From an uncultured Saprospiraceae bacterium (GTDB lineage Bacteria > Bacteroidota > Bacteroidia > Chitinophagales > Saprospiraceae): a stretch of DNA of 64,000 nt. The notes under the pieces were generated by a model that did not search any database, was not told where the DNA came from, and was given only the letters and a program-made list of their open reading frames with translations. The translations under genes were made by a program, and so were the position numbers. Below, piece by piece: positions 1 through 64,000 of this stretch (position 1 is its first letter; each line of letters opens with the position of its first letter). The stretch lies in NCBI GenBank assembly GCA_964428345.1, contig CAYRYD010000014.1, positions 28,514-92,513 of the forward strand. Direction: 5' to 3'.

Positions 1-363
1 AATGATAAATTCCTTTCTCAGAAGCGGTATTTCCACCAGAGACCGGGCGGTTTTCAAATCGTCCAGATGCCCTCCAAAATATTCGGCATCGGTCAGCACC
101 GAGATCCCGGCACATCCGGCTTCAACATATCCCTTTACTACCGGTTCTACGATCGCCCCAGCGTAAATATCACCTTTGGAAGGCGACCGGCGTTTAAATT
201 CTGCAATGATGGCAAAAGGCGCCCTGGCCCGCAGATGTTGCGACATGGAGATGACCGGCCTCTCAAAAAAAGGAGACTGCTCCAGGGTAGCAACGGTCAC
301 CTGTTCCTTTCTGTCCCTGACTTCCCGTCTTTTGGTCGCAATGATTTTTTCTAAAATATCCAC
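1..363 (-). CDS. trpC: indole-3-glycerol phosphate synthase, N-terminal part (3' end runs off the window)
   Basis: Own translation of the minus strand from GTG at 363: (M)DILEKIIATKRREV...FAIIAEFKRRSPSKGDIY...GISVLTDAEYFGG...LLRKEFII. These are canonical IGPS motifs, and the ORF follows trpE-trpG-trpD on the same strand. It is absent from the ORF track because it is truncated by the window edge. Confidence 0.85.
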   Translation of the reverse strand, partial: MDILEKIIATKRREVRDRKEQVTVATLEQSPFFERPVISMSQHLRARAPFAIIAEFKRRSPSKGDIYAGAIVEPVVKGYVEAGCAGISVLTDAEYFGGHLDDLKTARSLVEIPLLRKEFII

Positions 364-409
364 GATTTGGATTGCTGATTTCAGATTGCTGATTTTTGAT
401 TGATCCCTT

Positions 410-1399
410 TTAATTCGCGAGCGTTTTCTTCAGACATCCCAGGGCTTTACCGCTATCGAGTGATTCCCGAGCTTCGTTTATACAATCCTCAAAACTGCGT
501 TCAGGATGGAAGCGGTGAATTGCAAGGCCGGCATTGGCATAGATCACATTTCTCTGGGCTTCCGTTCCCTTCCCCTCCAGGATGCTGATAAAAATTTCGG
601 CTGCTTCGGGGACGGTCTGTCCTCCATACAGATCTTCCTCATTGATGGTGGAAAAACCAAGATCTTCGGGAGCGATAAACCGGTCGGTGTCACCGGTGCG
701 ATAAATAAATCGATCGGTGAGCGAAATTTCATCGTAACCGTCGAGGTTAAATATCACCGCAAAATTCGCCAGGTCTTCCTGTAAAATATATTGGTAAAGC
801 CGGGATAGATTCATGTCATATACTCCCAGAAAATAACGACTGGGACGGGCAGGATTCACAAGCGGGCCCAGCATATTAAAAAATGTTTTCATGCCCAGAG
901 CTTTACGTACCGGACCCACAGCTTTCATGGCCGGATGAAAAAGCGGTGCATGCAGAAATATCATATTGCTACGGTCCAGGCGCCGGTTTATTTCATCCGG
1001 GTCATTGGAAAACTGATAACCCAGATGTTCCAGCACATTGGAGGAGCCACTCACCGATGATACCCCATAATTACCGTGTTTAGCTACGCTGTAGCCGGCA
1101 CCGGCAACGACAAAGGCAGTAAGGGTCGAAATATTGAAAGTATTTTTATTATCCCCTCCGGTCCCGACAATGTCAATGGAGTCCCTGCCGTGCAAATCAA
1201 CCGGCTTGCACAATTGCAACAGGGCATCGCGAAATCCGTGCAACTCATCTTTACTGATGGGCCGCATTTTAAAGACCGTCAGAAATGAAGCAAGCTGGGC
1301 ATCGTTATATTTTCCTTCTGCGATGAGTAATAAAATGTCGGTTGCTTCCCGCCTGCTTAGTCTTTTCTGATCAAAAAGTTCTTCCAGGATCTTTTTCAT
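410..1399 (-). CDS. trpD: anthranilate phosphoribosyltransferase
   Basis: 329-aa ORF with GTGGDNKNTFNIST and KHGNYGVSS..GSSNVLE motifs; lies between trpG and trpC. Confidence 0.95.
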   Translation of the reverse strand: MKKILEELFDQKRLSRREATDILLLIAEGKYNDAQLASFLTVFKMRPISKDELHGFRDALLQLCKPVDLHGRDSIDIVGTGGDNKNTFNISTLTAFVVAGAGYSVAKHGNYGVSSVSGSSNVLEHLGYQFSNDPDEINRRLDRSNMIFLHAPLFHPAMKAVGPVRKALGMKTFFNMLGPLVNPARPSRYFLGVYDMNLSRLYQYILQEDLANFAVIFNLDGYDEISLTDRFIYRTGDTDRFIAPEDLGFSTINEEDLYGGQTVPEAAEIFISILEGKGTEAQRNVIYANAGLAIHRFHPERSFEDCINEARESLDSGKALGCLKKTLAN

Positions 1400-1411
1400 G
1401 ATTTACGGTTG

Positions 1412-2032
1412 TTAAGCCAGATAGCGACTGTCCTTTTTCTCAAATAATTTATCCTGATATTTTTCGGCATAGACGAAAAAATTCTTTAGGATTTTCTTAC
1501 CCACCGGAGTTAGGATGCTTTCCGGATGAAACTGAACTCCACGGACATTAAACTGCCGGTGCCTGAGAGCCATGATCGTTCCGGACTCATCTTCGGCAGT
1601 AATTTCCAGACAATCGGGAAAATCTTTTTTCTCGACGATCCATGAATGATAACGGCCGGCCTCAAATTGCTTCGGCAGCCCCTCAAACAATACATCATCT
1701 TTTATCACGGTAATGCTGGTAGCAACTCCGTGATATACCTGATCCAGATTATGCAACCGGCCGCCAAAAACTTCACCGATGGCCTGGTGACCCAGACATA
1801 CCCCCAAAATTGATTTGGTCTGGTGATACTGTCGGATCACATCAGGAGTAATTCCCGATTCCGAAGGCAATCCCGGACCGGGTGATAAGACAATGACATC
1901 ATACAATTCCACTTCATTCAATCCGATGGCATCGTTCCGGAAGACATCTACCGGATAGGGAATGATCTCGCGGATATATTGCACCAGATTATAGGTAAAG
2001 GAATCGTAATTATCGACGACTAATATTTTCAT
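1412..2032 (-). CDS. trpG: anthranilate synthase component II (glutamine amidotransferase)
   Basis: 206-aa ORF with class-I GATase motifs GVCLGHQAIG, RYHSW and GVQFHPES; starts 7 nt after the trpE stop. Confidence 0.93.
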   Translation of the reverse strand: MKILVVDNYDSFTYNLVQYIREIIPYPVDVFRNDAIGLNEVELYDVIVLSPGPGLPSESGITPDVIRQYHQTKSILGVCLGHQAIGEVFGGRLHNLDQVYHGVATSITVIKDDVLFEGLPKQFEAGRYHSWIVEKKDFPDCLEITAEDESGTIMALRHRQFNVRGVQFHPESILTPVGKKILKNFFVYAEKYQDKLFEKKDSRYLA

Positions 2033-2039
2033 GGCGGTG

Positions 2040-3437
2040 TTAATTTAATTGTTCTGCTAATACCAGGGCCCTTTTCAGCGCTCCCAGTTTATTATTGACT
2101 TCCTGCAATTCGCTTTCTTCCACGCTGGCTGAAACAATCCCGGCTCCAGCCTGGCGATAGAGCACATTATTCATACTTAAAAAAGAACGAATAATGATTG
2201 CATGTACGATATCCCCGTTAAAATTAAGAAACCCAATCCCCCCTCCGTAAAACGACCGGTTGATGTTTTCGTACCGGTTGATCAGTTCGATGGCTTTGTA
2301 TTTGGGGGCCCCTGAAAGCGTACCTGCCGGAAAGGTATCTCCAAAAATCTGTATCGTATTGGCATTTTCATCCAGTTGACCGGACACTTTTGAAACCAGG
2401 TGAATCACATGGCTGAAATACTGTACTTCCTTCAATACCTGAACCCTGACATCATGACAGTGCCTTCCGAGGTCGTTACGGGCCAGATCCACCAGCATCA
2501 CGTGTTCGGCATTTTCCTTGGGATCGGCGATCAGTTTTTCAGCGTTTACGGCATCTTCCTCATCCTTTCCTGTGCGCTTATAGGTGCCGGCAATCGGATT
2601 GACATAAGCGGTTTTTCCCTTGATCACCAGCTGGGATTCAGGCGAACTGCCAAAGATTTTGTATGACCCGTAGTCAAAATAATACAGATAGGGTGAAGGA
2701 TTGATCGATCGTAAAACCCTATACACTTTAAATTCATCACCTTTAAACTGCTGACGAAATTGTCTGGATAAAACAATCTGAAATACATCACCGATCTGGC
2801 AATGATACTTACCTTTGGTAACCAGGTCTTTGTATTCCTCATCGGTTAGATTACTACTCTCCTCACCAACCAGGGTAAAATCATAGTTGGGAATGTGATA
2901 ATCATACACCATACGCCGGATCTTGTCCAGCTGGCTGGATTCGCCTTCGAGCCGGTTCTCGATCAGGTATATTTCCTCATTAAAATGATTAATGGTAATC
3001 AGGTACCGATAAAAAATATAATGCATATCCGGTACCCGGGTCTGATGTTTTGCATCATCAAACCGGATCGTATCAAAATATCGTACGGCGTCAAAATTAG
3101 TGTGCCCGACAAAACCATTGACCGGTACCTGGTTGTTGCTTGATACCTGCATTTCATCGATAAAATTTTTAAATACCTCCGCCACTTCCATGGATCTGCC
3201 AAGACTGATCTTCTTCGTGGTTCCTCCCGGATACCGTAGACTGACGATACCATCTTCTACCCGGATCGAAGCCAGGGGTTCGAAGCCAATGATCGAATGA
3301 CTGTTTTCCGAAGACCGGTAGTCATTGCTTTCGAGAAGACAGGGAGATAAAAACCTGTCTCTTATTTTCAGAAAAATCGCCACCGGAGTCACGGTATCCG
3401 AAAGGAGTTTAACCGATTCGGTTATCACTTTTTTCAT
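2040..3437 (-). CDS. trpE: anthranilate synthase component I
   Basis: 465-aa ORF with chorismate-binding motifs LSRQF, GTLSGAPK and SFYGGGIGF; first gene of the trp cluster. Confidence 0.95.
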   Translation of the reverse strand: MKKVITESVKLLSDTVTPVAIFLKIRDRFLSPCLLESNDYRSSENSHSIIGFEPLASIRVEDGIVSLRYPGGTTKKISLGRSMEVAEVFKNFIDEMQVSSNNQVPVNGFVGHTNFDAVRYFDTIRFDDAKHQTRVPDMHYIFYRYLITINHFNEEIYLIENRLEGESSQLDKIRRMVYDYHIPNYDFTLVGEESSNLTDEEYKDLVTKGKYHCQIGDVFQIVLSRQFRQQFKGDEFKVYRVLRSINPSPYLYYFDYGSYKIFGSSPESQLVIKGKTAYVNPIAGTYKRTGKDEEDAVNAEKLIADPKENAEHVMLVDLARNDLGRHCHDVRVQVLKEVQYFSHVIHLVSKVSGQLDENANTIQIFGDTFPAGTLSGAPKYKAIELINRYENINRSFYGGGIGFLNFNGDIVHAIIIRSFLSMNNVLYRQAGAGIVSASVEESELQEVNNKLGALKRALVLAEQLN

Positions 3438-3459
3438 TTCATTTAATTTATGGTTTGTG

Positions 3460-3506
3460 CCAAAAGGAAGCGGCTCGCCGGGTGTTCCGACGAGCCGCTT
3501 TTTTAT
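3460..3506 (-). terminator. attenuator/terminator hairpin between the trp leader ORF and trpE
   Basis: On the minus-strand RNA, AAGCGGCUCGUCGG (3500-3487), loop AACAC, CCGGCGAGCCGCUU (3481-3468). This is a 14-bp stem with one G.U pair, which would be a C.A mismatch on the plus-strand transcript. It is followed by CCUUUUG and lies 30 nt upstream of the trpE ATG. Confidence 0.6.
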
Positions 3507-3530
3507 ATGATTTTAACAAAGTGTGGCCTA

Positions 3531-3593
3531 TCAATACACCCTCTTAAGTATATTGTAAGACCACCACCAGTTTTTGTTATTGAATTTTTTCAT
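3531..3593 (-). CDS. trp operon leader peptide, 20 aa: MKKFNNKNWWWSYNILKRVY
   Basis: Hand-translated minus-strand ORF ATG(3593)...TGA(3531), with three consecutive TGG codons at 3561-3569. It sits between a promoter-like element and the terminator hairpin upstream of trpE. It is below the length cutoff of the ORF track. Confidence 0.65.
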   Translation of the reverse strand: MKKFNNKNWWWSYNILKRVY

Positions 3594-3606
3594 GACTTTC
3601 AAGTGT

Positions 3607-3637
3607 CAAATATATGCGCTTTTTCCTTACATGCAAA
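3607..3637 (-). promoter_or_regulatory. Bacteroidota-type promoter (TTTG-N19-TATATTTG) for the trp leader
   Basis: On the minus strand, TTTG (3637-3634), a 19-nt spacer, then TATATTTG (3614-3607). This matches the TTTG/TAnnTTTG -33/-7 consensus and ends 13 nt upstream of the leader ATG. Confidence 0.5.
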
Positions 3638-3734
3638 AACTGGACCCAATTTTTTTTGGCAATTGGTTCCTTCAGGTCTTCCCGGCTTTTTTAAGACGGC
3701 AGTACCTATCGCATATCCGGATTGAGAGATCTTC

Positions 3735-5366
<1,632 letters not shown>

Positions 5367-5382
5367 TCAATCTAAAAGGGCG

Positions 5383-5390
5383 CAAAAGTA
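5383..5390 (-). promoter_or_regulatory. candidate -7 box TACTTTTG for the ABC-F gene
   Basis: Exact TAnnTTTG match on the minus strand, 19 nt upstream of the ATG at 5363. No clear -33 element seen. Confidence 0.3.
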
Positions 5391-5560
5391 ATCAAATCGA
5401 ATGACTTGTTTACTAATTCATTGAAAATTAATCTCTTATGCTTAAAAATGGATACTGGGCAGTGATTCAGATCAAAAAAAGCGGATTTTCAGTCACGATA
5501 AAACCACTTTTCAATGTTCATATCCACAGAATGATCAACTTTGCAGCAAACCAGTGAAAA

Positions 5561-5782
5561 ATGATGGAGTCCGGCAAAATGGATGGCAGAATCCGGAAAA
5601 ACATTCATACCGGTTTGTTGGTGGAGATTGTCCAGAAGAAAGACCAGCACACCGGTATACTCACGGAAGGCTTGGTGAGAAGAATCCTCACCAATGCTCC
5701 CCATCATCCGCATGGTATCAAAGTGCAACTGGATACCGGAGAAGTGGGGCGGGTGAAAAACATCCCGGAGGACCAGGACTAA
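5561..5782 (+). CDS. YwbE family small protein
   Basis: 73-aa ORF with ...TGLLVEIVQKKDQHTGILTEGLVRRILTNAPHHPHGIKVQL.TGEVGRV. Closely resembles B. subtilis YwbE as I recall it. The start may be one of the first three Met codons. Confidence 0.8.
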   Translation: MMESGKMDGRIRKNIHTGLLVEIVQKKDQHTGILTEGLVRRILTNAPHHPHGIKVQLDTGEVGRVKNIPEDQD

Positions 5783-5840
5783 ATGATCTTTCCCTATCTT
5801 TCTAAAGGAACTCAAACTACAAAGTCCTGAATCGCTTAAA

Positions 5841-7058
5841 ATGAACCTGAAATTGTCTGGCCGGGCCCTGTTGTCCATGCAAAAATGGAGAAAAATGATC
5901 CCATTTATTGCATCAATCTTAATGCTCCCCTCATGTAACAGCGGGAGGATGAATCACCCTTCCTGGACTTTCGTAAGCATACCGGATTTCCTGAATGTCG
6001 ACTGTGATTTCCCGCAGGAAGGATGGGAAGATGGCCTCTCCTTCATCCTCCAATCGGTCAATAAGGAAAATCCCGACTTTATTGTGATACCCGGAGATCT
6101 GGTGATGGGCCATTGGGATGACCCGGAATGGGATAGTGCCGATACGATCGCCAAATATGCCCATCGCTATTACACTGCCTGGATCGCAAGAATGAAACAT
6201 CATGATTTAAAATACTACACCTCGGTTGGCGATCATGAAATGGGAGATAATCCATGGAGAGACTCCACCAAACTCGCTTCTCTATCCCATTACCGCAAAG
6301 CATTCAGGGATTACCTGCAAATGCCTCTAAACGGTCCGGACCATTTGAAGGGTACCGCCTTTTGGTGGCGACATAAAAATGTACTCTTTATCTCCGTTGA
6401 TGTTTTTGAAGAAGGACAGAGTGATCAGGGTTTGATAAAAGCAGGAGTGTCAGGCCGTCAATTGCGATGGTTAAAGCAAGTCCTGGAAGAAAATAAGGAC
6501 ATTCAGCATAAAATAGTAATAGGACATACACCGATTTTTGGACCGGTCAGAAAATGGAGTTCGAGTGGACTGATGATTGAAGAAGGCCGGGATTCCGGAT
6601 TTTGGCAGGCCATGAAATCTTATGGGGTTGATGCCTATCTGTGTGGCGAAGTACATGCCATCACCTGTACTGAGCGCGATGGGATCATGCAAATCGCCCA
6701 TGGAGGTCTGATCGGTTATAATACGCGCACCAACTATATGGTAGTGAAGGTTTCGGGAAATAAAATTGATTTTGAAATCAAGGAAATTGAAATCATGCCA
6801 TCGGGTGAACATCTCTGGCAAACAAAAACTAATCGTCCGTTGGAAAGAGTCACCATACACGAATCAGACAAATCTGCCGGTTTCTACCTGGTAGGTACGG
6901 CGACCCTTTATCAAGACCGGGAAAATAAGTTTGTCAACCGTAAGGGATATTTTAATCCGGCATATGAGTTTAGTACAGATCAGGCAGCACCGGTATTCAG
7001 GAAGGGCACACGGCCGGGCATTGTTACTGAGTTGCCAAAGATTGTGGTAGAACCTTAA
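5841..7058 (+). CDS. calcineurin-like metallophosphoesterase, probable lipoprotein
   Basis: 405-aa ORF with motifs GDLVMGHWDD, GDHEMGDN, GHTPIFGP and GEVHAITC. N-terminal MIPFIASILMLPSC looks like a lipobox, so the true start is probably an internal Met. Confidence 0.8.
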   Translation: MNLKLSGRALLSMQKWRKMIPFIASILMLPSCNSGRMNHPSWTFVSIPDFLNVDCDFPQEGWEDGLSFILQSVNKENPDFIVIPGDLVMGHWDDPEWDSADTIAKYAHRYYTAWIARMKHHDLKYYTSVGDHEMGDNPWRDSTKLASLSHYRKAFRDYLQMPLNGPDHLKGTAFWWRHKNVLFISVDVFEEGQSDQGLIKAGVSGRQLRWLKQVLEENKDIQHKIVIGHTPIFGPVRKWSSSGLMIEEGRDSGFWQAMKSYGVDAYLCGEVHAITCTERDGIMQIAHGGLIGYNTRTNYMVVKVSGNKIDFEIKEIEIMPSGEHLWQTKTNRPLERVTIHESDKSAGFYLVGTATLYQDRENKFVNRKGYFNPAYEFSTDQAAPVFRKGTRPGIVTELPKIVVEP

Positions 7059-7120
7059 GAAATACCTGAAATTATTCGATTGCCAGGAATTACCATTCCT
7101 TTGAATAAACATCAAATATC

Positions 7121-7705
7121 ATGGAAAAACTGACTGCCGGTTACTGGCAACAACGATATGAGGCCGGCTATACCGGCTGGGATCTGGGACATATCTCCCG
7201 TCCGCTGAAAAGAATGATCGATCAAATAGACGATAAAACCCTGAAGATACTGGTCCCCGGGGCAGGAAACGGATATGAGGTAGCTTATCTCCACGAACAG
7301 GGTTTTTCCAACGTCTTTCTGCTGGATTGGGCAGCCTTGCCGCTCGAACATTTCGCAGAAAAGTACCCTGATTTTCCGGAAGAACGGCTGCTGCATCTGG
7401 ATTTCTTTTCACTTGACCGTGAGTTTGAACTGGTACTGGAGCAGACTTTCTTTTGCGCTCTGGATCCCGTCAAAAGGCCGGACTATGTCCGGAAAATGTG
7501 GGAAATCCTGGTGCCGAAAGGCCAGCTAATGGGGTTATTATTCAACGTTCCTCTTTTCGACGACCGTCCTCCCTTCGGTGGTTCGGAAAAGGAGTACCAC
7601 CTTCTATTTTCCGGCAAATTCCACATAGAATACCTGGCACCCTGTGAATACTCGGAGCCTGACCGCCAGGGGATGGAACTTGAATTCCGGATGATCCGGA
7701 AATAA
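7121..7705 (+). CDS. SAM-dependent methyltransferase, thiopurine S-methyltransferase (TPMT)-like
   Basis: 194-aa ORF. N-terminal YWQQRYEAGYTGWDLG..SRPL followed by the glycine-rich motif VPGAGNGYE is typical of TPMT-family methyltransferases. Confidence 0.65.
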   Translation: MEKLTAGYWQQRYEAGYTGWDLGHISRPLKRMIDQIDDKTLKILVPGAGNGYEVAYLHEQGFSNVFLLDWAALPLEHFAEKYPDFPEERLLHLDFFSLDREFELVLEQTFFCALDPVKRPDYVRKMWEILVPKGQLMGLLFNVPLFDDRPPFGGSEKEYHLLFSGKFHIEYLAPCEYSEPDRQGMELEFRMIRK

Positions 7706-7730
7706 CCGTTGTTCCCGTTGATGAACAGCT

Positions 7731-8372
7731 TTGACTGAAACGCCTGCCGGATCAGGGGTTAAAAAACTTGTTAATTTTGTTTACCTAACTTCAGTAATTC
7801 ATATTAAGCCTTGGAAATTGGTCAGGACCGACGATGAAATTATAAAGTCAATCAGAGAAGGAAGGAACGATGGCATTGTTTATTTGTACTCCACTTACCG
7901 TAAGGAGTTTTGTCAGTGGGCGGTAAAGCATTATCCGGCAGATCACGATCTCGCACAGGATGCTTTTCAGGAAACCATGCTGGCGTTCCGTTTTAATCTG
8001 GTGCATAACCGGATTGGGGAGATGAAGAGTACGTTAAAAACATATTTGTTTGCGATCGGAAGAAATCAATTGATAAACCGTTTGAAAAAGCGTCGTCACG
8101 AAATATCCAGCGATGACCTGGCCCTCCTGCAACATCAGCAACCCATGGCAAAAGGAGACCCGGAGGAGTTGACCGATCGACAGGAAAGGATCAAAAAGCT
8201 GATCAAAAATATGGAAGAGCCCTGCCATTCCATCCTGAAAATGTTTTACTATCTGGGATATTCAATGGATGTCATTGCCCAACGAATGGACTATAAAAAT
8301 GAAGATGTCGCTAAAAGTCAAAAAGCACGATGCATAAAAAAAATCAGAGAGGCATTGACAGCCTACCGATAA
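7731..8372 (+). CDS. sigma-70 family (ECF-type) RNA polymerase sigma factor
   Basis: Region 2-like DLAQDAFQETMLAFRFN...YLFAIGRNQLINRLKKRRHE and region 4-like CHSILKMFYYLGYSMDVIAQRMDYKNEDVAKSQKARCIKKIREAL. The track start is TTG; the true start is uncertain and may lie up to about 90 nt downstream. Confidence 0.85.
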   Translation: MTETPAGSGVKKLVNFVYLTSVIHIKPWKLVRTDDEIIKSIREGRNDGIVYLYSTYRKEFCQWAVKHYPADHDLAQDAFQETMLAFRFNLVHNRIGEMKSTLKTYLFAIGRNQLINRLKKRRHEISSDDLALLQHQQPMAKGDPEELTDRQERIKKLIKNMEEPCHSILKMFYYLGYSMDVIAQRMDYKNEDVAKSQKARCIKKIREALTAYR

Positions 8373-8384
8373 AACTATAATCAA

Positions 8385-9107
8385 ATGGAATATCCGGAAG
8401 AATACATGCGGGACTACCTGCTGGGGAAACTTCCACCAGAAGAGGCAAAACGTCTGGAGCAAAATCTCGATGAAGATCCTGAACTTGCGGAGGCATTGGA
8501 ACTGCAAAGAGACATCCTGCTGGCTATCCAGTCACGTTTTGACGAAGAATTACTGGAAAAACTCCGGGATACTCACCAACAGCAACCGGGTAAAATCCGG
8601 TCAGTATCTTCCCGGGTTCTTTGGCAGTGGGCCAGTGCCGCCGCCCTGCTTCTCGGATCACTGGGGGTGTATCTGTATATGAGTCAAACGTCACCGGAGG
8701 AGCGGATTTTCATGGCATATTTCGAAGACTATCCCAACATTATCGCACCCGTTCAGCGGGATACACCAGGGACAGAAGGTTTCTCGGCTTATCAGAATGG
8801 TCAATATCAGGAAGCATTGGAGATCTTTGAAAGACAGGAGCAGGGCGATTCGCTGGGTGCATATCCTTCCTTTTATAAGGGAATTTGTGCCATGCATCTC
8901 GAAGACTGGTCAACCGCCATCCAGTCCTTTGAAAAGGTCAGGTCTACTGGTGACCACCGATTTGAAGAGGCAGCCGCATGGTATGTCTCCCTGGCCTATC
9001 TGAGGGCAGGAAACCGGGAAAGGGCAGAATTAATTTTACAGTCCATTGCCGATACCGGTAGTGATTACCGCGCGGATGCACAGGCACTTCTGCGTGATTT
9101 AGACTAA
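8385..9107 (+). CDS. single-pass membrane anti-sigma-factor-like protein with a periplasmic TPR-like domain
   Basis: 240-aa ORF starting 12 nt after the sigma gene. The N-terminus YLLGKLPPEEAKRLEQNLDEDPELAEALELQRDI is the motif commonly seen downstream of Bacteroidota ECF sigmas. One TM helix (VLWQWASAAALLLGSLGVYLYM). The C-terminal helical repeats look TPR-like. No zf-HC2 motif. Confidence 0.55.
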   Translation: MEYPEEYMRDYLLGKLPPEEAKRLEQNLDEDPELAEALELQRDILLAIQSRFDEELLEKLRDTHQQQPGKIRSVSSRVLWQWASAAALLLGSLGVYLYMSQTSPEERIFMAYFEDYPNIIAPVQRDTPGTEGFSAYQNGQYQEALEIFERQEQGDSLGAYPSFYKGICAMHLEDWSTAIQSFEKVRSTGDHRFEEAAAWYVSLAYLRAGNRERAELILQSIADTGSDYRADAQALLRDLD

Positions 9108-9134
9108 CTTTATCACTAGCAAACATGAAGACTC

Positions 9135-12100
9135 ATGAGAAGAGGCCACCGGATCCGGCCTTCCATGCTATCGATAATTCGCATCACCTTTCTGATTTGT
9201 TGGTCAGGCATTGCTTTTACCCAACCAGCGGATTCGCTGTATCAGCTGGCTCGTCAGGCATTTACCGACCGGAATTTTGACCAGGCATACCAGACGTACG
9301 AACAAGCCGGTCAAGCATTTCTGGTCAGCGAAGAATGGACCCGGTACCTGCAATGTCGTGTGGAGATGGCCCGCTGCAGCCAGTTTACCAGTTCTGTAAG
9401 CCGGCAGGCTATTCAGCAAATCCTCGATCCGGCAATGGACCTGATGGAAAAGCATCCTTCAGTGCAGCAATCGGTTGAAGCTATCCAGTGCCACCAGTTT
9501 CTGGCCCGGTATTATTGGGCGATCGAAGGTAACTATGCGTCGGCGATTGAATCCTACCAAAAATCGCTGGACCTGGCTGAGACATTGGGTGACACTGCCC
9601 GCTATTACCGGATGTCATCGCTGGCTGATCTCAGTCATGTGTACAGTAATCAGGAAGAGTTTGATCAGGCACTGGACTGTGCTACCAGCGCTTTGGAGCT
9701 TTCCAGGGAAATATACGGTGATGACCACGTTGAAAATGGTCCACGGTATTATGATCTGGGTTTTACCTACTACCGGAAAGGTTACTTTGACCAGGCTATC
9801 CGGCAAATTCGACAAGGCATTCAAATCCTTGAGGAAAATCAGGGTCCGGAGATGCAGATCGGATTGGGATACAATCACCTGTCAGCCGTCTATGTTGCCA
9901 AACTGGATCATGAGGAGGCTTTACAGAGTTCCCGGGCCGCCGGACAGATCCTGTCTAATTATCTGGGACCTGACCATGAAGCCCTGGCCAATATTTACTG
10001 GGACCTCGGAGTCATGTATACCGATCTGGAAATGTATGAACCGGCAGAAGAAAATCTGAGAAAAGCGGCAGCACTCTTCCAAACCAATTTTGGACCTTCC
10101 TATCCGCAGTTTCCCCAACTGTATCATCAACTTGGCTACTGCTACAATCAGATGGGTCGTTATAGAGAAGCCGAAAAATGGCACCAGGATGCTTATGAGT
10201 TGAATCTCATGACCTATGGCCCACAACATCCCCGCACCGGCGAATCTTACCGCCAACTGGCCAACCACTATAACTCAGAAGGTAATGTGAAACAAGCTGG
10301 TTGGGCAATCAGCAAAGGTCTCGAAATTGTCGGGGCTGCCGGAAATCAATCCAATGTATTACGAGCAGGCATATTTAGCGAACAGGCCAGGCTCCTTAAC
10401 CATCAGCATCAGTACTATGATGCGGTAGATTCCTATGATAAGGCACTTCAGGCGATTATACAGCCAACCGGAACGGGTGAAGAATTGACCAGCGACCAAA
10501 CATTCAATCCCCTGTATTTTACGGAATTCAACAGTGAGAAAGCTAAAAACCTGTTTCTGGCTTTCCGGCAGGATCAGGATGAAACCTCACTGACCAGGGC
10601 ATTATCTGCCGCCCGGCAGGCACATAACGGTATAAGGCGGCTTCGCCATTCCTATCAGAATGCCGGCTCCAAACTTTTTATGCAGAAAAGAGCCAGAGAG
10701 CATTACGACCTCATGCTCGATATCCTCTTTGAATTCCGGAAAATTACACAGGACGAATCCCTTCTGGCAGAAGCCTGGCAAATCACTGAACAGGCCAAAT
10801 CACTGCTGCTTCTGGAGGAAATCAAAGCCGCAGACCTGATTTTCCCGGGGATACCTGAAAAATCAATCGATACCTTAAAAAATCTAAGAAAGGATCTTAG
10901 TCAACTGCAACAAAGGATTAACGAACACCTGACCGAAGGTGATACCAATGGTTTGACCAGAAAACAGCGGAATTTTTTTTCCACTCAAAATAAATTGATC
11001 CTTTTTGACAACCAACTATCGGAAAAATATCCGGAATATAAATCCATACAAAACGAATTGTCGCCGGTAGATATCTATGAAATTAGCGCCAACTTATTAC
11101 CCGGCCATGTTTTGCTGGAATACTACCTGGCCGATACTGCTCTCCATATTTTTACCCTGGACAGAAAGGAAATTCATTGGGAGAAAAAATCATTGCCATC
11201 TGATTTTGAAAACAGGATTCAAGCCGTGATCAGGGAGAGCCGCGATCTGGAAAAAATCGTACAAAGTCCGCAGCAGGCCCTGAATGATTATCGTGATGAA
11301 GTCCGGCAATTATCGCATTACGTATGGCCTCTCGAGACGCTAAATCATCTTGACGCAGTAGAAGATATCATCATCATTCCGGATCAGGAGCTGGGTTACA
11401 TTGCCTTCGAATCCTTAACTTCCTCTCCGGATGAAAAATATCTTATCGAAAAGTATACCATCAGTTATGCCTACTCCGCTTCATTATATCACCGGGAGAT
11501 TACCAGGGCTGATCAAATTTCCCGGATCAATTATGCCGGTTTTGCCCCTGACTATGCACTTCAGGACAGCTCGACCATAAAGCAGGATCTGGCAATGGTG
11601 CAGCTATACCGGGAGGGCCTGTTTGATCTGCCGGGAGCTCAGAAGGAAGTGGGACAGATCGGCACCCTGTTTAACGGTAAAACCTGGTTGGGTGAGGCGG
11701 CAACCAAAGCTGTTTTCAAGGCAGAAGCCCCCCATTACTCTCTATTGCATCTGGCCCTGCATGGTATCATTGATGAGCAGGAACCGATGCGATCCCGCTT
11801 GCTTTTCTACAACGGGAGTCCGGATGACAATGGAGCATTGAATGCTTATGAAATCTACAACCTTGACCTTCGGGCCAACCTCGCGGTCCTAAGCGCCTGT
11901 AATACCGCTTCCGGATCTCTTCAATCTGGTGAAGGTATTCTCTCCCTGTCCAGAGCTTTCGCCTTTGCAGGCATACCCAATATGGTGGCCAGTCTCTGGC
12001 GGGCAGACGATGCAGCATCTTCAGAAATCATGATCGGATTTTACCGGGGGCTCGCCGGAGGTCTGACTAAGAGCAAGGCCTTACAACAAGCCAAACTGCA

Positions 12101-12281
12101 GTTTATTGGGGATCAAAAAACAAAAACCTATCAGCATCCCTATTTCTGGTCTTCTTTCATTCTTATCGGTGAAAATACCAGCACATTTGCCCGGTCATCC
12201 TACCGGCTATGGTGGGTTGCCGGTATTATCCTCCTTATCATCACTTTCATCTACATGCAGCAAAGAAAAAACCGGGTATAA
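9135..12281 (+). CDS. exported TPR-repeat CHAT-domain (caspase-like) protein with a C-terminal membrane anchor
   Basis: 1048-aa ORF with an N-terminal signal-like segment (LSIIRITFLICWSGIAFTQP) and several hundred aa of TPR-like repeats. The C-terminal CHAT core has HLALHG (His876, 11760-11762) and LAVLSACNTASG (Cys922, 11898-11900). Final TM helix WWVAGIILLIITFIYM followed by QQRKNRV. Confidence 0.9.
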   Translation: MRRGHRIRPSMLSIIRITFLICWSGIAFTQPADSLYQLARQAFTDRNFDQAYQTYEQAGQAFLVSEEWTRYLQCRVEMARCSQFTSSVSRQAIQQILDPAMDLMEKHPSVQQSVEAIQCHQFLARYYWAIEGNYASAIESYQKSLDLAETLGDTARYYRMSSLADLSHVYSNQEEFDQALDCATSALELSREIYGDDHVENGPRYYDLGFTYYRKGYFDQAIRQIRQGIQILEENQGPEMQIGLGYNHLSAVYVAKLDHEEALQSSRAAGQILSNYLGPDHEALANIYWDLGVMYTDLEMYEPAEENLRKAAALFQTNFGPSYPQFPQLYHQLGYCYNQMGRYREAEKWHQDAYELNLMTYGPQHPRTGESYRQLANHYNSEGNVKQAGWAISKGLEIVGAAGNQSNVLRAGIFSEQARLLNHQHQYYDAVDSYDKALQAIIQPTGTGEELTSDQTFNPLYFTEFNSEKAKNLFLAFRQDQDETSLTRALSAARQAHNGIRRLRHSYQNAGSKLFMQKRAREHYDLMLDILFEFRKITQDESLLAEAWQITEQAKSLLLLEEIKAADLIFPGIPEKSIDTLKNLRKDLSQLQQRINEHLTEGDTNGLTRKQRNFFSTQNKLILFDNQLSEKYPEYKSIQNELSPVDIYEISANLLPGHVLLEYYLADTALHIFTLDRKEIHWEKKSLPSDFENRIQAVIRESRDLEKIVQSPQQALNDYRDEVRQLSHYVWPLETLNHLDAVEDIIIIPDQELGYIAFESLTSSPDEKYLIEKYTISYAYSASLYHREITRADQISRINYAGFAPDYALQDSSTIKQDLAMVQLYREGLFDLPGAQKEVGQIGTLFNGKTWLGEAATKAVFKAEAPHYSLLHLALHGIIDEQEPMRSRLLFYNGSPDDNGALNAYEIYNLDLRANLAVLSACNTASGSLQSGEGILSLSRAFAFAGIPNMVASLWRADDAASSEIMIGFYRGLAGGLTKSKALQQAKLQFIGDQKTKTYQHPYFWSSFILIGENTSTFARSSYRLWWVAGIILLIITFIYMQQRKNRV

Positions 12282-12367
12282 AAATTTTTCCCTGAGCAGT
12301 TTACCTTTTCCGGATTGAAACTATTAAGGGTGACAAACAACTTTTTAAACCTCTTAAAAGTATCGAC

Positions 12368-12646
12368 ATGAAAAGGAATTACCTGATAATGCTGCCTTTA
12401 ATCGTCACCCTGATTTTTACCAGTTGCCGGAAATCGGTTGGAGATGATCCGGGAGACTGCATGGTTCATATTGAGAAGGTCAATACTTCACTCAATGACT
12501 ACATCAATGAGCCGTCGGTCGAAAATTGCAAAGCATATCTCAATGCCATACGGTCATACATCAAATCGAATGCATGTTTTGGTAACATCTTTTTTGATGA
12601 ATATCAGCGGGCCTTGAAAGAACTGGAAGACGATGAATGCAACTAA
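12368..12646 (+). CDS. small Cys-rich lipoprotein, unknown function
   Basis: 92-aa ORF with lipobox LIFTSC and four further Cys residues; lies 86 nt downstream of the CHAT gene on the same strand. Confidence 0.5.
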   Translation: MKRNYLIMLPLIVTLIFTSCRKSVGDDPGDCMVHIEKVNTSLNDYINEPSVENCKAYLNAIRSYIKSNACFGNIFFDEYQRALKELEDDECN

Positions 12647-12926
12647 TAATCCTGTCCATTAGCCATCAGATCGGGAATATTCAAGCTCAGCAGACTTTCT
12701 GTCAAAAAAAGATACTTGTGAAGCTGCTTCTAAAAAAATTCCTGATCTGATGGTCAGATTACCAACATTGAAGTATTATCTTTTTTAACAAAGTCATCTG
12801 CATCGATCAACTATACTCTCAAAATATCATGGTGTATAGACTTTCTGGATCTCTTAGAATCAGTATTCCGTTTGTTTTCGATATCTTCGAATGGACATCA
12901 GCATTATTTACACTAAATAACCAAAC

Positions 12927-13238
12927 ATGAAACGAGTCAGGAAATTCGGAGTATTCCAAACGGCAAAAGTCTCTGCTGTTATTTATTTTCTTCTTTCGGC
13001 GGTCTTTATGATCCCCGTTGCACTGATAAGTACGATCATGGGCGGTTCGGAAATTCCAGGCTTTCCTTTTGCCAGGGGATTTCTGATCATCATCCTTCCC
13101 TTTTTTTACGGCGCCCTGGGTTTTATTTTTACCGCTATGGGATGCCTGGTATACAACCTGGTTTCAGGGTGGACCGGAGGTATCGAAGTGGAATTTGAAT
13201 CGGCTGACCAGGAAACCTTACATGAACTGGCACAATAA
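12927..13238 (+). CDS. DUF3566-like small membrane protein
   Basis: 103-aa ORF with FGVFQTAKVSAVIYFLL...GCLVYNLVSGWTGGIEVEFE and a predicted multi-pass membrane topology. Resembles the DUF3566 transmembrane domain as I recall it. Confidence 0.55.
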   Translation: MKRVRKFGVFQTAKVSAVIYFLLSAVFMIPVALISTIMGGSEIPGFPFARGFLIIILPFFYGALGFIFTAMGCLVYNLVSGWTGGIEVEFESADQETLHELAQ

Positions 13239-13254
13239 CCCTAAATGGTAGCTT

Positions 13255-13294
13255 GAAAGTTGATGCAGTGTCTCAAGGTTAAACATCAACTTTC
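13255..13294 (+). terminator. hairpin downstream of the DUF3566-like gene
   Basis: Perfect 11-bp inverted repeat GAAAGTTGATG (13255-13265) / CATCAACTTTC (13284-13294), 17 nt after the stop codon. The downstream T-run is weak. Confidence 0.4.
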
Positions 13295-13417
13295 CCGTTA
13301 TTGATGTTCCCACCTCGTAAAAACCTTTGTGAGGTTTCTTATCATTTTTCACATTTTCATACTTTGCACCCCCATGATTGAGACTAAAATATAATCGAAG
13401 TCAATCAAATTCAAAAG

Positions 13418-13876
13418 ATGCCATATCCCAATGTATTTTCTGAAGAAGTCACCCAACAACTCATTGAACGGATCAACCATCTCACTCCGGAGAGCCGGCC
13501 TCTTTGGGGTAAAATGGCAGTTGGCCAAATGCTTGCCCATTGCTGCGTACCGTATGAAATGACGTATGAAAATATCCATCCGAAGCCTGGCCGTCTGAAG
13601 CGGTTCTTCCTTCGTCTGCTTGCCAAGAATTTGGTGACTGGAGAAAAACCCTATCGGAAGAGTTCACCCACCGCCCCTGCTTTTGTAGTTAAAGACGATC
13701 GGGATTTTGAGACCGAGAAAAAACGTCTGATCGGATACCTGGAGCATACCCGGTCTTTAGGAGAAGAGCACTTCCGGCAGAAAGAATATATTTCTTTTGG
13801 ACGCCTCACCCTAACGGAATGGAACAACATGTTTTACAAGCATCTGGATCATCATCTGAGACAGTTTGGAGCATGA
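13418..13876 (+). CDS. DUF1569 / DinB-superfamily protein
   Basis: 152-aa ORF. The size and motifs (RPLWGKM.VGQMLAHC, ...WNNMFYKHLDHHLRQFG) fit DUF1569. Confidence 0.6.
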   Translation: MPYPNVFSEEVTQQLIERINHLTPESRPLWGKMAVGQMLAHCCVPYEMTYENIHPKPGRLKRFFLRLLAKNLVTGEKPYRKSSPTAPAFVVKDDRDFETEKKRLIGYLEHTRSLGEEHFRQKEYISFGRLTLTEWNNMFYKHLDHHLRQFGA

Positions 13877-13905
13877 ATGTGATGAAGTTAAGCCATCCTG
13901 ACATG

Positions 13906-14877
13906 TTACAAACCCAACTCCTGCAGATATTGGTAGCTCTTTTGAATATTATCAAACGGATCACCCTGACTGTGTTGATCCTGCTCTACAAAACCATATT
14001 TCACTCCGGCGTTATGAGCGGCGGTCAATACCGCTTTAACATCAATGATTCCCTGACCGACCGGCATAAAAGCTTCGGGGGATACCTGCATTTTCACATC
14101 CTTTGGGGTACCTGGTAAAACATCCTTTATGTGTAAAGCCAAAATCTGACTACCCAGCTTTTCAATCCAGGTGACCGGATCGTTATCACTCACCCGCACC
14201 CAAAATATGTCCAGTTCCAGTTTGACCAGCTCCGGATCAAAGCCGGCAATCATCACATCAAACGGGGTAGTACCTTCCTTGGGCTCGAATTCAAAACTGT
14301 GGTTATGGTAATAAAACTGGATACCCCGGGATTTTGCTTTCTCTCCGGCCAGGTTGGCCAGGTCGGCAAATTTCCGGTAGTCATCCAGCGATTGACGGTC
14401 TTCCGGAAAGAGTACGGCCACACCCACGTTGCTTAAACCATTGGCGGCACAGGTATCCAGGATCCGGTCAAATTCAAAATCTGCTGGTCCAGGTTTTGGC
14501 ACCGTCTGCCAGTGACCGGTGATGAAACCCGGGAGGATATGGGTGGCCACCGCCTTCATACCCAGATCACTGATCTGCGAAGACATCTCTTCAATCGTCA
14601 TCGGATTAAAGAGCTCCATCTGTTTATACCCGATGGCAGCTACTTTCTCAAGAGTGCCTTTGGTGTCAGCGGCCAGTTGATCCCGCAGGGTATAGAGCTG
14701 AAGGCCCAGATTGGTAGCATAGGTCTCTTTCATTGGTGCTTCGACCTTCATTTCTTCCATTGGAGCCTGACCGGTTTCCCGCTTTTTGGTTTGACAGGCA
14801 CTCAGACCCACAAGGCAGCCGGCAGCCGTATAGCGTGCAGACAATTTAAGAAACTCCGATCTTGATATTTTACCCAT
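13906..14877 (-). CDS. exported sugar phosphate isomerase/epimerase (xylose isomerase-like TIM barrel), paralog 1
   Basis: 323-aa ORF with a Tat-like/lipoprotein leader (SRSEFLKLS...GLSAC) and TIM-barrel motifs ...LQLYTL.., HNHSFEF, LHIKD. Confidence 0.8.
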   Translation of the reverse strand: MGKISRSEFLKLSARYTAAGCLVGLSACQTKKRETGQAPMEEMKVEAPMKETYATNLGLQLYTLRDQLAADTKGTLEKVAAIGYKQMELFNPMTIEEMSSQISDLGMKAVATHILPGFITGHWQTVPKPGPADFEFDRILDTCAANGLSNVGVAVLFPEDRQSLDDYRKFADLANLAGEKAKSRGIQFYYHNHSFEFEPKEGTTPFDVMIAGFDPELVKLELDIFWVRVSDNDPVTWIEKLGSQILALHIKDVLPGTPKDVKMQVSPEAFMPVGQGIIDVKAVLTAAHNAGVKYGFVEQDQHSQGDPFDNIQKSYQYLQELGL

Positions 14878-15080
14878 ATAAATTAAAACTAAAAGTAAGT
14901 ATTACAAATATAGCGATAAACCAGGGAAAATATAAAGAGTGCCAACCAACACTTTGATATAATTACAGCAAATGTTCCTTGACATATACTTCTATACTCA
15001 GATTCGTGTAAAACCAGAAATTAATACTGACCTGATTTTAGCATCGGTAATCCGGGGAAAAATTATTTTCTGAAATATCC

Positions 15081-16139
15081 TCAGGTACTTAATATTTTAT
15101 AAACCAGCTCCTGGAGCATAGCCTGTTCGGAAAATCCATCTCGACCAACTCCCTTGCCCTTCATATCGTAGATCCGAAGCAGATGAATAATTTTTTCTGT
15201 TTGGGTCCGGTTGTACGATTGGGCGGCAATGCGATAATCATTTACAAAATAAGTATTGGACAAACCCAGAGTCTTCTGAATATCCCGGTCCGGCGCTCTT
15301 CCCAAAAAATGCATCAGGTATAATTTTGAGAAGAAACCGAATAAGGCCGGCACCAGCATGGCAAAAGGATTGCTTTTTGGATTGGCCATCAGATATTTCA
15401 CAATCCGGTAGGTCTTTTCCCTGTTCCGGGCACCCAATGCCGCCTGCAGCTCAAAAACGTTATATTCTTTACTGATACCAATATATTTTTCGATATCGTC
15501 TTTGGTGATCTTATGACCCGGTGGCAAATTCAACGAAAGTTTTTCTGCTTCGTTGACAATTTTACTCAGATCATTTCCCAAATAATCGGCGATCAGGGCA
15601 GCATCGGCGGCGCTGATCTTATACCCGAGAACCGTCAGATAATTCGTGACCCAGCCGGGTACCTGATTTTCATAAATTTTCTTGCTCTCAAATACAACAG
15701 CTTTTTCCTTGAGCAATTTGGCAAAGGTTGTTCTCCCATCAATCGTACCGTTTCTAAAACACAACACAAGAATGGTCGATGGTGAAGGGTTTTTCACATA
15801 GGTCTCCAGCTGATTGAATTCTGCCATCGACTGGGCTTCCTTCAGAATGACGACCTGATACTCAGACATCATTGGAAATCTACGGGCATTGTCTACGACC
15901 GTCTTAAAGTCGACATCCTTTCCGTATAAAATAGTCAGGTTAAAAGACTTTTCCGATTCATTCAGCACCTGATTTTCAAAATAATCGGAAATCTGATCAA
16001 TGAAGTAAGATTCCGTTCCCTGTAACAAATAAACGGGCTGAAACTTTCGGTCTTTTAAATCTTTCAGTAAACTTTCTGCTGTCAATGGTTGGGTAGGTTT
16101 ATGCGTTCCCGGATCATTTGCCAGATGCAGCTGACCCAT
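15081..16139 (-). CDS. holA: DNA polymerase III subunit delta
   Basis: 352-aa maximal ORF with KFQPVYLLQGTESYFID, typical of the HolA N-terminus, and appropriate length. The maximal ORF overlaps hemH by 58 nt. An in-frame TTG at 16085 gives a TTGA start/stop overlap with hemH and is the more likely start. Confidence 0.85.
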   Translation of the reverse strand: MGQLHLANDPGTHKPTQPLTAESLLKDLKDRKFQPVYLLQGTESYFIDQISDYFENQVLNESEKSFNLTILYGKDVDFKTVVDNARRFPMMSEYQVVILKEAQSMAEFNQLETYVKNPSPSTILVLCFRNGTIDGRTTFAKLLKEKAVVFESKKIYENQVPGWVTNYLTVLGYKISAADAALIADYLGNDLSKIVNEAEKLSLNLPPGHKITKDDIEKYIGISKEYNVFELQAALGARNREKTYRIVKYLMANPKSNPFAMLVPALFGFFSKLYLMHFLGRAPDRDIQKTLGLSNTYFVNDYRIAAQSYNRTQTEKIIHLLRIYDMKGKGVGRDGFSEQAMLQELVYKILST

Positions 16140-17119
16140 ACCGGATCATCATTCAGGCTGGGCACAAGATCGATCTTTTCTCCCCCCAGTGCAAGAAATT
16201 CTTCCCGGTATTCGTATCCGACCTCGATGATCGTTTCGAGACAGTCGGCTACAAAAGACGGGCTGAACACCAGTAGGCGCCTGTCTCCTTTCCGGGCCCT
16301 TTCTTCCAGTACTGTGGAGGTATACGGCTGCGCCCAGGGATCCTTACCCAGTCTGGACTGAAAGCAGGTAGTGTACTGCTCATCCCCCAGTCCTAATTTA
16401 CCTGCCAGGGCACGGGTGGTTGCATAACACTGGGCACGGTAACAATGACGATTGCCCTCAAAGATCCGGTCGCAGCAGGTGGGGCTCTGCAGACAATGAT
16501 TCGCACTATCTGCTTTTAGCAACTGACGTTGCGGCAACCCGTGATAACTGAACAAAATATGATCGTACGATGAAATATCAAATTGCTGACCATGCCGGGA
16601 AAAAACCTCGATAAAAGCAGGGTGGTCGTAGTAATCTTCAATAAAAAACAGGGAGGGGATCACCTGTTTGTCAACCATGACCCGCATGACCTCTTCGAAA
16701 GCCGAGCCGGTTGTGGCTGATGCATACTGGGGAAAAAGGGGGAAAATGATGATTTCATCGACGTGTTGCGCCAGCAATTCATCGATGGCGACAGCAATCG
16801 AAGGATTTTGATAACGCATCCCAAGTGACACGGGAATTCGCCTTTCCGTCAGATCAAGTAGGAGCTGTTGGACCCGTTCACCATAGTACTTCAGAGGGGA
16901 TCCATCATCGGTCCACAACTTTTGATAGAGATGAGTAGAATTTTTCGCCCTTAACGGCACAATGATTCCCCGCACCAGCAATTGTCTTTGGAACCATGGC
17001 AGATCAATGACCCGGGCATCGGTCAGGAATTGCAACAAATAGCGATTGACGTCTTTGCGCTGAGGCTGGTCCGGTGTGCCCAGATTGATTAAAAGAATTC
17101 CCGGTTTGCGCTGACTCAT
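16082..17119 (-). CDS. hemH: ferrochelatase
   Basis: 345-aa ORF with GILLINLGTPD...YLLQFLTDARVIDLP, FPLFPQYASATTGS and SYHGLP motifs. Confidence 0.95.
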   Translation of the reverse strand: MSQRKPGILLINLGTPDQPQRKDVNRYLLQFLTDARVIDLPWFQRQLLVRGIIVPLRAKNSTHLYQKLWTDDGSPLKYYGERVQQLLLDLTERRIPVSLGMRYQNPSIAVAIDELLAQHVDEIIIFPLFPQYASATTGSAFEEVMRVMVDKQVIPSLFFIEDYYDHPAFIEVFSRHGQQFDISSYDHILFSYHGLPQRQLLKADSANHCLQSPTCCDRIFEGNRHCYRAQCYATTRALAGKLGLGDEQYTTCFQSRLGKDPWAQPYTSTVLEERARKGDRRLLVFSPSFVADCLETIIEVGYEYREEFLALGGEKIDLVPSLNDDPVWVSCIWQMIRERINLPNH

Positions 17120-17251
17120 TACTGGTATCGCTCGGTATCCTGCAAGTATAAGGCTATCTCACGTTAATATTCGATCACGACTCGATTTTTTACCGAATTA
17201 TGCGTTTAACCGGTTCTGCTCCTGAATTTAATACCCGAAATCGTATTTTCG

Positions 17252-18406
17252 ATGACAATACAAGAAAGCTGGATAAACGCCAAATACGAATTTCATTTGA
17301 AAGCAAAAGCTATAATTGCCGACGGGAAAGGTCAGTATTCCCTGGATGATATTGAGGTCTTTCCCCCTGAGGATGACGAGGTACTGGTCAAAATCCGGGC
17401 CTCCGGTATCTGTCATACCGACTTCGATTCGGTCAGGCATTGGCCGGGACCTTTCATTGTGGGGCATGAAGGGGCTGGTATCGTTGAAGCAATAGGCTCA
17501 TCCGTTGAGAGTGTCCGCCCAGGCGATAAGGTGATCCTCAACTGGGCAATCCCTTGTGGAGTTTGTTTTCAATGCAAACAAGGTCAGACCAACATTTGCG
17601 AAAACCATTCACCTGTAGTCCATCATGCCAGATTTAATCCGGGACATGCCGCCCTCGAACGCACACGATACCGGGGCCAGGGCATTCTCCGGTCATTTAA
17701 TCTGGGTACCATGTCAACCCATACGGTCGTGCGGGAAGCGGCAGTGGTCAAAATCGAGAGCGATATTCCCTTTGAAGCTGCCTGTATTGTCGGCTGTGGG
17801 GTAATGACCGGAGTAGGTTCGGTACTGAATACCGCCCGGGTCCATCCCGGCAGCAGTGTTGTGGTGATCGGTGCCGGGGGAGTCGGACTGAATATCATCC
17901 AGGGCGCCAGTATTGCCCGGGCAGGAATGATTATCGTTGCCGAGGTGAGTGAAACCCGCCTGAAGCTGGCGAAGGAATTCGGTGCCACTCACCTGATACG
18001 GGTAGATAGAAACGATCAAAAACTCCTAAAGGTCAAAGACCGGATTTGGGAACTAACCGACCGGGGAGCCGACTATGCTTTTGAGTGCACCGGTATTCCT
18101 GCCCTGGGAGATGCCCCTCTGCGTCTGATCCGCAATGCGGGGATGGCCGTTCAGGTGAGTGGTATTGAGGAGGAGATTACCATAGACATGAATTTGTTTG
18201 AATGGGATAAACTGTATATCAACCCACTCTATGGCAAATGTAATCCGGCTGTTGATTTTCCCAGGATCATCGGATACTACGAATCCGGACAATTAAAACT
18301 GGAGGAGCTGATCAGTCAAAAATACCAACCCGGACAACTGGGGGAAGCTTTTGATGATATGCTTCACGGACGGATAGCCAAAGGGGTGATTTTATTCGAC
18401 TCCTGA
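17252..18406 (+). CDS. zinc-dependent alcohol dehydrogenase (MDR family)
   Basis: 384-aa ORF with GICHTD, GHEGAGIVE, the structural-Zn Cys cluster CGVCFQCKQGQTNIC and the Rossmann motif VIGAGGVGL. Confidence 0.9.
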   Translation: MTIQESWINAKYEFHLKAKAIIADGKGQYSLDDIEVFPPEDDEVLVKIRASGICHTDFDSVRHWPGPFIVGHEGAGIVEAIGSSVESVRPGDKVILNWAIPCGVCFQCKQGQTNICENHSPVVHHARFNPGHAALERTRYRGQGILRSFNLGTMSTHTVVREAAVVKIESDIPFEAACIVGCGVMTGVGSVLNTARVHPGSSVVVIGAGGVGLNIIQGASIARAGMIIVAEVSETRLKLAKEFGATHLIRVDRNDQKLLKVKDRIWELTDRGADYAFECTGIPALGDAPLRLIRNAGMAVQVSGIEEEITIDMNLFEWDKLYINPLYGKCNPAVDFPRIIGYYESGQLKLEELISQKYQPGQLGEAFDDMLHGRIAKGVILFDS

Positions 18407-18440
18407 AAACCCCGAAATCTCCCTGGACTGGATTGCATAA

Positions 18441-19295
18441 TTGAACATAACATATTCACCACCGAACATGATCAACTTCGAACACAGCTCTATTACCAAT
18501 CCTCAATATACCCCCGAAGGAGTGACCAATCTTTCCCTGAAGAGTTCTTATCTGCGGGGAAGAGGTGAGGTTTCGGTTTATCTGCCCGCAACCGGGCGGG
18601 GGACCCGGGATCTGCCCTTTATCATGCTGTTGCATGGGGTGTATGGCAGTCATTTTTCCTGGCTGTATCAGGCCGGAGCCCACCTGGTACTGGAAAAGAT
18701 GCTGGCCAGGAATCTCCTGGATCCTTTTATGCTGGTGATGCCCTCAGATGGGCTGACCGGTGATGGAAGCGGCTATTTACCGCACCTGGATAAAGATCAT
18801 GAGCTATGGATCGCGGAGGATGTCGTAGCCGCCCTGAAATATCATTTCCCGGAGATAAGCGACCAATCCAGAGCCTACATCACCGGATTGTCCATGGGCG
18901 GATATGGAGCCTTAAGGCTGGGGATGAAATATCATGCGATATTCGACGGTATATCCGCTCACTCCTCCATCACTGATCTGGACGATCTTCAAACCTTCAT
19001 CGAAGAAGACAGCCGGACCGCACTTTCTGCCGAAACCATCGCAGCTTCAGCGATCATTACCAATGCGGTTAAATACCGGGATCACCTCCCTCCCATCAGA
19101 CTGGATTGCGGTAATGAAGACCGGCTCATTGAATCGAACCGCAGGCTTCACCGCCAACTGAACGACGCTGGTATTAAGCACCATTATGAAGAATTTGAAG
19201 GCATTCACAACTATGAATACTGGACGAAACATATTGAAGACAGTTTTCACTTCTTTCAGAGACTGGAAGAAGAGAGAAAGTCCAGGAATAAGTGA
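18441..19295 (+). CDS. alpha/beta hydrolase, putative-esterase family
   Basis: 284-aa ORF with the nucleophile elbow GLSMGGYGAL and a general esterase-D-like layout. The track start is TTG; an in-frame ATG is at 18468. Confidence 0.75.
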   Translation: MNITYSPPNMINFEHSSITNPQYTPEGVTNLSLKSSYLRGRGEVSVYLPATGRGTRDLPFIMLLHGVYGSHFSWLYQAGAHLVLEKMLARNLLDPFMLVMPSDGLTGDGSGYLPHLDKDHELWIAEDVVAALKYHFPEISDQSRAYITGLSMGGYGALRLGMKYHAIFDGISAHSSITDLDDLQTFIEEDSRTALSAETIAASAIITNAVKYRDHLPPIRLDCGNEDRLIESNRRLHRQLNDAGIKHHYEEFEGIHNYEYWTKHIEDSFHFFQRLEEERKSRNK

Positions 19296-19342
19296 TTGTT
19301 CTGGTTCATTCCTTTAATGCCCCACATCCCAGCAGGCGATTT

Positions 19343-19930
19343 CTAATCAGCGATTCTAAAGTCAATATCCTTTAGAATCCGGTCGTGGGAGACCGGCAGA
19401 TATTCAATGTGCCCGCTATGTTGCAGAATCAACTCCTTTGCCCCCTGATCGTGCGCGGGAATACGTTGAAGCTCTCCAAAGAAAAAACTGCCAAAAAAAA
19501 CGGGATGACCGCGTTTGCCATCAAAGGTGGGAATGACGATCCGGTCTGGTGCAAAACCTTTCACAAACAGACCGATCAACTCCTGGTAGTCATCGGTCGT
19601 CAGATAGGGCAGATCACCGAGACAGATCATGCAGCCGTCTGCACCTTCCAGATACCGGGCACCCCGGGCTATGGAAGTACTCATACCCAACGCATAACGG
19701 GGATTGTAAACCATCCGGAGTCTCCCTTCGGGCTCAAAGTCTTTCAGTTCGTTTTCAATTTGGGCGGATTGATGTCCGGTGACCACTACCACCCTTTCAA
19801 CATCCGTTTGAATCAGGGCCCCGATTACCCGCCGGATCATGGTCTGATCATCAACCCGTGCCAAGAGCTTATTGGCCTCTCCAAATCTGCGGGACAATCC
19901 GGCAGCAAGAACGATCGCAGCTATCTTCAT
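19343..19930 (-). CDS. MobA/MocA-like nucleotidyltransferase (molybdenum cofactor cytidylyl/guanylyltransferase family)
   Basis: MKIAAIVLAAGLSRRFG..NKLL is the signature N-terminus of this family. I place the start at the ATG at 19930 rather than the track start at 19972. Confidence 0.75.
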   Translation of the reverse strand: MKIAAIVLAAGLSRRFGEANKLLARVDDQTMIRRVIGALIQTDVERVVVVTGHQSAQIENELKDFEPEGRLRMVYNPRYALGMSTSIARGARYLEGADGCMICLGDLPYLTTDDYQELIGLFVKGFAPDRIVIPTFDGKRGHPVFFGSFFFGELQRIPAHDQGAKELILQHSGHIEYLPVSHDRILKDIDFRIAD

Positions 19931-20009
19931 AAAAATTATGGATGTGTATAAAGGGCACTCTAAGATAACCAAAGAGTTACCTTGTTAGTTAGCACGACCT
20001 CGATTCATC

Positions 20010-20280
20010 TTCACTTTGGCCGGACAGAGTCCGTAACTAGTGGATCTGTTCTCCTGCTCCGGACAGAGTCCGGAGCTACTGATTATGTTCTCCTGCTCCG
20101 GACAGAGTCCGGAGATACTGGATTGTTCTCCTGCTCCGGACAGAGTCCGGAGTTACTGGATTGTCCTCTTGCTCCGGACAGAGTCCGGAGATACTGGATA
20201 TGTTCCCATGCTCCGGACAGAGTCCGGAGCTACTGGATCTGTTCTCCTGCTCCGGACAGATCCGGCGCTACCGGATATTT
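20010..20280. repeat. tandem array of about 7 copies of a 38/39-bp unit, each carrying a perfect palindrome
   Basis: Unit consensus: GTTCTCCTGCTCCGGACAGAGTCCGGAGnTACTGGATnT. Five well-conserved copies lie at 20048-20086, 20087-20124, 20125-20162, 20163-20201 and 20202-20240, with degenerate end copies at about 20010-20047 and 20241-20280. Each unit contains CTCCGGAC-AGA-GTCCGGAG (8-9 bp stem, 3-nt loop). There are no spacers. Confidence 0.9.
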
Positions 20281-21347
20281 CAGACAATGAGTACCGAATG
20301 AATCGGGGGCAAAAAAGCCTGGGCATGTTTCCAGGTGGTACCATCATCTGCCGAAATAAACAGGTTACCGGTAGTGGTGCCAAAAACCATCAATCCATTC
20401 TTTCGGTCGAAAGCGTGACGAAAAACCAGATCAAAGCAATGTTCCTGAGGCAGGCCGGTGGTTTGCTTTATCCAGGTCTTTCCCCCGTCTTCGGTTTTGC
20501 AAACCACCAGCCGCAGATCTTTGGCTACCCGCTGATCGTCACTTTCTGCGGGAATGATCCAGGCTTTGAGAGGATCCGTATCGTCAATGACAATGGGAAA
20601 ACCATAGCGACCATACTGATCTTCCGGGGTAACATCCTCCCAGGATTCGGCAGCATCATGACTGATAAAAACACCGCAATGATTTTGTTGCCAGATGGTG
20701 TCCGGATGTTGCCGGCATAACCTGATCGCATGAGGATCGTGGCCATAGGGACCATGGGGATCCGGGAGGTAATCAGCCCTCAGACCCCGATTCTTGGGTG
20801 ACCAGGTCAAGCCGCCATCCCGTGAAACATACACGCCGCCGCAGCTGACTCCGATCAACAGGAAATCCGGATCATCCGGATGGTCCAGGATCGTATGGAT
20901 ACCTGCATGATTTCTGCCTCCCCCAAACCAGTGTTCAACCCGGGTGGGGTGATCCCAAAGCGATTCATTGAGCTGAAAGGTGACACCACCATCACGGCTC
21001 TCAAACAACCCCCCGGGTTCGGTACCTACCCAGAGTTTTCCCTGACGGTCATGGTAAAGGGCGCTCCAGATCAAACGCAGGGTTGCCGGTTTGCCCGGTC
21101 CAATCATGCTCCCTTCCGGATATAGGGGCGCTGCCACTTCCTGCCATTTCCGGCCTGCATCGTCTGACCGGAAAAGTTTGGGTCCCCAGTGCTTCATTGA
21201 CAATCCAATCCACATCATGCCGGTATTTCCATCCTGATGGATCATCGACACCGGCAACCCCCTGAAATCCAAACCTTCGAGGTGAATGCCGTCATTCCGG
21301 TATCCAAATTCCAGCAATCCTTTCGTAGTACCCAGCAAAATCTTCAT
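20280..21347 (-). CDS. BNR/Asp-box repeat beta-propeller protein (Ycf48/sialidase-like fold)
   Basis: 355-aa ORF with repeated SxDxGxTW-type Asp-boxes: SDDAGRKW, SRDGGVTF, SRDGGLTW, TEDGGKTW, SADDGTTW. Confidence 0.8.
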   Translation of the reverse strand: MKILLGTTKGLLEFGYRNDGIHLEGLDFRGLPVSMIHQDGNTGMMWIGLSMKHWGPKLFRSDDAGRKWQEVAAPLYPEGSMIGPGKPATLRLIWSALYHDRQGKLWVGTEPGGLFESRDGGVTFQLNESLWDHPTRVEHWFGGGRNHAGIHTILDHPDDPDFLLIGVSCGGVYVSRDGGLTWSPKNRGLRADYLPDPHGPYGHDPHAIRLCRQHPDTIWQQNHCGVFISHDAAESWEDVTPEDQYGRYGFPIVIDDTDPLKAWIIPAESDDQRVAKDLRLVVCKTEDGGKTWIKQTTGLPQEHCFDLVFRHAFDRKNGLMVFGTTTGNLFISADDGTTWKHAQAFLPPIHSVLIV

Positions 21348-21410
21348 CGGTCAGTACATTGTTTGCGAAAGGTAAACATTCAATGGACTAAAATCCAATT
21401 ATCGCTGCGG

Positions 21411-21782
21411 TCACTCCTCTGTCTTAAACTCCGGATTGTAGATCAGACCGATGATGTTTCCCCACGGATCTTTTACGCTGGCTACCACAATATCTCCGCC
21501 CACATTTGTCGGTCGCTCATAGATGGTTGCCCCGAGATCCAGGATCCGGTCAAACTCGGGAACAATGGCAGAGACGCCCCAATAGGTGATCACACTTGCG
21601 GGTTTCTCCTCAACCGGTTTTTCTTCCGGTTGGAGGCCCAACTCATAGCCCTTGATGTTAAACCCCACATAAAAAGGTTCGTCAAAATAAGGCGTTGTCT
21701 GAAAGACTTTTTCATACCATTTTTTTGCCTTTTCAAGATCTCCGACCTGGTAGATAGTTGTTCTTAATCCCAGTATGCCCAT
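21411..21782 (-). CDS. VOC (glyoxalase/bleomycin-resistance/dioxygenase) family protein
   Basis: 123-aa ORF. The N-terminus ...TIYQVGDLEKAKKWYEKVF and the C-terminus DPWGNIIGL are typical of VOC proteins. Confidence 0.8.
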   Translation of the reverse strand: MGILGLRTTIYQVGDLEKAKKWYEKVFQTTPYFDEPFYVGFNIKGYELGLQPEEKPVEEKPASVITYWGVSAIVPEFDRILDLGATIYERPTNVGGDIVVASVKDPWGNIIGLIYNPEFKTEE

Positions 21783-21977
21783 GTTTAGTTTTTTCTTTTA
21801 ATCAACTTTTCTCCGCAAGCAATCTTCCAACCAACTGCCGTATTTTGGGGTGAAAATTCCCAGTATTCAAGTGTTGCATCGCATTTTCTTCCGGTATTTC
21901 TCCCCTGGCCTGGCAGTACCAACCGGATAAAATTAGTGGAATCTTTTTAAGATATTTGTTCATAGCTCTTATATTAA

Positions 21978-23177
21978 TTGCAGGTGACCGATCATAAGAA
22001 GGATTTTCCCATTTTTTTTTCCAGGCCCCATATTTACCTGGATTCGGCTGCTACTTCCCACAAACCCCAAATGGTCATCGATGCGGTATCGGAGTTTTAT
22101 ACCGGTCAATACGGCACGGTGAGACGGGGCTTGTATCGGTTATCTTCCGAGGCCACCCAACTTTTTGAATCAACCCGTTCGCTCATCAGTGATTTCATCG
22201 GCGCTCCGGATCCTGCAGGTATCATCTTTACGTCAGGCACGACCGAGAGCATCAACCTGGTGGCCCATGCTTACCTACGGCCTGTTCTGCGGCCTGGTGA
22301 TGAGATCATCATCAGCATTCTGGAGCATCACGCCAACTTGCTCCCCTGGCAACAGCTGGCCAAAGAGAAAGAAGCAAAACTGATCATCCTTCCACTCGAT
22401 GCGACCGGAGACATTGACATGGATACCTTTAGAAAGCATTTGAATATAAAAACCCGGATGGTGGCGATCAGCCATATTTCCAATGTGACCGGTGGTATCA
22501 ACCCGGTTAAGGAAATCATAGCCATAGCCCATGGATACAATGCCAAAGTACTGATCGACGGGGCGCAAAGCGTCAGTCATCTGCCGGTAAATGTATCGGA
22601 TCTGGATTGTGATTTCTTTGCTTTTTCAGGACACAAGATTTACGGTCCGACCGGCACCGGAGTCCTTTATGGAAAACCCGATTTACTGAATGCCATGCCA
22701 CCGTACCGGTACGGGGGAGAAATGGTCCTGGAAGCCACTAATGAATACGCCAGTTTCAAGCAATCTCCCCACCGTTTTGAAGCCGGCACACCCAATATTG
22801 CCGGGGTCATTGGTATGGGAGCGGCCATCCGTTTTCTCCAATCCACCGGCATAGAACAGATCCGGAAATATGAGTACGAACTGACTTCGTATCTGGTGGA
22901 ATCCCTTAATACAGCGGGGATCAAAATAGTTGGCAACCCCAAAAAACGTTCTTCCCTGGTTTCTTTTCTGGTTGATGACGTGCATCCCCACGATGTGGCG
23001 ACTCTGTTGGATAATGAAGGCATCGCAGTGAGAGCGGGACATCATTGTGCCCAACCCCTGATGCGTTATTTAAATGTCCACGCAACCGTGCGGGCTTCTC
23101 TGGGCTGGTACAATGACAGGCAGGATATCGACCGGTTAATGGCAGGAATTGAAAAAGTCCGAAAAATCATGCAATGA
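21978..23177 (+). CDS. sufS: cysteine desulfurase, SufS type (class V aminotransferase)
   Basis: 399-aa ORF with the PLP-lysine motif FSGHKIYGPTGTGVLYG, RAGHHCAQP, and the RFEAGTPNI loop. TTG start. Confidence 0.92.
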   Translation: MQVTDHKKDFPIFFSRPHIYLDSAATSHKPQMVIDAVSEFYTGQYGTVRRGLYRLSSEATQLFESTRSLISDFIGAPDPAGIIFTSGTTESINLVAHAYLRPVLRPGDEIIISILEHHANLLPWQQLAKEKEAKLIILPLDATGDIDMDTFRKHLNIKTRMVAISHISNVTGGINPVKEIIAIAHGYNAKVLIDGAQSVSHLPVNVSDLDCDFFAFSGHKIYGPTGTGVLYGKPDLLNAMPPYRYGGEMVLEATNEYASFKQSPHRFEAGTPNIAGVIGMGAAIRFLQSTGIEQIRKYEYELTSYLVESLNTAGIKIVGNPKKRSSLVSFLVDDVHPHDVATLLDNEGIAVRAGHHCAQPLMRYLNVHATVRASLGWYNDRQDIDRLMAGIEKVRKIMQ

Positions 23178-23635
23178 GCGAAGCAGATTTGTATCATCCC
23201 CTGATCATCAACCGGAACAAAGCACCCTTATTTTACGAAAAAATACAAACAGGTGTTTTATTGAATGCGTACAATCCGGTATGCGGAGATGATTTTGCGA
23301 TCGCGATTCAAATGAAAAATGACCAGATAGACCACATTGCCTTCGGGGGTTATGGTTGTGCGGTATCGAAAGCGGCCATTGATCTGTTGATTGAACGACT
23401 TCTGGGTTTGGAAGTCGATCAGGCGATATCCGAAATTAATTACTACCTTAAAATCATTGATCTGGATGTACCTCCAACGGTTGAGGAATATCCGCTGGCG
23501 GTCTTTCAAAAAGTAAAATATTACCCTTTCCGCAGAGAGTGCGCGGTGCTCGGGGCAAATTCGTTACTCACATTTCTGCATGACTATAAAAAAATAAACA
23601 AAAATGACCAGTCGTCGAATTTTTCTGAAAAATAG
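23174..23635 (+). CDS. sufU: SufU/IscU-like Fe-S cluster assembly (sulfur acceptor) protein
   Basis: 153-aa ORF with an ATGA overlap with sufS. Three conserved Cys contexts: NPVCGDD, GYGCAVSKA and RRECAVL. Confidence 0.85.
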   Translation: MSEADLYHPLIINRNKAPLFYEKIQTGVLLNAYNPVCGDDFAIAIQMKNDQIDHIAFGGYGCAVSKAAIDLLIERLLGLEVDQAISEINYYLKIIDLDVPPTVEEYPLAVFQKVKYYPFRRECAVLGANSLLTFLHDYKKINKNDQSSNFSEK

Positions 23636-24554
23636 CTCCATCATGATTGCGACCACAGCAGCTGCCGGCTCTTTTGCTTTTTCCGGTCAGGCTGCCCCGG
23701 TCAAATGCAGAATCTGTCTGAATCCGGGAAATATCGGGGTCTCCTACGATCAGGCCACCTTACTGGATATGGCCATCAAATATGGTTATCAGGCCATTGC
23801 TCCCTATCCGGGAGAACTGGAAAAAATGGATCCGGAGCTGAAAGCTAAGCTGCTGGATAAAATGAAGACCCATGATATCACCTGGGGTTCGACCAATTTA
23901 CCGGTAGATTTTCGTAACGATGAAAAAAAATTCAGGGAAGATATGGCCAGTCTGGCGCAAACCGCAGCAGTGCTGGAAAGTGTGGGCGGTACCCGGATGA
24001 ATACCTGGATTATGCCCACCCATGCCCTCTATACCTATAATGAAAACTTCCGTTTACATCGCAACCGGTTAAAGGAAGCCGCCAATATCATTGGTCACTA
24101 TGGTATCCGGCTTGGTTTGGAATATGTAGGGCCCAAAACCCTGATGGCCCGCAGCAAGTATTCATTCATTCGCACCATGGCTGAAGCCAAAGAACTGATC
24201 GCGGCGATGGATGAATCGAATGTGGGTTTTGTACTCGACACCTTTCACTGGTATTGTGCCGGCGAGTCAAAAACAGATATTCTGACACTGGAAAACAAAG
24301 ATATCGTCACTGTCGATCTGAATGATGCCCGGCTCGGTTTTACGGCCGATGAGCAAACGGATGGCAAGCGGGAATTACCACTGGCGACCGGTGTAATTCC
24401 GATCAAGGAATTTATGGAAGGTATTGTTCAAATTGGCTATGACGGACCGGTTCGCGCAGAACCCTTTAATCAGCCATTGCGGGATATGGAAGATGAAGCA
24501 GCCGTCAAAACCACTTACGATGCGATGAGAAAAGCCTTTGATCTGGTGAGTTAG
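23604..24554 (+). CDS. Tat-exported sugar phosphate isomerase/epimerase (xylose isomerase-like TIM barrel), paralog 2
   Basis: 316-aa ORF with a canonical twin-arginine leader (MTSRRIFLKNSS...AFSGQA). TIM-barrel motifs include GLEYVGP, VLDTFHWY and a C-terminal ...RAEPFN. The start overlaps the sufU end by 32 nt. Confidence 0.8.
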   Translation: MTSRRIFLKNSSIMIATTAAAGSFAFSGQAAPVKCRICLNPGNIGVSYDQATLLDMAIKYGYQAIAPYPGELEKMDPELKAKLLDKMKTHDITWGSTNLPVDFRNDEKKFREDMASLAQTAAVLESVGGTRMNTWIMPTHALYTYNENFRLHRNRLKEAANIIGHYGIRLGLEYVGPKTLMARSKYSFIRTMAEAKELIAAMDESNVGFVLDTFHWYCAGESKTDILTLENKDIVTVDLNDARLGFTADEQTDGKRELPLATGVIPIKEFMEGIVQIGYDGPVRAEPFNQPLRDMEDEAAVKTTYDAMRKAFDLVS

Positions 24555-24584
24555 CCCCACCGGTTACAGGTCAGCCGGCAGAGA

Positions 24585-25592
24585 TTAGGCTTTATTCTTT
24601 ACCTTGATAATTTCGGCCATAATACTCAGGGCAATTTCCGCCGGACTTGCGGCCCCGATATCCAGGCCGATAGGCCCTTTGATTGAATCAATTTTTTCCT
24701 GAGTGAACCCGGCATCCAACAACCGGCTGATTCTTTTCTGATGTGTTTTTTTACTCCCCAGGGCACCGATGTAAGCCACCCCGGAATTTAAAAGGATGTG
24801 GAGTGCCTGATCGTCAATTTTAGGGTCATGGGTCAGTAATACAGCGAAGACTGAATCGTTTAGATTAATTTCGGGCAAGGCATCCGCCGGCCACCGTCGC
24901 ATTAATGCTTTCTCCGTTACCAAATCCTGGAGACTTTCATAAAACAATCCACGTGGATCGATGACCGTGATTTTAAAATCCTGCAGCTTTGCCAGCGTAA
25001 TCAAATCCCGGGTAATATGAGCAGCACCAATGATGACAAGATGGTTTTTAGGAGGGAATACATGAAAAAAATACTCCTGATCTCCCAATTGTTCTTTCTG
25101 ACTTATTTTATACTGCAGGATAACAGCCGCTTTCTCATAAATCGTATCCTCCAGTGTTCCCAACTGAGTTTCATCCGTATAAAATCCGAGGGTCTCATCT
25201 CCATATATCAGTATACAACCATGGTCTTCAGAAAGACACCGTTCAAACTGGTGCCAGATCATTGTCCCATCGCTCGTGCGATTAAAAAAAGGCTGTACCA
25301 ACACGGAAATTGCCCCACCACAACTCAGACCGACGGACCAGGCCTCATCGTTCGAGACGCCAAATTTTAGTTTTTTGGGTTTCCCGGTCTGTAAGACTTC
25401 CTTTGCAGACTTCACTACCTGCCCTTCCACACAGCCGCCACTCACTGATCCAATCATTTTTCCCGTTTCATCGACAATCATACAGGCGCCCACCCCTCGG
25501 GGTGCCGATCTCCAGGTTTCTGTCACGGTTGCTAAAGCAAATTCTTTTCCGCTGTCGAGCCAGTTTCTGATATCTTGGAGAATATCCAGCAT
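24585..25592 (-). CDS. XdhC/CoxI family molybdoenzyme maturation factor
   Basis: 335-aa ORF with ALATVTETWRSAPRGVGACMIVDETGKMIGSVSGGCVE and a C-terminal Rossmann-like LVIIGAAHI...GLDIGA. Confidence 0.85.
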   Translation of the reverse strand: MLDILQDIRNWLDSGKEFALATVTETWRSAPRGVGACMIVDETGKMIGSVSGGCVEGQVVKSAKEVLQTGKPKKLKFGVSNDEAWSVGLSCGGAISVLVQPFFNRTSDGTMIWHQFERCLSEDHGCILIYGDETLGFYTDETQLGTLEDTIYEKAAVILQYKISQKEQLGDQEYFFHVFPPKNHLVIIGAAHITRDLITLAKLQDFKITVIDPRGLFYESLQDLVTEKALMRRWPADALPEINLNDSVFAVLLTHDPKIDDQALHILLNSGVAYIGALGSKKTHQKRISRLLDAGFTQEKIDSIKGPIGLDIGAASPAEIALSIMAEIIKVKNKA

Positions 25593-25772
25593 TGTTTGGA
25601 AATTTATCTGATTTTATAAAAAATAAACTTTCACGTTCATGTGTTCATTAAAGTCGAAAGGAATTAGTATTTCTTCATCCAATTAACAGAAAAAGTGGTT
25701 TGGAGTCTTATGCTGATTCTATCAATAGATTTTTCTGCTCAAGTGCATCATTAAATAATAACTCATTCAAAC

Positions 25773-26732
25773 TCATTCTTGATTATTACTGAGCCATATT
25801 ACTTTTTGTTCCGACACATTTTCCTGCCCCAGGATATTCCGGTACAACTCCGGTTTTCTGGCCATCAGATAACGGTGACCACCGGCCTGGGTCAACTTCT
25901 CCCGGGTTAGCGTGGCGATGGTCACGTCGTCACCCAGTACACGGCATTCGGTCAAAACGTCACCAAAAGGGTCAATGATCATCGAACATCCATTCTTAAG
26001 CTGATCGTCATCCATGCCGATTGGATTGGAGAATACGACGTATACCGCATTGTCATAGGCTCGCGCAGGCAACCATTTCATCAGCCAGTCCCGCCCTTTC
26101 ATACCATCAAATTCGAGGCGAAGGGAAGTGGGATCATTCTCCCGGTTTTCCCAAAGGGCCGGATCGACAAATCCTGCACCGGGCCGGGTAGAGGGCGTAC
26201 ACATCGTAACATGCGGCATCAGAATGATTTCGGCGCCCAATAACCTGGTTGCCCGCACATTCTCGATAATATTATTATCATAGCAAATTAAAATACCAAA
26301 TTTCCAACCGTAGAGATCAAAAACAACATATTCATTGCCGGGTAGAATATGGGGATTGATAAACGGATGAATTTTTCGATAGCGAGCGATCAGTCCGTCT
26401 TTGTTAACACCTACATAGGCTTTATAAAGTCCGCCGTCCCGGTCTTTCTCGAAAAGTCCGGCGAAGACGACAATATCGTTTTCCCGGGCAATTTCCGTCA
26501 ATTGCCGGATACTATCGCCTTCCGGCAGGTATTCAGCCAGATCCAGCATCTGTTCTTTGGAAAGATGCCTTGCAAAGGTATATCCGGTGATGCTGCACTC
26601 GTGGAAGGCAATGACCCGGGCTCCTTTCGATGCGGCATCCTGTGACAACCGGTGGATCACTGCCAAATTATACACTTTGTCACCACTCCTGTTTTCAAAT
26701 TGGGCAGTGGCAACTCTCAGATTGTTCATCAT
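25773..26732 (-). CDS. carbon-nitrogen hydrolase (nitrilase superfamily)
   Basis: RVATAQF..., AFHECSITGY (catalytic Glu) and the ICYD Cys context. I place the start at MMNNL (26732) rather than the track start at 26768. Confidence 0.85.
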   Translation of the reverse strand: MMNNLRVATAQFENRSGDKVYNLAVIHRLSQDAASKGARVIAFHECSITGYTFARHLSKEQMLDLAEYLPEGDSIRQLTEIARENDIVVFAGLFEKDRDGGLYKAYVGVNKDGLIARYRKIHPFINPHILPGNEYVVFDLYGWKFGILICYDNNIIENVRATRLLGAEIILMPHVTMCTPSTRPGAGFVDPALWENRENDPTSLRLEFDGMKGRDWLMKWLPARAYDNAVYVVFSNPIGMDDDQLKNGCSMIIDPFGDVLTECRVLGDDVTIATLTREKLTQAGGHRYLMARKPELYRNILGQENVSEQKVIWLSNNQE

Positions 26733-26915
26733 CTTACCTTGATTCGACAAGCATTTAAAGATCATCAAATGTACATAAACTCATGATGAACCTGGATGAA
26801 AGGGAAACAGTCTCGTTCTTATTCCGGAAAAAAGAACTGTGACATTCTTAGCCGGATTGAAGACAAAAATAACAGCAGAAAAATCAAAGATGCCATAAAA
26901 AGTACGCATTGAAAC

Positions 26916-27383
26916 CTAATCGGATTCGAAGGTGAGCGAGACAATCTTCCAGGTACCATCGTGCTTTAAAAGGGAAAACAAATCGGTACCCTGCCATTCC
27001 GACAGATGCTGTTCGGTTCCGAAAATCGCATTATATCTGGCCCATACCCGGGCGAGATTACCGCGGACCTCGATCTCCGCACTCAAGAGTCTCTCTTCGA
27101 ACACCGGTTGACTGTCCGGTCCATCCGGTGTCTGACGGATGAATTCATCGATCGTCACATTATGCACTTTCGACACCGTATCACCGGGTTTCTGCCAGAC
27201 CGTGGTAATGGTGCCACCCTCCCAGAAATAGGTCCTGAAAGTGATCCAGTCCCGGCTACTGAAATCTTTGTAATAATTTTCAATAAATCTCCGGATGATA
27301 TCCTCTTCCCCGGATCTGTCGACAAACTGACAACCAAACAGACTCATCGTCATTACACCAACAATGACCAGAAATCTTTTCAT
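26916..27383 (-). CDS. NTF2/SnoaL-like (DUF4440-like) lipoprotein
   Basis: Signal/lipobox MKRFLVIVGVMTMSLFGC. The size and pattern (RFIENYYKDFSSRDW..., ...DGTWKIVSLTF) fit an NTF2-like fold. Start moved to the ATG at 27383. Confidence 0.5.
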   Translation of the reverse strand: MKRFLVIVGVMTMSLFGCQFVDRSGEEDIIRRFIENYYKDFSSRDWITFRTYFWEGGTITTVWQKPGDTVSKVHNVTIDEFIRQTPDGPDSQPVFEERLLSAEIEVRGNLARVWARYNAIFGTEQHLSEWQGTDLFSLLKHDGTWKIVSLTFESD

Positions 27384-27425
27384 GCAATATGGGTTCATTC
27401 AGTCTTCCTTACTTCAGTTGATAGA

Positions 27426-27443
27426 AATGGTGCAGGCACCATT
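27426..27443. promoter_or_regulatory. 18-bp palindrome AATGGTGC-AG-GCACCATT in a divergent intergenic region
   Basis: Perfect 8-bp arms separated by 2 nt, lying between divergently oriented genes that start at 27383 (-) and 27687 (+). Confidence 0.2.
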
Positions 27444-27686
27444 ATCTCATCAGTACTGTCGGGATTCTTTCAGTAAAGTTAATAGATTCTCATTTTTGAT
27501 GTCATGATTACCGGTTTAAACATTGCCGGTGTGGCTCGGTTATTCAATCCAACTCAGAACCTGGGATGTACAAGAGTGGGGCCGGTAATTCACCAATTTT
27601 TCTCCGGAATAATCAGTAATTTACTCTTGCATTCGTTGACTTGCATCCAAAAATCTGCAACCAATTTTTATTCTACCCGACCAGAT

Positions 27687-28625
27687 ATGAAGCGAAAGAC
27701 ATTTATTAGAAATGCCGGATTGAGCGCCTTGGCCGGAGGTGTTGGAAACCTTTTTTCGGTATCGACACCACGTCAAATTTTTCCAGAACCCGTCCATCGC
27801 ATCAAACTGGCGGTTTCTTCTTATTCGTACTGGCACTTTCGCCCACCTAAAATAACCATTCATGAAGTGATTGAAAAAGCGGCCCAACTCGGGGTGGAGG
27901 GGGTGGATATCCTGCACCGGCAAATGGACAGCGAAGAGCGGGAATATCTGATGTCGATCAAGCAAAAAGCATTTGAACAGGGCATTGACCTGATCTGCCT
28001 GTCCATCCATCAGGATTTTGTCGATCCCCTACCGGAGGAGCGGCAAAAAGCAGTTGATCACACGCTCCATTGCATTGACCTGGCCTATCAGTTGGGAATA
28101 CCGTGTATCCGGCTGAACAGCGGGCGCTGGAATACGATCCAGTCCTTTGATGATCTGATGACCAAACGGGGTGAAGAACCACCGATTGCCGGATATCAGG
28201 AAGAGGACGCTTTCAACTGGTGTATCGACGGCATTCAGCAATGTCTGGGACGGGCGCAGGAAAACGGTGTTTTGCTGGCCCTCGAAAACCATTGGGGCCT
28301 GACCCGCACCGTGGAAGGATTATTGAGAATTGTGCAAACCATCAATTCACCCTGGCTGGGAGTCTTAATGGACACCGGCAATTTTCTGGAAGACCCCTAT
28401 GAAAAGCTGCAACAGATCGCTCCATACACCCGGTTTGTCCAGGCAAAAACCTATTATGGTGGTGGCGAATGGTACACCCTGGATCTGGATTACCGGAGGA
28501 TCAGCAGAATTTTACAGGAGGCAGATTACCGGGGATATGTCGCCATCGAGTTTGAAGGGAAAGCTCCGGCTGATGAAGGCGTAAAAAAGAGTGTTGCACT
28601 GCTCCGGGAAGTCCTGAAAGGGTGA
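27687..28625 (+). CDS. exported sugar phosphate isomerase/epimerase (xylose isomerase-like TIM barrel), paralog 3
   Basis: Tat-like leader MKRKTFIRNAGLSALAGG. TIM-barrel motifs include LALENHWG, LMDTGNF and VAIEFEG. I place the start at the ATG at 27687; the track ORF from 27504 looks like a spurious 5' extension. Confidence 0.8.
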   Translation: MKRKTFIRNAGLSALAGGVGNLFSVSTPRQIFPEPVHRIKLAVSSYSYWHFRPPKITIHEVIEKAAQLGVEGVDILHRQMDSEEREYLMSIKQKAFEQGIDLICLSIHQDFVDPLPEERQKAVDHTLHCIDLAYQLGIPCIRLNSGRWNTIQSFDDLMTKRGEEPPIAGYQEEDAFNWCIDGIQQCLGRAQENGVLLALENHWGLTRTVEGLLRIVQTINSPWLGVLMDTGNFLEDPYEKLQQIAPYTRFVQAKTYYGGGEWYTLDLDYRRISRILQEADYRGYVAIEFEGKAPADEGVKKSVALLREVLKG

Positions 28626-28836
28626 TGGTGAAAAATATTTCCGGCGATAACCAGCTGACTGTCAACAATCCGGCCTGAAATTTGCAACTACTGTTAATAG
28701 AGACCAGAGCATATATTATTTTTTTTAATATTTTACGCTCCAGTTACGTTACGGCCTTTCGAATCATTTTAAATATGCTTTGATTTGATTGTCGTTTCCC
28801 GTGGTGAAATGAAGCCCACCATTGAGAAATTGAACA

Positions 28837-29907
28837 ATGAGACCATTAGAGAAGGAAAAGATCATTGCGATCTTTTGGATACTGCTTTGCCTCACCGGGA
28901 CCAGTCTGTTTGCACAGACGCCTCCCAATCTGACCACCGGCCTGAAGTGGAATGAATGGTATTATGTTACGACAGTGGCGGCGATCCAAAACCAGTTTAA
29001 TGCCGGCCGGCGACATGAAGAATCCAACCTGAATTTGACGACTGGTATTCTGGGAAATTTATCCCTTCCATCCGATTTTCTCCAGCTTGATTTTAAGGAG
29101 CAGGCACTCCTGCTTCTCAACGCCGAAAGAGAAGCCAGGCACAATGTCAATTATTCCAATGGTCTGGCCCTGGGTTTACCCTTTGAAGGTTGCGAACTGG
29201 ACCTGTCGGTCGTTGCCCAACGGCATGCCGACGACATGCAAACCAATGATTTTTTTGGTCATACCAGCTCGGGCGGGCAGTCGTCTAACACCAGGATTAC
29301 CAGTGCTTTTCCATCCTGCACCGAAGGCACCTCCGAAAATATCGCGTGGAACAGCTTCACTGGTAGTGGTTTTATCGCCGGTATTCCCCTTGCCATTTAC
29401 AATTTTATTTACGACGATGCCTGCTGTCTTTGGGGCCACCGTTCCCTTTGCCTGCGACAATCGGCCAATACAAACAACTATAACGGAACTTCCCGGTTTG
29501 GAATGGTAGGATTCGGACGTTCGACCGGTGCCAACGGTGATTATTTTGTAATGGACTTTTTTGATCCAAAACCAGTTTGTACTTACAATGAAACGAACTT
29601 TGAGAGTGGACAATCAGGGGGTGACTGTCCGGAAGATATCCGGCTTTCGGGTACAATAGAATCAGGAGTATACCAGGCTTCCAAATCGGTATCCTCTTCG
29701 GGTATGATACCCACGACCAATACAGTAGAATTAATTGCGTCCAACAGTGTGACCCTGGATCCGGTCTTTGAAGTTCAGCTGGGGTCTGAACTCCTTGTTG
29801 AAATCGGCGATTGCGGATCAGCCCTAAAAACGCAGGGACTGTCGAATGGCTGGATAGAAGAAAATCCGACCCTGGTGGGAGGGCTCCCGGTTTTCCGGAT
29901 GGAATAA
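28837..29907 (+). CDS. secreted CAP/SCP/PR1-like domain protein with an extra C-terminal domain
   Basis: 356-aa ORF with a signal peptide (IFWILLCLTGTSLFAQ). CAP-like core LLLLNAEREARH...VAQRHADDMQTNDFFGHTSS...ENIAW. The roughly 100-aa C-terminal beta-rich region is unassigned. Confidence 0.7.
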   Translation: MRPLEKEKIIAIFWILLCLTGTSLFAQTPPNLTTGLKWNEWYYVTTVAAIQNQFNAGRRHEESNLNLTTGILGNLSLPSDFLQLDFKEQALLLLNAEREARHNVNYSNGLALGLPFEGCELDLSVVAQRHADDMQTNDFFGHTSSGGQSSNTRITSAFPSCTEGTSENIAWNSFTGSGFIAGIPLAIYNFIYDDACCLWGHRSLCLRQSANTNNYNGTSRFGMVGFGRSTGANGDYFVMDFFDPKPVCTYNETNFESGQSGGDCPEDIRLSGTIESGVYQASKSVSSSGMIPTTNTVELIASNSVTLDPVFEVQLGSELLVEIGDCGSALKTQGLSNGWIEENPTLVGGLPVFRME

Positions 29908-30050
29908 AGTTCACAGGTAGTCTATCGAACTTGTTCTTGCAGAAATTACCGACCAGAATTATTGAAATAAAAATAACCACTGCCAAACGCTTCCGGTTGT
30001 CCAGTCTTCCAATTTCCTTTAGCTTGGTCCCTTAATTTCAAAACAAAAAA

Positions 30051-30998
30051 ATGGATCACATTCCGACCCGGGAAGATATTTCCATCACCCACCGGACTAT
30101 CCAGTCCTACATTCATCGTACTCCGGTTTTCGCCAACCAAACCATCAATCGCCTGACCGGGGCGCAGATCTACTGCAAATGCGAAAATTTTCAGAAAGTC
30201 GGAGCCTTTAAGATGCGGGGAGCCAGCAGTGCCGTCTCCGCTCTCGATGACGACCTGAAGTACAAGGGCATTGCCACGCATTCGTCCGGCAACCATGCCC
30301 AGGCAGTGGCCTTATCCGCCAAAATGCACGGCATTGAAGCGCATATCGTGATGCCGGAAAATGCCCCTTCCATCAAACGTCAAGCTGTCGAAGAATACGG
30401 CGCCACGGTCTATATCTCCGGCAATCTGATCAAAGACCGGGAGCAAAAAATGAAGGAAGTACTCGAAAAGACCGGCGCGACCTTTATTCACCCCTATAAC
30501 GATTACAACATCATTTCGGGTCAGGCAACCGCCGCCAAAGAACTCCTGGAAGAGTTCCCGGAACTGGACAGTGTCATAGCCCCGGTGGGTGGTGGTGGTT
30601 TGCTCAGCGGAACTGCCCTCTCGACCAGGTACCATGACCATACTATCCAGGTCTACGGTGCTGAACCCAGACTGGTCGACGATGCCGCCCGTTCTTTCAA
30701 AAGCGGTAAGATTGAGACCAATCAGCGTATTGACACCATCGCCGATGGATTAAGAACCATGTTGGGAGATAAGACTTTCGGGATTATCACTCAATTTGCT
30801 GACGACATCCTCACTGTCGAAGAAGAAAGCATCATCAGAGCAATGCGGCTGATCTGGGAGCGCATGAAGATCATCGTCGAACCCTCCGGTGCCGTACCGC
30901 TGGCCGCCGTACTCGAACATTCCGACCTTTTCGCCGGGAAGAAAGTGGGTCTGATCCTTTCCGGAGGCAATGTCGACTTGCAGGATTTACCATTTTAG
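30051..30998 (+). CDS. PLP-dependent threonine/serine dehydratase (fold type II)
   Basis: 315-aa ORF with the PLP-Lys motif ENFQKVGAFKMRGA, SSGNHAQAVA and the Gly loop PVGGGGLLSG. Confidence 0.88.
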   Translation: MDHIPTREDISITHRTIQSYIHRTPVFANQTINRLTGAQIYCKCENFQKVGAFKMRGASSAVSALDDDLKYKGIATHSSGNHAQAVALSAKMHGIEAHIVMPENAPSIKRQAVEEYGATVYISGNLIKDREQKMKEVLEKTGATFIHPYNDYNIISGQATAAKELLEEFPELDSVIAPVGGGGLLSGTALSTRYHDHTIQVYGAEPRLVDDAARSFKSGKIETNQRIDTIADGLRTMLGDKTFGIITQFADDILTVEEESIIRAMRLIWERMKIIVEPSGAVPLAAVLEHSDLFAGKKVGLILSGGNVDLQDLPF

Positions 30999-31085
30999 CG
31001 AAGGGCAGCTAAACCAGGCTATTCGATCATCGAACCAACGCCTTTTGAGCACTGCAGGACCCAGGAGAGTAGCGTATAAACAGCA

Positions 31086-31730
31086 TCACGGTAATGGTCG
31101 CACCATAATACTGCGGTACATGACCTTACTGCCCGGATCATGGGCCTGAAGGGCAAAGGTACCGCTGGAAATGATCCGGTTTTTGGTGCCTTCCTCCCTC
31201 AGCGGATTGGCCGGTTCGGTATAATCGATTACCACCACATCATTGATCTTGATGATCACCCTTTTTCCTTCCACTTTGATGTACTCAGTATACCATTCGT
31301 TGTCTTTGACGTATGTTTCCTTTACGTCTACAATGGAATACAAACTGCCGGTACGGCGCCAGTCAGACTGCGAGTTATTGACCTGAACCTCGTAACCTTT
31401 GGAAGGCCAGCCCTCCGGTTGATATTCGGTATGAAAGTAAATGCCCGAATTAGACCCCGGAAAAGTCATCACTTCGGCCTTAAATTCAAAGTTCTTAAAA
31501 TTGTGGTTTTGCACCGGACCGTCGTAAAAAGCATGAGCCCGGCTACCATTGGTCACAATCGCCCCATCCTCCACCCGGATGGATAGGGGATTATCCGATA
31601 TTTTCCAGCCACTCAATGACTTGCCGTCGAACAGGGAAATCCAGCCTTTGCCATCATCTTTTTGCATTTTGCTGGCCGAATCACAACCCAACACCCCGAT
31701 CAGGGCTGCCAGCAACAGAACATGTTTCAT
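31086..31730 (-). CDS. DUF1080 (3-keto-disaccharide hydrolase family) lipoprotein
   Basis: 214-aa ORF with lipobox LIGVLGC. Also GWISLFDGKSLSGWK, FEFKAEV...NSGIYFH, YEVQV and FALQAHDPGSKVMYR, typical of DUF1080. Confidence 0.8.
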   Translation of the reverse strand: MKHVLLLAALIGVLGCDSASKMQKDDGKGWISLFDGKSLSGWKISDNPLSIRVEDGAIVTNGSRAHAFYDGPVQNHNFKNFEFKAEVMTFPGSNSGIYFHTEYQPEGWPSKGYEVQVNNSQSDWRRTGSLYSIVDVKETYVKDNEWYTEYIKVEGKRVIIKINDVVVIDYTEPANPLREEGTKNRIISSGTFALQAHDPGSKVMYRSIMVRPLP

Positions 31731-31900
31731 GCGTCTTTAATTTGAGGGGAAGATAGGTAAATTTTGGAAGCGGTTGACTGGCCGAGTAGTTAAGGCGGAT
31801 ACAATGGACATATCGGTATCTCCAGGGAGGTGCTCAAATACCTGTCAATCCAGTGTGACTGGCGTCACCAGAAATAAATTAACACGTGGATTAATCTTCG

Positions 31901-31908
31901 TATCTTTG
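31901..31908 (+). promoter_or_regulatory. candidate -7 box TATCTTTG for the first DEAD-box helicase gene
   Basis: Exact TAnnTTTG match ending 31 nt upstream of the ATG at 31940. No clear -33 TTTG at the expected spacing. Confidence 0.3.
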
Positions 31909-31939
31909 CATTCTTGTTACAAAACGATCATTCACATCG

Positions 31940-33172
31940 ATGACTTTTAGGGATCTCAATCTGCATGAATCGTTGCTGGAAGCCATCTCATATATGGGAT
32001 TTGAGACACCCACACCAATCCAGCAACAGGCGATACCACAGATTTTAGCCGGCCGGGATGTACTGGCCTGTGCACAAACCGGAACCGGAAAAACCGCCGC
32101 TTTCATTTTACCTATACTGGATATGTTGTCGGGAATGACCGATCATTCGGTCAAAACATTGGTGATTGTACCTACCAGGGAACTGGCAATTCAGATCGAT
32201 CAGCAGATTCAGGGATTGGGATATTTTGTCAATATCGAATCGATTGCCATCTATGGTGGTGGTGACGGATCGGAATGGGATCAGCAAAAAGTAGCCCTGA
32301 CCAAAGGGGCAGACATCATTGTGGCTACTCCCGGCAAATTCATTTCACATCTGAATCTGGGATATGTCAAACTGGACAAAGTACGGCACCTGATCCTGGA
32401 TGAAGCCGACCGGATGCTCGACATGGGTTTTCATGATGACATTCAGAAAATCATGTCCTTCTTGCCGAAGCAGCGTCAAAATCTGATGTTCAGTGCTACG
32501 ATGCCGCCGAAAATCAAGCAACTGGCCAAGAAAATCCTGAGTGATCCTTTTGAAATCACCCTTTCGCTCAGCAAACCGGCTGAAGGAGTCTTGCAAGCCG
32601 CCTATATGGTTCATGAAGACCAGAAGGCTCCATTGATCAAAAGTCTGATCAGCGGTAAAAAAGAGTACAAAAGCATCCTGATTTTTGCATCGACCAAAAA
32701 GAAAGTCAATCAGATTTCCCGGACCCTGCAGAGTGGCAGCAATGAAGTCGCGGAGATTTCTTCCGATCTGGAGCAAAATGAACGGGAAGAGGTCCTGGCT
32801 AAATTCAAGTCGAAACAAATCCGGGTTCTGGTGGCCACCGATGTATTAAGCCGGGGAATCGACATCAAGGATATCAATCTGGTGATCAATTACGACGTGC
32901 CTTCGGATGCCGAAGATTATGTACACCGGGTAGGAAGAACCGCCCGGGCAGAAACCACCGGGGTCGCACTCACCCTGATCAACGAAGAGGATATTCCAAA
33001 ATTTGCCCGGATTGAAAAACTGATTGAAGCCGAAATCATGAAAATCCCCCTGCCTTCCGAATTCGGTCCGGCTCCGGTTTGGGATCCGCGGGCCAGGCCC
33101 CGGCGAGACTTTGGCAGAAAAAGCCAGAAACCCAGAAAAAAACAAGCCCACGGTAGTCAAAGAAGGCGCTGA
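31940..33172 (+). CDS. rhlE: DEAD-box ATP-dependent RNA helicase with a basic C-terminal tail (RhlE-like)
   Basis: 410-aa ORF with the Q-motif region, AQTGTGKT, DEAD, SAT and HRVGRTAR, plus an Arg/Lys-rich tail. Confidence 0.9.
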   Translation: MTFRDLNLHESLLEAISYMGFETPTPIQQQAIPQILAGRDVLACAQTGTGKTAAFILPILDMLSGMTDHSVKTLVIVPTRELAIQIDQQIQGLGYFVNIESIAIYGGGDGSEWDQQKVALTKGADIIVATPGKFISHLNLGYVKLDKVRHLILDEADRMLDMGFHDDIQKIMSFLPKQRQNLMFSATMPPKIKQLAKKILSDPFEITLSLSKPAEGVLQAAYMVHEDQKAPLIKSLISGKKEYKSILIFASTKKKVNQISRTLQSGSNEVAEISSDLEQNEREEVLAKFKSKQIRVLVATDVLSRGIDIKDINLVINYDVPSDAEDYVHRVGRTARAETTGVALTLINEEDIPKFARIEKLIEAEIMKIPLPSEFGPAPVWDPRARPRRDFGRKSQKPRKKQAHGSQRRR

Positions 33173-33302
33173 CCAGGCTGGCATGGCCCGTCATCCGTGA
33201 TTGCCTCAGGATTTTCTTCTTATTTATCTCATCTGTTTGAAACAACGGAATCAGCATTTGGAAAACTTTTTCTTGCTCACCGTTGTTGGTTAAAATTTCT
33301 AC

Positions 33303-34985
33303 ATGAAATCATTTTCTGAATCGGGACTCAAATCCGAATTGCTCACTTCACTGGAACGGATCAATTTTATCAGTCCCACTCCCATTCAAAATCAAGCCAT
33401 CCGTCACCTGATGCATTCCGACCAGGATCTGATCGGTACAGCTCACACCGGAACCGGTAAAACGGCCGCATTTGCATTACCGATCATTCACCGGACCCAT
33501 CTTGAGATTCAACAAATCCAGTCAATCGTGCTATGCCCCACCCGGGAACTCTGCTTGCAAATTACCAGCGATATCCAAAATTACACCCGGGATCTCAAGG
33601 GATTTAAAGTGGCAGCTGTCTATGGCGGATCGAGCATGACCGACCAGATAAATGCCCTGAAACGGGGGGTTCATATGGTGGTAGGAACCCCCGGCCGTAC
33701 CCTGGATCTGATCAACCGTAACAAGTTGCAATTGCATCAGGTTCGCTGGCTGGTGCTGGACGAAGCCGATGAGATGCTCTCTATGGGCTTTAAAGATGAA
33801 CTGGACCAGATTCTGGCTGCCACCCCCAGTGAAAAGCAAACCCTGTTGTTTTCGGCCACGATGCCATCCGCTATCACCTCGATCGCCGATCACTATATGA
33901 CCGATCCCGTCAAAATAGCCGTCGACCAGGGGGTAAAAACAACCACTGCGATCAACCACGGGTATTATGTGGTATCACGAAAGGCTAAGTTTAGATTCCT
34001 GACCTCCTTTCTTTCCCTGCACCAGGATATCTATGCCATCATTTTCTGCCGCACCAGAAAAGACACCGCACAGCTGGCTGAAGATCTGGAGAAAGAAGGC
34101 TACCAGGCTGACGCCCTGCACGGTGACTTATCCCAGAGACACCGGGACAGGGTGCTCAAAAGGTTTCGTAGCCGTCAGATAAACCTACTGATCGCTACCG
34201 ATGTGGCTGCCAGAGGATTGGACGTAACCGGTCTTTCACACGTGATCAATTACGACCTGCCGGATGAACCCGAAGCCTATGTGCACCGTAGCGGTCGTAC
34301 CGGCCGGGCTGGTAAGTCTGGTGACTGCTTATGCCTGCTGGACCGTAAAGACCTGAATAAATTACAGTTTATCAGCAGAAAGACCGGGATTAAATTCAGC
34401 GAAAGCCGGTTGCCGGATCCAGGTGAGATCATCGGTCAGAGGGTCAATGATATGACCGATAAACTTTTGCAGATTAACCCGGAACATCCTGCACTGTTGG
34501 AAAACCTCCCCGCTGCCGATCAGAAATTATTTCATTTGAGCCGGCAGGAGCTCATCGGACGGTTCCTCCATCTGCTGATGGCCGATGAATTGCGCAGGAA
34601 TAACTGGCCTGGTTCTTCGAAAAAAGACATTACCCACAAGTCAAGAAACAATAGGTTTCCGGATGATTTTCCGGAAGAATCCTTTTACCCCGGTCAATTC
34701 ACCCGGTTTTATATCAATCTCGGAACGAAGCATAATCTGGATGCCCCTAAACTGATCAGTGTCATCAACCGGTATATGAAGGGCAGTGATTTTACCATCG
34801 GGAAAATTGAAATGCTGAAGTCCTTTTCTTTTTTCGAAATTGAAGAAGGCTATGAAGACCGGGTTATTGCCGGCTTCCGAAAAGCCACCTATGATAATCT
34901 GCAGGTTGTTGTCGAAAAATCGATGCCAAAACCGGACCTATCCAAAAACAGAAAACTTAAAGGAAAAAAGAAAAAAAGAAAATAG
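33303..34985 (+). CDS. deaD: DEAD-box ATP-dependent RNA helicase with a DbpA-type C-terminal RNA-binding domain (DeaD/CsdA-like)
   Basis: 560-aa ORF with AHTGTGKT, DEAD, SAT and HRSGRTGRAG. The C-terminal FTRFYINLG...IGKIEMLKSFSFFEI resembles the DbpA RNA-binding domain. Lys-rich tail. Confidence 0.9.
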   Translation: MKSFSESGLKSELLTSLERINFISPTPIQNQAIRHLMHSDQDLIGTAHTGTGKTAAFALPIIHRTHLEIQQIQSIVLCPTRELCLQITSDIQNYTRDLKGFKVAAVYGGSSMTDQINALKRGVHMVVGTPGRTLDLINRNKLQLHQVRWLVLDEADEMLSMGFKDELDQILAATPSEKQTLLFSATMPSAITSIADHYMTDPVKIAVDQGVKTTTAINHGYYVVSRKAKFRFLTSFLSLHQDIYAIIFCRTRKDTAQLAEDLEKEGYQADALHGDLSQRHRDRVLKRFRSRQINLLIATDVAARGLDVTGLSHVINYDLPDEPEAYVHRSGRTGRAGKSGDCLCLLDRKDLNKLQFISRKTGIKFSESRLPDPGEIIGQRVNDMTDKLLQINPEHPALLENLPAADQKLFHLSRQELIGRFLHLLMADELRRNNWPGSSKKDITHKSRNNRFPDDFPEESFYPGQFTRFYINLGTKHNLDAPKLISVINRYMKGSDFTIGKIEMLKSFSFFEIEEGYEDRVIAGFRKATYDNLQVVVEKSMPKPDLSKNRKLKGKKKKRK

Positions 34986-35008
34986 GACACCTCTAAAAAC
35001 TCCAATAG

Positions 35009-35332
35009 CTATCCGGATTTCCTTCTCCGGAACAACCGGATATTATCCGGAAAAATTTTTATCAGTTCAAAATGTTTCCGGATATCCTCTTTAATCAGTG
35101 CAGGTACATTGCGTGAAATGACATAATAATTCATTTTTTGGGACACAATATTGGCAAATTCATGACCAGTATTTACTTCATATGCCCGGATCAGATCACG
35201 GTTAAATAGAATCGAAGTATGCACATACCTGGTTGGGGGCTGGCAATCCAGCAGATAATATAAAATACTCTGGTCGGTAGTATAGATCTGGTCTCCGGAA
35301 CGCCAATGTTTTTTCAGTTCGTCATAAATCAT
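35009..35332 (-). CDS. C-terminal soluble-domain fragment of an ArnT/GT39-like glycosyltransferase (separate ORF)
   Basis: 107-aa ORF whose ATG overlaps the stop of the upstream membrane ORF (ATGA at 35332-35329). There are no TM segments. The combined length of 472 aa fits full-length family members. Confidence 0.55.
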   Translation of the reverse strand: MIYDELKKHWRSGDQIYTTDQSILYYLLDCQPPTRYVHTSILFNRDLIRAYEVNTGHEFANIVSQKMNYYVISRNVPALIKEDIRKHFELIKIFPDNIRLFRRRKSG

Positions 35333-36426
35333 GCCCGTAAATCCGGCTTACTTAAGATCTGGATGTACTGGTTGGTCCAGGAGACCGTCAGCAGACCCGA
35401 AAAAATAGCTGCCGGATACCACCACTTGTATAGAAAAAACCTCCGAAGCTGGTCCTGGGGTTTAATCATAAAAAATGTCAGGGCAAAGAGGCATAGTGGA
35501 GGCAAAGCCTGAAAATAATAATGAAAGAAAAATTTTCCGGTCATAGTAATACCCAACCAGGCAAGAACCGTCCAGGAAATCAAAAGGACCCAATGGGAAG
35601 TCAGCATCCACCGGCGTTCCAGAGCAATCCACAATCCGTAAAGCAGCATCACGATTACCGGAAGAAAAGACAGGTAAAACTCAGCGACAAACCTCATTAA
35701 CCGGCCTGGGTTAAGAACATTGGAATATTGTCCGGGAATTTCCAGTAAGGCAAATTTTAATTCATTCAGATGACCGATACTCCAGTAATAAAACACGACA
35801 GAAACCAGGGGAATTAAAAAGAAAATAAAGGCTGTAAACATCTCCTGCAACCACTTGCCTGCTTTCTTTCCAGACCAAAAAAAATAAAAAATCACCAATG
35901 CCAATATATCAAATGCAATGTGAAACTTGATCAGAAACCCCAGACCGGTTATTAACCCAAAGCCGGCAAAATGTTTTATGTTTCTGCTAATCAGCAAGAG
36001 ATACAAACCAGCTATCGTAAGACATTGAAAAAAAATCTCCGTATTGGAAGGCCAGGACCATTTATGGGCACTTGCACAGATAATGTACAGCAATCCTGTC
36101 AGCATTGCCGTTCTTCGATGTGAGAAAAGTATAAAATGGATCCGGTACAGTAAATAACCCGAAAGGGCAATGACCAATGCCGTAAACATCCGGATCGCAA
36201 ACACAGACTGAAAAACCTTTAAAATCAGGGCAAACACCAGGTAAATTCCCACGGGCTTGATATCCAGATTATCGATGTACGGAATTCTTCCGGATAAAAG
36301 TTGGTCGGCGATCAGGATATAGGTCGATTCGTCGTGGTCTATCACCAAAGGAAAAAAAACAGGCAACCGTAGAACAACTGCCACCAAACCGTACCACAAA
36401 AGCAAATACTTTCCGAGAGCCTTCAT
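35329..36426 (-). CDS. ArnT/PMT (GT39/GT83)-like membrane glycosyltransferase, membrane portion
   Basis: 365-aa ORF with about 10 hydrophobic helices. The N-terminal loop FPLVIDHDESTYILIADQLLSG carries the Asp/Glu pattern typical of the first periplasmic loop of GT-C enzymes. Confidence 0.75.
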   Translation of the reverse strand: MKALGKYLLLWYGLVAVVLRLPVFFPLVIDHDESTYILIADQLLSGRIPYIDNLDIKPVGIYLVFALILKVFQSVFAIRMFTALVIALSGYLLYRIHFILFSHRRTAMLTGLLYIICASAHKWSWPSNTEIFFQCLTIAGLYLLLISRNIKHFAGFGLITGLGFLIKFHIAFDILALVIFYFFWSGKKAGKWLQEMFTAFIFFLIPLVSVVFYYWSIGHLNELKFALLEIPGQYSNVLNPGRLMRFVAEFYLSFLPVIVMLLYGLWIALERRWMLTSHWVLLISWTVLAWLGITMTGKFFFHYYFQALPPLCLFALTFFMIKPQDQLRRFFLYKWWYPAAIFSGLLTVSWTNQYIQILSKPDLRA

Positions 36427-36473
36427 TATTCCGGTGACAAATGTAATGTTTTATGATCCACTATCCATATCAA

Positions 36474-37091
36474 TTATGTCTCTAAGGAAATGACTCCCCG
36501 GGGAGTATTTAGCCAGATCACCATTCGCGGATTACCGGCCAGCAATGACACCAGGAAAATATCTTCCAGATCATTCATAAAGGTAAGTCTGGCCGGATCG
36601 GGATTCCAGATATGAATGGACTGCAGTTGACAACCCTCCGGCAGGAGATCTGCCGGATGGGGTCCGTCGCCCCACTCAATCAAAAAAGGAAGGATCCAAC
36701 CGGATGGATCATCGGGATCTGTTAACTTCCACTGAAGGTTTTTGCCATCACCGGTCAACCGACTACCGGTCATAACCAGACCTGGATTCCAACCCAAAGC
36801 CTGCCAGCGACCTTTGTCCGTGAAGATATCAGTCGTTTGCCAGGCCCAACGGATCAAAGCAGGCTTCTGTACACTCCGGATCTGCATCCAGGGAACCTCC
36901 ACTTCCGGTTGTGCCGGGTCGGGTGCAAGAATTTCCAGATAACTCCGGGCACCAAGTCGTATCAGGGCATTGCAAGTACCCTTCCCCGGATGTGAGCCAC
37001 CTACCTGCGGCATCACACCAGATGATTGATAAAACTGCTCCATACCCTGAGAGAGATCCGGACACGCCCAAACAAAATGGTCGATAAACAT
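36474..37091 (-). CDS. glyoxalase-like domain (VOC-related) protein
   Basis: MFIDHFVWACPDL..G...F....GV....GG.HPGKGTCNALIRLG..SYLEILAPDP resembles the Glyoxalase_3-type domain. Start moved to the ATG at 37091. Confidence 0.65.
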   Translation of the reverse strand: MFIDHFVWACPDLSQGMEQFYQSSGVMPQVGGSHPGKGTCNALIRLGARSYLEILAPDPAQPEVEVPWMQIRSVQKPALIRWAWQTTDIFTDKGRWQALGWNPGLVMTGSRLTGDGKNLQWKLTDPDDPSGWILPFLIEWGDGPHPADLLPEGCQLQSIHIWNPDPARLTFMNDLEDIFLVSLLAGNPRMVIWLNTPRGVISLET

Positions 37092-37215
37092 GGTTATATG
37101 TAGGGAAGTTAAGCTCGTGTTAATGAAAAATCCCACAGGCTAGCTACCCGGAGATTGACGTTAATATTGGGATAAATTAACCAAATCCCCAGGACAGTAA
37201 CTGCAGGAGATGGTA

Positions 37216-37223
37216 TAATTTTG
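37216..37223 (+). promoter_or_regulatory. candidate -7 box TAATTTTG upstream of tamB
   Basis: Exact TAnnTTTG match 49 nt upstream of the ATG at 37273. No -33 element seen. Confidence 0.25.
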
Positions 37224-37272
37224 CTTACTTTCAGGGAAAGGAGGTAGATCACAGCGATTACGGAAGGTCACT

Positions 37273-40200
37273 ATGAAGGCAGGAAAAATTACGAAGATAG
37301 GTCTCGTTATAGTTGCATCCCTGCTGGCCATTCTTCTTGCTTTGTTCCTGCTGATCCAGTTTTCTGCAGTCCAGACTTTGGTTGTCCGATATATTGCCGA
37401 TAACCTCTCGGCCACTTTGGGCACCACGGTCCGGGTTGAAAAGGTCCGGCTAAAATTTTTTAAGACAGTATCCCTGAAAAATGTCTACATCGAAGACCTC
37501 CAGGGCGACACTTTACTATATGCCGGTCAGATCGATGGCAGCATCGGGTTATTCAGTCTCCTGGGCAAAAAATTAACCTTCGATGAAATTTCGCTGGCTG
37601 ACATTTATTTTCAGTTAAAAAGAAAACAAAACGAACCCCAATTCAACCTTCAGTCTATCATTGATCATTTTTCATCCGGCGAGCCTTCCGGGGGAAAACC
37701 CTGGGCATTCAACCTCGAAAAACTAAAAATCACCGACAGTAAGTTGCTGATCGAAGATCAATTTTCTGGTCAGATGATTGCTTCCGATATCGGATCGCTG
37801 GGATTATATCTTGACCGGTTTAGTCCTTCTGAAAAACTGATAGCTATCCGCCAGCTTGGTCTGGGAGATTCCAGAGTGATGATCCGTCAAACCCGTGCCG
37901 GTGAACGCTCAACGGAGGTTGATACTGCTACCGGATTTATCTTTCCCAACACCGGATGGACATTTTCGGCCGAACAGATACGGCTGGATGAAAATGAATT
38001 TATGTATAAGGTTGGAAATCCGGAAAAGCCCACTCATCTGAATTTTCAGAACCTTCAAATGGAGGAGATCTCCTTTTTTGCCGATAACTTTTCCTGGTCT
38101 GAAAATGATTTCCGAGCCACCATTACCCGGTCGACGTTCAGGGATCACAGCGGGTTCATTCTGGAAAATCTTTCGGGTGATTTTGTCGCCAGTCCACATG
38201 ACGTCAGTCTGGTCAAACTGGAACTAAAAACTCCCCATAGCCACATAAATCAGCAAACACATATTACGCTATCCGATTTGAGTAAAGCCCGTTATTTTAC
38301 TGACAGCGTTCATCTTACCGCCAAATTTAATGATGCCATAGTCGATTATCAGGATCTAAGATTAATAATACCTGATTTTACACAAATTGCCTTTCTCAAC
38401 ACCCACCTGCAGGAAAAGATACATCTCACGGGCACCTTAGAGGGTTATGTCAATAATCTGGATTTCAAACAAATTCAGGTCCGGGCTGGAAATCTCGTGT
38501 ATATCCATTTGAATGGATCATTGATTAATATCACCAGACCAGGGGCCATCCGTTTTTCACTGGCACTCAACCAACTAAATACCTCGTACAATTCGATCCG
38601 GCAACTGACCAGAAACATCCCGGTATCACCCGGACTGGCTTACTGGCAAGACTTTAAATTGTCCGGGCAATTCCGGGGGAATTTCAATAATATTTCAGGT
38701 AGCCAGGTAAAGCTGGAAACCGGTAGTGTAACCCGGTTTGATGGCGATTTTGACATTAAGGGTCTCTCCTACCCTGAAACCGCTTTTTTTGATATTACCG
38801 TTCGGGATCTGCGCAGCATTGCAGAAGACCTCAAGGGTTTTAGTGCAAATCCACTACCTGCAGCACTCGACAGTCTTGGACAATTTTATTACGCCGGCAC
38901 TTTTCAGGGTACCATTCACGATTTTCGGCTGAATGGTCAGCTTGCCTCGGATGCAGGCCGGCTGCGTACCGATATCAAAATGAACTTTGACTCAAACTAT
39001 ACGGATGCCAGCTACAGCGGTGACCTGGCACTGGATTCATTCAATCTGGGCAAAGTGTTGAGTATGCCAGACCTCGGATATCTCACCATGGATATCAATG
39101 TCTTTGGCAATGGATTAAAAAGTGATGTGCTGAGAGCCACGGTTCTGGGAGAAGTGGAAGATCTTGAATTTCGGGGATATCACTACCATGATTTGCTCAT
39201 CGACGGCCGTTTTGACAAGCGGCAATTTGCCGGTCATGCTTCCATCGATGATCCGAACGTGGCCTTTGATTTTGAAGGTCTGGTACATCTCGACGACTCG
39301 TCTTCAAGATTCAGATTCCGGGCCGTTGTAGATACCATTGATTTTAATGCCTTACAATTTCTGCCGATGAAATTGGGTATGAAGGGCTATCTGGAAGCCG
39401 ATTTCAGCGGTTCATCACCAGATGATGTCAAAGGGATGATTCTGGGTACCCGGCTCCAATTCTCCAATCTCACCGACCGTTATCAGCTGGATTCATTTTT
39501 ATTATTATCCGATTTTAGTCAGCAAAACGAGCGCAGACTCGAGATTCAGTCTGATCTGGCAGCGGGAATCCTTCAGGGAGAATTTAGCCTGGAAGGTCTC
39601 TCCCGATATTTCTCCTCTTATACCAACAAGTATTTTCCAATCAGACTGGAAGATATAACCCTGGACACGTTTTTGACCGAAGGCGATTCCCTGGTTGCCG
39701 TCCCGCTTCAGCAGGACTTTACCTTTGACATCAACCTTTATCATATCGACAGATTGTTGGGTTTAGCCATATCCGCCATTGAAAAAATGGACACCATCCA
39801 ATTGAATGGGCAAATAAAGAGCCGCCAAAATTACCTTCAAATTAATGGGTATGCCCATCAAATCATCTATAATGGAATGTCTTTTGGTCCGTTAACCATC
39901 CTGTCGCAGGGAGATGAACACCATTTTAACAATGCACTCACCATCAACAATGCCCATATTGCCAAAGGTGTTGAGTTCCCCTCCATTCATCTGGATGCTA
40001 CACTGGTTAATGACAGCATGTATCTGGGATTACTGCTGGAGGACCAATACGATACCATCCTGAAAAAATTAGACCTGGCTGCACTGATGACCGCCGAAGA
40101 TGCCCAATACAAACTGCAGCTAAATAATAATATGGTACTCAATGGCAGAGACTGGCAGGTCACCCCGCATCATCAGATCACCTTGAAGAACGGTAAATTT

Positions 40201-42270
40201 TTCATCGAAAATCTCGAACTCCGGCACGACGATCAGCTTCTCAAAGTGGCCAGCCGGGAGATTCAACCATCCGATGATTTTTTATCAGCCTTTTCCTTTG
40301 ATTTTGAAAATTTCCACCTCAGTGAAATCAGCCAGTTGCTGGATGTGAAGGATGCTTTCTACACCGGAGAAGTCAATGGAAATTTTACCTTGAGAAACAT
40401 GGAAAAGACCGTCAACTATCTGGCAGATCTGACACTGAATGATCTGACCTTACGCAATGAACGCATCGGAGATTTAGTCATTAAGTCGCAGCAACGCACC
40501 AGTGACATCATCGATGTCCTGGTGCGACTAGACGAAGGCATCGGTGCCCTGGATGTCCGGGGTACTTACAACCGTCTAAACAGTGAAATTGATATTCAGG
40601 GTGAAATAGACCAACTGGAGTTGAAAAATCTGGATCCCTTCTTAAAGAAATATCTGACCGGCAGCAAAGGAAAGATTTCCGGAACGGTCCGCCTGGGAGG
40701 TACTTCCGGTGTACCAATCATTGATGGGAATCTTGAGCTGGAAAAAGTATCAACCCTGATCAACTACCTGCAGGCCAGATACACTTTTGTCAATGAAGAT
40801 ATCGCCGTCCGGCAGAATAAAATGACTTTCCGAAATTTCACCATCCTGGATGAAACTGGTAACCAGGCTACCATTAATGGTGTGGCCGATTTTAAATCCA
40901 TCACTGATCCAACGCTTGATCTGAAATTCAACACTTCCCGGTTTTTAGTGCTTAATACACCCGCCAATTCCACAGACTTTTATTATGGAAAGTTATTGGT
41001 GGATGCGGATGTTGAAATGACCGGCAGACTGAGCACACCCATTTTACAAGTCAATGCCAAAACTCTTGACGGCACGGATTTTGTACTTCAACCACTGGTA
41101 TCGCAGGCCAGGGTTCAGCAGGAAGATTTTATCATTTTTGCCAATCCGGAAGATTATCAATATGACACTACCATATCATTACAAGACTTTTATAAGATTT
41201 CCGGGTACAATTTTGATGTTTCGGCAAATATCGAAGCTACGCCGGACGCCCAACTGACGATTGTCATCGATCCGGGTACCGGTGACAAACTGGTCTGCCG
41301 GGGAACTGGTAACCTCGCTATTGATATTTCCCCGGATGGAGATCCGAAAATACTGGGCAATTACATTATTTCCAATGGGCAATATGCCTTTAATTTCCAA
41401 CGGGTATTAAAACGAACATTTGAAATTGAACCTGGTAGCCGGGTAGATTTTGTCGGTGATATTTTTAAATCCAAATTCGATATCTCTGCCTCTTACCATG
41501 TACAGACATCAACCTACGAACTGATTAAAAATCAAAGCACCCTCAATCCTACCGAAGAAACCCGGTCCAGACAGCGATCGGATGTTGCCGTACAATTGTA
41601 CCTCACGGGCACCCTGGAACGGCCGGTGGCAAAATTTGATATCACCATCGAAGACAAATCGGGCAATGGATTAACCAGTACGGTTGCCAGTAAGTTAGCC
41701 CAGCTGCGTGAAGATGAATCCAGTATGAACAAGCAGGTTTTCGGCCTCTTAATCTTCAATAGTTTTATTGCCGAACAGCAAACGACCAGTGCCTCCCTCC
41801 TTGCTGATGCCAGTCAATCAGTGATTTTATCCAGCGTCAGCAACCTGCTCACCAATGAGCTCAACAGGCTGGCCAAGCGATACATCAAAGGGATTGATTT
41901 GGATTTTGGAGTTGCATCCTACAGTGGCAGATTTGAGGAAGGAAGTGGAGTCATTACCGAGTTGAAAGTTGGTTTGAGTAAAAGATTACTCAATGACCGG
42001 TTGAAAATCAAACTTGGAGGGAACGTTCAATTTCAAAATAACGAGGATATCAGTCTGGTTAACAATCAAAATTCTACTTTTTCAGGAGACTTCGTGCTTG
42101 AATACCAACTGACACCCGATGGAAATTACAATCTGCGTTTCTTTCAGGTGCTTTCAAATGAAGAAAACTTCTTTAACCCGGGAGCCAATTACTCGGAAAC
42201 CGGTGCTTCCATCTTCTTTACCAAATCATTTAACAGCAAAAAATACCAACTCCAGCTTGATGAACAATAA
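37273..42270 (+). CDS. tamB: translocation and assembly module protein TamB (DUF490 family)
   Basis: 1665-aa ORF with a single N-terminal TM anchor (IGLVIVASLLAILLALFLLIQF) and a long beta-rich body. The C-terminal region resembles DUF490. It is immediately followed by, and overlaps, an Omp85 gene. Confidence 0.88.
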   Translation: MKAGKITKIGLVIVASLLAILLALFLLIQFSAVQTLVVRYIADNLSATLGTTVRVEKVRLKFFKTVSLKNVYIEDLQGDTLLYAGQIDGSIGLFSLLGKKLTFDEISLADIYFQLKRKQNEPQFNLQSIIDHFSSGEPSGGKPWAFNLEKLKITDSKLLIEDQFSGQMIASDIGSLGLYLDRFSPSEKLIAIRQLGLGDSRVMIRQTRAGERSTEVDTATGFIFPNTGWTFSAEQIRLDENEFMYKVGNPEKPTHLNFQNLQMEEISFFADNFSWSENDFRATITRSTFRDHSGFILENLSGDFVASPHDVSLVKLELKTPHSHINQQTHITLSDLSKARYFTDSVHLTAKFNDAIVDYQDLRLIIPDFTQIAFLNTHLQEKIHLTGTLEGYVNNLDFKQIQVRAGNLVYIHLNGSLINITRPGAIRFSLALNQLNTSYNSIRQLTRNIPVSPGLAYWQDFKLSGQFRGNFNNISGSQVKLETGSVTRFDGDFDIKGLSYPETAFFDITVRDLRSIAEDLKGFSANPLPAALDSLGQFYYAGTFQGTIHDFRLNGQLASDAGRLRTDIKMNFDSNYTDASYSGDLALDSFNLGKVLSMPDLGYLTMDINVFGNGLKSDVLRATVLGEVEDLEFRGYHYHDLLIDGRFDKRQFAGHASIDDPNVAFDFEGLVHLDDSSSRFRFRAVVDTIDFNALQFLPMKLGMKGYLEADFSGSSPDDVKGMILGTRLQFSNLTDRYQLDSFLLLSDFSQQNERRLEIQSDLAAGILQGEFSLEGLSRYFSSYTNKYFPIRLEDITLDTFLTEGDSLVAVPLQQDFTFDINLYHIDRLLGLAISAIEKMDTIQLNGQIKSRQNYLQINGYAHQIIYNGMSFGPLTILSQGDEHHFNNALTINNAHIAKGVEFPSIHLDATLVNDSMYLGLLLEDQYDTILKKLDLAALMTAEDAQYKLQLNNNMVLNGRDWQVTPHHQITLKNGKFFIENLELRHDDQLLKVASREIQPSDDFLSAFSFDFENFHLSEISQLLDVKDAFYTGEVNGNFTLRNMEKTVNYLADLTLNDLTLRNERIGDLVIKSQQRTSDIIDVLVRLDEGIGALDVRGTYNRLNSEIDIQGEIDQLELKNLDPFLKKYLTGSKGKISGTVRLGGTSGVPIIDGNLELEKVSTLINYLQARYTFVNEDIAVRQNKMTFRNFTILDETGNQATINGVADFKSITDPTLDLKFNTSRFLVLNTPANSTDFYYGKLLVDADVEMTGRLSTPILQVNAKTLDGTDFVLQPLVSQARVQQEDFIIFANPEDYQYDTTISLQDFYKISGYNFDVSANIEATPDAQLTIVIDPGTGDKLVCRGTGNLAIDISPDGDPKILGNYIISNGQYAFNFQRVLKRTFEIEPGSRVDFVGDIFKSKFDISASYHVQTSTYELIKNQSTLNPTEETRSRQRSDVAVQLYLTGTLERPVAKFDITIEDKSGNGLTSTVASKLAQLREDESSMNKQVFGLLIFNSFIAEQQTTSASLLADASQSVILSSVSNLLTNELNRLAKRYIKGIDLDFGVASYSGRFEEGSGVITELKVGLSKRLLNDRLKIKLGGNVQFQNNEDISLVNNQNSTFSGDFVLEYQLTPDGNYNLRFFQVLSNEENFFNPGANYSETGASIFFTKSFNSKKYQLQLDEQ

Positions 42271-44608
42271 TGAGGGCAGGCAATTGATAGGATCATCCCC
42301 TGGTGCATGGTTACCGGGTCTGGTGTTCCTGTTCCTGACCAGTGTGGGTTGTGGAGTCGGCAAACACCTGGAAAAAGATCAAAAACTCTATCACGACACC
42401 CACATCGTTTTTGAAGAAGAAGCCCGGATCGTCCATAAGAAACAATTGAAATATGAACTGGACGATCTCTCCGAACCCAAACCCAATTCCAGATTATGGT
42501 TGTGGGTCTATTATAATTTTGGTAATCCGGATAAAGAAGGTGGATTTGGTAATTTTATCAAACGAAGGTTTGGTCAGGCGCCCGTGTTTTACGATCAGGC
42601 TGAAGTGGACCGCAATGTGCTGGCCCTGAAGAAATACCTGATCGATGAAGGATACTTCAGTTCTTCGGTTCAATTTGACACCAGTCAGAGCGGAAAAAAT
42701 GTGGATGTCACCTACCGGATCAACACCTCCGGGCGGCATCAGATCCGTAATATCACGTTACCCGTCGACAGTTCGAATATTGCCGGAATCATCAGAGATG
42801 TTAACGATCATTCCTATTTAAAATCCGGTGATTATTACGCGCTCTCGAAGTTTGTTAATGAACGGAACAGAATTGCCGTCGAAGCTCGCAACCGGGGTTA
42901 TTTTGATTTCACAGATGATAAGATATTCTATTTCGTGGATACCAATGCGGTAAAAGATCCCGAACAACCGCTTTCCGACATCTGGTTACAGATAAAAAAA
43001 CCCGAAAATACCGATGACTATACCAGGTACTATATTGGCGCAACCCATATTTATCCAAATTACGATCTGGCCAGAGCTGCCTCCATCCGGATTGTCGATA
43101 GTATCCGTTATAAGGACCTGGTGATCTACCGAAACAAACAGATAATCAACCCCTCTACCCTGAGAAGATCCATTACGCAACGGCAAGGGGATGTTTTTTC
43201 GGAAGAACGCCAGATTGCCACCAGCAATCATCTGCTCGATCTTGGCATTTACAAATTTGTCAATCTGAAATACCGGGTGAGACCGGCAGGTGATACCAGC
43301 TTTCTGGACCGGTACATTTACCTGACTCCGGGCAAGGTACAGAATGTCGGTGCGGCACTGGAAACGACCACAAGAGCGGGTGCCTATGGCATTTCGGTAC
43401 GGGGTAGTTATTCGCACAACAACATCTTTGGTGGTGCTGAGCGGCTCGACCTCAGTGTTTCAACCGGTTTTGAGAGAGGGGGAAAAATTGCCATCACCGA
43501 CGATACTTTAAACAATAATCTAAAGGAAATCACAGCAAGAGCTGATCTTTCTTTTCCCCGGTTTATTTTACCGTTTATCAAAATAAACAGCAATTCAACT
43601 TTTCATGTACCCAGAACCCGCATGGGTGTATTGGCAAATTATCAGGACCGCCCGGAATTATTTACTTTGTACAACTATCGGTTTACATTTGGATATGATT
43701 GGGATGAAACCAGGCGAAAGCGCCACCAGCTTAACCTCCTCTCTATTAATACCGTACGGATCGCCAGAAAATCCGAAAGCTTCAATAATTTTCTCGAACA
43801 AAATCCCCTTTTAAAACGAAGTTTTGCCAATTTATTTATTATTGGATCGACTTATACATACACCTTGACCAATCAGGAAATCAATCGCCCGGATAATTAT
43901 TTTTTCTTCCTCGCCCAACTGGAAGCCTCCGGCAATACAGCTTATCTGGGGTCTCTTCTTTTTCACGAAAAAAGCAGTGAACCCTTCACTCTCTTTAAAA
44001 AAGAATTTTCCCAATACACCAAACTGGATTTTGACTTTCGCTACAACTGGTTGGGCAGAAAGGCCAATCTGGTGACGAAATTTTCCGGAGGAATCGGTCT
44101 TGCTTATCTTAATTCCGTTTCGTTACCCATCATCAAGCAGTACTTTGCCGGTGGTGCCAACAGCATGCGTGGTTTTCCCATCAGAGGACTATTGGGAAGC
44201 AGTGCGACCGATGGAGGTTCTGAAATAGCCCAATCATCTTTTGACCACACGGGTGATCTGAAAATAGAGTGGAATATTGAATACCGTTTTGATTTATTGA
44301 GGGAGTTGTACCTCAAAGGAGCGGTATTTGCCGATATTGGTAATGTCTGGAAAGTAAACGGCAGAAACCTTGAACCCAACAAGAGCAAACTTTTTGCGGC
44401 AGACCGGTTTTTATCAGAACTGGCTGTCGCTGGTGGGATTGGCGTCCGGTTAGATATCCAGTATCTGGTATTACGGCTTGACCTGGGCCTTCCACTCAGG
44501 AAACCTTTCCTTGATCCCGGTGACCGCTGGACATTTAACCAGGTTGGTACCCGGGGTTGGATACGGGACAACCTGGTCTATAACTTCGCTCTGGGATATC
44601 CTTTTTAA
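42260..44608 (+). CDS. Omp85/BamA-family outer-membrane protein, lipoprotein TamL-type partner of TamB
   Basis: I place the start at the ATG at 42260 (MNNNEGRQ...), overlapping the tamB end by 11 nt. Lipobox LFLTSVGC. The C-terminal surface-antigen beta-barrel has FAGGANSMRGF and ends in an aromatic residue (...ALGYPF). Confidence 0.85.
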   Translation: MNNNEGRQLIGSSPGAWLPGLVFLFLTSVGCGVGKHLEKDQKLYHDTHIVFEEEARIVHKKQLKYELDDLSEPKPNSRLWLWVYYNFGNPDKEGGFGNFIKRRFGQAPVFYDQAEVDRNVLALKKYLIDEGYFSSSVQFDTSQSGKNVDVTYRINTSGRHQIRNITLPVDSSNIAGIIRDVNDHSYLKSGDYYALSKFVNERNRIAVEARNRGYFDFTDDKIFYFVDTNAVKDPEQPLSDIWLQIKKPENTDDYTRYYIGATHIYPNYDLARAASIRIVDSIRYKDLVIYRNKQIINPSTLRRSITQRQGDVFSEERQIATSNHLLDLGIYKFVNLKYRVRPAGDTSFLDRYIYLTPGKVQNVGAALETTTRAGAYGISVRGSYSHNNIFGGAERLDLSVSTGFERGGKIAITDDTLNNNLKEITARADLSFPRFILPFIKINSNSTFHVPRTRMGVLANYQDRPELFTLYNYRFTFGYDWDETRRKRHQLNLLSINTVRIARKSESFNNFLEQNPLLKRSFANLFIIGSTYTYTLTNQEINRPDNYFFFLAQLEASGNTAYLGSLLFHEKSSEPFTLFKKEFSQYTKLDFDFRYNWLGRKANLVTKFSGGIGLAYLNSVSLPIIKQYFAGGANSMRGFPIRGLLGSSATDGGSEIAQSSFDHTGDLKIEWNIEYRFDLLRELYLKGAVFADIGNVWKVNGRNLEPNKSKLFAADRFLSELAVAGGIGVRLDIQYLVLRLDLGLPLRKPFLDPGDRWTFNQVGTRGWIRDNLVYNFALGYPF

Positions 44609-44706
44609 ACGTCGCTCAATTGCTGTCTACCAAAAAGAGCCTGGGTTCTTCAGATTTTTCAACATTCGAGGGTATTCAGATAATCACCCGGTATATCAAC
44701 ACAATT

Positions 44707-46644
44707 TTAATCCGGGATAAAGCCGGGAATCTGAATTTCATATTTTACTCCTCTACCGGGTTGAGTCGTCAAGAGAAGCGACCCTCCCAAACGATCGACT
44801 CTCCCTTCAATACCCTGGATACCCAATCCCTTTTTCCACCGCACCTGTTCCGGATCAAAGCCTAACCCGTCGTCAGCTGCACGGATTCTTATCTGGCCAT
44901 CATCCATTTCGATGGAAAGATCAAATCTCGAACACCGGGCATACTTGACGGTGTTGTGCAAAATCTCCTGGATGATCCGGTAAATTCCGATGGATTGCCG
45001 GTCGGAAATCTCCAATTCATCGACAGGAGCTGTAAAATGGAAGTCGATTCTGGTACTTTGGGCATAGGTATCGATTAAATCGGAGATCGCCGCAATCAGA
45101 CCGATTTTGATCAGCGCTCCCGGCATCATATCGTGCGCAATTCTCCTGACTTCCTGACAAGCTTCATCAATCAGCTTTTCCGATTGATGCAGGGATGACG
45201 AGTTAGTCTGATCCGGATTACTACCCAGCATATGCCGTATACGGACTTGTACCGTTGACAACAGGCCACCCAGTCCGTCATGCAGATCCTGAGCTATTCT
45301 CTTGCGCTCATCTTCCTGACCTTGCAGCAGGTGATCCAGGGCGATGATTTGTTGTTGTTTCTTGAGATTCTCAATCTGTTCATGTTGAAGGGCTACCTGA
45401 TCCTGCATTCTGATTGCTTTTTGCCGTTGCCGGTAGAGAAAAAAGGCGCCCAACGCCAGAAGCCCCAGGACAATACCGAAATAAAGGTTTCTTTGGCCGG
45501 TGCGACGGGTGATCTCCAGCTCCTGACTGGCCAGCCGGGCATCCTTGGCTGCCAATTGATAGCGGGCCTCCAACTCCTGCAGTTGATGGTTGCTTTGAGC
45601 AAAGACCAAAGAGTCTCTGACCGCCATGAATTGCTCATGATATTCCAAAGCCCTTTCCAGATCACCCTCCGCTTTATGAATGGTATACAAACGTTCAAAG
45701 ATCTGGGCTGTACCTTGTAAATTGGGAAACTCATCCAACAAACGAAGACAGGTATCGGCTGCCGCTCTTGCTTCAGGATAATTACCGGTGCGATAATTAA
45801 AATGGGAAAGTTGACGATAATAGTTGGTGAGAATAGCCGGGGAATAAATCGAATTCAATATTGCTTTGCCTTCGTGCAGATAGGATTGAATGGCTTGAGC
45901 ATCCAGCGTATCCATGGCCAGTAAATAGGCTGCCAGATTAGTCAGAGCAAGTGCTTCATACTCTTTATCACCGGCCAGTTTGTAATAGTCGGCCGCTTTT
46001 TCACCATAAGCAACTGCTTGATCATAGGCCTTTAATGCTTCGTGATTGGTGGCAAAATTATTGTTGATGTCTCCCAGTAAAGCCGGATTATCGATCTGTT
46101 CGGCCAGCCGTAATCCCTCTTCCAGGGTGAGCAATGCCTGCTGGATCCTTCCTGCCGAATTGTAAGCGGCTCCCAGATTATTCAAGATCCTGGTCTGCGA
46201 GAATGTGTCCTGATTAAGGATCGAAAAATCCAGAGCCGTGTGGTAAAACTGAATGGCATTTTCAATTTGTCCTCTGAAATTATCAATATTACCCAGACTG
46301 ACATTGGTCAGCGTGAGTCCTTTATAATCCTCCTCGATTTCAAACTGGTCTGTGGCTGCTGTCAGGTAATGCACCGCCGAGTCAAACTGGCCGTTTCCCA
46401 TGAAATGTATCCCGATCTCGTACAAAGCATAGGCCGATCGCCCGACAGAATCCATTTCGACTGCCGACCGGTGCATTTCTTTATAGACGGCCAACGCTGA
46501 ATCGGGATTGCTCTTGCTAAGAACCTGGGCATAATCGGATAACTCCTGCAAGGTTTTTGGGGTTTGAGCGGTAGCAAAAGCAAGGGTAATCAGCGATAAT
46601 AATGTGATTGCGGACCAAATTTTTATGACTAAGCCGGCTTTCAT
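44707..46644 (-). CDS. TPR-repeat sensor histidine kinase (HisKA_3 + HATPase_c)
   Basis: 645-aa ORF with a signal sequence, about 330 aa of TPR repeats and one TM helix (LYFGIVLGLLALGAFFLY). A coiled coil follows, then the H-box ERKRIAQDLHDGLGG and the ATPase motifs DDGLGF and GLGIQGIEGR. Confidence 0.88.
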   Translation of the reverse strand: MKAGLVIKIWSAITLLSLITLAFATAQTPKTLQELSDYAQVLSKSNPDSALAVYKEMHRSAVEMDSVGRSAYALYEIGIHFMGNGQFDSAVHYLTAATDQFEIEEDYKGLTLTNVSLGNIDNFRGQIENAIQFYHTALDFSILNQDTFSQTRILNNLGAAYNSAGRIQQALLTLEEGLRLAEQIDNPALLGDINNNFATNHEALKAYDQAVAYGEKAADYYKLAGDKEYEALALTNLAAYLLAMDTLDAQAIQSYLHEGKAILNSIYSPAILTNYYRQLSHFNYRTGNYPEARAAADTCLRLLDEFPNLQGTAQIFERLYTIHKAEGDLERALEYHEQFMAVRDSLVFAQSNHQLQELEARYQLAAKDARLASQELEITRRTGQRNLYFGIVLGLLALGAFFLYRQRQKAIRMQDQVALQHEQIENLKKQQQIIALDHLLQGQEDERKRIAQDLHDGLGGLLSTVQVRIRHMLGSNPDQTNSSSLHQSEKLIDEACQEVRRIAHDMMPGALIKIGLIAAISDLIDTYAQSTRIDFHFTAPVDELEISDRQSIGIYRIIQEILHNTVKYARCSRFDLSIEMDDGQIRIRAADDGLGFDPEQVRWKKGLGIQGIEGRVDRLGGSLLLTTQPGRGVKYEIQIPGFIPD

Positions 46645-46774
46645 GGCTGACAGGATTCCGAATGATCAGACAGATCCCGGTAAATTAAACCGGATCTTTA
46701 ATTAGGGACACCTCTAAAATTAATCATTCCTTCGCCAAAACCATCACTAAAAGGGGACTGCCATCCCAAAAAAC

Positions 46775-48532
46775 CTACATCGGTTTCTGAGTTTTCCTCC
46801 TAACCCGGGCTACTTCTTGCGGAGTCACGGGTGATGCCGCATTACCGAAGTTAGAGCGGATATAAGTCAGCACCTCCGCAATTTTTTCATCCGTGAGATA
46901 GCCATGCTGTGGCATTGCGGCATTGTACAATTCTCCATTGACATTGATTGCACCTTCCATGCCATGGAGGACAATATGAATCAGCCTTTCCTTATCGCCG
47001 GTTACCCAATCCGTTTCAGCCAGGGGAGGAAACCGTCCCGGTGCACCCTTACCGTTCATCTGATGGCAGGTGCCACAATAAATCCGGTAGGTTTCAGCGC
47101 TCAAATCGGTTACATCCTTTAACAGATTATCTTCAATGGGGTCCGGGTTGCGCAGATGTGACAATGATTTGCGGTCCTCCATTTTCTGTAACTGCTGTAC
47201 GCCAAAAGTCTCCTTGTCACCCTTGAACATGACCCGCCAGATTTTCCCTTTTTCGGTATCGCCCAGATAAAGCGATCCATCTGGTCCCTCCGCCAGACCC
47301 ATAGGCCGGTATACCGCATCGCTTACATTGACGATCGGATCGACCTGAGCAAAACCATCGGCAAAGACCTCCCAACGGTTGTCGGGCAACCCGTTGGTAA
47401 ATGGTATGAAAGCCACGAAGTATCCCGACTGCGGATAAGGCGCCCGGTTGGTCGATCCGTGAAAAGCGATAAAGGCGCCATGCTTGTACCGTTCCGGAAA
47501 CTGATCTCCCTGATAATACAATAAATCGTTGGGCGCCCAATGGCCGGGAAATCCCATAATTGGCTTATCATAGCCCTCACAGCGACCGATGATCTTTCCG
47601 TCGCCCCCATATTCAGGTGCCAGTACCTTCACTTCATTGATCTGATCGTAAAAACAATAAGGCCAGCCAAAATCCGAGCCTTTGGTGAGTTTGACGAACT
47701 CCTCGGAAGGATAGACCGCGCTTTCCCAGGGCGTAAAAATGGCTGGAAACAACCGAAGCAGGTCGTCCCGTCCATGTACTACCGCATAAAGGTTTTCATC
47801 TATCGGATTCCACTCCATAGCCACGATACTTCGCAGACCGGTAGCAAATTTCACCCCATCTTTCTGCCTTAACCCGGTTTTACCGGCATCGAATTGCCAG
47901 ACACCGGCGTGGTCTTCCAAATGCGGACAGGGGTCCAGTCCAGGCTGACCCGGTGTTCTTTTGGGTTGCTGACAGGCATTGGAAGGGGCTCCAAAGGCTA
48001 TGTAGATATGACCTTCCTTGTCGAAAGCAATGGGTTTGGCGATATGTTCATGGGTACCATGCTCATGGTCATCAACAAAGACCTCTTCCATCGGCGTGGT
48101 GGGTATCAGTGACTGCCCTTCCAGTTTCTGCCGGTAAACTACCAGTTCGGAACTGTAGTAGAGGTACCCATTGTGGATGCGCATGGCGGTACCATATCCC
48201 TGGGCGCCCAGGTAATCGCCAAATTTTTCCACAATATCTGCTTTCCCGTCGCCATCGGTATCTCTTAAGGCAGCATTTCCGGGAGCATTACGGTGTCGCC
48301 GTAACTTCACAAAGATGTCTCCATTGTCCCGGACTGCCAACTGGCGCGCCATTCCTTCAATGCTGTCAATCACCACCAGGGCTTCAAACCCCTCCGGAAG
48401 GAATAATCCACCATTGGCGGGATCACCTGGTGGAAGGCGGTCGGATGAACAGGCAGCTATCAATATCAAAGCCATGATCATTGTCAAGAAAGCTATAGAT
48501 GAGGGGATACCTGTTGCACTTCGATTCTTCAT
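46775..48532 (-). CDS. PQQ-dependent sugar dehydrogenase (sorbosone/glucose dehydrogenase-like propeller) fused to a C-terminal c-type cytochrome domain; lipoprotein
   Basis: 585-aa ORF with lipobox LILIAACSS. Propeller-type repeats follow (e.g. GP.DGSLYLGD). C-terminal heme motif CGTCHQ followed by ...MPQHG. Confidence 0.85.
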   Translation of the reverse strand: MKNRSATGIPSSIAFLTMIMALILIAACSSDRLPPGDPANGGLFLPEGFEALVVIDSIEGMARQLAVRDNGDIFVKLRRHRNAPGNAALRDTDGDGKADIVEKFGDYLGAQGYGTAMRIHNGYLYYSSELVVYRQKLEGQSLIPTTPMEEVFVDDHEHGTHEHIAKPIAFDKEGHIYIAFGAPSNACQQPKRTPGQPGLDPCPHLEDHAGVWQFDAGKTGLRQKDGVKFATGLRSIVAMEWNPIDENLYAVVHGRDDLLRLFPAIFTPWESAVYPSEEFVKLTKGSDFGWPYCFYDQINEVKVLAPEYGGDGKIIGRCEGYDKPIMGFPGHWAPNDLLYYQGDQFPERYKHGAFIAFHGSTNRAPYPQSGYFVAFIPFTNGLPDNRWEVFADGFAQVDPIVNVSDAVYRPMGLAEGPDGSLYLGDTEKGKIWRVMFKGDKETFGVQQLQKMEDRKSLSHLRNPDPIEDNLLKDVTDLSAETYRIYCGTCHQMNGKGAPGRFPPLAETDWVTGDKERLIHIVLHGMEGAINVNGELYNAAMPQHGYLTDEKIAEVLTYIRSNFGNAASPVTPQEVARVRRKTQKPM

Positions 48533-48697
48533 ATCCTATCTGCTTCAATGCTGTTAAAAATCGGCTTTTCACCTGAGAAATCCGGTCTTCCTGATAAAAA
48601 GAATTTTCTGTCCTTTAGAGTTACAAGATACCAATCACCCGGTCATGAACCTTTTCCTGACCCTTTAGGGGATCACCATTCTACCGTAACCAAGGTC

Positions 48698-48734
48698 AAA
48701 AAAAAAGAGGCCATTGAAATCAATCAATGGCCTC
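48698..48734 (-). terminator. rho-independent terminator of the RRM-protein gene
   Basis: Perfect 11-bp stem GAGGCCATTGA (48707-48717) / TCAATGGCCTC (48724-48734), 6-nt loop. On the minus strand it is followed by nine U residues (A-run 48698-48706). It lies 25 nt after the stop codon. Confidence 0.8.
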
Positions 48735-48758
48735 AACTGCTAATATTTATCGATTGGA

Positions 48759-49130
48759 TTATCGACGTCTGTCATATCCTCCCCGATCGCCTCGGTCACC
48801 TCCACGGTAACCACCGCCACCGCCCCGGTTTCCACCCCGGAATCCGCCGCCGCCTCGGTTTCCACCGAATCCGCCGCGATCACGATTCTCCCGTGGTTCG
48901 GCTTTCTTCACTACAATGGTACGACCATCCAATTCACTGTCATTCAATTCATTGATGGCTTCAAGGGCTTCATCATCATTGGGCATCTCCACAAATGCGA
49001 ATCCTTTTGATTTTCCAGTCATTTTGTCCATGATGACTTTGACTGAATCTACCTCACCAAACCGGCTAAAAGCGTCCTGAAGGAGCGATTCGGAGGTATT
49101 GAAATTTAATTTTGCTACAAAAATATTCAT
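48759..49130 (-). CDS. RRM-domain RNA-binding protein with a Gly/Arg-rich tail
   Basis: 123-aa ORF with RNP2 IFVAKL and RNP1 KGFAFVEM. The C-terminus has RGG repeats. Confidence 0.92.
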   Translation of the reverse strand: MNIFVAKLNFNTSESLLQDAFSRFGEVDSVKVIMDKMTGKSKGFAFVEMPNDDEALEAINELNDSELDGRTIVVKKAEPRENRDRGGFGGNRGGGGFRGGNRGGGGGYRGGDRGDRGGYDRRR

Positions 49131-49344
49131 GATAAAAGATTAAAAAAAAATTACATAACTAAGGGTGAGTACTTAAGCGTAGCATACAGAATCCTCAAAA
49201 TCACTTCTACTAGACATAAATAAACTCAACGCAATAACGAAGATACATGAACATTAAGTTCCAAGTCAAGGAAAAATTGAGATTTTTTTTTCGAATATAT
49301 TCTGACAAAGCTCCACTCAGCAATGAAACAGTGTACAATGTGAC

Positions 49345-50121
49345 TCAGGTCAGGAGAAAATCGACACACTGTAGCCAGAAGTCGGAGTACTGGGGCCAAT
49401 ACACAAAGTTCAGCCCCCAATGAGGAGCCGGGTCTGACATGTAAGCCAATACTTTCCCTCTGCCGTCTTCCCGGATCACCAGGGCCGGGTCACCCGTTTC
49501 GGCAAAACGAAGAATCACTTCTGATCCATCTTTTATCCGAACCTGATTGTAACCCAGAATCGGTGGACATCGTTCAAAATCGATGCCCGGGAACCAATTA
49601 ACCAGGGATTCCAGCCGAAAACCCTCGGTGCTTTCGACCAGATCCTCCATATCGAGACAGGTTACGGGCAACATTTCCTTGAGCCGGGTCCGACCCCAGC
49701 CCCCTTTGCCCACTTCGCCCGTAAAGGAATACCAACCTCCCAGAAACATGAAATGGGTTCCGGCATGCAACGCTTCGTGACTCAACCGGATCCGGTCGGG
49801 AAATGTCAGTGGCTTGTCTCCAAACTTTTGCCGGTCAAAAAACGAAGGTGAAAGTTGAAAAAGCTTGGCATCCACATCGCTAAAGATGATGATGTCATAA
49901 TCGTTCAAAACCTGCTCATATGCTCCGGGTCCCAGCTTGTTATAAAAATCCCATGCTGAAACCGATTCAACCGAGTGTATACCGGTACTCTCCAGGGCAT
50001 TCTTAAGCCAGATACCGTAGTTGAATATATCCAGTCCTTTATGAGAATAGTAGAAAGGGGTTTCAGCAAATACCGGTCCGGTCAGCACTGCCCAATCACC
50101 CACATAGTAGATCTTAGCCAT
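49345..50121 (-). CDS. putative class-I glutamine-amidotransferase-like protein (DUF1355-like)
   Basis: 258-aa ORF. The overall pattern (KIYYVGDW..., IIIFSDV...) resembles the DUF1355 family of putative glutamine amidotransferases. This is a weak call made from memory. Confidence 0.45.
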   Translation of the reverse strand: MAKIYYVGDWAVLTGPVFAETPFYYSHKGLDIFNYGIWLKNALESTGIHSVESVSAWDFYNKLGPGAYEQVLNDYDIIIFSDVDAKLFQLSPSFFDRQKFGDKPLTFPDRIRLSHEALHAGTHFMFLGGWYSFTGEVGKGGWGRTRLKEMLPVTCLDMEDLVESTEGFRLESLVNWFPGIDFERCPPILGYNQVRIKDGSEVILRFAETGDPALVIREDGRGKVLAYMSDPAPHWGLNFVYWPQYSDFWLQCVDFLLT

Positions 50122-50218
50122 GATTTCATCCGTTTAAAACGGACCTGAAAGTAAGTAAATTAGCTAACCCCGGGCCTATTCATGCCATCGGTCATTCAGA
50201 CAATTAAAATTCCCCTGG

Positions 50219-53200
50219 TCAGGGATTCATCGATTTACGGCAATCAAACACCCGGAGAGGGGCATTATTACAACCAACCAACACCAGTGATTTACCATTA
50301 TGATTGATGGTACTGAGGCTTTTGACATCATAAGGGACAAAAAATCCACTTTCTTTCTTTGATAATGGCCTGAAATGGCCGGTCCCATCACCCAACATCA
50401 GGAGACCGAATCCGCCATCAGCCCGGGTGGTCTCTACCTCGGCATCAAACATATTGCCAGCCATCAGGACATCGGGATGTCCGTCCTGATTAAAGTCACG
50501 GACGATAAAATCATTGACAGAAGAGATTTGGGCATCGGTTGGTAGCGGGTTAACCTGAAAGCGTCCACCACCCTGATTTTCGATGTAGAGACTGGCAAAA
50601 TTCGTTGCTTCAAGATGTAAAGCCTCAGCCAGCTTGTTTTCGCCATACACCTCAAAAACATCGGACGAAGCAAACAGATCGTAGTTTTCAAATTTCTCCT
50701 TGATCATCGGAACCTGCTGTGAGGAGCATTCCCGGCCCCTCAAAGGATACTGAATACCAAAATTATAGTAAGTCAGTACGACATCTTTTGAACCATTGTT
50801 GTCAAAATCGTAATAATAAACCTCAAATGGTTCTGCCTCACTCGCCTTGTATTTGTAATTCAACCCCAGGTTGCCAACCAGCAGATCATCATCGCCGTCG
50901 TGATCGAAGTCAGCTGCCTCCACACTAAACCACCAGCCTTTTTGAGCATCCAGAGCCGGTATTGACATTCTTTTGAAGCCAGCCCGCTGATTCTCCAGAA
51001 TGATCACCGGAGTCCACTCACCGACCAGGACCAGGTCCTGCAACCCATCCTGGTTGTAATCGGTCCAGACCACGTCATTAATAATCCCGATATCCCGGAG
51101 ATCCGGTGCCAGGTTGGCCGTTTCGTCCTTAAAAAATCCCTGTTCATTAACCAGAAAAATACTGCTGGCCGGTTCGGGATAAGCCCAGGGTATATGTCTT
51201 CCGGCAACCAGGAGATCGAGATCACCATCCTGATCGAAATCACAGGCTCTGACTTTTGAGCCACTGCTCCTGAAATCGGGTAATCTTTCCGGTTCATAAG
51301 TAAAATGACCTAACCCGTCATTCAGATAGAGCCGGTCCTGGTAGTTAAGATGGCCGGGGGCAAATTCATTGCCACCACTGACCACATACAAATCGAGATC
51401 ACCATCCTGATCGGCATCGAAAAATAAGGAACCGACATCCTCCCGGGATCTGTGATCTTTCAGGGCCTGACACTCCAGCGGTTTGAAAGCTGAGTTTTCA
51501 TCTTGCACAAACAACTGGCCAGCATTTCCCGCTGCACCGCCAATAAATAAATCGTCCAGACCATCACCGTTAACATCGCCGACCGAAATTTGAGGCCCCT
51601 GAGTCGACATTTTCTGAGGCATCAAGACCTGTTTTTCAAAATCGTCAAAGTCATTTTCCTGATGCTGATAATTGAAAGCAAAGCCAGCGGTAATGTCGGA
51701 GAATACCGGTAAAGATTTTGTGGTTGCCGACTCACCCGGTGGTGTTGATTCTGAGTACAGGACCGGGATCAGCTGGTTGCCTTTTATGTCCGTAAGAATC
51801 TGATGGCGTCCATCGGGCCAGGTGACCACTACAGTGTCTGCCATCGCATCTTTGCCCAATCCAAAATGAGCGATTAGTTCACTTTGAGAATACATACCAC
51901 GAACCCCTGTTACCTCAAAATACTGAGGTCCGCTTTTTGATTTTATTAATACTCTGGTACCGAGGGTGATTACCCCGGATTTATCGGCTACCGGCTGGAT
52001 CCTCAACCAATGATGATCTTCCTGCTGCGCTGCATTATTCTGATAGACAAAGGCCACATCATTGATATTATTGACAACCAGATCAAGATCACCGTCGTTG
52101 TCCAGGTCGGCATACGCTGAACCGTTGGAAAACGATTCCTGATCCATACCCCATTCCTTTGCTTTTTTGGTAAAATGCAGGTGGCCATTATTGGCATAGA
52201 CATAATTGGACAGTTTTTGGGAAGGCACGATTTCCATCGCTGTCTTGATATCGACCACGTCCCAGACCGTGATATCTGCCGGAGGATTGGGATGGTTTTG
52301 GATGTATTCAAACAATTTGGATTCGAGGTATTGGGGAAATTTCTTGGAAGCATCGTTGTTGCGGATATCCCGCATCAATCCATTGGTAATATGAATATCT
52401 TTCCAGCCATTGTTGTCGAAATCGGCAATAAGGGTTGACCAGCTCCAATCGGTATTGGCCATCCCTGTCATCTGGGCAATATCACTGAAATACCCATCAC
52501 CCTGATTGAGGTGCAGCATATTAAACATGTACTGATAGTGCCCACCCTCGTTGACCACTTTCCAGAAGGCTTTGGGATTCATACCGCTCATATTGGTTTT
52601 CAGGCGGTAGTTGTCTTCTGCCGCCATATCCACGACCATGACATCCAGATCACCGTCATTGTCAATATCCCCGGCATCAACTCCCATACTACTGAAAGAA
52701 ATGTGATTGGCCCTTTCGTAAAGCTCATTGGTAAAAGTACCATCTCCATTATTGATGAAAATCCAGTCTTCTACCCAGAAGTCATTGGCAATAAATAAAT
52801 CGGTCCATCCGTCGTTATTGAGATCACTACAGGTCACGCTGTTTGGAAACCCGGTCCTGGCCAAACCGGCCCGGTGAGTGACATCGACAAACCTTCCCCC
52901 TTCATTGGCATAGAGGCATAACCGGTATTCCGGCAACGAAAGATCGCTGTTCAGAAACCTGGAATAGTGCCCGGGATTCGGTGGCTGATTGCATAGCAGG
53001 AGATCGAGATCGCCATCCTTGTCATAATCGAGAAAGGCTGCATGCCGCGTACGGGCATCATTGTCAACCCCGTATTTTTCAGCTTCTTCTTTAAAAGTGC
53101 CATCTCCCTGATTGATGTACAGTTTATTCTTTCGCAACTCAGGATCATCGTCATAGAGCTCCCGGGTTACATAAATGTCGGGATGGCCATCCTGATTGAC

Positions 53201-53599
53201 ATCGCCAAAGATTACTCCGGATGACCAACCGCCATTGTCTTTGATGCCGGCTTTACGGGTTACTTCTTCAAATTTGAAATTACCCCGGTTGAAATACAGT
53301 TGATCGCCCACCTGATTTCCTGCAAAAAAAATGTCCTGCAGACCATCACCATTCAGATCCCCAATGGCAACACCCGCTCCCCCGTAAAAATTGGAGTAGA
53401 TCATGATGTTGTGTTCTTTGAGATCCTTCAGTTTATTATTAAACCGGATATTGGTCTGATCGGGAGAAAGCAGGGTAAACAGGGTATCCCCATTGGAGCC
53501 CTGGTTCCTTTCCGGAAGAGGCTGGAAAGCGCTCAGGCCCAGCAAAGCAAGAAACAACAGGTACCGCATCATTCTGTCGTAGTTTTGTTGAAGTTTCAA
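50219..53599 (-). CDS. VCBS/FG-GAP repeat protein with an ASPIC/UnbV domain (CRTAC1-like)
   Basis: 1126-aa ORF with a signal peptide and many DxNxDGxxD FG-GAP/VCBS calcium-binding loops (DLNGDGLQD, DVNQDGHPD, DYDKDGDLD and others). The central segment GTRVLIKSKSGPQYFEVTGVRGMYSQSELIAHFGLG is typical of UnbV_ASPIC. Confidence 0.88.
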   Translation of the reverse strand: MKLQQNYDRMMRYLLFLALLGLSAFQPLPERNQGSNGDTLFTLLSPDQTNIRFNNKLKDLKEHNIMIYSNFYGGAGVAIGDLNGDGLQDIFFAGNQVGDQLYFNRGNFKFEEVTRKAGIKDNGGWSSGVIFGDVNQDGHPDIYVTRELYDDDPELRKNKLYINQGDGTFKEEAEKYGVDNDARTRHAAFLDYDKDGDLDLLLCNQPPNPGHYSRFLNSDLSLPEYRLCLYANEGGRFVDVTHRAGLARTGFPNSVTCSDLNNDGWTDLFIANDFWVEDWIFINNGDGTFTNELYERANHISFSSMGVDAGDIDNDGDLDVMVVDMAAEDNYRLKTNMSGMNPKAFWKVVNEGGHYQYMFNMLHLNQGDGYFSDIAQMTGMANTDWSWSTLIADFDNNGWKDIHITNGLMRDIRNNDASKKFPQYLESKLFEYIQNHPNPPADITVWDVVDIKTAMEIVPSQKLSNYVYANNGHLHFTKKAKEWGMDQESFSNGSAYADLDNDGDLDLVVNNINDVAFVYQNNAAQQEDHHWLRIQPVADKSGVITLGTRVLIKSKSGPQYFEVTGVRGMYSQSELIAHFGLGKDAMADTVVVTWPDGRHQILTDIKGNQLIPVLYSESTPPGESATTKSLPVFSDITAGFAFNYQHQENDFDDFEKQVLMPQKMSTQGPQISVGDVNGDGLDDLFIGGAAGNAGQLFVQDENSAFKPLECQALKDHRSREDVGSLFFDADQDGDLDLYVVSGGNEFAPGHLNYQDRLYLNDGLGHFTYEPERLPDFRSSGSKVRACDFDQDGDLDLLVAGRHIPWAYPEPASSIFLVNEQGFFKDETANLAPDLRDIGIINDVVWTDYNQDGLQDLVLVGEWTPVIILENQRAGFKRMSIPALDAQKGWWFSVEAADFDHDGDDDLLVGNLGLNYKYKASEAEPFEVYYYDFDNNGSKDVVLTYYNFGIQYPLRGRECSSQQVPMIKEKFENYDLFASSDVFEVYGENKLAEALHLEATNFASLYIENQGGGRFQVNPLPTDAQISSVNDFIVRDFNQDGHPDVLMAGNMFDAEVETTRADGGFGLLMLGDGTGHFRPLSKKESGFFVPYDVKSLSTINHNGKSLVLVGCNNAPLRVFDCRKSMNP

Positions 53600-53826
53600 T
53601 TATTCCGCCTAAAATACAACTTATAACGCCGATTTTCACGCAGTTGTAGACCGTTCTTAGGGTAATGCCTCTTTTCAATTATAACGAATGAAGCAACACA
53701 TTTCAACATTTCTACCCGGAAAAATAGGTCAGGACACCGGGCAAATGTGTTGCAGAGGATTACTCCCCCAATGGCCGGTAGTTATTGACTCCACTTTCTT
53801 CTTCAAGCGTAGAAATAATAGTAATT

Positions 53827-55365
53827 ATGTACTGGTCAAAAATAACCTTTATGCACATTCTGCAGGTGTTGTCGCCGGTGTTGGGTTTGTTCGCTCTTAT
53901 TTTCCTGCTGAGCTGTTCAGACAAGAAAACTGAGGTGGTCTGGAACCTTAATTTACCCCGGCTTGGCTCTGAATCCTCGATCCGCACCCGGGATCTGACT
54001 GGCGACGGGATCCTGGACATCGTGCTGGGTGCCGGAGAAAACGAATATGTGGCCACCGATCAGGGTATCCTGGCTGTAGACGGTCATACCGGGCAGGTGA
54101 TCTGGGAGCAGGCAGCCAAAGACCTCGTGTTTGGTTCGGCGACATTTCTCGACGTCAACGGTGATGGGGTAGATGATGTGTTTATTGGAGGGCGATCCTG
54201 TATCCTGCAGGGGTTGGATGGAAAGACCGGAGATACACTGTGGACTTATCACCCCGAACGCTATGCGGAAGATCCGGTGCTATCACTTGCACGGAACAAT
54301 TTTTACAACAGTGTCCTGGTACCCGATCAAAACGGTGATGGCTACCAGGATCTGCTGATCCAGAACGGAGGCAATCCGAAAATCGGTCCGGGCGTCTGGG
54401 AAGGCCGGGTCGCCGGAATCCTGCTGATCATTGACTCCCGGTCCGGCAGCATCATTGCCGGAGATACCATGCCCGATGGGATGGAATCGTACATGTCTCC
54501 CCTGGCCTTCCGGCAAAAGGACGATGAGGAGTATTCGATCATCTTTGGTTCGGGCGGAGAGACCTTTGGAGGAAATCTCTACCTGGCGAAACTTTCAGAC
54601 CTTCGTAATCAACAATTGTCCAAGACGGCGCAGGTTCTTGCCTCAGAAGAGGGACATGGCTTCATCGCTCCTCCGGTACTGGCTGATATTACGAATGACG
54701 GTTATCTGGATATCGTTGCCATCTCCCATGCGAGCACCACATTTGCCATTGACGGCCGAAGTCTGCAAACCATCTGGCAGACGAAAGTCCCCGGTACGGA
54801 GTGCAGCAATAGTTTTGCAGTGGGTTATTTCACCGATGACAACGTACCTGATTTCTTCACCTTCGTCAGCAAAGGGGAATGGCCCAACAATACCGGATCC
54901 CAGCAGATCCTGCTGGATGGTAAGGACGGCAGCATTGCCTATCAAAACGACCTGGGTTGCACCGGATTCTCTTCACCGGTTGCGTGTGATTTGAATGGCG
55001 ACGGCCGCAGTGAAGCGATCCTCAGTATTAACGAATTTGATTGCAGTGCCGGCTTCAGTGGAGATATCGGCAACATTACCAATAAACTGATGGCCATCGA
55101 TTTTTCAACCGGAAGGGAATATCCGATCGATCAAAAGGAAAAATTCAAGAATATCTTCACCACCCCCTGGATCGGTGACCTGGATGGTGATGGGTACCTG
55201 GACATTCTCCATTGCCAGTATTACCACAGTACACCCTACATTACCGCGTTTCTGGGTTTTGAGCTGAGGCGGATCAGTACCCATATCAAACTCCGGGGTC
55301 CAGTCTCCTGGGGAGGTTACATGGCCACCCACGGAGACGGCATCTTTGACGGAAGGGACCAGTAA
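53827..55365 (+). CDS. seven-repeat FG-GAP beta-propeller lipoprotein
   Basis: Start placed at the ATG at 53827, with lipobox IFLLSC. Seven FG-GAP-like loops: DLTGDGILD, DVNGDGVDD, DQNGDGYQD, DITNDGYLD, FTDDNVPD, DLNGDGRSE and GDLDGDGYLD. Confidence 0.8.
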   Translation: MYWSKITFMHILQVLSPVLGLFALIFLLSCSDKKTEVVWNLNLPRLGSESSIRTRDLTGDGILDIVLGAGENEYVATDQGILAVDGHTGQVIWEQAAKDLVFGSATFLDVNGDGVDDVFIGGRSCILQGLDGKTGDTLWTYHPERYAEDPVLSLARNNFYNSVLVPDQNGDGYQDLLIQNGGNPKIGPGVWEGRVAGILLIIDSRSGSIIAGDTMPDGMESYMSPLAFRQKDDEEYSIIFGSGGETFGGNLYLAKLSDLRNQQLSKTAQVLASEEGHGFIAPPVLADITNDGYLDIVAISHASTTFAIDGRSLQTIWQTKVPGTECSNSFAVGYFTDDNVPDFFTFVSKGEWPNNTGSQQILLDGKDGSIAYQNDLGCTGFSSPVACDLNGDGRSEAILSINEFDCSAGFSGDIGNITNKLMAIDFSTGREYPIDQKEKFKNIFTTPWIGDLDGDGYLDILHCQYYHSTPYITAFLGFELRRISTHIKLRGPVSWGGYMATHGDGIFDGRDQ

Positions 55366-55376
55366 ACCCCAATCGG

Positions 55377-55565
55377 GATCAGTAATCTCACAGAGAGATC
55401 AATAAGCCCGCCAGGGATTGATGAGCTGTCTGTACCGTTTCGCCCAAGCCGGGCTCTGCCCTCTTTCCAAGCCGGATCAGTAAGCCCGCGGGGATTGATG
55501 AGCCCATTTCGCGAGAGATCAGTAAGCCCGCGATAGATCAGTAAGCCCGCCAGGGATTGCTGCCT
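55377..55565. repeat. cluster of five copies of a GATCAGTAA(GCCCGCCAGGGATTGATGAGC) motif
   Basis: Copies begin at 55377 (9-nt core only), 55397 (30 nt, one substitution), 55475 (29 nt), 55517 (about 15 nt) and 55536 (about 29 nt). All are direct and lie in the convergent intergenic region between the FG-GAP gene and susD. Confidence 0.7.
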
Positions 55566-55605
55566 GTCTTCCTGGGCCTGGGCGAATAAATTCGCCCCTC
55601 CAAAC

Positions 55606-55639
55606 AAAAAAGGCCGTGCCTTTCGACACGACCTTTTTT
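55606..55639. terminator. probable bidirectional terminator between convergent genes
   Basis: A6 run, then stem GGCCGTG (55612-55618) / CACGACC (55627-55633) with one mismatch, then a T6 run (55634-55639). It lies 22 nt from the susD stop. Confidence 0.55.
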
Positions 55640-55661
55640 ATTAATTTAATAAAATTCAAAC

Positions 55662-57275
55662 CTATTCGGTTCCTCCATCCCACCACACTCTGGAAGTGTA
55701 GTTGTTGAAATTTCCCTTATCAAAATTCGGGTTAGCAGCCACTTCCACGTTCGGATAACGCAGTCTTCTGGGAATGATACCACCAGTGACATTAGACTGA
55801 TCGGTCGTGTTCGCAACAAGAACCGGATAACCGGTTCGTCTCCAGTCACACCAGGCTTCCCACCAGTTCATGAATTTGCTGACCCACATTTGTTCGCCGA
55901 TCATCTCCAGGGCGGGCTTGTGTGTGCCATAGGGATAATTGCTCAGATAAGTTGCAACCTGCTCGTCGGTCACCACCAGTGTCTCATCATAGGGCGTATA
56001 CATCTGCATCGCCGACTTCACGCCTGCTTCATAATGGTCTTTGGCTGTTCCACTGATGCCAGATCCAATACCTCTTTCGATCGCTTCAGCCAGGAGAAAC
56101 TCTACTTCTGCATGATTCATGATCATGTATGGATCGTCAAGATCAAGCAAACGATAGTTGATCTTGGAAAAAGTCTCGTCTTCGACCACCATTCCACCCT
56201 CCATGGCTTCGATGTCTGACAAGGAAAACCCACTGGGAACACCCCGCTGTTTCAGGGGATCGGATTCGATAGGTGTCCAACCACTAGTGGTCCAAGTGCC
56301 AATACCACTGCTGAGGATCATGAGACGGGGATCGTCGTCAGCTACACTGTTCTGATCCGTGCCTTTTAAAAAATCAATCAGGGTTTTACCCAAAGTACTC
56401 TGGTTCCCGCCATCACTTGGGAAAAAAGCTCGGGAGAGCCCGTTTTGGTCCTGCCATTGACTCGGGCCAATATCCATGGGTATCCAGACATTATCGTCAT
56501 TGCTGGTGAATACCCCACCTGATACCGCCTTGGTGACATAGGTAGCTGCCATCCCGGGATCTACATTGGAAACCCGCATGGCATAGCGAAGCAAGAGCGA
56601 GTTACCCCATTTTTTCCATTTCGTGATGTCACCCTGGTAAATCATGTCGGCCCGGGCAAAACCCTCATCCGGGTTGGATGGGCTCATGCCATTGACCGCC
56701 TCGTCCAGTTCCTGAAGCATCGCCGGATAAATGATCGACTGATTATCATACTTGGGAAAGAAGACACCTTCGATTCCCTGATTGGCTTCCGTAAAGGGTA
56801 CTGCTCCGTAGAAATCGGTCAGCCGGAAGAAACTCCAGGCCTTGAGAATCCGGGCAGCATTCCGCATGTTGGTCTTATTCCCCTCATCATAACCTCCCGG
56901 TCCGGTTTGTTTGAGAATCTCCGCAATGTTCTTGAGTTGATCCTGATAGGTGAAGTCGAAGGGAGCAGTGGCTGTTTCCTCGTTGTGCCGGTAAAAATTA
57001 CCCACTGCCGAAATACTTCCGGTGGTCACCAGTTGCTGAATGGCCCCTCCGCAGAGTCCAAGGTTGGTACGCCAGTCGATATAGCGGTTATCACCAGTTG
57101 AGCCACCGGAGGCAAGGGCCAGTTCCGCAGTGGTAAAGATAAAATTCAAATCAATCTGGTTGACCGCCTGTGGGTTGATGTTCAGATCCTGCAGTTCATC
57201 GGTGTTGCAACTCGGCATGAGCAGCAACCCGGCAACCAGGCAGGAAAGAAACGTATATATATTATGAAATTTCAT
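55662..57275 (-). CDS. SusD/RagB family nutrient-binding outer-membrane lipoprotein
   Basis: 537-aa ORF with lipobox LLLMPSC, TPR-like helical content, and a position immediately downstream of a SusC-type gene. Confidence 0.9.
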   Translation of the reverse strand: MKFHNIYTFLSCLVAGLLLMPSCNTDELQDLNINPQAVNQIDLNFIFTTAELALASGGSTGDNRYIDWRTNLGLCGGAIQQLVTTGSISAVGNFYRHNEETATAPFDFTYQDQLKNIAEILKQTGPGGYDEGNKTNMRNAARILKAWSFFRLTDFYGAVPFTEANQGIEGVFFPKYDNQSIIYPAMLQELDEAVNGMSPSNPDEGFARADMIYQGDITKWKKWGNSLLLRYAMRVSNVDPGMAATYVTKAVSGGVFTSNDDNVWIPMDIGPSQWQDQNGLSRAFFPSDGGNQSTLGKTLIDFLKGTDQNSVADDDPRLMILSSGIGTWTTSGWTPIESDPLKQRGVPSGFSLSDIEAMEGGMVVEDETFSKINYRLLDLDDPYMIMNHAEVEFLLAEAIERGIGSGISGTAKDHYEAGVKSAMQMYTPYDETLVVTDEQVATYLSNYPYGTHKPALEMIGEQMWVSKFMNWWEAWCDWRRTGYPVLVANTTDQSNVTGGIIPRRLRYPNVEVAANPNFDKGNFNNYTSRVWWDGGTE

Positions 57276-57296
57276 CGTTTTTATCGGTTTTATTAG

Positions 57297-60200
57297 TTAA
57301 AAGTCTGCTTTCAGGTCGATACCATAGCTGCGGGTAGCCGGGAATCCGAAGTAATCCAGGCCCTGTCCACCATTACCATTATTATAGCTGGCTTCCGGAT
57401 CGATATTGGGCGTATTCTTATGCAGAATGGCCAGGTTTCTACCCACGATCGATAACCTCAGGTTTCGAATCGGCGTCTTACTGAGGAAGGACTGCGGGAA
57501 ATTATAACCCACCGACAAGGACCGGAATTTCACAAAGGATGCATCGTACATCCATATTTCGGTAATACCATTGGCGTCATTCTGTGAATTGCCCCAGTAA
57601 GTCTGGGCTTCCGCCGGAGTCAGCGTTTTGGTAAACGGTGAATAGATCGGTGTTCCGTTGTCATTGGTACCGGTCTGAGTTACACCACTTACGACCAAGG
57701 GATCACGTCCTGGTCTGCCCTCAAGCGAACGTTCCGTAAGACCGGTTGCGGTCAGACGGGCATTGGTACCCGAAAAGATATCGCCACCAATCTTGAAATC
57801 AAACAGGAATTCCAGGTTGAAATTCTTGTACCGGAAGGCATTGTTAAAACCACCCGTCCAATCGGCAACGCTGTTACCCAGCGGAACGAATTCCGGATCG
57901 GCTACCATTGACCCATTACTAAAGAACACCGGTTGCCCGTTGGGATCCCTTAGTTGTCGCCTACCAGTAATTACCCCAAAAGGTTGACCTACAATGTGTT
58001 TGGTGAAGACAATCCTGGCGCGGGCTTCTTCCAGCAATAACTCGTCGGTTCCTTCAATGAGGGAAACCACTTCGTTTTCATTCTTGGCGAGGTTAAGCGA
58101 GATATCCCAGTCCAGTTGACTCTGTCGCAATGGCTTGCCGGTCAGCAGGATCTCGATCCCATTGTTTCGCATTTCACCGAGATTGACGGTGGTGCTGCCA
58201 AATCCGGAAGCCCAGGAAATCGAGGCATTAAGGATATCTTCCGTGGTCTTCTGCCGGTAATAGGTCAGATCCAGCCCCAAACGGTTGTTAAAAAATCGCA
58301 AATCAAATCCAAATTCGATCTCCGTCGAAGTCAAAGGCCTGAGATTCGGGTTGGGAATGGTACCGAACCGGCCTCCTGCAGAAGAGAATGACGCCATCGT
58401 ATAACCTGCATGTGACTGTTTCAACGAATAGGTCAGGTTGGTCGAGTAAGCACCAATGGTCACATTACCCACCTGTGCCCAGGAAGCCCGGAATTTACCA
58501 AAGCTCAACGCGGATGTCGATGGTATGCTGAAGGCATCGGTAAAAACGAAGCTCAGACCGGCAGAAGGATAAAGAATACTATTGTTCTCGGGATTCAAGA
58601 CCGAAAACCAGTCTTTCCGAACTGTACCAGTCAGGAATAAATAGTTGTTATAGCCAATTTCCGCTGATCCAAACAGTGAATTAATACCCGTTTCGCCGAT
58701 TCCATAACTATAACTTCTGGTCACTGCATTATTGATTGCCTGGAAAAACGGTACGTTAAATCCGGCACCGTTGGCTGAGATTCGCTCGTTAAAGTTTCTC
58801 ATCCGGTTACCACCGCCAAAGACATTAACGCTGATATTGCCAAAGGATTTATTAAAGCCAAGTATGTACTCCAGATTGATCTCCCGGACCCGGTTTTCAC
58901 CTTCTGTAATGGAGCCTCCCCGGTTATGGCCGGTACCCTGAGGTAACATATCGGTTTCACGCCGGGTATACCAGTCCATCCCGGCCTGACCCTGAATGTA
59001 TAACCAGTCTGTGATGTCATAGCGCAATCTTCCGGAGGTATTCAGACGATCTCTGAAATCATCGTTGATAAACTGATAAGAAGTCCACCAGGGGTTCTGG
59101 GTCCAGAGCGCTCCGGATCCGTTACCAATCGGGTACTCTTCACCCACACCCTTTTGAAAGGAACTATAAATGCTCTGGTCCAAACCAGCAGGTACGGCTC
59201 CCAACTTATTTTCATCTCCTTTATACCAGTCGACATTCGCATTAGCCGGCAGATATGCTACGGAAAGAATTCCGTTGTTTGGCGAATCAGATAACCAAGG
59301 TCTGTTAAAGGCCTCCTCATGTGAATAGAGTATCTTGGCATCCAGGGTCAGTCGCTTTCCAAACCTCGAATTGGTGGATAACGAAACATTCAGGCGGTCA
59401 AAGCCTGAATTGGGAATGATGGACTCATTGCGCAAATCAGACACTCCAAAGCGGAATGTTTGGTTTTCACTACCTCCGGTCAGGGCCAGACTGTTGGTCC
59501 AGGTATAACCAGTGCGATAAAACCTGTCGTAATTGTCACCGGCATCGACATAAGGATGGGTAGTACCATCAAAGGCTACAAAACTCGGTACACTACCCAG
59601 TCTGGGTCCCCAGGAGTTTAGGTTCCAGTTGAAGCCCTCCTGTTGGGTACGGGGAGCTACTGCAATCCTCTCTGATTCGGGATTGTTCGGATCAGATAAA
59701 ACAAAAGCGCCCTGGCCATACTCGGTCTGATATTCCCGGAGATCATTGACTCGATCGAAGGTATAATTGGTACGGAACTCCACACCAATCCCCTTTCTCT
59801 GAGCACCTCTCTTCGTTGTAATATTGATAACCCCGTTAGCGGCCCGGCTGCCGTAAAGGGCGGCAGCGCTGGCTCCCTTCAACACTGTGATCGTTTGGAT
59901 GTCGTCCGGGTTGATGCTGGATAGTCCATCACCTTCGTCGCGGCCTCCCCACATACCCGCCTGGCCAAATCCGGAGTTATCCATCGGGATACCGTCGATG
60001 ACATACAATGGCTGGTTGTTACCCTGCAACGAGGCATTACCCCGGATAATCACCCGACTTGATCCGGCCGGTCCGGAGGCAATATTGCTCACGTTGACAC
60101 CGGCGATCCGTCCGGATAGGGCATTGGCCACGTTGATTTCCCGGGCATCCTGCAGGTCCTCACCTCCTACTTCGGTCACCGAATACTGCAGGGCTTTCGT

Positions 60201-60536
60201 AGAACGTTGAATCCCCAACGCCGTTACGGTGACTTCCTGCAATTGGACTCCCGGACTGAGCTGCACATTGAGTTGAGTCTCCGTGCCTACCGGAATTTCC
60301 CGCGTTGTAAAACCGGTGTAAGAAAATTCAAGGACAGCTCCCTCTTGTACTGTAATCGAGTAGGAACCATCAAAATCGGTCACCGTACCGTTGGTGGTTC
60401 CTCTCTCCAGAACAGTCACCCCAATCATAGGCTCACTATCCTCTGCATTGGTTACTATCCCACTGACCTGTCGTTGGGCAATCGCCAGACTACACAAGGC
60501 CATGAAGAATAGAAAAAGTAAAAAATTTCGTTTCAT
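57297..60536 (-). CDS. SusC/RagA family TonB-dependent outer-membrane transporter
   Basis: 1079-aa ORF with a signal peptide. The N-terminal carboxypeptidase-regulatory-like domain reads VSGIVTNAEDSEPMIGVTVLERGTTNGTVTDFDGSYSI. Plug motif TVLKGASAAALYGSRAANGVINITTKRG and terminal ...LKADF. No STN/anti-sigma signalling domain. Confidence 0.95.
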   Translation of the reverse strand: MKRNFLLFLFFMALCSLAIAQRQVSGIVTNAEDSEPMIGVTVLERGTTNGTVTDFDGSYSITVQEGAVLEFSYTGFTTREIPVGTETQLNVQLSPGVQLQEVTVTALGIQRSTKALQYSVTEVGGEDLQDAREINVANALSGRIAGVNVSNIASGPAGSSRVIIRGNASLQGNNQPLYVIDGIPMDNSGFGQAGMWGGRDEGDGLSSINPDDIQTITVLKGASAAALYGSRAANGVINITTKRGAQRKGIGVEFRTNYTFDRVNDLREYQTEYGQGAFVLSDPNNPESERIAVAPRTQQEGFNWNLNSWGPRLGSVPSFVAFDGTTHPYVDAGDNYDRFYRTGYTWTNSLALTGGSENQTFRFGVSDLRNESIIPNSGFDRLNVSLSTNSRFGKRLTLDAKILYSHEEAFNRPWLSDSPNNGILSVAYLPANANVDWYKGDENKLGAVPAGLDQSIYSSFQKGVGEEYPIGNGSGALWTQNPWWTSYQFINDDFRDRLNTSGRLRYDITDWLYIQGQAGMDWYTRRETDMLPQGTGHNRGGSITEGENRVREINLEYILGFNKSFGNISVNVFGGGNRMRNFNERISANGAGFNVPFFQAINNAVTRSYSYGIGETGINSLFGSAEIGYNNYLFLTGTVRKDWFSVLNPENNSILYPSAGLSFVFTDAFSIPSTSALSFGKFRASWAQVGNVTIGAYSTNLTYSLKQSHAGYTMASFSSAGGRFGTIPNPNLRPLTSTEIEFGFDLRFFNNRLGLDLTYYRQKTTEDILNASISWASGFGSTTVNLGEMRNNGIEILLTGKPLRQSQLDWDISLNLAKNENEVVSLIEGTDELLLEEARARIVFTKHIVGQPFGVITGRRQLRDPNGQPVFFSNGSMVADPEFVPLGNSVADWTGGFNNAFRYKNFNLEFLFDFKIGGDIFSGTNARLTATGLTERSLEGRPGRDPLVVSGVTQTGTNDNGTPIYSPFTKTLTPAEAQTYWGNSQNDANGITEIWMYDASFVKFRSLSVGYNFPQSFLSKTPIRNLRLSIVGRNLAILHKNTPNIDPEASYNNGNGGQGLDYFGFPATRSYGIDLKADF

Positions 60537-61099
60537 ATGGCAGTAGATTATGTAAATAAAATGTTTGTTTGATTTTTACTTTATCAAATATCAGATCTTC
60601 TTAAGATCAAAGTATTTAAGCTAATGATTTACCGGAATAGTGTTGGAAAGTTAACAAAAATCTAATTTTCCATGTCTTTGACCAGGAACTTTATTTAACA
60701 TTTTCTCAACAGTGGGTACATCTTCAGTCCTGATCATCTATACAACGCCTGAAGCCCCCGAAACGCTACCTGACAGACATTATATCGTACTTCGCTACAC
60801 CAGAAATTAAGACTGATCTCCCGCTGGATCCTGTGCCCAGCTGTTAATGAAATCTTAAAAGAATGTTAACAAATCAAGAAAGGCATGTTTCAAGGCAGAT
60901 CCGAGGGTTCTGTCGCACCACTGTCCGACGGAGCATTTGCAATCGAGTCGATCAGGTTCAGCCACCAAGTTGTTCTTTCCGGATTATTCGCTCTCAAAGT
61001 CAATCCAAAAAAGATCTGGATAACTCCCGGAAACCCACTGGTATCTGTCTGGACCAGGTGCTTACCAATCTCGAAGTATTTTGGTATGTCGCCAGACAA

Positions 61100-61131
61100 T
61101 TAAACAGTTAAACACTTAAACGATTAAACAC
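61100..61131 (+). repeat. four phased direct repeats of TTAAAC (8-bp period)
   Basis: TTAAAC at 61100, 61108, 61116 and 61124 (TTAAACAG TTAAACAC TTAAACGA TTAAACAC), ending 17 nt upstream of the ATG of the FGGY kinase gene. Confidence 0.6.
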
Positions 61132-61148
61132 TTTCCTACATTCAGGGC

Positions 61149-62519
61149 ATGAAAAGGGCAGTTGAAGTCATCCTGGTCTTTGATATTGGTAAAACCAATA
61201 AAAAGTATATTCTCTTCGACGGGAATTTTACCGCTGTTGAGCAGGGACAATGCCGGATTGCTGAGCTTGTGGATGATGACGGGGATCCGGAAGATGATCT
61301 GGAGGCCATCGAGCAATGGATTTGGGAAGTAATCAACACCATACTGCACCAGGAAAAATTCCATTTATCCGGGATTAACTTTTCGACCTATGGTGCCAGT
61401 CTGGTACACCTGGACCGGCGGGGAAGGCGAACCACCCATTTCTACAATTATTTAAAGGCATTCCCCTATCCCCTTTACCAGGAATTCACCTCCCGGTACA
61501 ATCAGGGTGGGATTCAGATGCTGGAAACCGGCTCGCCAGGCGTAGGCCTTATCAATGCGGGCTTTCAGCTGTACTGGTTGAAATACCGTAAACCGGAAAT
61601 TTACCGGCGGATTCGCTGGTCCCTGCACTTTCCCCAATACCTGAGTTATCTGCTCACCGGCATTCCTGTCAGTGAATTCACCAGTCTGGGATGCCATACC
61701 GCCCTATGGAACTACCACAACCAACAATATGACCATTGGGTGACGGCCGAAAGAATCGATGCCAAATTGCCTCCCCTGGTCTCTGCCTTTAATTCGGTCA
61801 ATGCAGAAATACTGGGCCAAAAGATGGCCGTTGGTGTAGGCATCCACGACAGTTCTGCTGCCCTCCTTCCCTATCTAAGCTCGGTCAAAGAGCCCTTTGT
61901 GCTGATCTCCACCGGAACCTGGTGTGTTTCGTTAAATCCTGTTAGCACCGAAAGTCTCACACCCCGGGATATGGAAAACGGATGCCTTTATTATATGACC
62001 ACCGATGGTCGCCCCGTGATCGCCCACCGTTTATTCCTGGGTTATGAGTTAGATTATCAGTTGAAAAAACTGGCCCGTGATTACCAGACCACTACCAAGA
62101 AAATCAGGAAGATCAAATACCATCCGAAGACTGACCAGACCATTCGTGAGAAGCAAACCCGGTATTTCCGGTTCGCCCATCTGGGAGAATCGGAAGAAAT
62201 GCAACCTGCCGATCGATCCGGACTTACTCTGAAAGAAACATGGCATCAACTAATGGCAGAACTGACGGAAATCCAGCTTTCTTCGGTCAAAAGCATTCTA
62301 AAAGGTACCGGTATCAAAAAAATCATTGTGGATGGCGGTTTTATCCAAAATCAACTCTATTTAAAGATGTTGGCCCGGCGTTTGGGTGACATCCGCCTAT
62401 ACAGCAGCAGTGGCACTGCGGGATCGACCCTGGGTGCAGGTATTGCCCTTAAACCGGAATGGTGGTCCGGTAAACTTTTTAAATCAAATTTCCGGCTGAA
62501 GAGAATTTCATTTAAATAA
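61149..62519 (+). CDS. FGGY-family carbohydrate kinase
   Basis: 456-aa ORF. The N-terminal phosphate-1 motif ILVFDIGKTNKK, the central GIHDSSAAL and the C-terminal IIVDGGF are typical of FGGY kinases. Substrate not determinable here. Confidence 0.85.
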   Translation: MKRAVEVILVFDIGKTNKKYILFDGNFTAVEQGQCRIAELVDDDGDPEDDLEAIEQWIWEVINTILHQEKFHLSGINFSTYGASLVHLDRRGRRTTHFYNYLKAFPYPLYQEFTSRYNQGGIQMLETGSPGVGLINAGFQLYWLKYRKPEIYRRIRWSLHFPQYLSYLLTGIPVSEFTSLGCHTALWNYHNQQYDHWVTAERIDAKLPPLVSAFNSVNAEILGQKMAVGVGIHDSSAALLPYLSSVKEPFVLISTGTWCVSLNPVSTESLTPRDMENGCLYYMTTDGRPVIAHRLFLGYELDYQLKKLARDYQTTTKKIRKIKYHPKTDQTIREKQTRYFRFAHLGESEEMQPADRSGLTLKETWHQLMAELTEIQLSSVKSILKGTGIKKIIVDGGFIQNQLYLKMLARRLGDIRLYSSSGTAGSTLGAGIALKPEWWSGKLFKSNFRLKRISFK

Positions 62520-62535
62520 TTATCCCTCCCGACAA

Positions 62536-63942
62536 ATGAAGGAAAACGCAACCGAACTCACCTATGTCGAAGAATTTGAACGCCGGCCGGTACCCTCCGG
62601 TGCTCTTAAAAACTGGAAAAGTTTTTTGGGTATGTATGCCGGCGAACATGCCGCCGGTACCGAATTTGTGATCGGCCCTTTGTTTCTGACAGCCGGAGTC
62701 AGTGCCTTTGATTTGCTGATTGGTTTATTGCTTGGCAATTTTATGGCGGTTATCTCATGGAGATACCTGACCGCAGAAATCGCCGTCAAATACCGGCTTA
62801 CCTTATACTACCATCTGGAGAAAATCTGTGGCAGGAAACTGGTGGTATTTTACAATATTGCCAATGGTGTTCTTTTTTGTTTCCTCGCCGGCGCCATGAT
62901 CACCGTTTCTGCCACCGCTGTAGGTGTTCCCTTTAATATGGATATGCCCAAGCTGACCGACACCATGCCCAATGGTATCCTTTGGGTGACAATTGTGCTG
63001 ATCGTGGGGGTTGTCATCACGCTGGTCGCAGCGCGGGGATACAATTCGGTATCCAAGGCTGCCAACTGGATGGCTCCCTGGATTGTGCTGGCATTTGTCA
63101 CCTGTGGCCTGGTTGCCCTGCAACAACTGAATGTGGCGTCATTCAGCGATTTCTGGAACATCTGGGGAGAAGGTACCGAGCCCTTCCCCGGTCAGATAAA
63201 ATATACTTTCTGGCATGTCTTCTTCTGGTCCTGGTTTTGCAACGCTGCCATGCACATCGGGATGTCCGATCTGACGGTGTTCCGCTATGCACGAAAGGCT
63301 ACCTCCGGATGGACCACTGCTGCCGGCATGTATGTCGGACACTACATTGCCTGGATCGCAGCCTGCCTGTTGTACGCGGTATATCTCCGGACACCGGAAG
63401 CCATGGCTTTCCTGGCCAATGACGAGGCACCTCCGGTGGCTCCAGGCCCACTGGCTTACAACGCGATCGGATTTTTCGGCATTATCGCCGTTGTGCTGGC
63501 CGGCTGGACCACCGCCAATCCCACCATTTACCGGGCAGGCCTGGCCTTCCAGGCGATTTTACCCAAACTGTCGACCTTCTGGGTAACGATAATCGCCGGT
63601 CTGCTGGCTACGGTCGCCGGACTTTTTCCCGCTTTTGCCATGAAGCTCCTGGGATTTGTGGCACTCTATGGCTTCATACTGGCCCCCGTCGGTGCCATTA
63701 TCGTGTTTGAACATTTCTGGGCCGATAAGTTTGGTATCCGGAGAAATTATGCAGAATGGGCGGGTATACCTTTTAACCATGCCTTTTTCCTGGCCTGGGG
63801 CATCAGTTTTGCCCTGTTTTACTTCATTTCCACCAGTATGGGTATTTTCCTTTCTTTTTTAACCCTTCCGGCCTGGATCACTTGTGGAGTCCTTTTCCTG
63901 ATCATCAGTAAAAAATCGCAGCGATCGCTTAGGTTTCCATGA
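62536..63942 (+). CDS. multi-pass membrane permease, cytosine/purine (NCS1)-permease-like
   Basis: 468-aa ORF with about 12 hydrophobic helices. The N-terminal ...WKSFLGMYAGEHAAGTEFVIGP resembles NCS1/CodB-like permeases. The family call is tentative. Confidence 0.6.
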   Translation: MKENATELTYVEEFERRPVPSGALKNWKSFLGMYAGEHAAGTEFVIGPLFLTAGVSAFDLLIGLLLGNFMAVISWRYLTAEIAVKYRLTLYYHLEKICGRKLVVFYNIANGVLFCFLAGAMITVSATAVGVPFNMDMPKLTDTMPNGILWVTIVLIVGVVITLVAARGYNSVSKAANWMAPWIVLAFVTCGLVALQQLNVASFSDFWNIWGEGTEPFPGQIKYTFWHVFFWSWFCNAAMHIGMSDLTVFRYARKATSGWTTAAGMYVGHYIAWIAACLLYAVYLRTPEAMAFLANDEAPPVAPGPLAYNAIGFFGIIAVVLAGWTTANPTIYRAGLAFQAILPKLSTFWVTIIAGLLATVAGLFPAFAMKLLGFVALYGFILAPVGAIIVFEHFWADKFGIRRNYAEWAGIPFNHAFFLAWGISFALFYFISTSMGIFLSFLTLPAWITCGVLFLIISKKSQRSLRFP

Positions 63943-64000
63943 AAGTAGCATTGTTCATACCCTGTTATGTAGATCAGTTTTATCCCCAGGTCGGAAAAGC
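63939..64000 (+). CDS. LutA/YkgE-like (Fe-S) CCG-domain oxidoreductase subunit, first 20 codons only
   Basis: Hand translation gives MKVALFIPCYVDQFYPQVGK, matching the conserved N-terminus of LutA-type proteins (MKV.LF.TC..D...). ATGA overlap with the permease stop; runs off the window. Confidence 0.55.
   Translation, partial: MKVALFIPCYVDQFYPQVGK

Follow-up and report, generated by a model that had tools for sequence, protein, structure and literature searches.

In this uncultured Saprospiraceae genome (5.87 Mb, completeness 99.8%), the trpEGDCFBA operon is very probably controlled by a ribosome-mediated transcription attenuator that lies immediately 5′ of trpE and represents a divergent homologue of Bacteroid-trp (Rfam RF01692). 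The original prediction had read a ribosome-mediated trp attenuator from the letters of the window (the whole 64,000-nt stretch of DNA that was analysed), and that reading is supported, at the level of sequence comparison, by a conserved Trp-run ORF, mutually exclusive folds that covary and a conserved promoter box. Elements of this kind have been known, as a prediction for Bacteroidota, since Weinberg et al. (2010) and are widespread in the phylum, their regulatory logic is textbook and the locus opens no new question; new here are formal covariation support for the antiterminator and the exact coordinates of a four-segment model, which can be tested by mutation. In window coordinates, the segments and the surrounding genes are the following:

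3634..3637, minus strand: −33-like promoter element TTTG, 19 nt 5′ of the −7 box, read from the sequence
3607..3614, minus strand: −7 box TATATTTG, which fits the Bacteroidota sigma-A consensus
3531..3593, minus strand: leader ORF of 20 codons plus TGA, encoding MKKFNNKNWWWSYNILKRVY
3561..3569, minus strand: three consecutive Trp codons UGG UGG UGG (UGGUGGUGG), the proposed sensing site, invariant columns in alignment A1
3514..3579, minus strand: anti-antiterminator hairpin, predicted at −23.8 kcal/mol in isolation and part of the MFE fold
3480..3541, minus strand: antiterminator helix, −20.5 to −20.7 kcal/mol, from constrained folds and a covarying core
3468..3500, minus strand: predicted intrinsic terminator, a 14-bp hairpin with one G.U pair and the loop AACAC, −27.4 kcal/mol
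3459..3467, minus strand: U tract, imperfect (CCUUUUGGC), which follows the UU at 3469-3468 that closes the stem; tail CCUUUUG
2040..3437, minus strand: trpE, first gene of the operon (Pfam Chorismate_bind and Anth_synt_I_N)
1412-2032, minus strand: trpG (Pfam GATase)
410-1399, minus strand: trpD (Pfam Glycos_transf_3)
from 363 downward, minus strand: trpC (Pfam IGPS)
past the left edge of the window, same strand of the contig: trpF, trpB and trpA (Pfam PRAI, PALP and Trp_syntA)
3735-5363: ABC-F ATPase gene, upstream neighbour of the leader region

The operon is thus a complete trpEGDCFBA with the element directly in front of its first gene. Re-reading of the minus strand returned the coordinates first given for the promoter-like site, the ORF, the hairpin and the trpE ATG (at 3437) without change. 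By TrpE similarity, the nearest public genomes are metagenome-assembled genomes of Bacteroidia/Saprospiraceae, at 58-72% identity.

The leader ORF starts with an ATG at 3593-3591, 13 nt after the −7 box, and stops with a UGA at 3533-3531. Its codons, ATG AAA AAA TTC AAT AAC AAA AAC TGG TGG TGG TCT TAC AAT ATA and then CTT AAG AGG GTG TAT TGA, are those of the 20-codon WWW leader that had been proposed, with the Trp codons at 3569-3561. Conservation of this mini-ORF and its Trp codons, which had been set as a check on the prediction, is extensive. A search of 61 same-family genomes gave RF01692 matches at E ≤ 1 in 23 (3 of them above the gathering score), and 21 of these loci lie directly 5′ of trpE homologues; every one of these 21 leaders contains a mini-ORF of 17-28 codons with WW, WWW or WWWW. 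Such a W-run mini-ORF is also found in 73 of 78 further Bacteroidota trpE upstream regions, among them regions from Tenacibaculum, Polaribacter, Cytophagales and Roseivirga. In L031 and L032, the closest relatives, the ORF encodes MKKFRNNNWWWTDNTQRRVY, which from its sequence is evidently the orthologue of the leader peptide in the window.

Outside the Trp run and the Asn/Thr-rich stretch that precedes it, the leader peptides are highly variable, which fits the sensing of codons and not a functional peptide. We regard as exceedingly unlikely the alternative that the region holds a functional micropeptide, a stand-alone sRNA or a plus-strand protein gene unrelated to trp. There are weak, sub-threshold Rfam sRNA matches (E 0.1 to ~4), but they are driven by the terminator and fall far under the gathering scores. 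Likewise, plus-strand ORFs at 3450-3725 and 3574-3879 (91 and 101 aa) overlap the region, but we rejected both as genes on finding no Pfam match, and the GC content falls to 0.29-0.33 over 3500-3650, like that of intergenic DNA. Moreover, the linkage to trpE is invariant.

Upstream of the ORF, the promoter-like arrangement TTTG-N19-TATATTTG (TTTG at 3637-3634, 19 nt, box at 3614-3607) was likewise borne out, with a box whose position is conserved. The −7 consensus of the Bacteroidota sigma-A is TAnnTTTG (PMC9723704), and 18 of 27 relatives have a strict TAnnTTTG in the 90 nt that precede the leader ATG, for the most part at a distance of 13-22 nt; 16 of the 27 have a TTG 17-21 nt 5′ of that box. 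Transcription would accordingly be expected to begin a few nucleotides 3′ of the box, and the position of the box would leave a very short leader 5′ UTR of about 7 nt in the window.

A predicted intrinsic terminator, with an imperfect U tract, lies between the leader ORF and the first gene. The two arms of the hairpin (3500-3487 with 3481-3468) follow the leader stop after a 30-nt spacer (3530-3501), and the hairpin ends 30 nt before the trpE ATG; the 14-bp stem and the CCUUUUG behind it read exactly as originally described. In the 27-sequence alignment, whose relatives are not phylogenetically independent, the terminator helix is 98.6% paired, 9 of its 14 pairs are changed on both sides and its covariation score is 0.300 as against 0.157 in shuffles. 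The arrangement exceeds what chance would give: the 177-nt leader as a whole has a folding energy of −55.3 kcal/mol (z = −6.6), equalled by 0 of 200 shuffles, and in a genome-wide scan for amino-acid-run mini-ORFs with a terminator the locus ranked first.

The misgiving that had been voiced over the poor U tract was justified. The tract is interrupted (UUCCUUUUG), which makes the efficiency of the putative termination uncertain; the tails of relatives mostly have 4-8 unbroken U, and those of L036, L077, L014 and L020 are also interrupted. Different families share an unusually conserved primary sequence in the terminator arm (GGCUUGUCG or GGCUUAUC), and within the same family the conserved arm reads GCGGCUUGUCGA...UCGACAAGCCGC. 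The same-family leaders share one plan: a paired Trp run, a hairpin within the ORF, an A-rich spacer and a strong terminator with a U run.

The orientation of the hairpin bears on a second alternative, namely that it terminates transcription of the ABC-F gene (3735-5363) or works in both directions, and that the WWW mini-ORF beside it is a coincidence. From the ABC-F stop (3735) to the promoter-like site we find no convincing terminator, and the T run behind the palindrome is better on the plus strand (TTTTTTATATGATTTT). In addition, R1, a covariance model that we built from 26 aligned relatives with the window left out, also matches the plus strand (27.5 bits). However, the ABC-F gene adjoins the leader in none of ~108 loci in relatives, whereas the leader ORF and the hairpin are always found with trpE. 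The hairpin thus travels with trpE, and we rejected it as the ABC-F terminator for want of synteny. A Bacteroidota-type promoter also stands between the ABC-F gene and the leader, and the A run before the stem is in relatives the usual partner of the U tail. As for bidirectional use, no plus-strand gene runs into the hairpin, and its sole wobble, U3490.G3478, is a valid G.U pair only on the minus-strand transcript and becomes an A.C mismatch on the plus strand, the very asymmetry that had been pointed out at the start. Together, these observations make the ABC-F and bidirectional readings extremely improbable beside an attenuator that belongs to the trp operon.

Attenuation further predicts structures that compete with the terminator. 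Upstream of it, the MFE fold contains a hairpin that could act as an anti-antiterminator. In its outer helix, 3579-3558, where the Trp codons lie, is paired with 3529-3514, immediately after the stop (3568-3558 with 3529-3520, extended by 3579-3574 with 3519-3514), and an inner hairpin lies within the ORF (3555-3546 with 3541-3532). Pairing of the Trp codons is a recurrent feature: in 23 of the 27 sequences, at least all but three Trp-codon bases are paired with a downstream segment, usually 3-20 nt past the stop, with a mean z of −2.9 and a z of −5.1 in the window. The hairpin corresponds to the one in the RF01692 consensus.

The antiterminator joins the end of the leader ORF to the terminator. 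Its core pairs GGGUGU (3541-3536) with ACACCC (3485-3480), which are exactly complementary, and the helix continues with UUGAU (3534-3530, which holds the stop codon) against GUCGG (3491-3487), GGCC (3528-3525) against GGCU (3496-3493) and CUUU (3521-3518) against AAAG (3501-3498). In constrained folds of the window with a transcript that reaches 3480, the antiterminator is the MFE structure (−20.7 kcal/mol) whichever UGG codon the ribosome occupies. With the ribosome at the stop (masked through 3521), only 0 to −0.6 kcal/mol of structure is predicted before the terminator, and the −27.4 kcal/mol terminator then folds. Constrained folds of the relatives with the ribosome placed on UGG give a consistent alternative helix. 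The search for mutually exclusive terminator and antiterminator folds that had been called for thus finds an alternative, and one that covaries. The core had been put forward as a weak antiterminator candidate; the pairing stands but the weakness does not, since it is the centre of a −20.5 kcal/mol helix with covariation in 27 sequences.

Energies do not carry this argument. Against shuffled upstream segments, the antiterminator has a z of −0.84 in the window and a mean z of −1.0 over the 27 sequences, a gain too modest to decide the matter, and we therefore relied on covariation and on partner-swap tests. Covariation was scored on a plain MAFFT alignment of 27 sequences, unfitted to any structure, and only an 8-pair core was counted because the lower helix (GGCC:GGCU and CUUU:AAAG) shifts register among relatives. 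The core is 86.9% paired, and sliding the partner by 1-3 columns lowers this to 44% or less; 6 of its 8 pairs are double-changed, with 29 compensatory cells. Its covariation score is 0.423 versus 0.208, with 0 of 500 shuffles as good, which is as good as the terminator's own support (0.300).

The same relationship is visible in individual sequences. In each relative, the last leader codons are complementary to that relative's own terminator loop and the top of its 3′ arm, and the compensatory variants include CGAGUGA:UCACUCG, CGAAUGA:UCAUUCG, CGGAUGA:UCAUCCG, CCGAAUC:GAUUCGG, GAGUAAU:AUUACUC and GUCGUG:CACGAC, beside GGGUGU:ACACCC in the window. When each sequence is paired with its own partner, the summed helix score is 472, compared with 370 ± 14 for swapped partners (0 of 20000 permutations as good). 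The pairing between the stop-proximal codons and the terminator loop extends to other families, as GUGAGA:UCUCAC and GCGAG:CUCGC in Flavobacteriaceae and as GCGCGAACGG:CUGUUCGCGC in Cytophagales, and a swap test on 16 distinct non-Saprospiraceae variants gave 286 versus 211 ± 13 (0 of 20000).

Taken together, the segments suggest the following cycle. Transcription would start a few nucleotides past TATATTTG, and the 20-codon leader, which we assume to be translated, would be read by a ribosome while the polymerase is still transcribing the leader region. With an ample supply of charged tRNA-Trp, the ribosome would reach the UGA at 3533-3531 and cover or unwind 3541-3521, which is needed for the antiterminator. 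With the antiterminator blocked, the 3500-3468 hairpin would form and transcription would end short of trpE, at the U-rich tail. Termination would again be the expected outcome on a transcript that carries no ribosome, where the same segment would be sequestered by the 3579-3514 hairpin. When charged tRNA-Trp is scarce, the ribosome would stall on UGG UGG UGG and melt the 5′ arm of the 3579-3514 hairpin. The freed segment, 3541-3518, could then pair with 3501-3480, that is, with the terminator 5′ arm, the loop and the first three bases of the 3′ arm. The terminator would not form in time, and the polymerase would read into trpE.

A more general statement is probably warranted, namely that Bacteroidota trp leaders share a phylum-wide covarying antiterminator with a 5′ strand made of the last leader codons and the stop, and a 3′ strand made of the terminator 5′ arm, the loop and the top of the 3′ arm. 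In such an arrangement the stop codon would itself be part of the switch. Neither the Rfam model nor the 2010 description contains this antiterminator. If it is indeed phylum-wide, it provides comparative evidence for ribosome-position sensing, and hence for transcription-translation coupling, in a phylum without Shine-Dalgarno sequences.

It appears very unlikely to us that the element regulates trp by another route, be it Rho-dependent termination, binding of an unknown protein or tRNA to the RNA, or an effect on trpE that is mainly translational. Such a route would sit well with the imperfect U tract; we know of no demonstration of transcription-translation coupling for this lineage; and a trans-acting binder could, in principle, account for the conservation of the terminator arm (GGCUUGUCG or GGCUUAUC). 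Yet the arm may be conserved for another reason, in that it has two pairing partners, one of which also pairs with the fixed UGG run. The rest of the evidence points to a translating ribosome as the sensor. The in-frame Trp run is the sole conserved feature of the peptide, the terminator and the antiterminator both covary as RNA helices, and the antiterminator 5′ strand lies at or over the stop codon, as ribosome-position sensing predicts. With 93 nt between the leader stop and the trpE ATG, translational coupling is disfavoured.

A genome-wide search for known tryptophan regulators is in keeping with ribosome-mediated attenuation. In the 99.8%-complete genome, there was no match to TRAP (PF02081), TrpR (PF01371) or the T-box (RF00230), which raises the possibility that the leader element is the genome's only tryptophan-specific control.

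The class to which the element belongs was assessed against all of Rfam. In a search of 3300-3800, the top-scoring match was RF01692, Bacteroid-trp ("Bacteroidete tryptophan peptide leader RNA"), at 3489-3613 on the minus strand (31.4 bits, E 0.11), which is below the family's gathering score of 49 bits; that score is an operational threshold and not a biological feature. The same search gave no match to RF00513, Trp_leader, at E ≤ 10. Genome-wide, the element in the window is also the best RF01692 match (E 0.32). A second match, at C1:242691-242754 (23 bits, E 10), was dismissed as noise.

The Bacteroid-trp leader was described 5′ of trpB and trpE in Bacteroidetes, with attenuation presumed and with no consensus drawn because of "a loosely conserved hairpin" (Weinberg et al. 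2010, Genome Biol 11:R31, PMC2864571, Additional file 1). The element in the window shares with it the phylum, the site 5′ of a trpE/trpB operon and a hairpin whose 5′ arm carries the tandem UGG of a short ORF, the last as in 23 of the 27 sequences. It also shares the start of the conserved terminator arm, which is AAAAAGGCUUGUC in the model and AAAAAAGCGGCUCGUC in the window, and the same-family relatives above the gathering score have the full architecture. It differs in its score below that threshold, in its interrupted U tract and in a hairpin that the Rfam covariance model aligns poorly, with several non-canonical pairs flagged in the UGG helix. The Rfam model stops at the start of the terminator 5′ arm, such that the full terminator and the covarying antiterminator lie outside it. 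Relatives in the same family at 49-55 bits, together with the score of R1 given below, lead us to call the element a divergent homologue of Bacteroid-trp.

In the Yanofsky model, the E. coli trpL leader (RF00513) encodes a short peptide with tandem Trp codons and has segments that pair as 1:2 (a hairpin), 2:3 (the antiterminator) and 3:4 (the terminator). Segment 2 is blocked by a ribosome that has reached the stop and is left free by one that stalls on the Trp codons. An antiterminator that depends in this way on the position of the ribosome and excludes the terminator is what the constrained folds, the covariation and the partner-swap tests indicate here. The element in the window follows the same segment logic but has no sequence or covariance-model similarity to trpL. 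In contrast to trpL, it has three Trp codons (trpL has two), an extra inner hairpin within the ORF and an antiterminator that runs through the terminator loop into the 3′ arm and takes in the stop codon. It has a Bacteroidota −33/−7 promoter, and it lacks a Shine-Dalgarno sequence and a TrpR repressor. In Bacillus subtilis, the trp leader likewise chooses between terminator and antiterminator through TRAP (MtrB) or a T-box, with a protein or uncharged tRNA as the sensor, whereas the sensor proposed here is the translating ribosome.

Closer to the window, a trp leader element has been noted in Flavobacterium psychrophilum, with attenuation-like 5′ regions in the transcriptome (PMC9723704; PMC6414381). 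This species is from the same phylum and another family, Flavobacteriaceae, where the terminator arm is GGCUUAUC with a UCAC/UCAU loop. The transcript evidence belongs to F. psychrophilum. The literature that we searched yielded in-silico and transcriptome mentions of trp attenuators in Bacteroidota and no experimental dissection of one.

Because the element scores below the gathering threshold, standard annotation misses what is predicted to be the cis-acting sensor of the trp operon. R1 recovers it at 3459-3584 on the minus strand with 81 bits (E 1.6e-14; 1.5e-12 genome-wide), as the only strong match in the 5.87-Mb genome. A further R1 match at 55600-55703 (24.9 bits) is the C-terminal end of a 537-aa ORF (...VWWDGGTE*) next to an ordinary terminator and was rejected as a second leader. 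R1, or a rebuilt Rfam seed, would find the Saprospiraceae members that RF01692 scores below threshold.

The primary sequence of the terminator arm of the trp leader is kept across families: the Saprospiraceae arm reads GGCUUGUCG and that of Flavobacteriaceae GGCUUAUC (arms in L005–L110, trpE upstream loci from relatives; 3498–3487 in the window). Such primary-sequence conservation is unusual for a terminator stem, and we infer that it arises because the arm has to pair with two elements, its own 3′ partner and the segment after the stop codon, the latter of which would itself have to pair with the invariant UGG run. Alternatively, a trans-acting binder is a possible cause of the conservation of the arm sequence.

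Within the window, TGGTGGTGG occurs four times against 0.58 expected, a count reached in 0 of 100 shuffles. The three copies outside the trp leader presumably lie within genes:

28457–28465, plus strand, copy of TGGTGGTGG
30590–30598, plus strand, copy of TGGTGGTGG
32254–32262, plus strand, copy of TGGTGGTGG

The relatives-only leader model also gave a weak match (24.9 bits) at 55600–55703 of the window (minus strand). We rejected this segment as a leader: a 537-aa ORF ends there (…VWWDGGTE*), and an ordinary terminator, AAAAAGGUCGUGUCGAAAGGCACGGCCUUUUUUG, comes after it.

Upstream of trpE in two relatives, L004 and L101, there are two WWW mini-ORFs in tandem (positions relative to the trpE ATG):

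L004, −278 to −221 and −155 to −68, WWW mini-ORFs (examples MKIRNTYTWWWCLSEYEF, MIKKICNYYFKNLDEITIWWWCINYVRT)
L101, −314 to −242 and −145 to −82, WWW mini-ORFs

These pairs may be tandem attenuators.

Outside the window, contig C53 of the same genome carries a candidate for a second leader-peptide attenuator, of cysteine type:

C53:11282–11368, minus strand, leader-peptide attenuator candidate
C53:9051–11186, downstream ORF, 712-aa sulfite/nitrite reductase with NIR_SIR and NIR_SIR_ferr domains

Its mini-ORF, MQADQKTRFDIQMMSMMNGCCCLHLHWL, is preceded by a TACTTTTG box and followed, 32 nt further on, by a terminator of −21 kcal/mol. Poly-Cys mini-ORFs, from CCC up to CCCCCCCCC, lie upstream in 13 of 14 same-family homologues of the reductase. 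The sulfite-reductase-like protein itself also has a weak C-terminal match to the HEPN domain (PF05168, 24.2 bits, residues 589–651), an odd combination in one protein.

Follow-up and report, generated by a model that had tools for sequence, protein, structure and literature searches.

An ECF sigma factor, a membrane anti-sigma-like protein and a predicted exported TPR-CHAT protease encoded in one gene cassette of a Saprospiraceae-like bacterium

Among the signalling devices of Bacteroidota, ECF sigma factors rank first in number, yet few of their triggers are known. A locus found in a 64-kb stretch of DNA (hereafter the window) raised the question whether a caspase-fold protease, encoded next to an ECF sigma factor and a membrane anti-sigma-like protein, could serve as such a trigger. 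If so, site-1 proteases in the regulated proteolysis of anti-sigma factors would gain a new class. The locus also offers a testable function for the exported TPR-CHAT proteins of bacteria, which are very abundant and uncharacterised.

Gene layout and encoded proteins

Segment 7731-12646 of the window contains four ORFs, all on the plus strand: the longest ORF of the sigma factor (7731-8372), the ORFs of the anti-sigma-like protein (8385-9107, 240 aa) and of the TPR-CHAT protein (9135-12281, 1048 aa), and that of a Cys-rich lipoprotein (12368-12646, 92 aa). The ORF coordinates gave gaps of 12, 27 and 86 nt between these co-directional genes, as described in the initial annotation, which had also placed the locus outside any CRISPR context. 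Consistent with the latter, neither a spaced repeat array nor CRISPR/cas, Cas7-11 or other defence genes were found within the 64-kb window, and no CBASS/CRISPR defence island or regulon was present near the cassette. Of the PADLOC models only a generic TPR model matched in the window, without any other defence-family match. The large ORFs of the window code for TamB, Omp85, FG-GAP/ASPIC and SusC/SusD proteins, the TamB, FG-GAP and SusC ORFs being the largest. The genes flanking the cassette are housekeeping genes, and they differ between orthologous loci. The locus is best explained as an envelope-signalling cassette on the chromosome of a Saprospiraceae-like member of the Bacteroidota.

The first gene codes for an ECF-type factor of the sigma-70 family. 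The sigma70-ECF model TIGR02937 matched residues 50-209 of the long ORF with 66.1 bits (cutoff 42.9), and Sigma70_r2 scored 23.7 bits, slightly below its cutoff of 24 (E 4.3e-5). The ECF assignment of the initial annotation was thus upheld by TIGR02937. Rather than at TTG 7731, the gene probably starts at TTG 7818 (7818-8372, plus strand, 184 aa), because the alignments of orthologues begin there and because the longer ORF would include a conserved promoter-like element (7779-7808). As in group IV ECF factors, the protein consists of the sigma2 and sigma4 regions only, its length is within the range of ~170-220 aa and it matches the superfamily model. The gene of the cognate anti-sigma factor follows directly downstream, after the 12-nt gap. 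At every locus where both genes were detected as a pair, they were adjacent and co-directional.

The product of the second gene (8385-9107, plus strand) is a single-pass anti-sigma-like protein. Its residues 6-103 matched NF052375 (E 1e-9) and PRK13920 (E 4e-9), both under the curated cutoffs. In the AF2 model (pLDDT 78.5; residues 66-73 and 125-128 are of low confidence) a predicted cytoplasmic N-domain of three helices (residues 1-65) is followed by a TM helix (residues ~75-101), a flexible juxtamembrane linker (residues ~102-130) and a predicted periplasmic domain of three TPRs (residues 131-239), in which residues 131-238 also matched TPR families. An N-terminal helical domain followed by one TM helix is the arrangement of class I anti-sigma factors, and the profiles and the model bear out the layout first proposed for this protein. 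Among 41 relatives, Y11, G14 and F24 are conserved. Cys/His zinc ligands (HxxxCxxC or CHCC) are absent from residues 1-65, which places the protein outside the ZAS group; lacking Cys and His, the N-domain is therefore no CHCC zinc domain. In structure, the C-domain resembles the TPR domain of YbgF/CpoB (TMt 0.83) and SycD/IpgC/PcrH. The linker carries the clade-conserved motif FPNIIxPVQRD, of which PVQRD is kept in the close clade only and not family-wide. Proteins of this architecture make up at least 1,075 clusters (50% identity, E<=1e-30). The middle protein is an ordinary combination of N-terminal anti-sigma domain, TM helix and periplasmic TPRs, and by its profile matches it does not appear to be Csx30-like.

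The third gene (9135-12281, plus strand) encodes a protein that, judged from PF12770, the AF2 model and hydrophobicity, is predicted to be an exported caspase-fold cysteine protease with an anchor in the inner membrane. A signal peptide was predicted at residues 1-29 (hydrophobic segment 10-29) with cleavage between T29 and Q30 (AFT, then Q). It is followed by a TPR/helical array (residues ~30-640, matched by TPR_12 and TPR_10) and by the CHAT domain (residues 723-1013, nt 11301-12173), which matched positions 4-289 of the 289-position profile PF12770 with E 1.6e-60. The putative catalytic dyad consists of His876 in HLALHG (nt 11760-11762) and Cys922 in SACNTASG (nt 11898-11900). A C-terminal TM helix (residues 1023-1043, nt 12201-12263, within the hydrophobic segment 1021-1043) precedes the basic tail QQRKNRV, and in the model only ~10 residues separate it from the end of the CHAT domain at residue 1013. 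His876 and Cys922 lie where the initial annotation had put them, and CHAT, sigma70-ECF and TPR profiles matched the respective proteins.

Both dyad residues were invariant in alignments of 13 and of 18 homologues and were conserved in at least 90% of the sequences of a 56-sequence alignment. They align with the catalytic pair of CHAT proteases of solved structure, namely with H862/C907 of DdvA and with the corresponding HG and AC(E) motifs of Csx29. The dyad motif is kept by 84 of the 88 family members and the C-terminal TM helix by 79, and an N-terminal hydrophobic segment was found in 63 of 76 full-length CHAT relatives. The AF2 model had pLDDT 90 and pTM 0.87, and its best Foldseek matches in the PDB were Csx29, separase and DdvA. 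With its intact, conserved dyad the protein is a putative cysteine protease. Export was predicted from hydrophobicity, the positive-inside rule and the A/T-then-Q cleavage context only. Together with the models these predictions place the CHAT domain and the C-domain of the anti-sigma-like protein in the same compartment, the periplasm, as had been anticipated.

The fourth gene (12368-12646, plus strand) encodes a lipoprotein with the signal MKRNYLIMLPLIVTLIFTS followed by the lipobox Cys. Four further Cys residues probably form two disulfides; all five are kept in the orthologues of loci L001-L003. The lipoprotein had no matches in Pfam, NCBIfam or PADLOC, a word-based search yielded one near-identical match, and among the 88 loci surveyed the protein was confined to the close clade. 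In other clades eight small ORFs were found, each within ~0.5 kb of a CHAT gene, which have the double-glycine (GG) leader signature LSxxELxxIxGG and acidic or Pro-rich tails. In five of the eight a TTACC-type box lies at most 140 nt upstream. These peptides matched no family, were recognised as GG-leader peptides by the motif only, and are unrelated in sequence to the lipoprotein.

Conservation of the cassette and of a promoter-like element

If the three larger genes work together, they should remain neighbours in other genomes, and a survey of Bacteroidota had been proposed for this purpose. The four-gene cassette is kept, between different flanks, in L001-L003, with orthologues 45-63% identical (46-50% for the CHAT protein). 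The triad of sigma, anti-sigma and CHAT genes persists in L004-L006 and L008 at 23-26% full-length identity, with CHAT-domain identities of 33-36% for L004-L006 and 30% for L008; it is co-directional in L006 and convergent in L004, L005 and L008. In total, an adjacent pair of sigma and TPR-anti-sigma genes was present in 35 of 80 loci from GTDB species genomes. When the count was limited to the 46 species-level loci whose flanks reach at least 3 kb to either side, the pair was found in 24, in 15 of them at most 300 nt from a CHAT gene. By our own estimate, any ECF gene would occur in such flanks by chance in ~6% of cases, genomes of ~5 Mb being assumed; the mean for Bacteroidetes is 22.5 ECFs per genome (PMC7826278). 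Conversely, in a search starting from a relative of the anti-sigma-like protein the sole informative contig also had a convergent CHAT gene. Triads were found in Saprospiraceae, Cytophagales, Bacteroidales, Lentimicrobiaceae, Chitinophagales and Flavobacteriaceae. The genes thus adjoin in related and distant genomes, in shuffled orientations. About half of the CHAT genes of the family with adequate flanks had no sigma/anti-sigma pair within 7 kb, and locus L007 has tandem CHAT paralogues without a sigma gene. For these two reasons, the CHAT protease family also has sigma-independent roles.

A second line of evidence came from the intergenic DNA. Comparison of four orthologous loci revealed, ahead of the sigma gene, a promoter-like element, GTTTACCT-N15-TATTAAG (7779-7808, plus strand). 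A motif search, combined with the orthologues, located a second copy of GTTTACCT-N15-TATTAAG at 12299-12328 (plus strand), 69 nt ahead of the lipoprotein gene. The bipartite motif GTTTACCT-N15/16-TATWAAG precedes both the sigma and the lipoprotein gene in all four loci. GTTTACCT is located 39-42 nt ahead of the sigma start in each of them, and in L001, L002 and L003 the element lies 31-92 nt ahead of the orthologue of the small gene. A 13-nt block, TTTTGTTTACCTA, is identical across the four loci, the rest of whose intergenic DNA is unalignable. Only three copies of GTTTACCT occur in the 64-kb window. In the family, a related box was found upstream of 15 of 52 sigma genes (0.5% expected, ~57-fold enrichment). 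In L036, L038 and L070 operons whose last gene or neighbour is the CHAT gene are preceded by second sigma-type boxes. The element at 7779-7808 is a candidate autoregulated promoter of the sigma factor of the cassette. In part, the box is similar to TAnnTTTG, the general -7 motif of Bacteroidetes.

Possible roles of the TPR-CHAT protein

The reading that we favour, tentatively and with a probability of about 0.42, is suggested by analogy with DdvA: the cassette may be a DdvA-like module divided between two proteins, whose membrane-tethered CHAT protease would act on the anti-sigma factor in trans. The single-pass anti-sigma factor would hold the ECF sigma factor at the inner membrane, and expose to the periplasm a flexible linker followed by a small TPR domain of the peptide-binding type. 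The TPR-CHAT protease, exported by its Sec signal peptide, would be tethered by its C-terminal helix to the outer face of the same membrane. On sensing of a protein or peptide cue by the TPR arrays, the CHAT protease would clip the anti-sigma factor in its juxtamembrane or periplasmic part (site-1 cut), after which a site-2 protease and cytoplasmic proteases could release the sigma factor. Once free, the latter would transcribe the operon to which it belongs, including the protease gene, and, from matching promoters, the lipoprotein gene, thereby creating a feedback loop. The low-confidence linker with a clade-conserved motif, which directly follows the TM helix in the AF2 model of the anti-sigma factor, speaks for this reading. 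Further support comes from the domain and dyad assignments, the conserved linkage of the genes in L001-L006, L008 and the wider survey, the DdvA precedent, the short distance between CHAT domain and TM helix, the retention of this helix and of the dyad motif across the family, and the element that precedes both the sigma and the lipoprotein gene. As points against it we counted the CHAT genes without a sigma pair, the sigma-type boxes that precede CHAT genes in several relatives, as would also be expected of an output gene, and the limitation of PVQRD to one clade.

In the main alternative, the CHAT protease would be an output of the system. The TPR domain of the anti-sigma factor would sense the cue, generic envelope proteases would release the sigma factor, and the CHAT protease and the lipoprotein would be the main regulon, serving inducible periplasmic proteolysis, e.g. 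quality control, processing of exported proteins, or envelope self-destruction or defence. Genes adjoining ECF operons are often their targets. We count the position of the CHAT gene within the sigma operon of the window in favour of this alternative, as we do the promoter-like element common to the sigma and lipoprotein genes, the sigma-type boxes of L036, L038 and L070 and the many CHAT paralogues without a nearby sigma gene. At several points it fits the data equally well as the split module. We regard it as somewhat unlikely. The DdvA fusion points to TPR-CHAT on the input side; the linkage to one specific family of periplasmic-TPR anti-sigma factors has survived repeated rearrangement; convergent layouts are kept although co-transcription is impossible there; and in the models the membrane tether keeps the active site near the anti-sigma linker.

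In a further alternative the anti-sigma factor is not a substrate of the CHAT protein. The latter could mature or degrade a small exported partner, namely the Cys-rich lipoprotein in the clade of the window and the GG-leader peptides in relatives, and the product would be read by the TPR domain of the anti-sigma factor in an autocrine or quorum-like loop. Or, it could be a protective co-receptor bound to the anti-sigma factor, as RseB shields RseA. The accompaniment of the CHAT gene by a small exported product in different clades, the sigma-type promoter-like element of the lipoprotein gene, the eight GG-leader ORFs near CHAT genes (five with a TTACC-type box) and the fold of the anti-sigma C-domain, which is that of 3-TPR peptide binders (SycD/IpgC/PcrH, Hop/RPAP3), speak for this alternative. 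However, the GG-leader assignment derives from a motif without family match, double-glycine peptides as a rule depend on a C39 ABC exporter, and there is no sequence relationship between lipoprotein and peptides; the invariant dyad speaks against a purely non-catalytic role. Taken together, the two variants appear distinctly unlikely.

The split-module reading can be extended to the proposal that Bacteroidota widely use a co-encoded periplasmic TPR-CHAT protein as signal-activated site-1 protease, the cue being a small exported protein or GG-leader peptide made from the sigma factor's own promoter. In this general form we consider it rather unlikely. If the cue were indeed such a peptide, the cassette would be a self-contained envelope circuit for quorum or damage sensing, of a kind undescribed in Bacteroidota.

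Comparison with known systems

In the type III-E CRISPR system (craspase), Csx29 cleaves Csx30, which binds RpoE (PMC10028731). The initial annotation had taken this circuit as the analogy, and the TPR-CHAT fold and the ECF sigma factor common to both stood up to the profile searches and the model. The analogy is not the best one: by its profile matches the middle protein appears to be an ordinary membrane anti-sigma factor and not a counterpart of Csx30, and the protease is predicted to be exported, not cytoplasmic. Sigma release linked to protease activity belongs to craspase; in the cassette it is a proposal. Craspase is cytoplasmic and RNA-guided, it needs Cas7-11 and a CRISPR array, and Csx30 is not a membrane anti-sigma factor. 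Within the 64-kb window the CHAT gene has no adjacent Cas7-11/gRAMP gene or array, and the middle protein had no PADLOC match. That the cassette is a CRISPR-less remnant or relative of the Csx29-Csx30-RpoE circuit, acting as a phage-defence switch, is highly improbable. For it speak the best structural match, Csx29 (8eey_B, Foldseek E 7.5e-17, TMt 0.54), and the presence of an ECF sigma factor in both systems. Against it, the window contains no defence genes, the protease has a predicted signal peptide and membrane anchor unlike cytoplasmic Csx29, the middle protein has the make-up of a classical membrane anti-sigma factor, the housekeeping flanks differ between orthologues, and in sequence-profile comparison of the CHAT domain Csx29 (E ~0.1) is weaker than DdvA (E 2.3e-4).

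In regulated intramembrane proteolysis (RIP) of the E. coli RseA-DegS-RseP type, as in the cassette, a single-pass anti-sigma factor would have to lose its periplasmic part before a site-2 protease can act, and accessory periplasmic proteins set the trigger. The site-1 step is performed there by a PDZ serine protease; RsgI and FecR-type anti-sigma factors undergo non-enzymatic self-cleavage. In the cassette a co-encoded caspase-fold cysteine protease is proposed for this step. Separase of the separase-securin system resembles the cassette protease in combining a helical array with a CHAT domain and a catalytic dyad (Foldseek E ~1e-16 to 1e-10), but it is eukaryotic, cytoplasmic or nuclear, differently regulated and without a link to sigma factors.

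The closest known system is DdvA-DdvS of Myxococcus xanthus, not craspase; it had been overlooked in the initial annotation and is the direct precedent. In DdvA, the partner of the sigma factor DdvS, a single polypeptide carries the anti-sigma domain, the TM helix and, in the periplasm, TPR-CHAT. Removal of TPR-CHAT exposes DdvA to RseP, and the authors of that study propose the CHAT domain as site-1 protease, which is unproven. DdvA (8rot_B) was the best PDB sequence-profile match of the CHAT domain, with the dyads aligned. Both systems combine an ECF sigma factor with a cytoplasmic anti-sigma domain at the N-terminus, one TM helix and a flexible linker, and in both a TPR array precedes a CHAT domain with a His-Cys dyad; linker and TPR-CHAT are periplasmic in DdvA and predicted to be so in the cassette. 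The same site-1-protease logic is proposed for both. DdvA lacks a three-helix active-site insert. In the cassette, a stop codon and 27 nt separate two genes, and all orthologues are likewise split; accordingly, there are two proteins, one with anti-sigma domain, TM helix, linker and three TPRs (240 aa) and one with signal peptide, TPRs, CHAT and TM helix (1048 aa). Further differences from DdvA are the anti-sigma domain without Cys/His, the CHAT protein's own C-terminal membrane anchor, the extra small lipoprotein, the absence of a CBASS/CRISPR regulon nearby and the host phylum, Bacteroidota; DdvA-like proteins have been reported only from Myxococcota and one Comamonas species. Because protease and putative substrate are separate proteins, each of which can be mutated or titrated on its own before the two are mixed, the split cassette would be more tractable than DdvA for testing cleavage of an anti-sigma factor by a periplasmic CHAT protease. 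The pairing of an anti-sigma factor with a periplasmic CHAT domain is known from DdvA, and the two-gene split in Bacteroidota is a variant of it.

Gene organization of the cassette

The cassette at 7731-12646 of the window consists of four genes on the forward strand. The ECF sigma factor gene (7731/7818-8372, +) matched TIGR02937 with 66.1 bits (cutoff 42.9), and the match of its product to Sigma70_r2 was borderline. It is followed by the gene for a 240-aa anti-sigma-like protein (8385-9107, +), in which anti-sigma models, all scoring below their curated cutoffs, covered residues 6-103 and TPR families residues 131-238. The third gene (9135-12281, +) encodes the 1048-aa TPR-CHAT protein (PF12770, E 1.6e-60), whose CHAT domain (residues 723-1013) is preceded by a long TPR_12/TPR_10 array. 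The last one is an ORF call for a small, 92-aa lipoprotein (12368-12646, +), for which no match was found in Pfam, NCBIfam or PADLOC. The ORF coordinates confirmed the co-directional arrangement and the gaps of 12, 27 and 86 nt described in the initial annotation. The sigma start at TTG 7731 probably needs revision. Because the orthologue alignments begin at TTG 7818, and because an element with conservation of the non-coding type (7779-7808) lies inside the longer ORF, TTG 7818 is most likely the start codon. The cassette has a GC content that is ordinary for the window. It is preceded by genes for a thiopurine-methyltransferase-like protein and a metallophosphoesterase and followed by a small ORF with two TM segments and a DUF1569 gene. 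A search for an intrinsic terminator 3' of the lipoprotein gene was negative.

As stated before, there is no CRISPR context: the 64-kb window contains no array and no cas-like or defence-family genes. The only notable tandem repeat, a 39-nt unit with the internal palindrome CCGGACAGAGTCCGG, occurs 6.7 times head to tail at 20020-20278 and fills the region between two genes on the minus strand. It has no spacers and was rejected as a CRISPR array. At 37273-44608 a TamB-like gene (1665 aa) overlaps an Omp85/POTRA gene by ~150 nt. These two are an ordinary envelope-biogenesis pair, and the long ORF, being TamB-like, was excluded as a Cas7-11 candidate.

Predicted structure of the protease and the anti-sigma protein

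His876 (HLALHG) and Cys922 (SACNTASG) were found at the positions claimed for the dyad of the CHAT protein. Neither residue varies in the alignments of 18 CHAT domains and of 13 full-length relatives. Among the matches listed, 84 of 88 CHAT proteins contain the dyad motif and 79 of 88 a C-terminal TM helix. A phmmer comparison of the whole protein with the PDB retrieved nothing but TPR proteins, kinesin light chain among them; DdvA, an anti-sigma factor of Myxococcus xanthus, and Csx29 were reached only with a domain profile. With the CHAT-domain profile the best PDB sequence match was DdvA (8rot_B, E 2.3e-4), Csx29 chains being weaker (E about 0.1). In this alignment His876 and Cys922 fall on H862 and C907 of DdvA, which form the catalytic dyad according to the DdvA paper. 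The AlphaFold2 model of the CHAT protein, computed from a 56-sequence alignment, was confident (pLDDT 90, pTM 0.87), and the PDB structures closest to it were Csx29 (E 7.5e-17), the separases of human and yeast, and DdvA (E about 1e-12).

The N-terminus of the CHAT protein consists of a basic stretch followed by a hydrophobic segment (residues 10-29). At the corresponding position the orthologues have canonical signal peptides that end in ...TFA|Q or ...PA|Q. Signal peptidase I substrates of Bacteroidetes reportedly prefer Gln at +1, and the ...A|Q context agrees with this preference. At the other end a hydrophobic helix (1021-1043) is followed by the tail QQRKNRV. In the model the CHAT domain ends at 1013 and the TM helix starts at 1023, which leaves ~10 residues to the membrane.

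For the 240-aa protein the model (pLDDT 78.5) agrees with the topology proposed earlier, that is, a cytoplasmic N-domain, a single TM helix and a TPR-like C-domain. Three N-terminal helices, a TM helix (75-101) and a low-confidence linker precede a well predicted helical domain (131-239). The latter superposes on 3-TPR peptide-binding modules, namely the TPR of YbgF/CpoB (TMt 0.83, rmsd 1.6 Å) and SycD/IpgC/PcrH. With the N-domain of the anti-sigma protein placed in the cytoplasm, its C-domain and the CHAT ectodomain are both predicted to be periplasmic, which would place them in the same compartment, as had been proposed.

The anti-sigma family comprises at least 1,075 clusters at 50% identity (E<=1e-30), nearly all of 235-260 aa and matched end to end. 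An N-terminal motif, the TM helix and the TPR core including a WY pair are common to the homologues. The linker is flexible in the model and carries a clade-conserved motif in the alignment. This motif, PVQRD, was rejected as a universal cleavage site because it is not conserved family-wide. Variants of ~500 aa are encoded at L033 9774-11282 and L079 4193-5686, two of the surveyed loci, and occur among the family proteins as P0169, P0200, P0228, P0243, P0268 and P0269. Their C-terminal half matches the 240-aa architecture, and three stretches are matched in all, which points to an internal duplication or to an additional module at the N-terminus.

Conservation, linkage and promoter-like element

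Close orthologues of the CHAT protein are 45-63% identical, one of them named as coming from a Saprospiraceae MAG, and the next ones fall to about 26%. The three orthologous loci, L001-L003, keep the four genes in the same order despite different flanks, as expected for conserved neighbours. The lipoprotein orthologues retain the lipobox Cys and four further Cys residues. In L003 BNR_4 genes are located just upstream of the sigma gene. In the same locus the anti-sigma gene is split into two ORFs (5265-5991; 76 and 143 aa), probably by a sequencing frameshift rather than by real pseudogene formation; the contig name indicates 2x coverage.

In four more distant loci (L004, L005, L006 and L008), whose CHAT domains are 30-36% identical to that of the window, the CHAT gene is found together with a sigma gene and a gene for a 246-283-aa anti-sigma homologue. 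L006 is co-directional, and in L004, L005 and L008 the sigma/anti-sigma pair is convergent with the CHAT gene. The linkage was surveyed in a sample of at least 80 Bacteroidota loci, one genome per GTDB species, with HMMs of the family (based on eight sigma and seven anti-sigma sequences) and a query alignment that mostly retrieves the membrane-anchored TPR-CHAT subfamily. The hosts included Saprospiraceae, Lewinellaceae, Cytophagales, Bacteroidales, Lentimicrobiaceae, Prolixibacteraceae, Chitinophagales, Aquimarina, Kordia and others. Among the matches listed, an adjacent co-directional sigma/anti-sigma pair was present in 35 of 80 loci, oriented opposite to the CHAT gene in 28 and in the same direction in 7. 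When the count was restricted to loci with flanks of 3 kb or more on each side, 24 of the 46 among the matches listed had the pair, in 15 cases within 300 nt of a CHAT gene. Bacteroidetes encode 22.5 ECFs per genome on average (PMC7826278). By our own estimate, assuming genomes of ~5 Mb, some ECF gene would occur in such flanks by chance in ~6%, and a chance pair with this anti-sigma family would be much rarer. On these counts chance was rejected as the reason why the three genes are adjacent. In the opposite direction, four anti-sigma relatives were used as starting points, and the one informative contig carried a sigma gene, an anti-sigma gene and a convergent gene for a 981-aa TPR-CHAT protein. 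Since the linkage persists through rearrangement across orders, these gene-order data are good evidence for a functional partnership.

Tandem TPR-CHAT paralogues, two or three per locus, were seen in L007, L014, L018, L029, L032, L058, L064, L073 and L080. L007 has two tandem CHAT genes and lacks a sigma gene, and in the available flanks of L007, L014, L018 and L029 there was no sigma/anti-sigma pair, indicating that the TPR-CHAT family also expands independently of sigma.

A TTTTGTTTACCTA block upstream of the sigma gene is identical in four orthologous loci, where the surrounding DNA is unalignable. There are just three copies of the octamer GTTTACCT in the 64-kb window, each of them upstream of a gene and on the same strand as that gene: at 7779 (+) before the sigma gene, at 12299 (+) before the lipoprotein gene, and at 21370-21377 (-), 23 nt before a BNR/sortilin-Vps10-like ORF (20280-21347, -; 355 aa). 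The last copy does not have the A-rich upstream stretch seen at the other two and may be a further sigma target or a chance occurrence. In each of L001-L003 copies of the octamer precede both genes, the sigma start by 39-42 nt and the small gene by 31-92 nt, and TATWAAG (once TAACAAG) follows 15-16 nt further on. In distant relatives a related box, GG(G)TTACCTTTT and then a GATAAAG-like sequence, is found ~30 nt before the sigma ORF. It is present at 15 of 52 sigma genes, compared with 0.5% expected from its density. The box overlaps partly with the general Bacteroidetes -7 consensus. A generic sigma-70 promoter scan gave hits at chance level. The element is a candidate for the promoter recognized by this sigma family, which would then be autoregulated, and the lipoprotein gene is a putative second target.

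In other clades the box occurs a second time, upstream of small ORFs (45-70 aa) with the double-glycine leader signature LSxxELxxIxGG and acidic or proline-rich tails. A regex search of 1.2 Mb of loci detected eight such ORFs (L070 6580, L079 1214, L007 2628, L023 6667, L033 6676, L049 202, L051 6128 and 6349), all eight within about 0.5 kb of a CHAT gene. Five of them have a TTACC-type box at most 140 nt upstream. No NCBIfam model matched these peptides. The second box of L036 and L038 lies before a gene for a ~400-aa exported protein, and the CHAT gene comes next. Because box-associated small exported genes recur across clades, a small exported product appears to be a recurrent fourth component, its identity depending on the clade. 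Exported NosD/beta-helix or PKD/beta-helix proteins are encoded beside sigma/anti-sigma pairs in unrelated loci (L008 4984-5703 and 11245-12252; L089 2761-5166; L093 702-2756) and are possible further regulon members.

Mechanism and comparison with known systems

The best-supported interpretation is that the cassette represents a split DdvA-like circuit. The exported, membrane-held CHAT protease would have the anti-sigma protein as its target, in the juxtamembrane or periplasmic part, the cut would license site-2 cleavage and thus release the sigma factor, and the freed sigma factor would raise expression of the whole cassette including the lipoprotein. This model is favoured by the fusion found in DdvA, by the specific, rearrangement-proof linkage, by the intact dyad and by the membrane geometry. 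The promoter data fit equally well with the main rival explanation, in which the protease and the lipoprotein are outputs of the sigma factor. As a third reading, the small exported partner may be the substrate that the protease processes, or the protease may serve as a co-sensor. A defence role derived from craspase is unlikely. The triad is widespread in Bacteroidota, and the mechanism proposed for it is hypothetical but testable.

The initial annotation recognized the combination of sigma factor, anti-sigma protein and CHAT protease, and this part of it stands. Its choice of craspase as the closest analogue, the type III-E system in which Csx29 cleaves Csx30, the protein that holds RpoE, does not, and the interpretation is supported in part. 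A literature search for CHAT in connection with ECF, anti-sigma or Bacteroidetes retrieved only the DdvA and craspase papers, and no published description of a split sigma/anti-sigma/CHAT triad in Bacteroidota was found. In its main text the ECF re-classification paper makes no mention of CHAT; an ECF-group description may already list CHAT neighbours.

The direct precedent is DdvA, whose periplasmic TPR-CHAT part has a His-Cys dyad and whose partner is the ECF sigma factor DdvS. The DdvA paper describes it as unique among characterised anti-sigma factors in having a TPR-CHAT domain, and reports DdvA-like proteins only from Myxococcota and one Comamonas species. Without its TPR-CHAT, DdvA becomes an RseP substrate. 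In the scheme proposed by its authors, the site-1 step is a signal-induced autoproteolysis of the linker by CHAT, which by their own account cannot yet be validated. The anti-sigma profile, compared with the PDB, retrieved generic TPR proteins only and no similarity to the scaffold region of DdvA, so the parallel is based on the architecture and not on homologous anti-sigma halves. In DdvA anti-sigma and TPR-CHAT are fused, whereas in the cassette described here they are two separate proteins.
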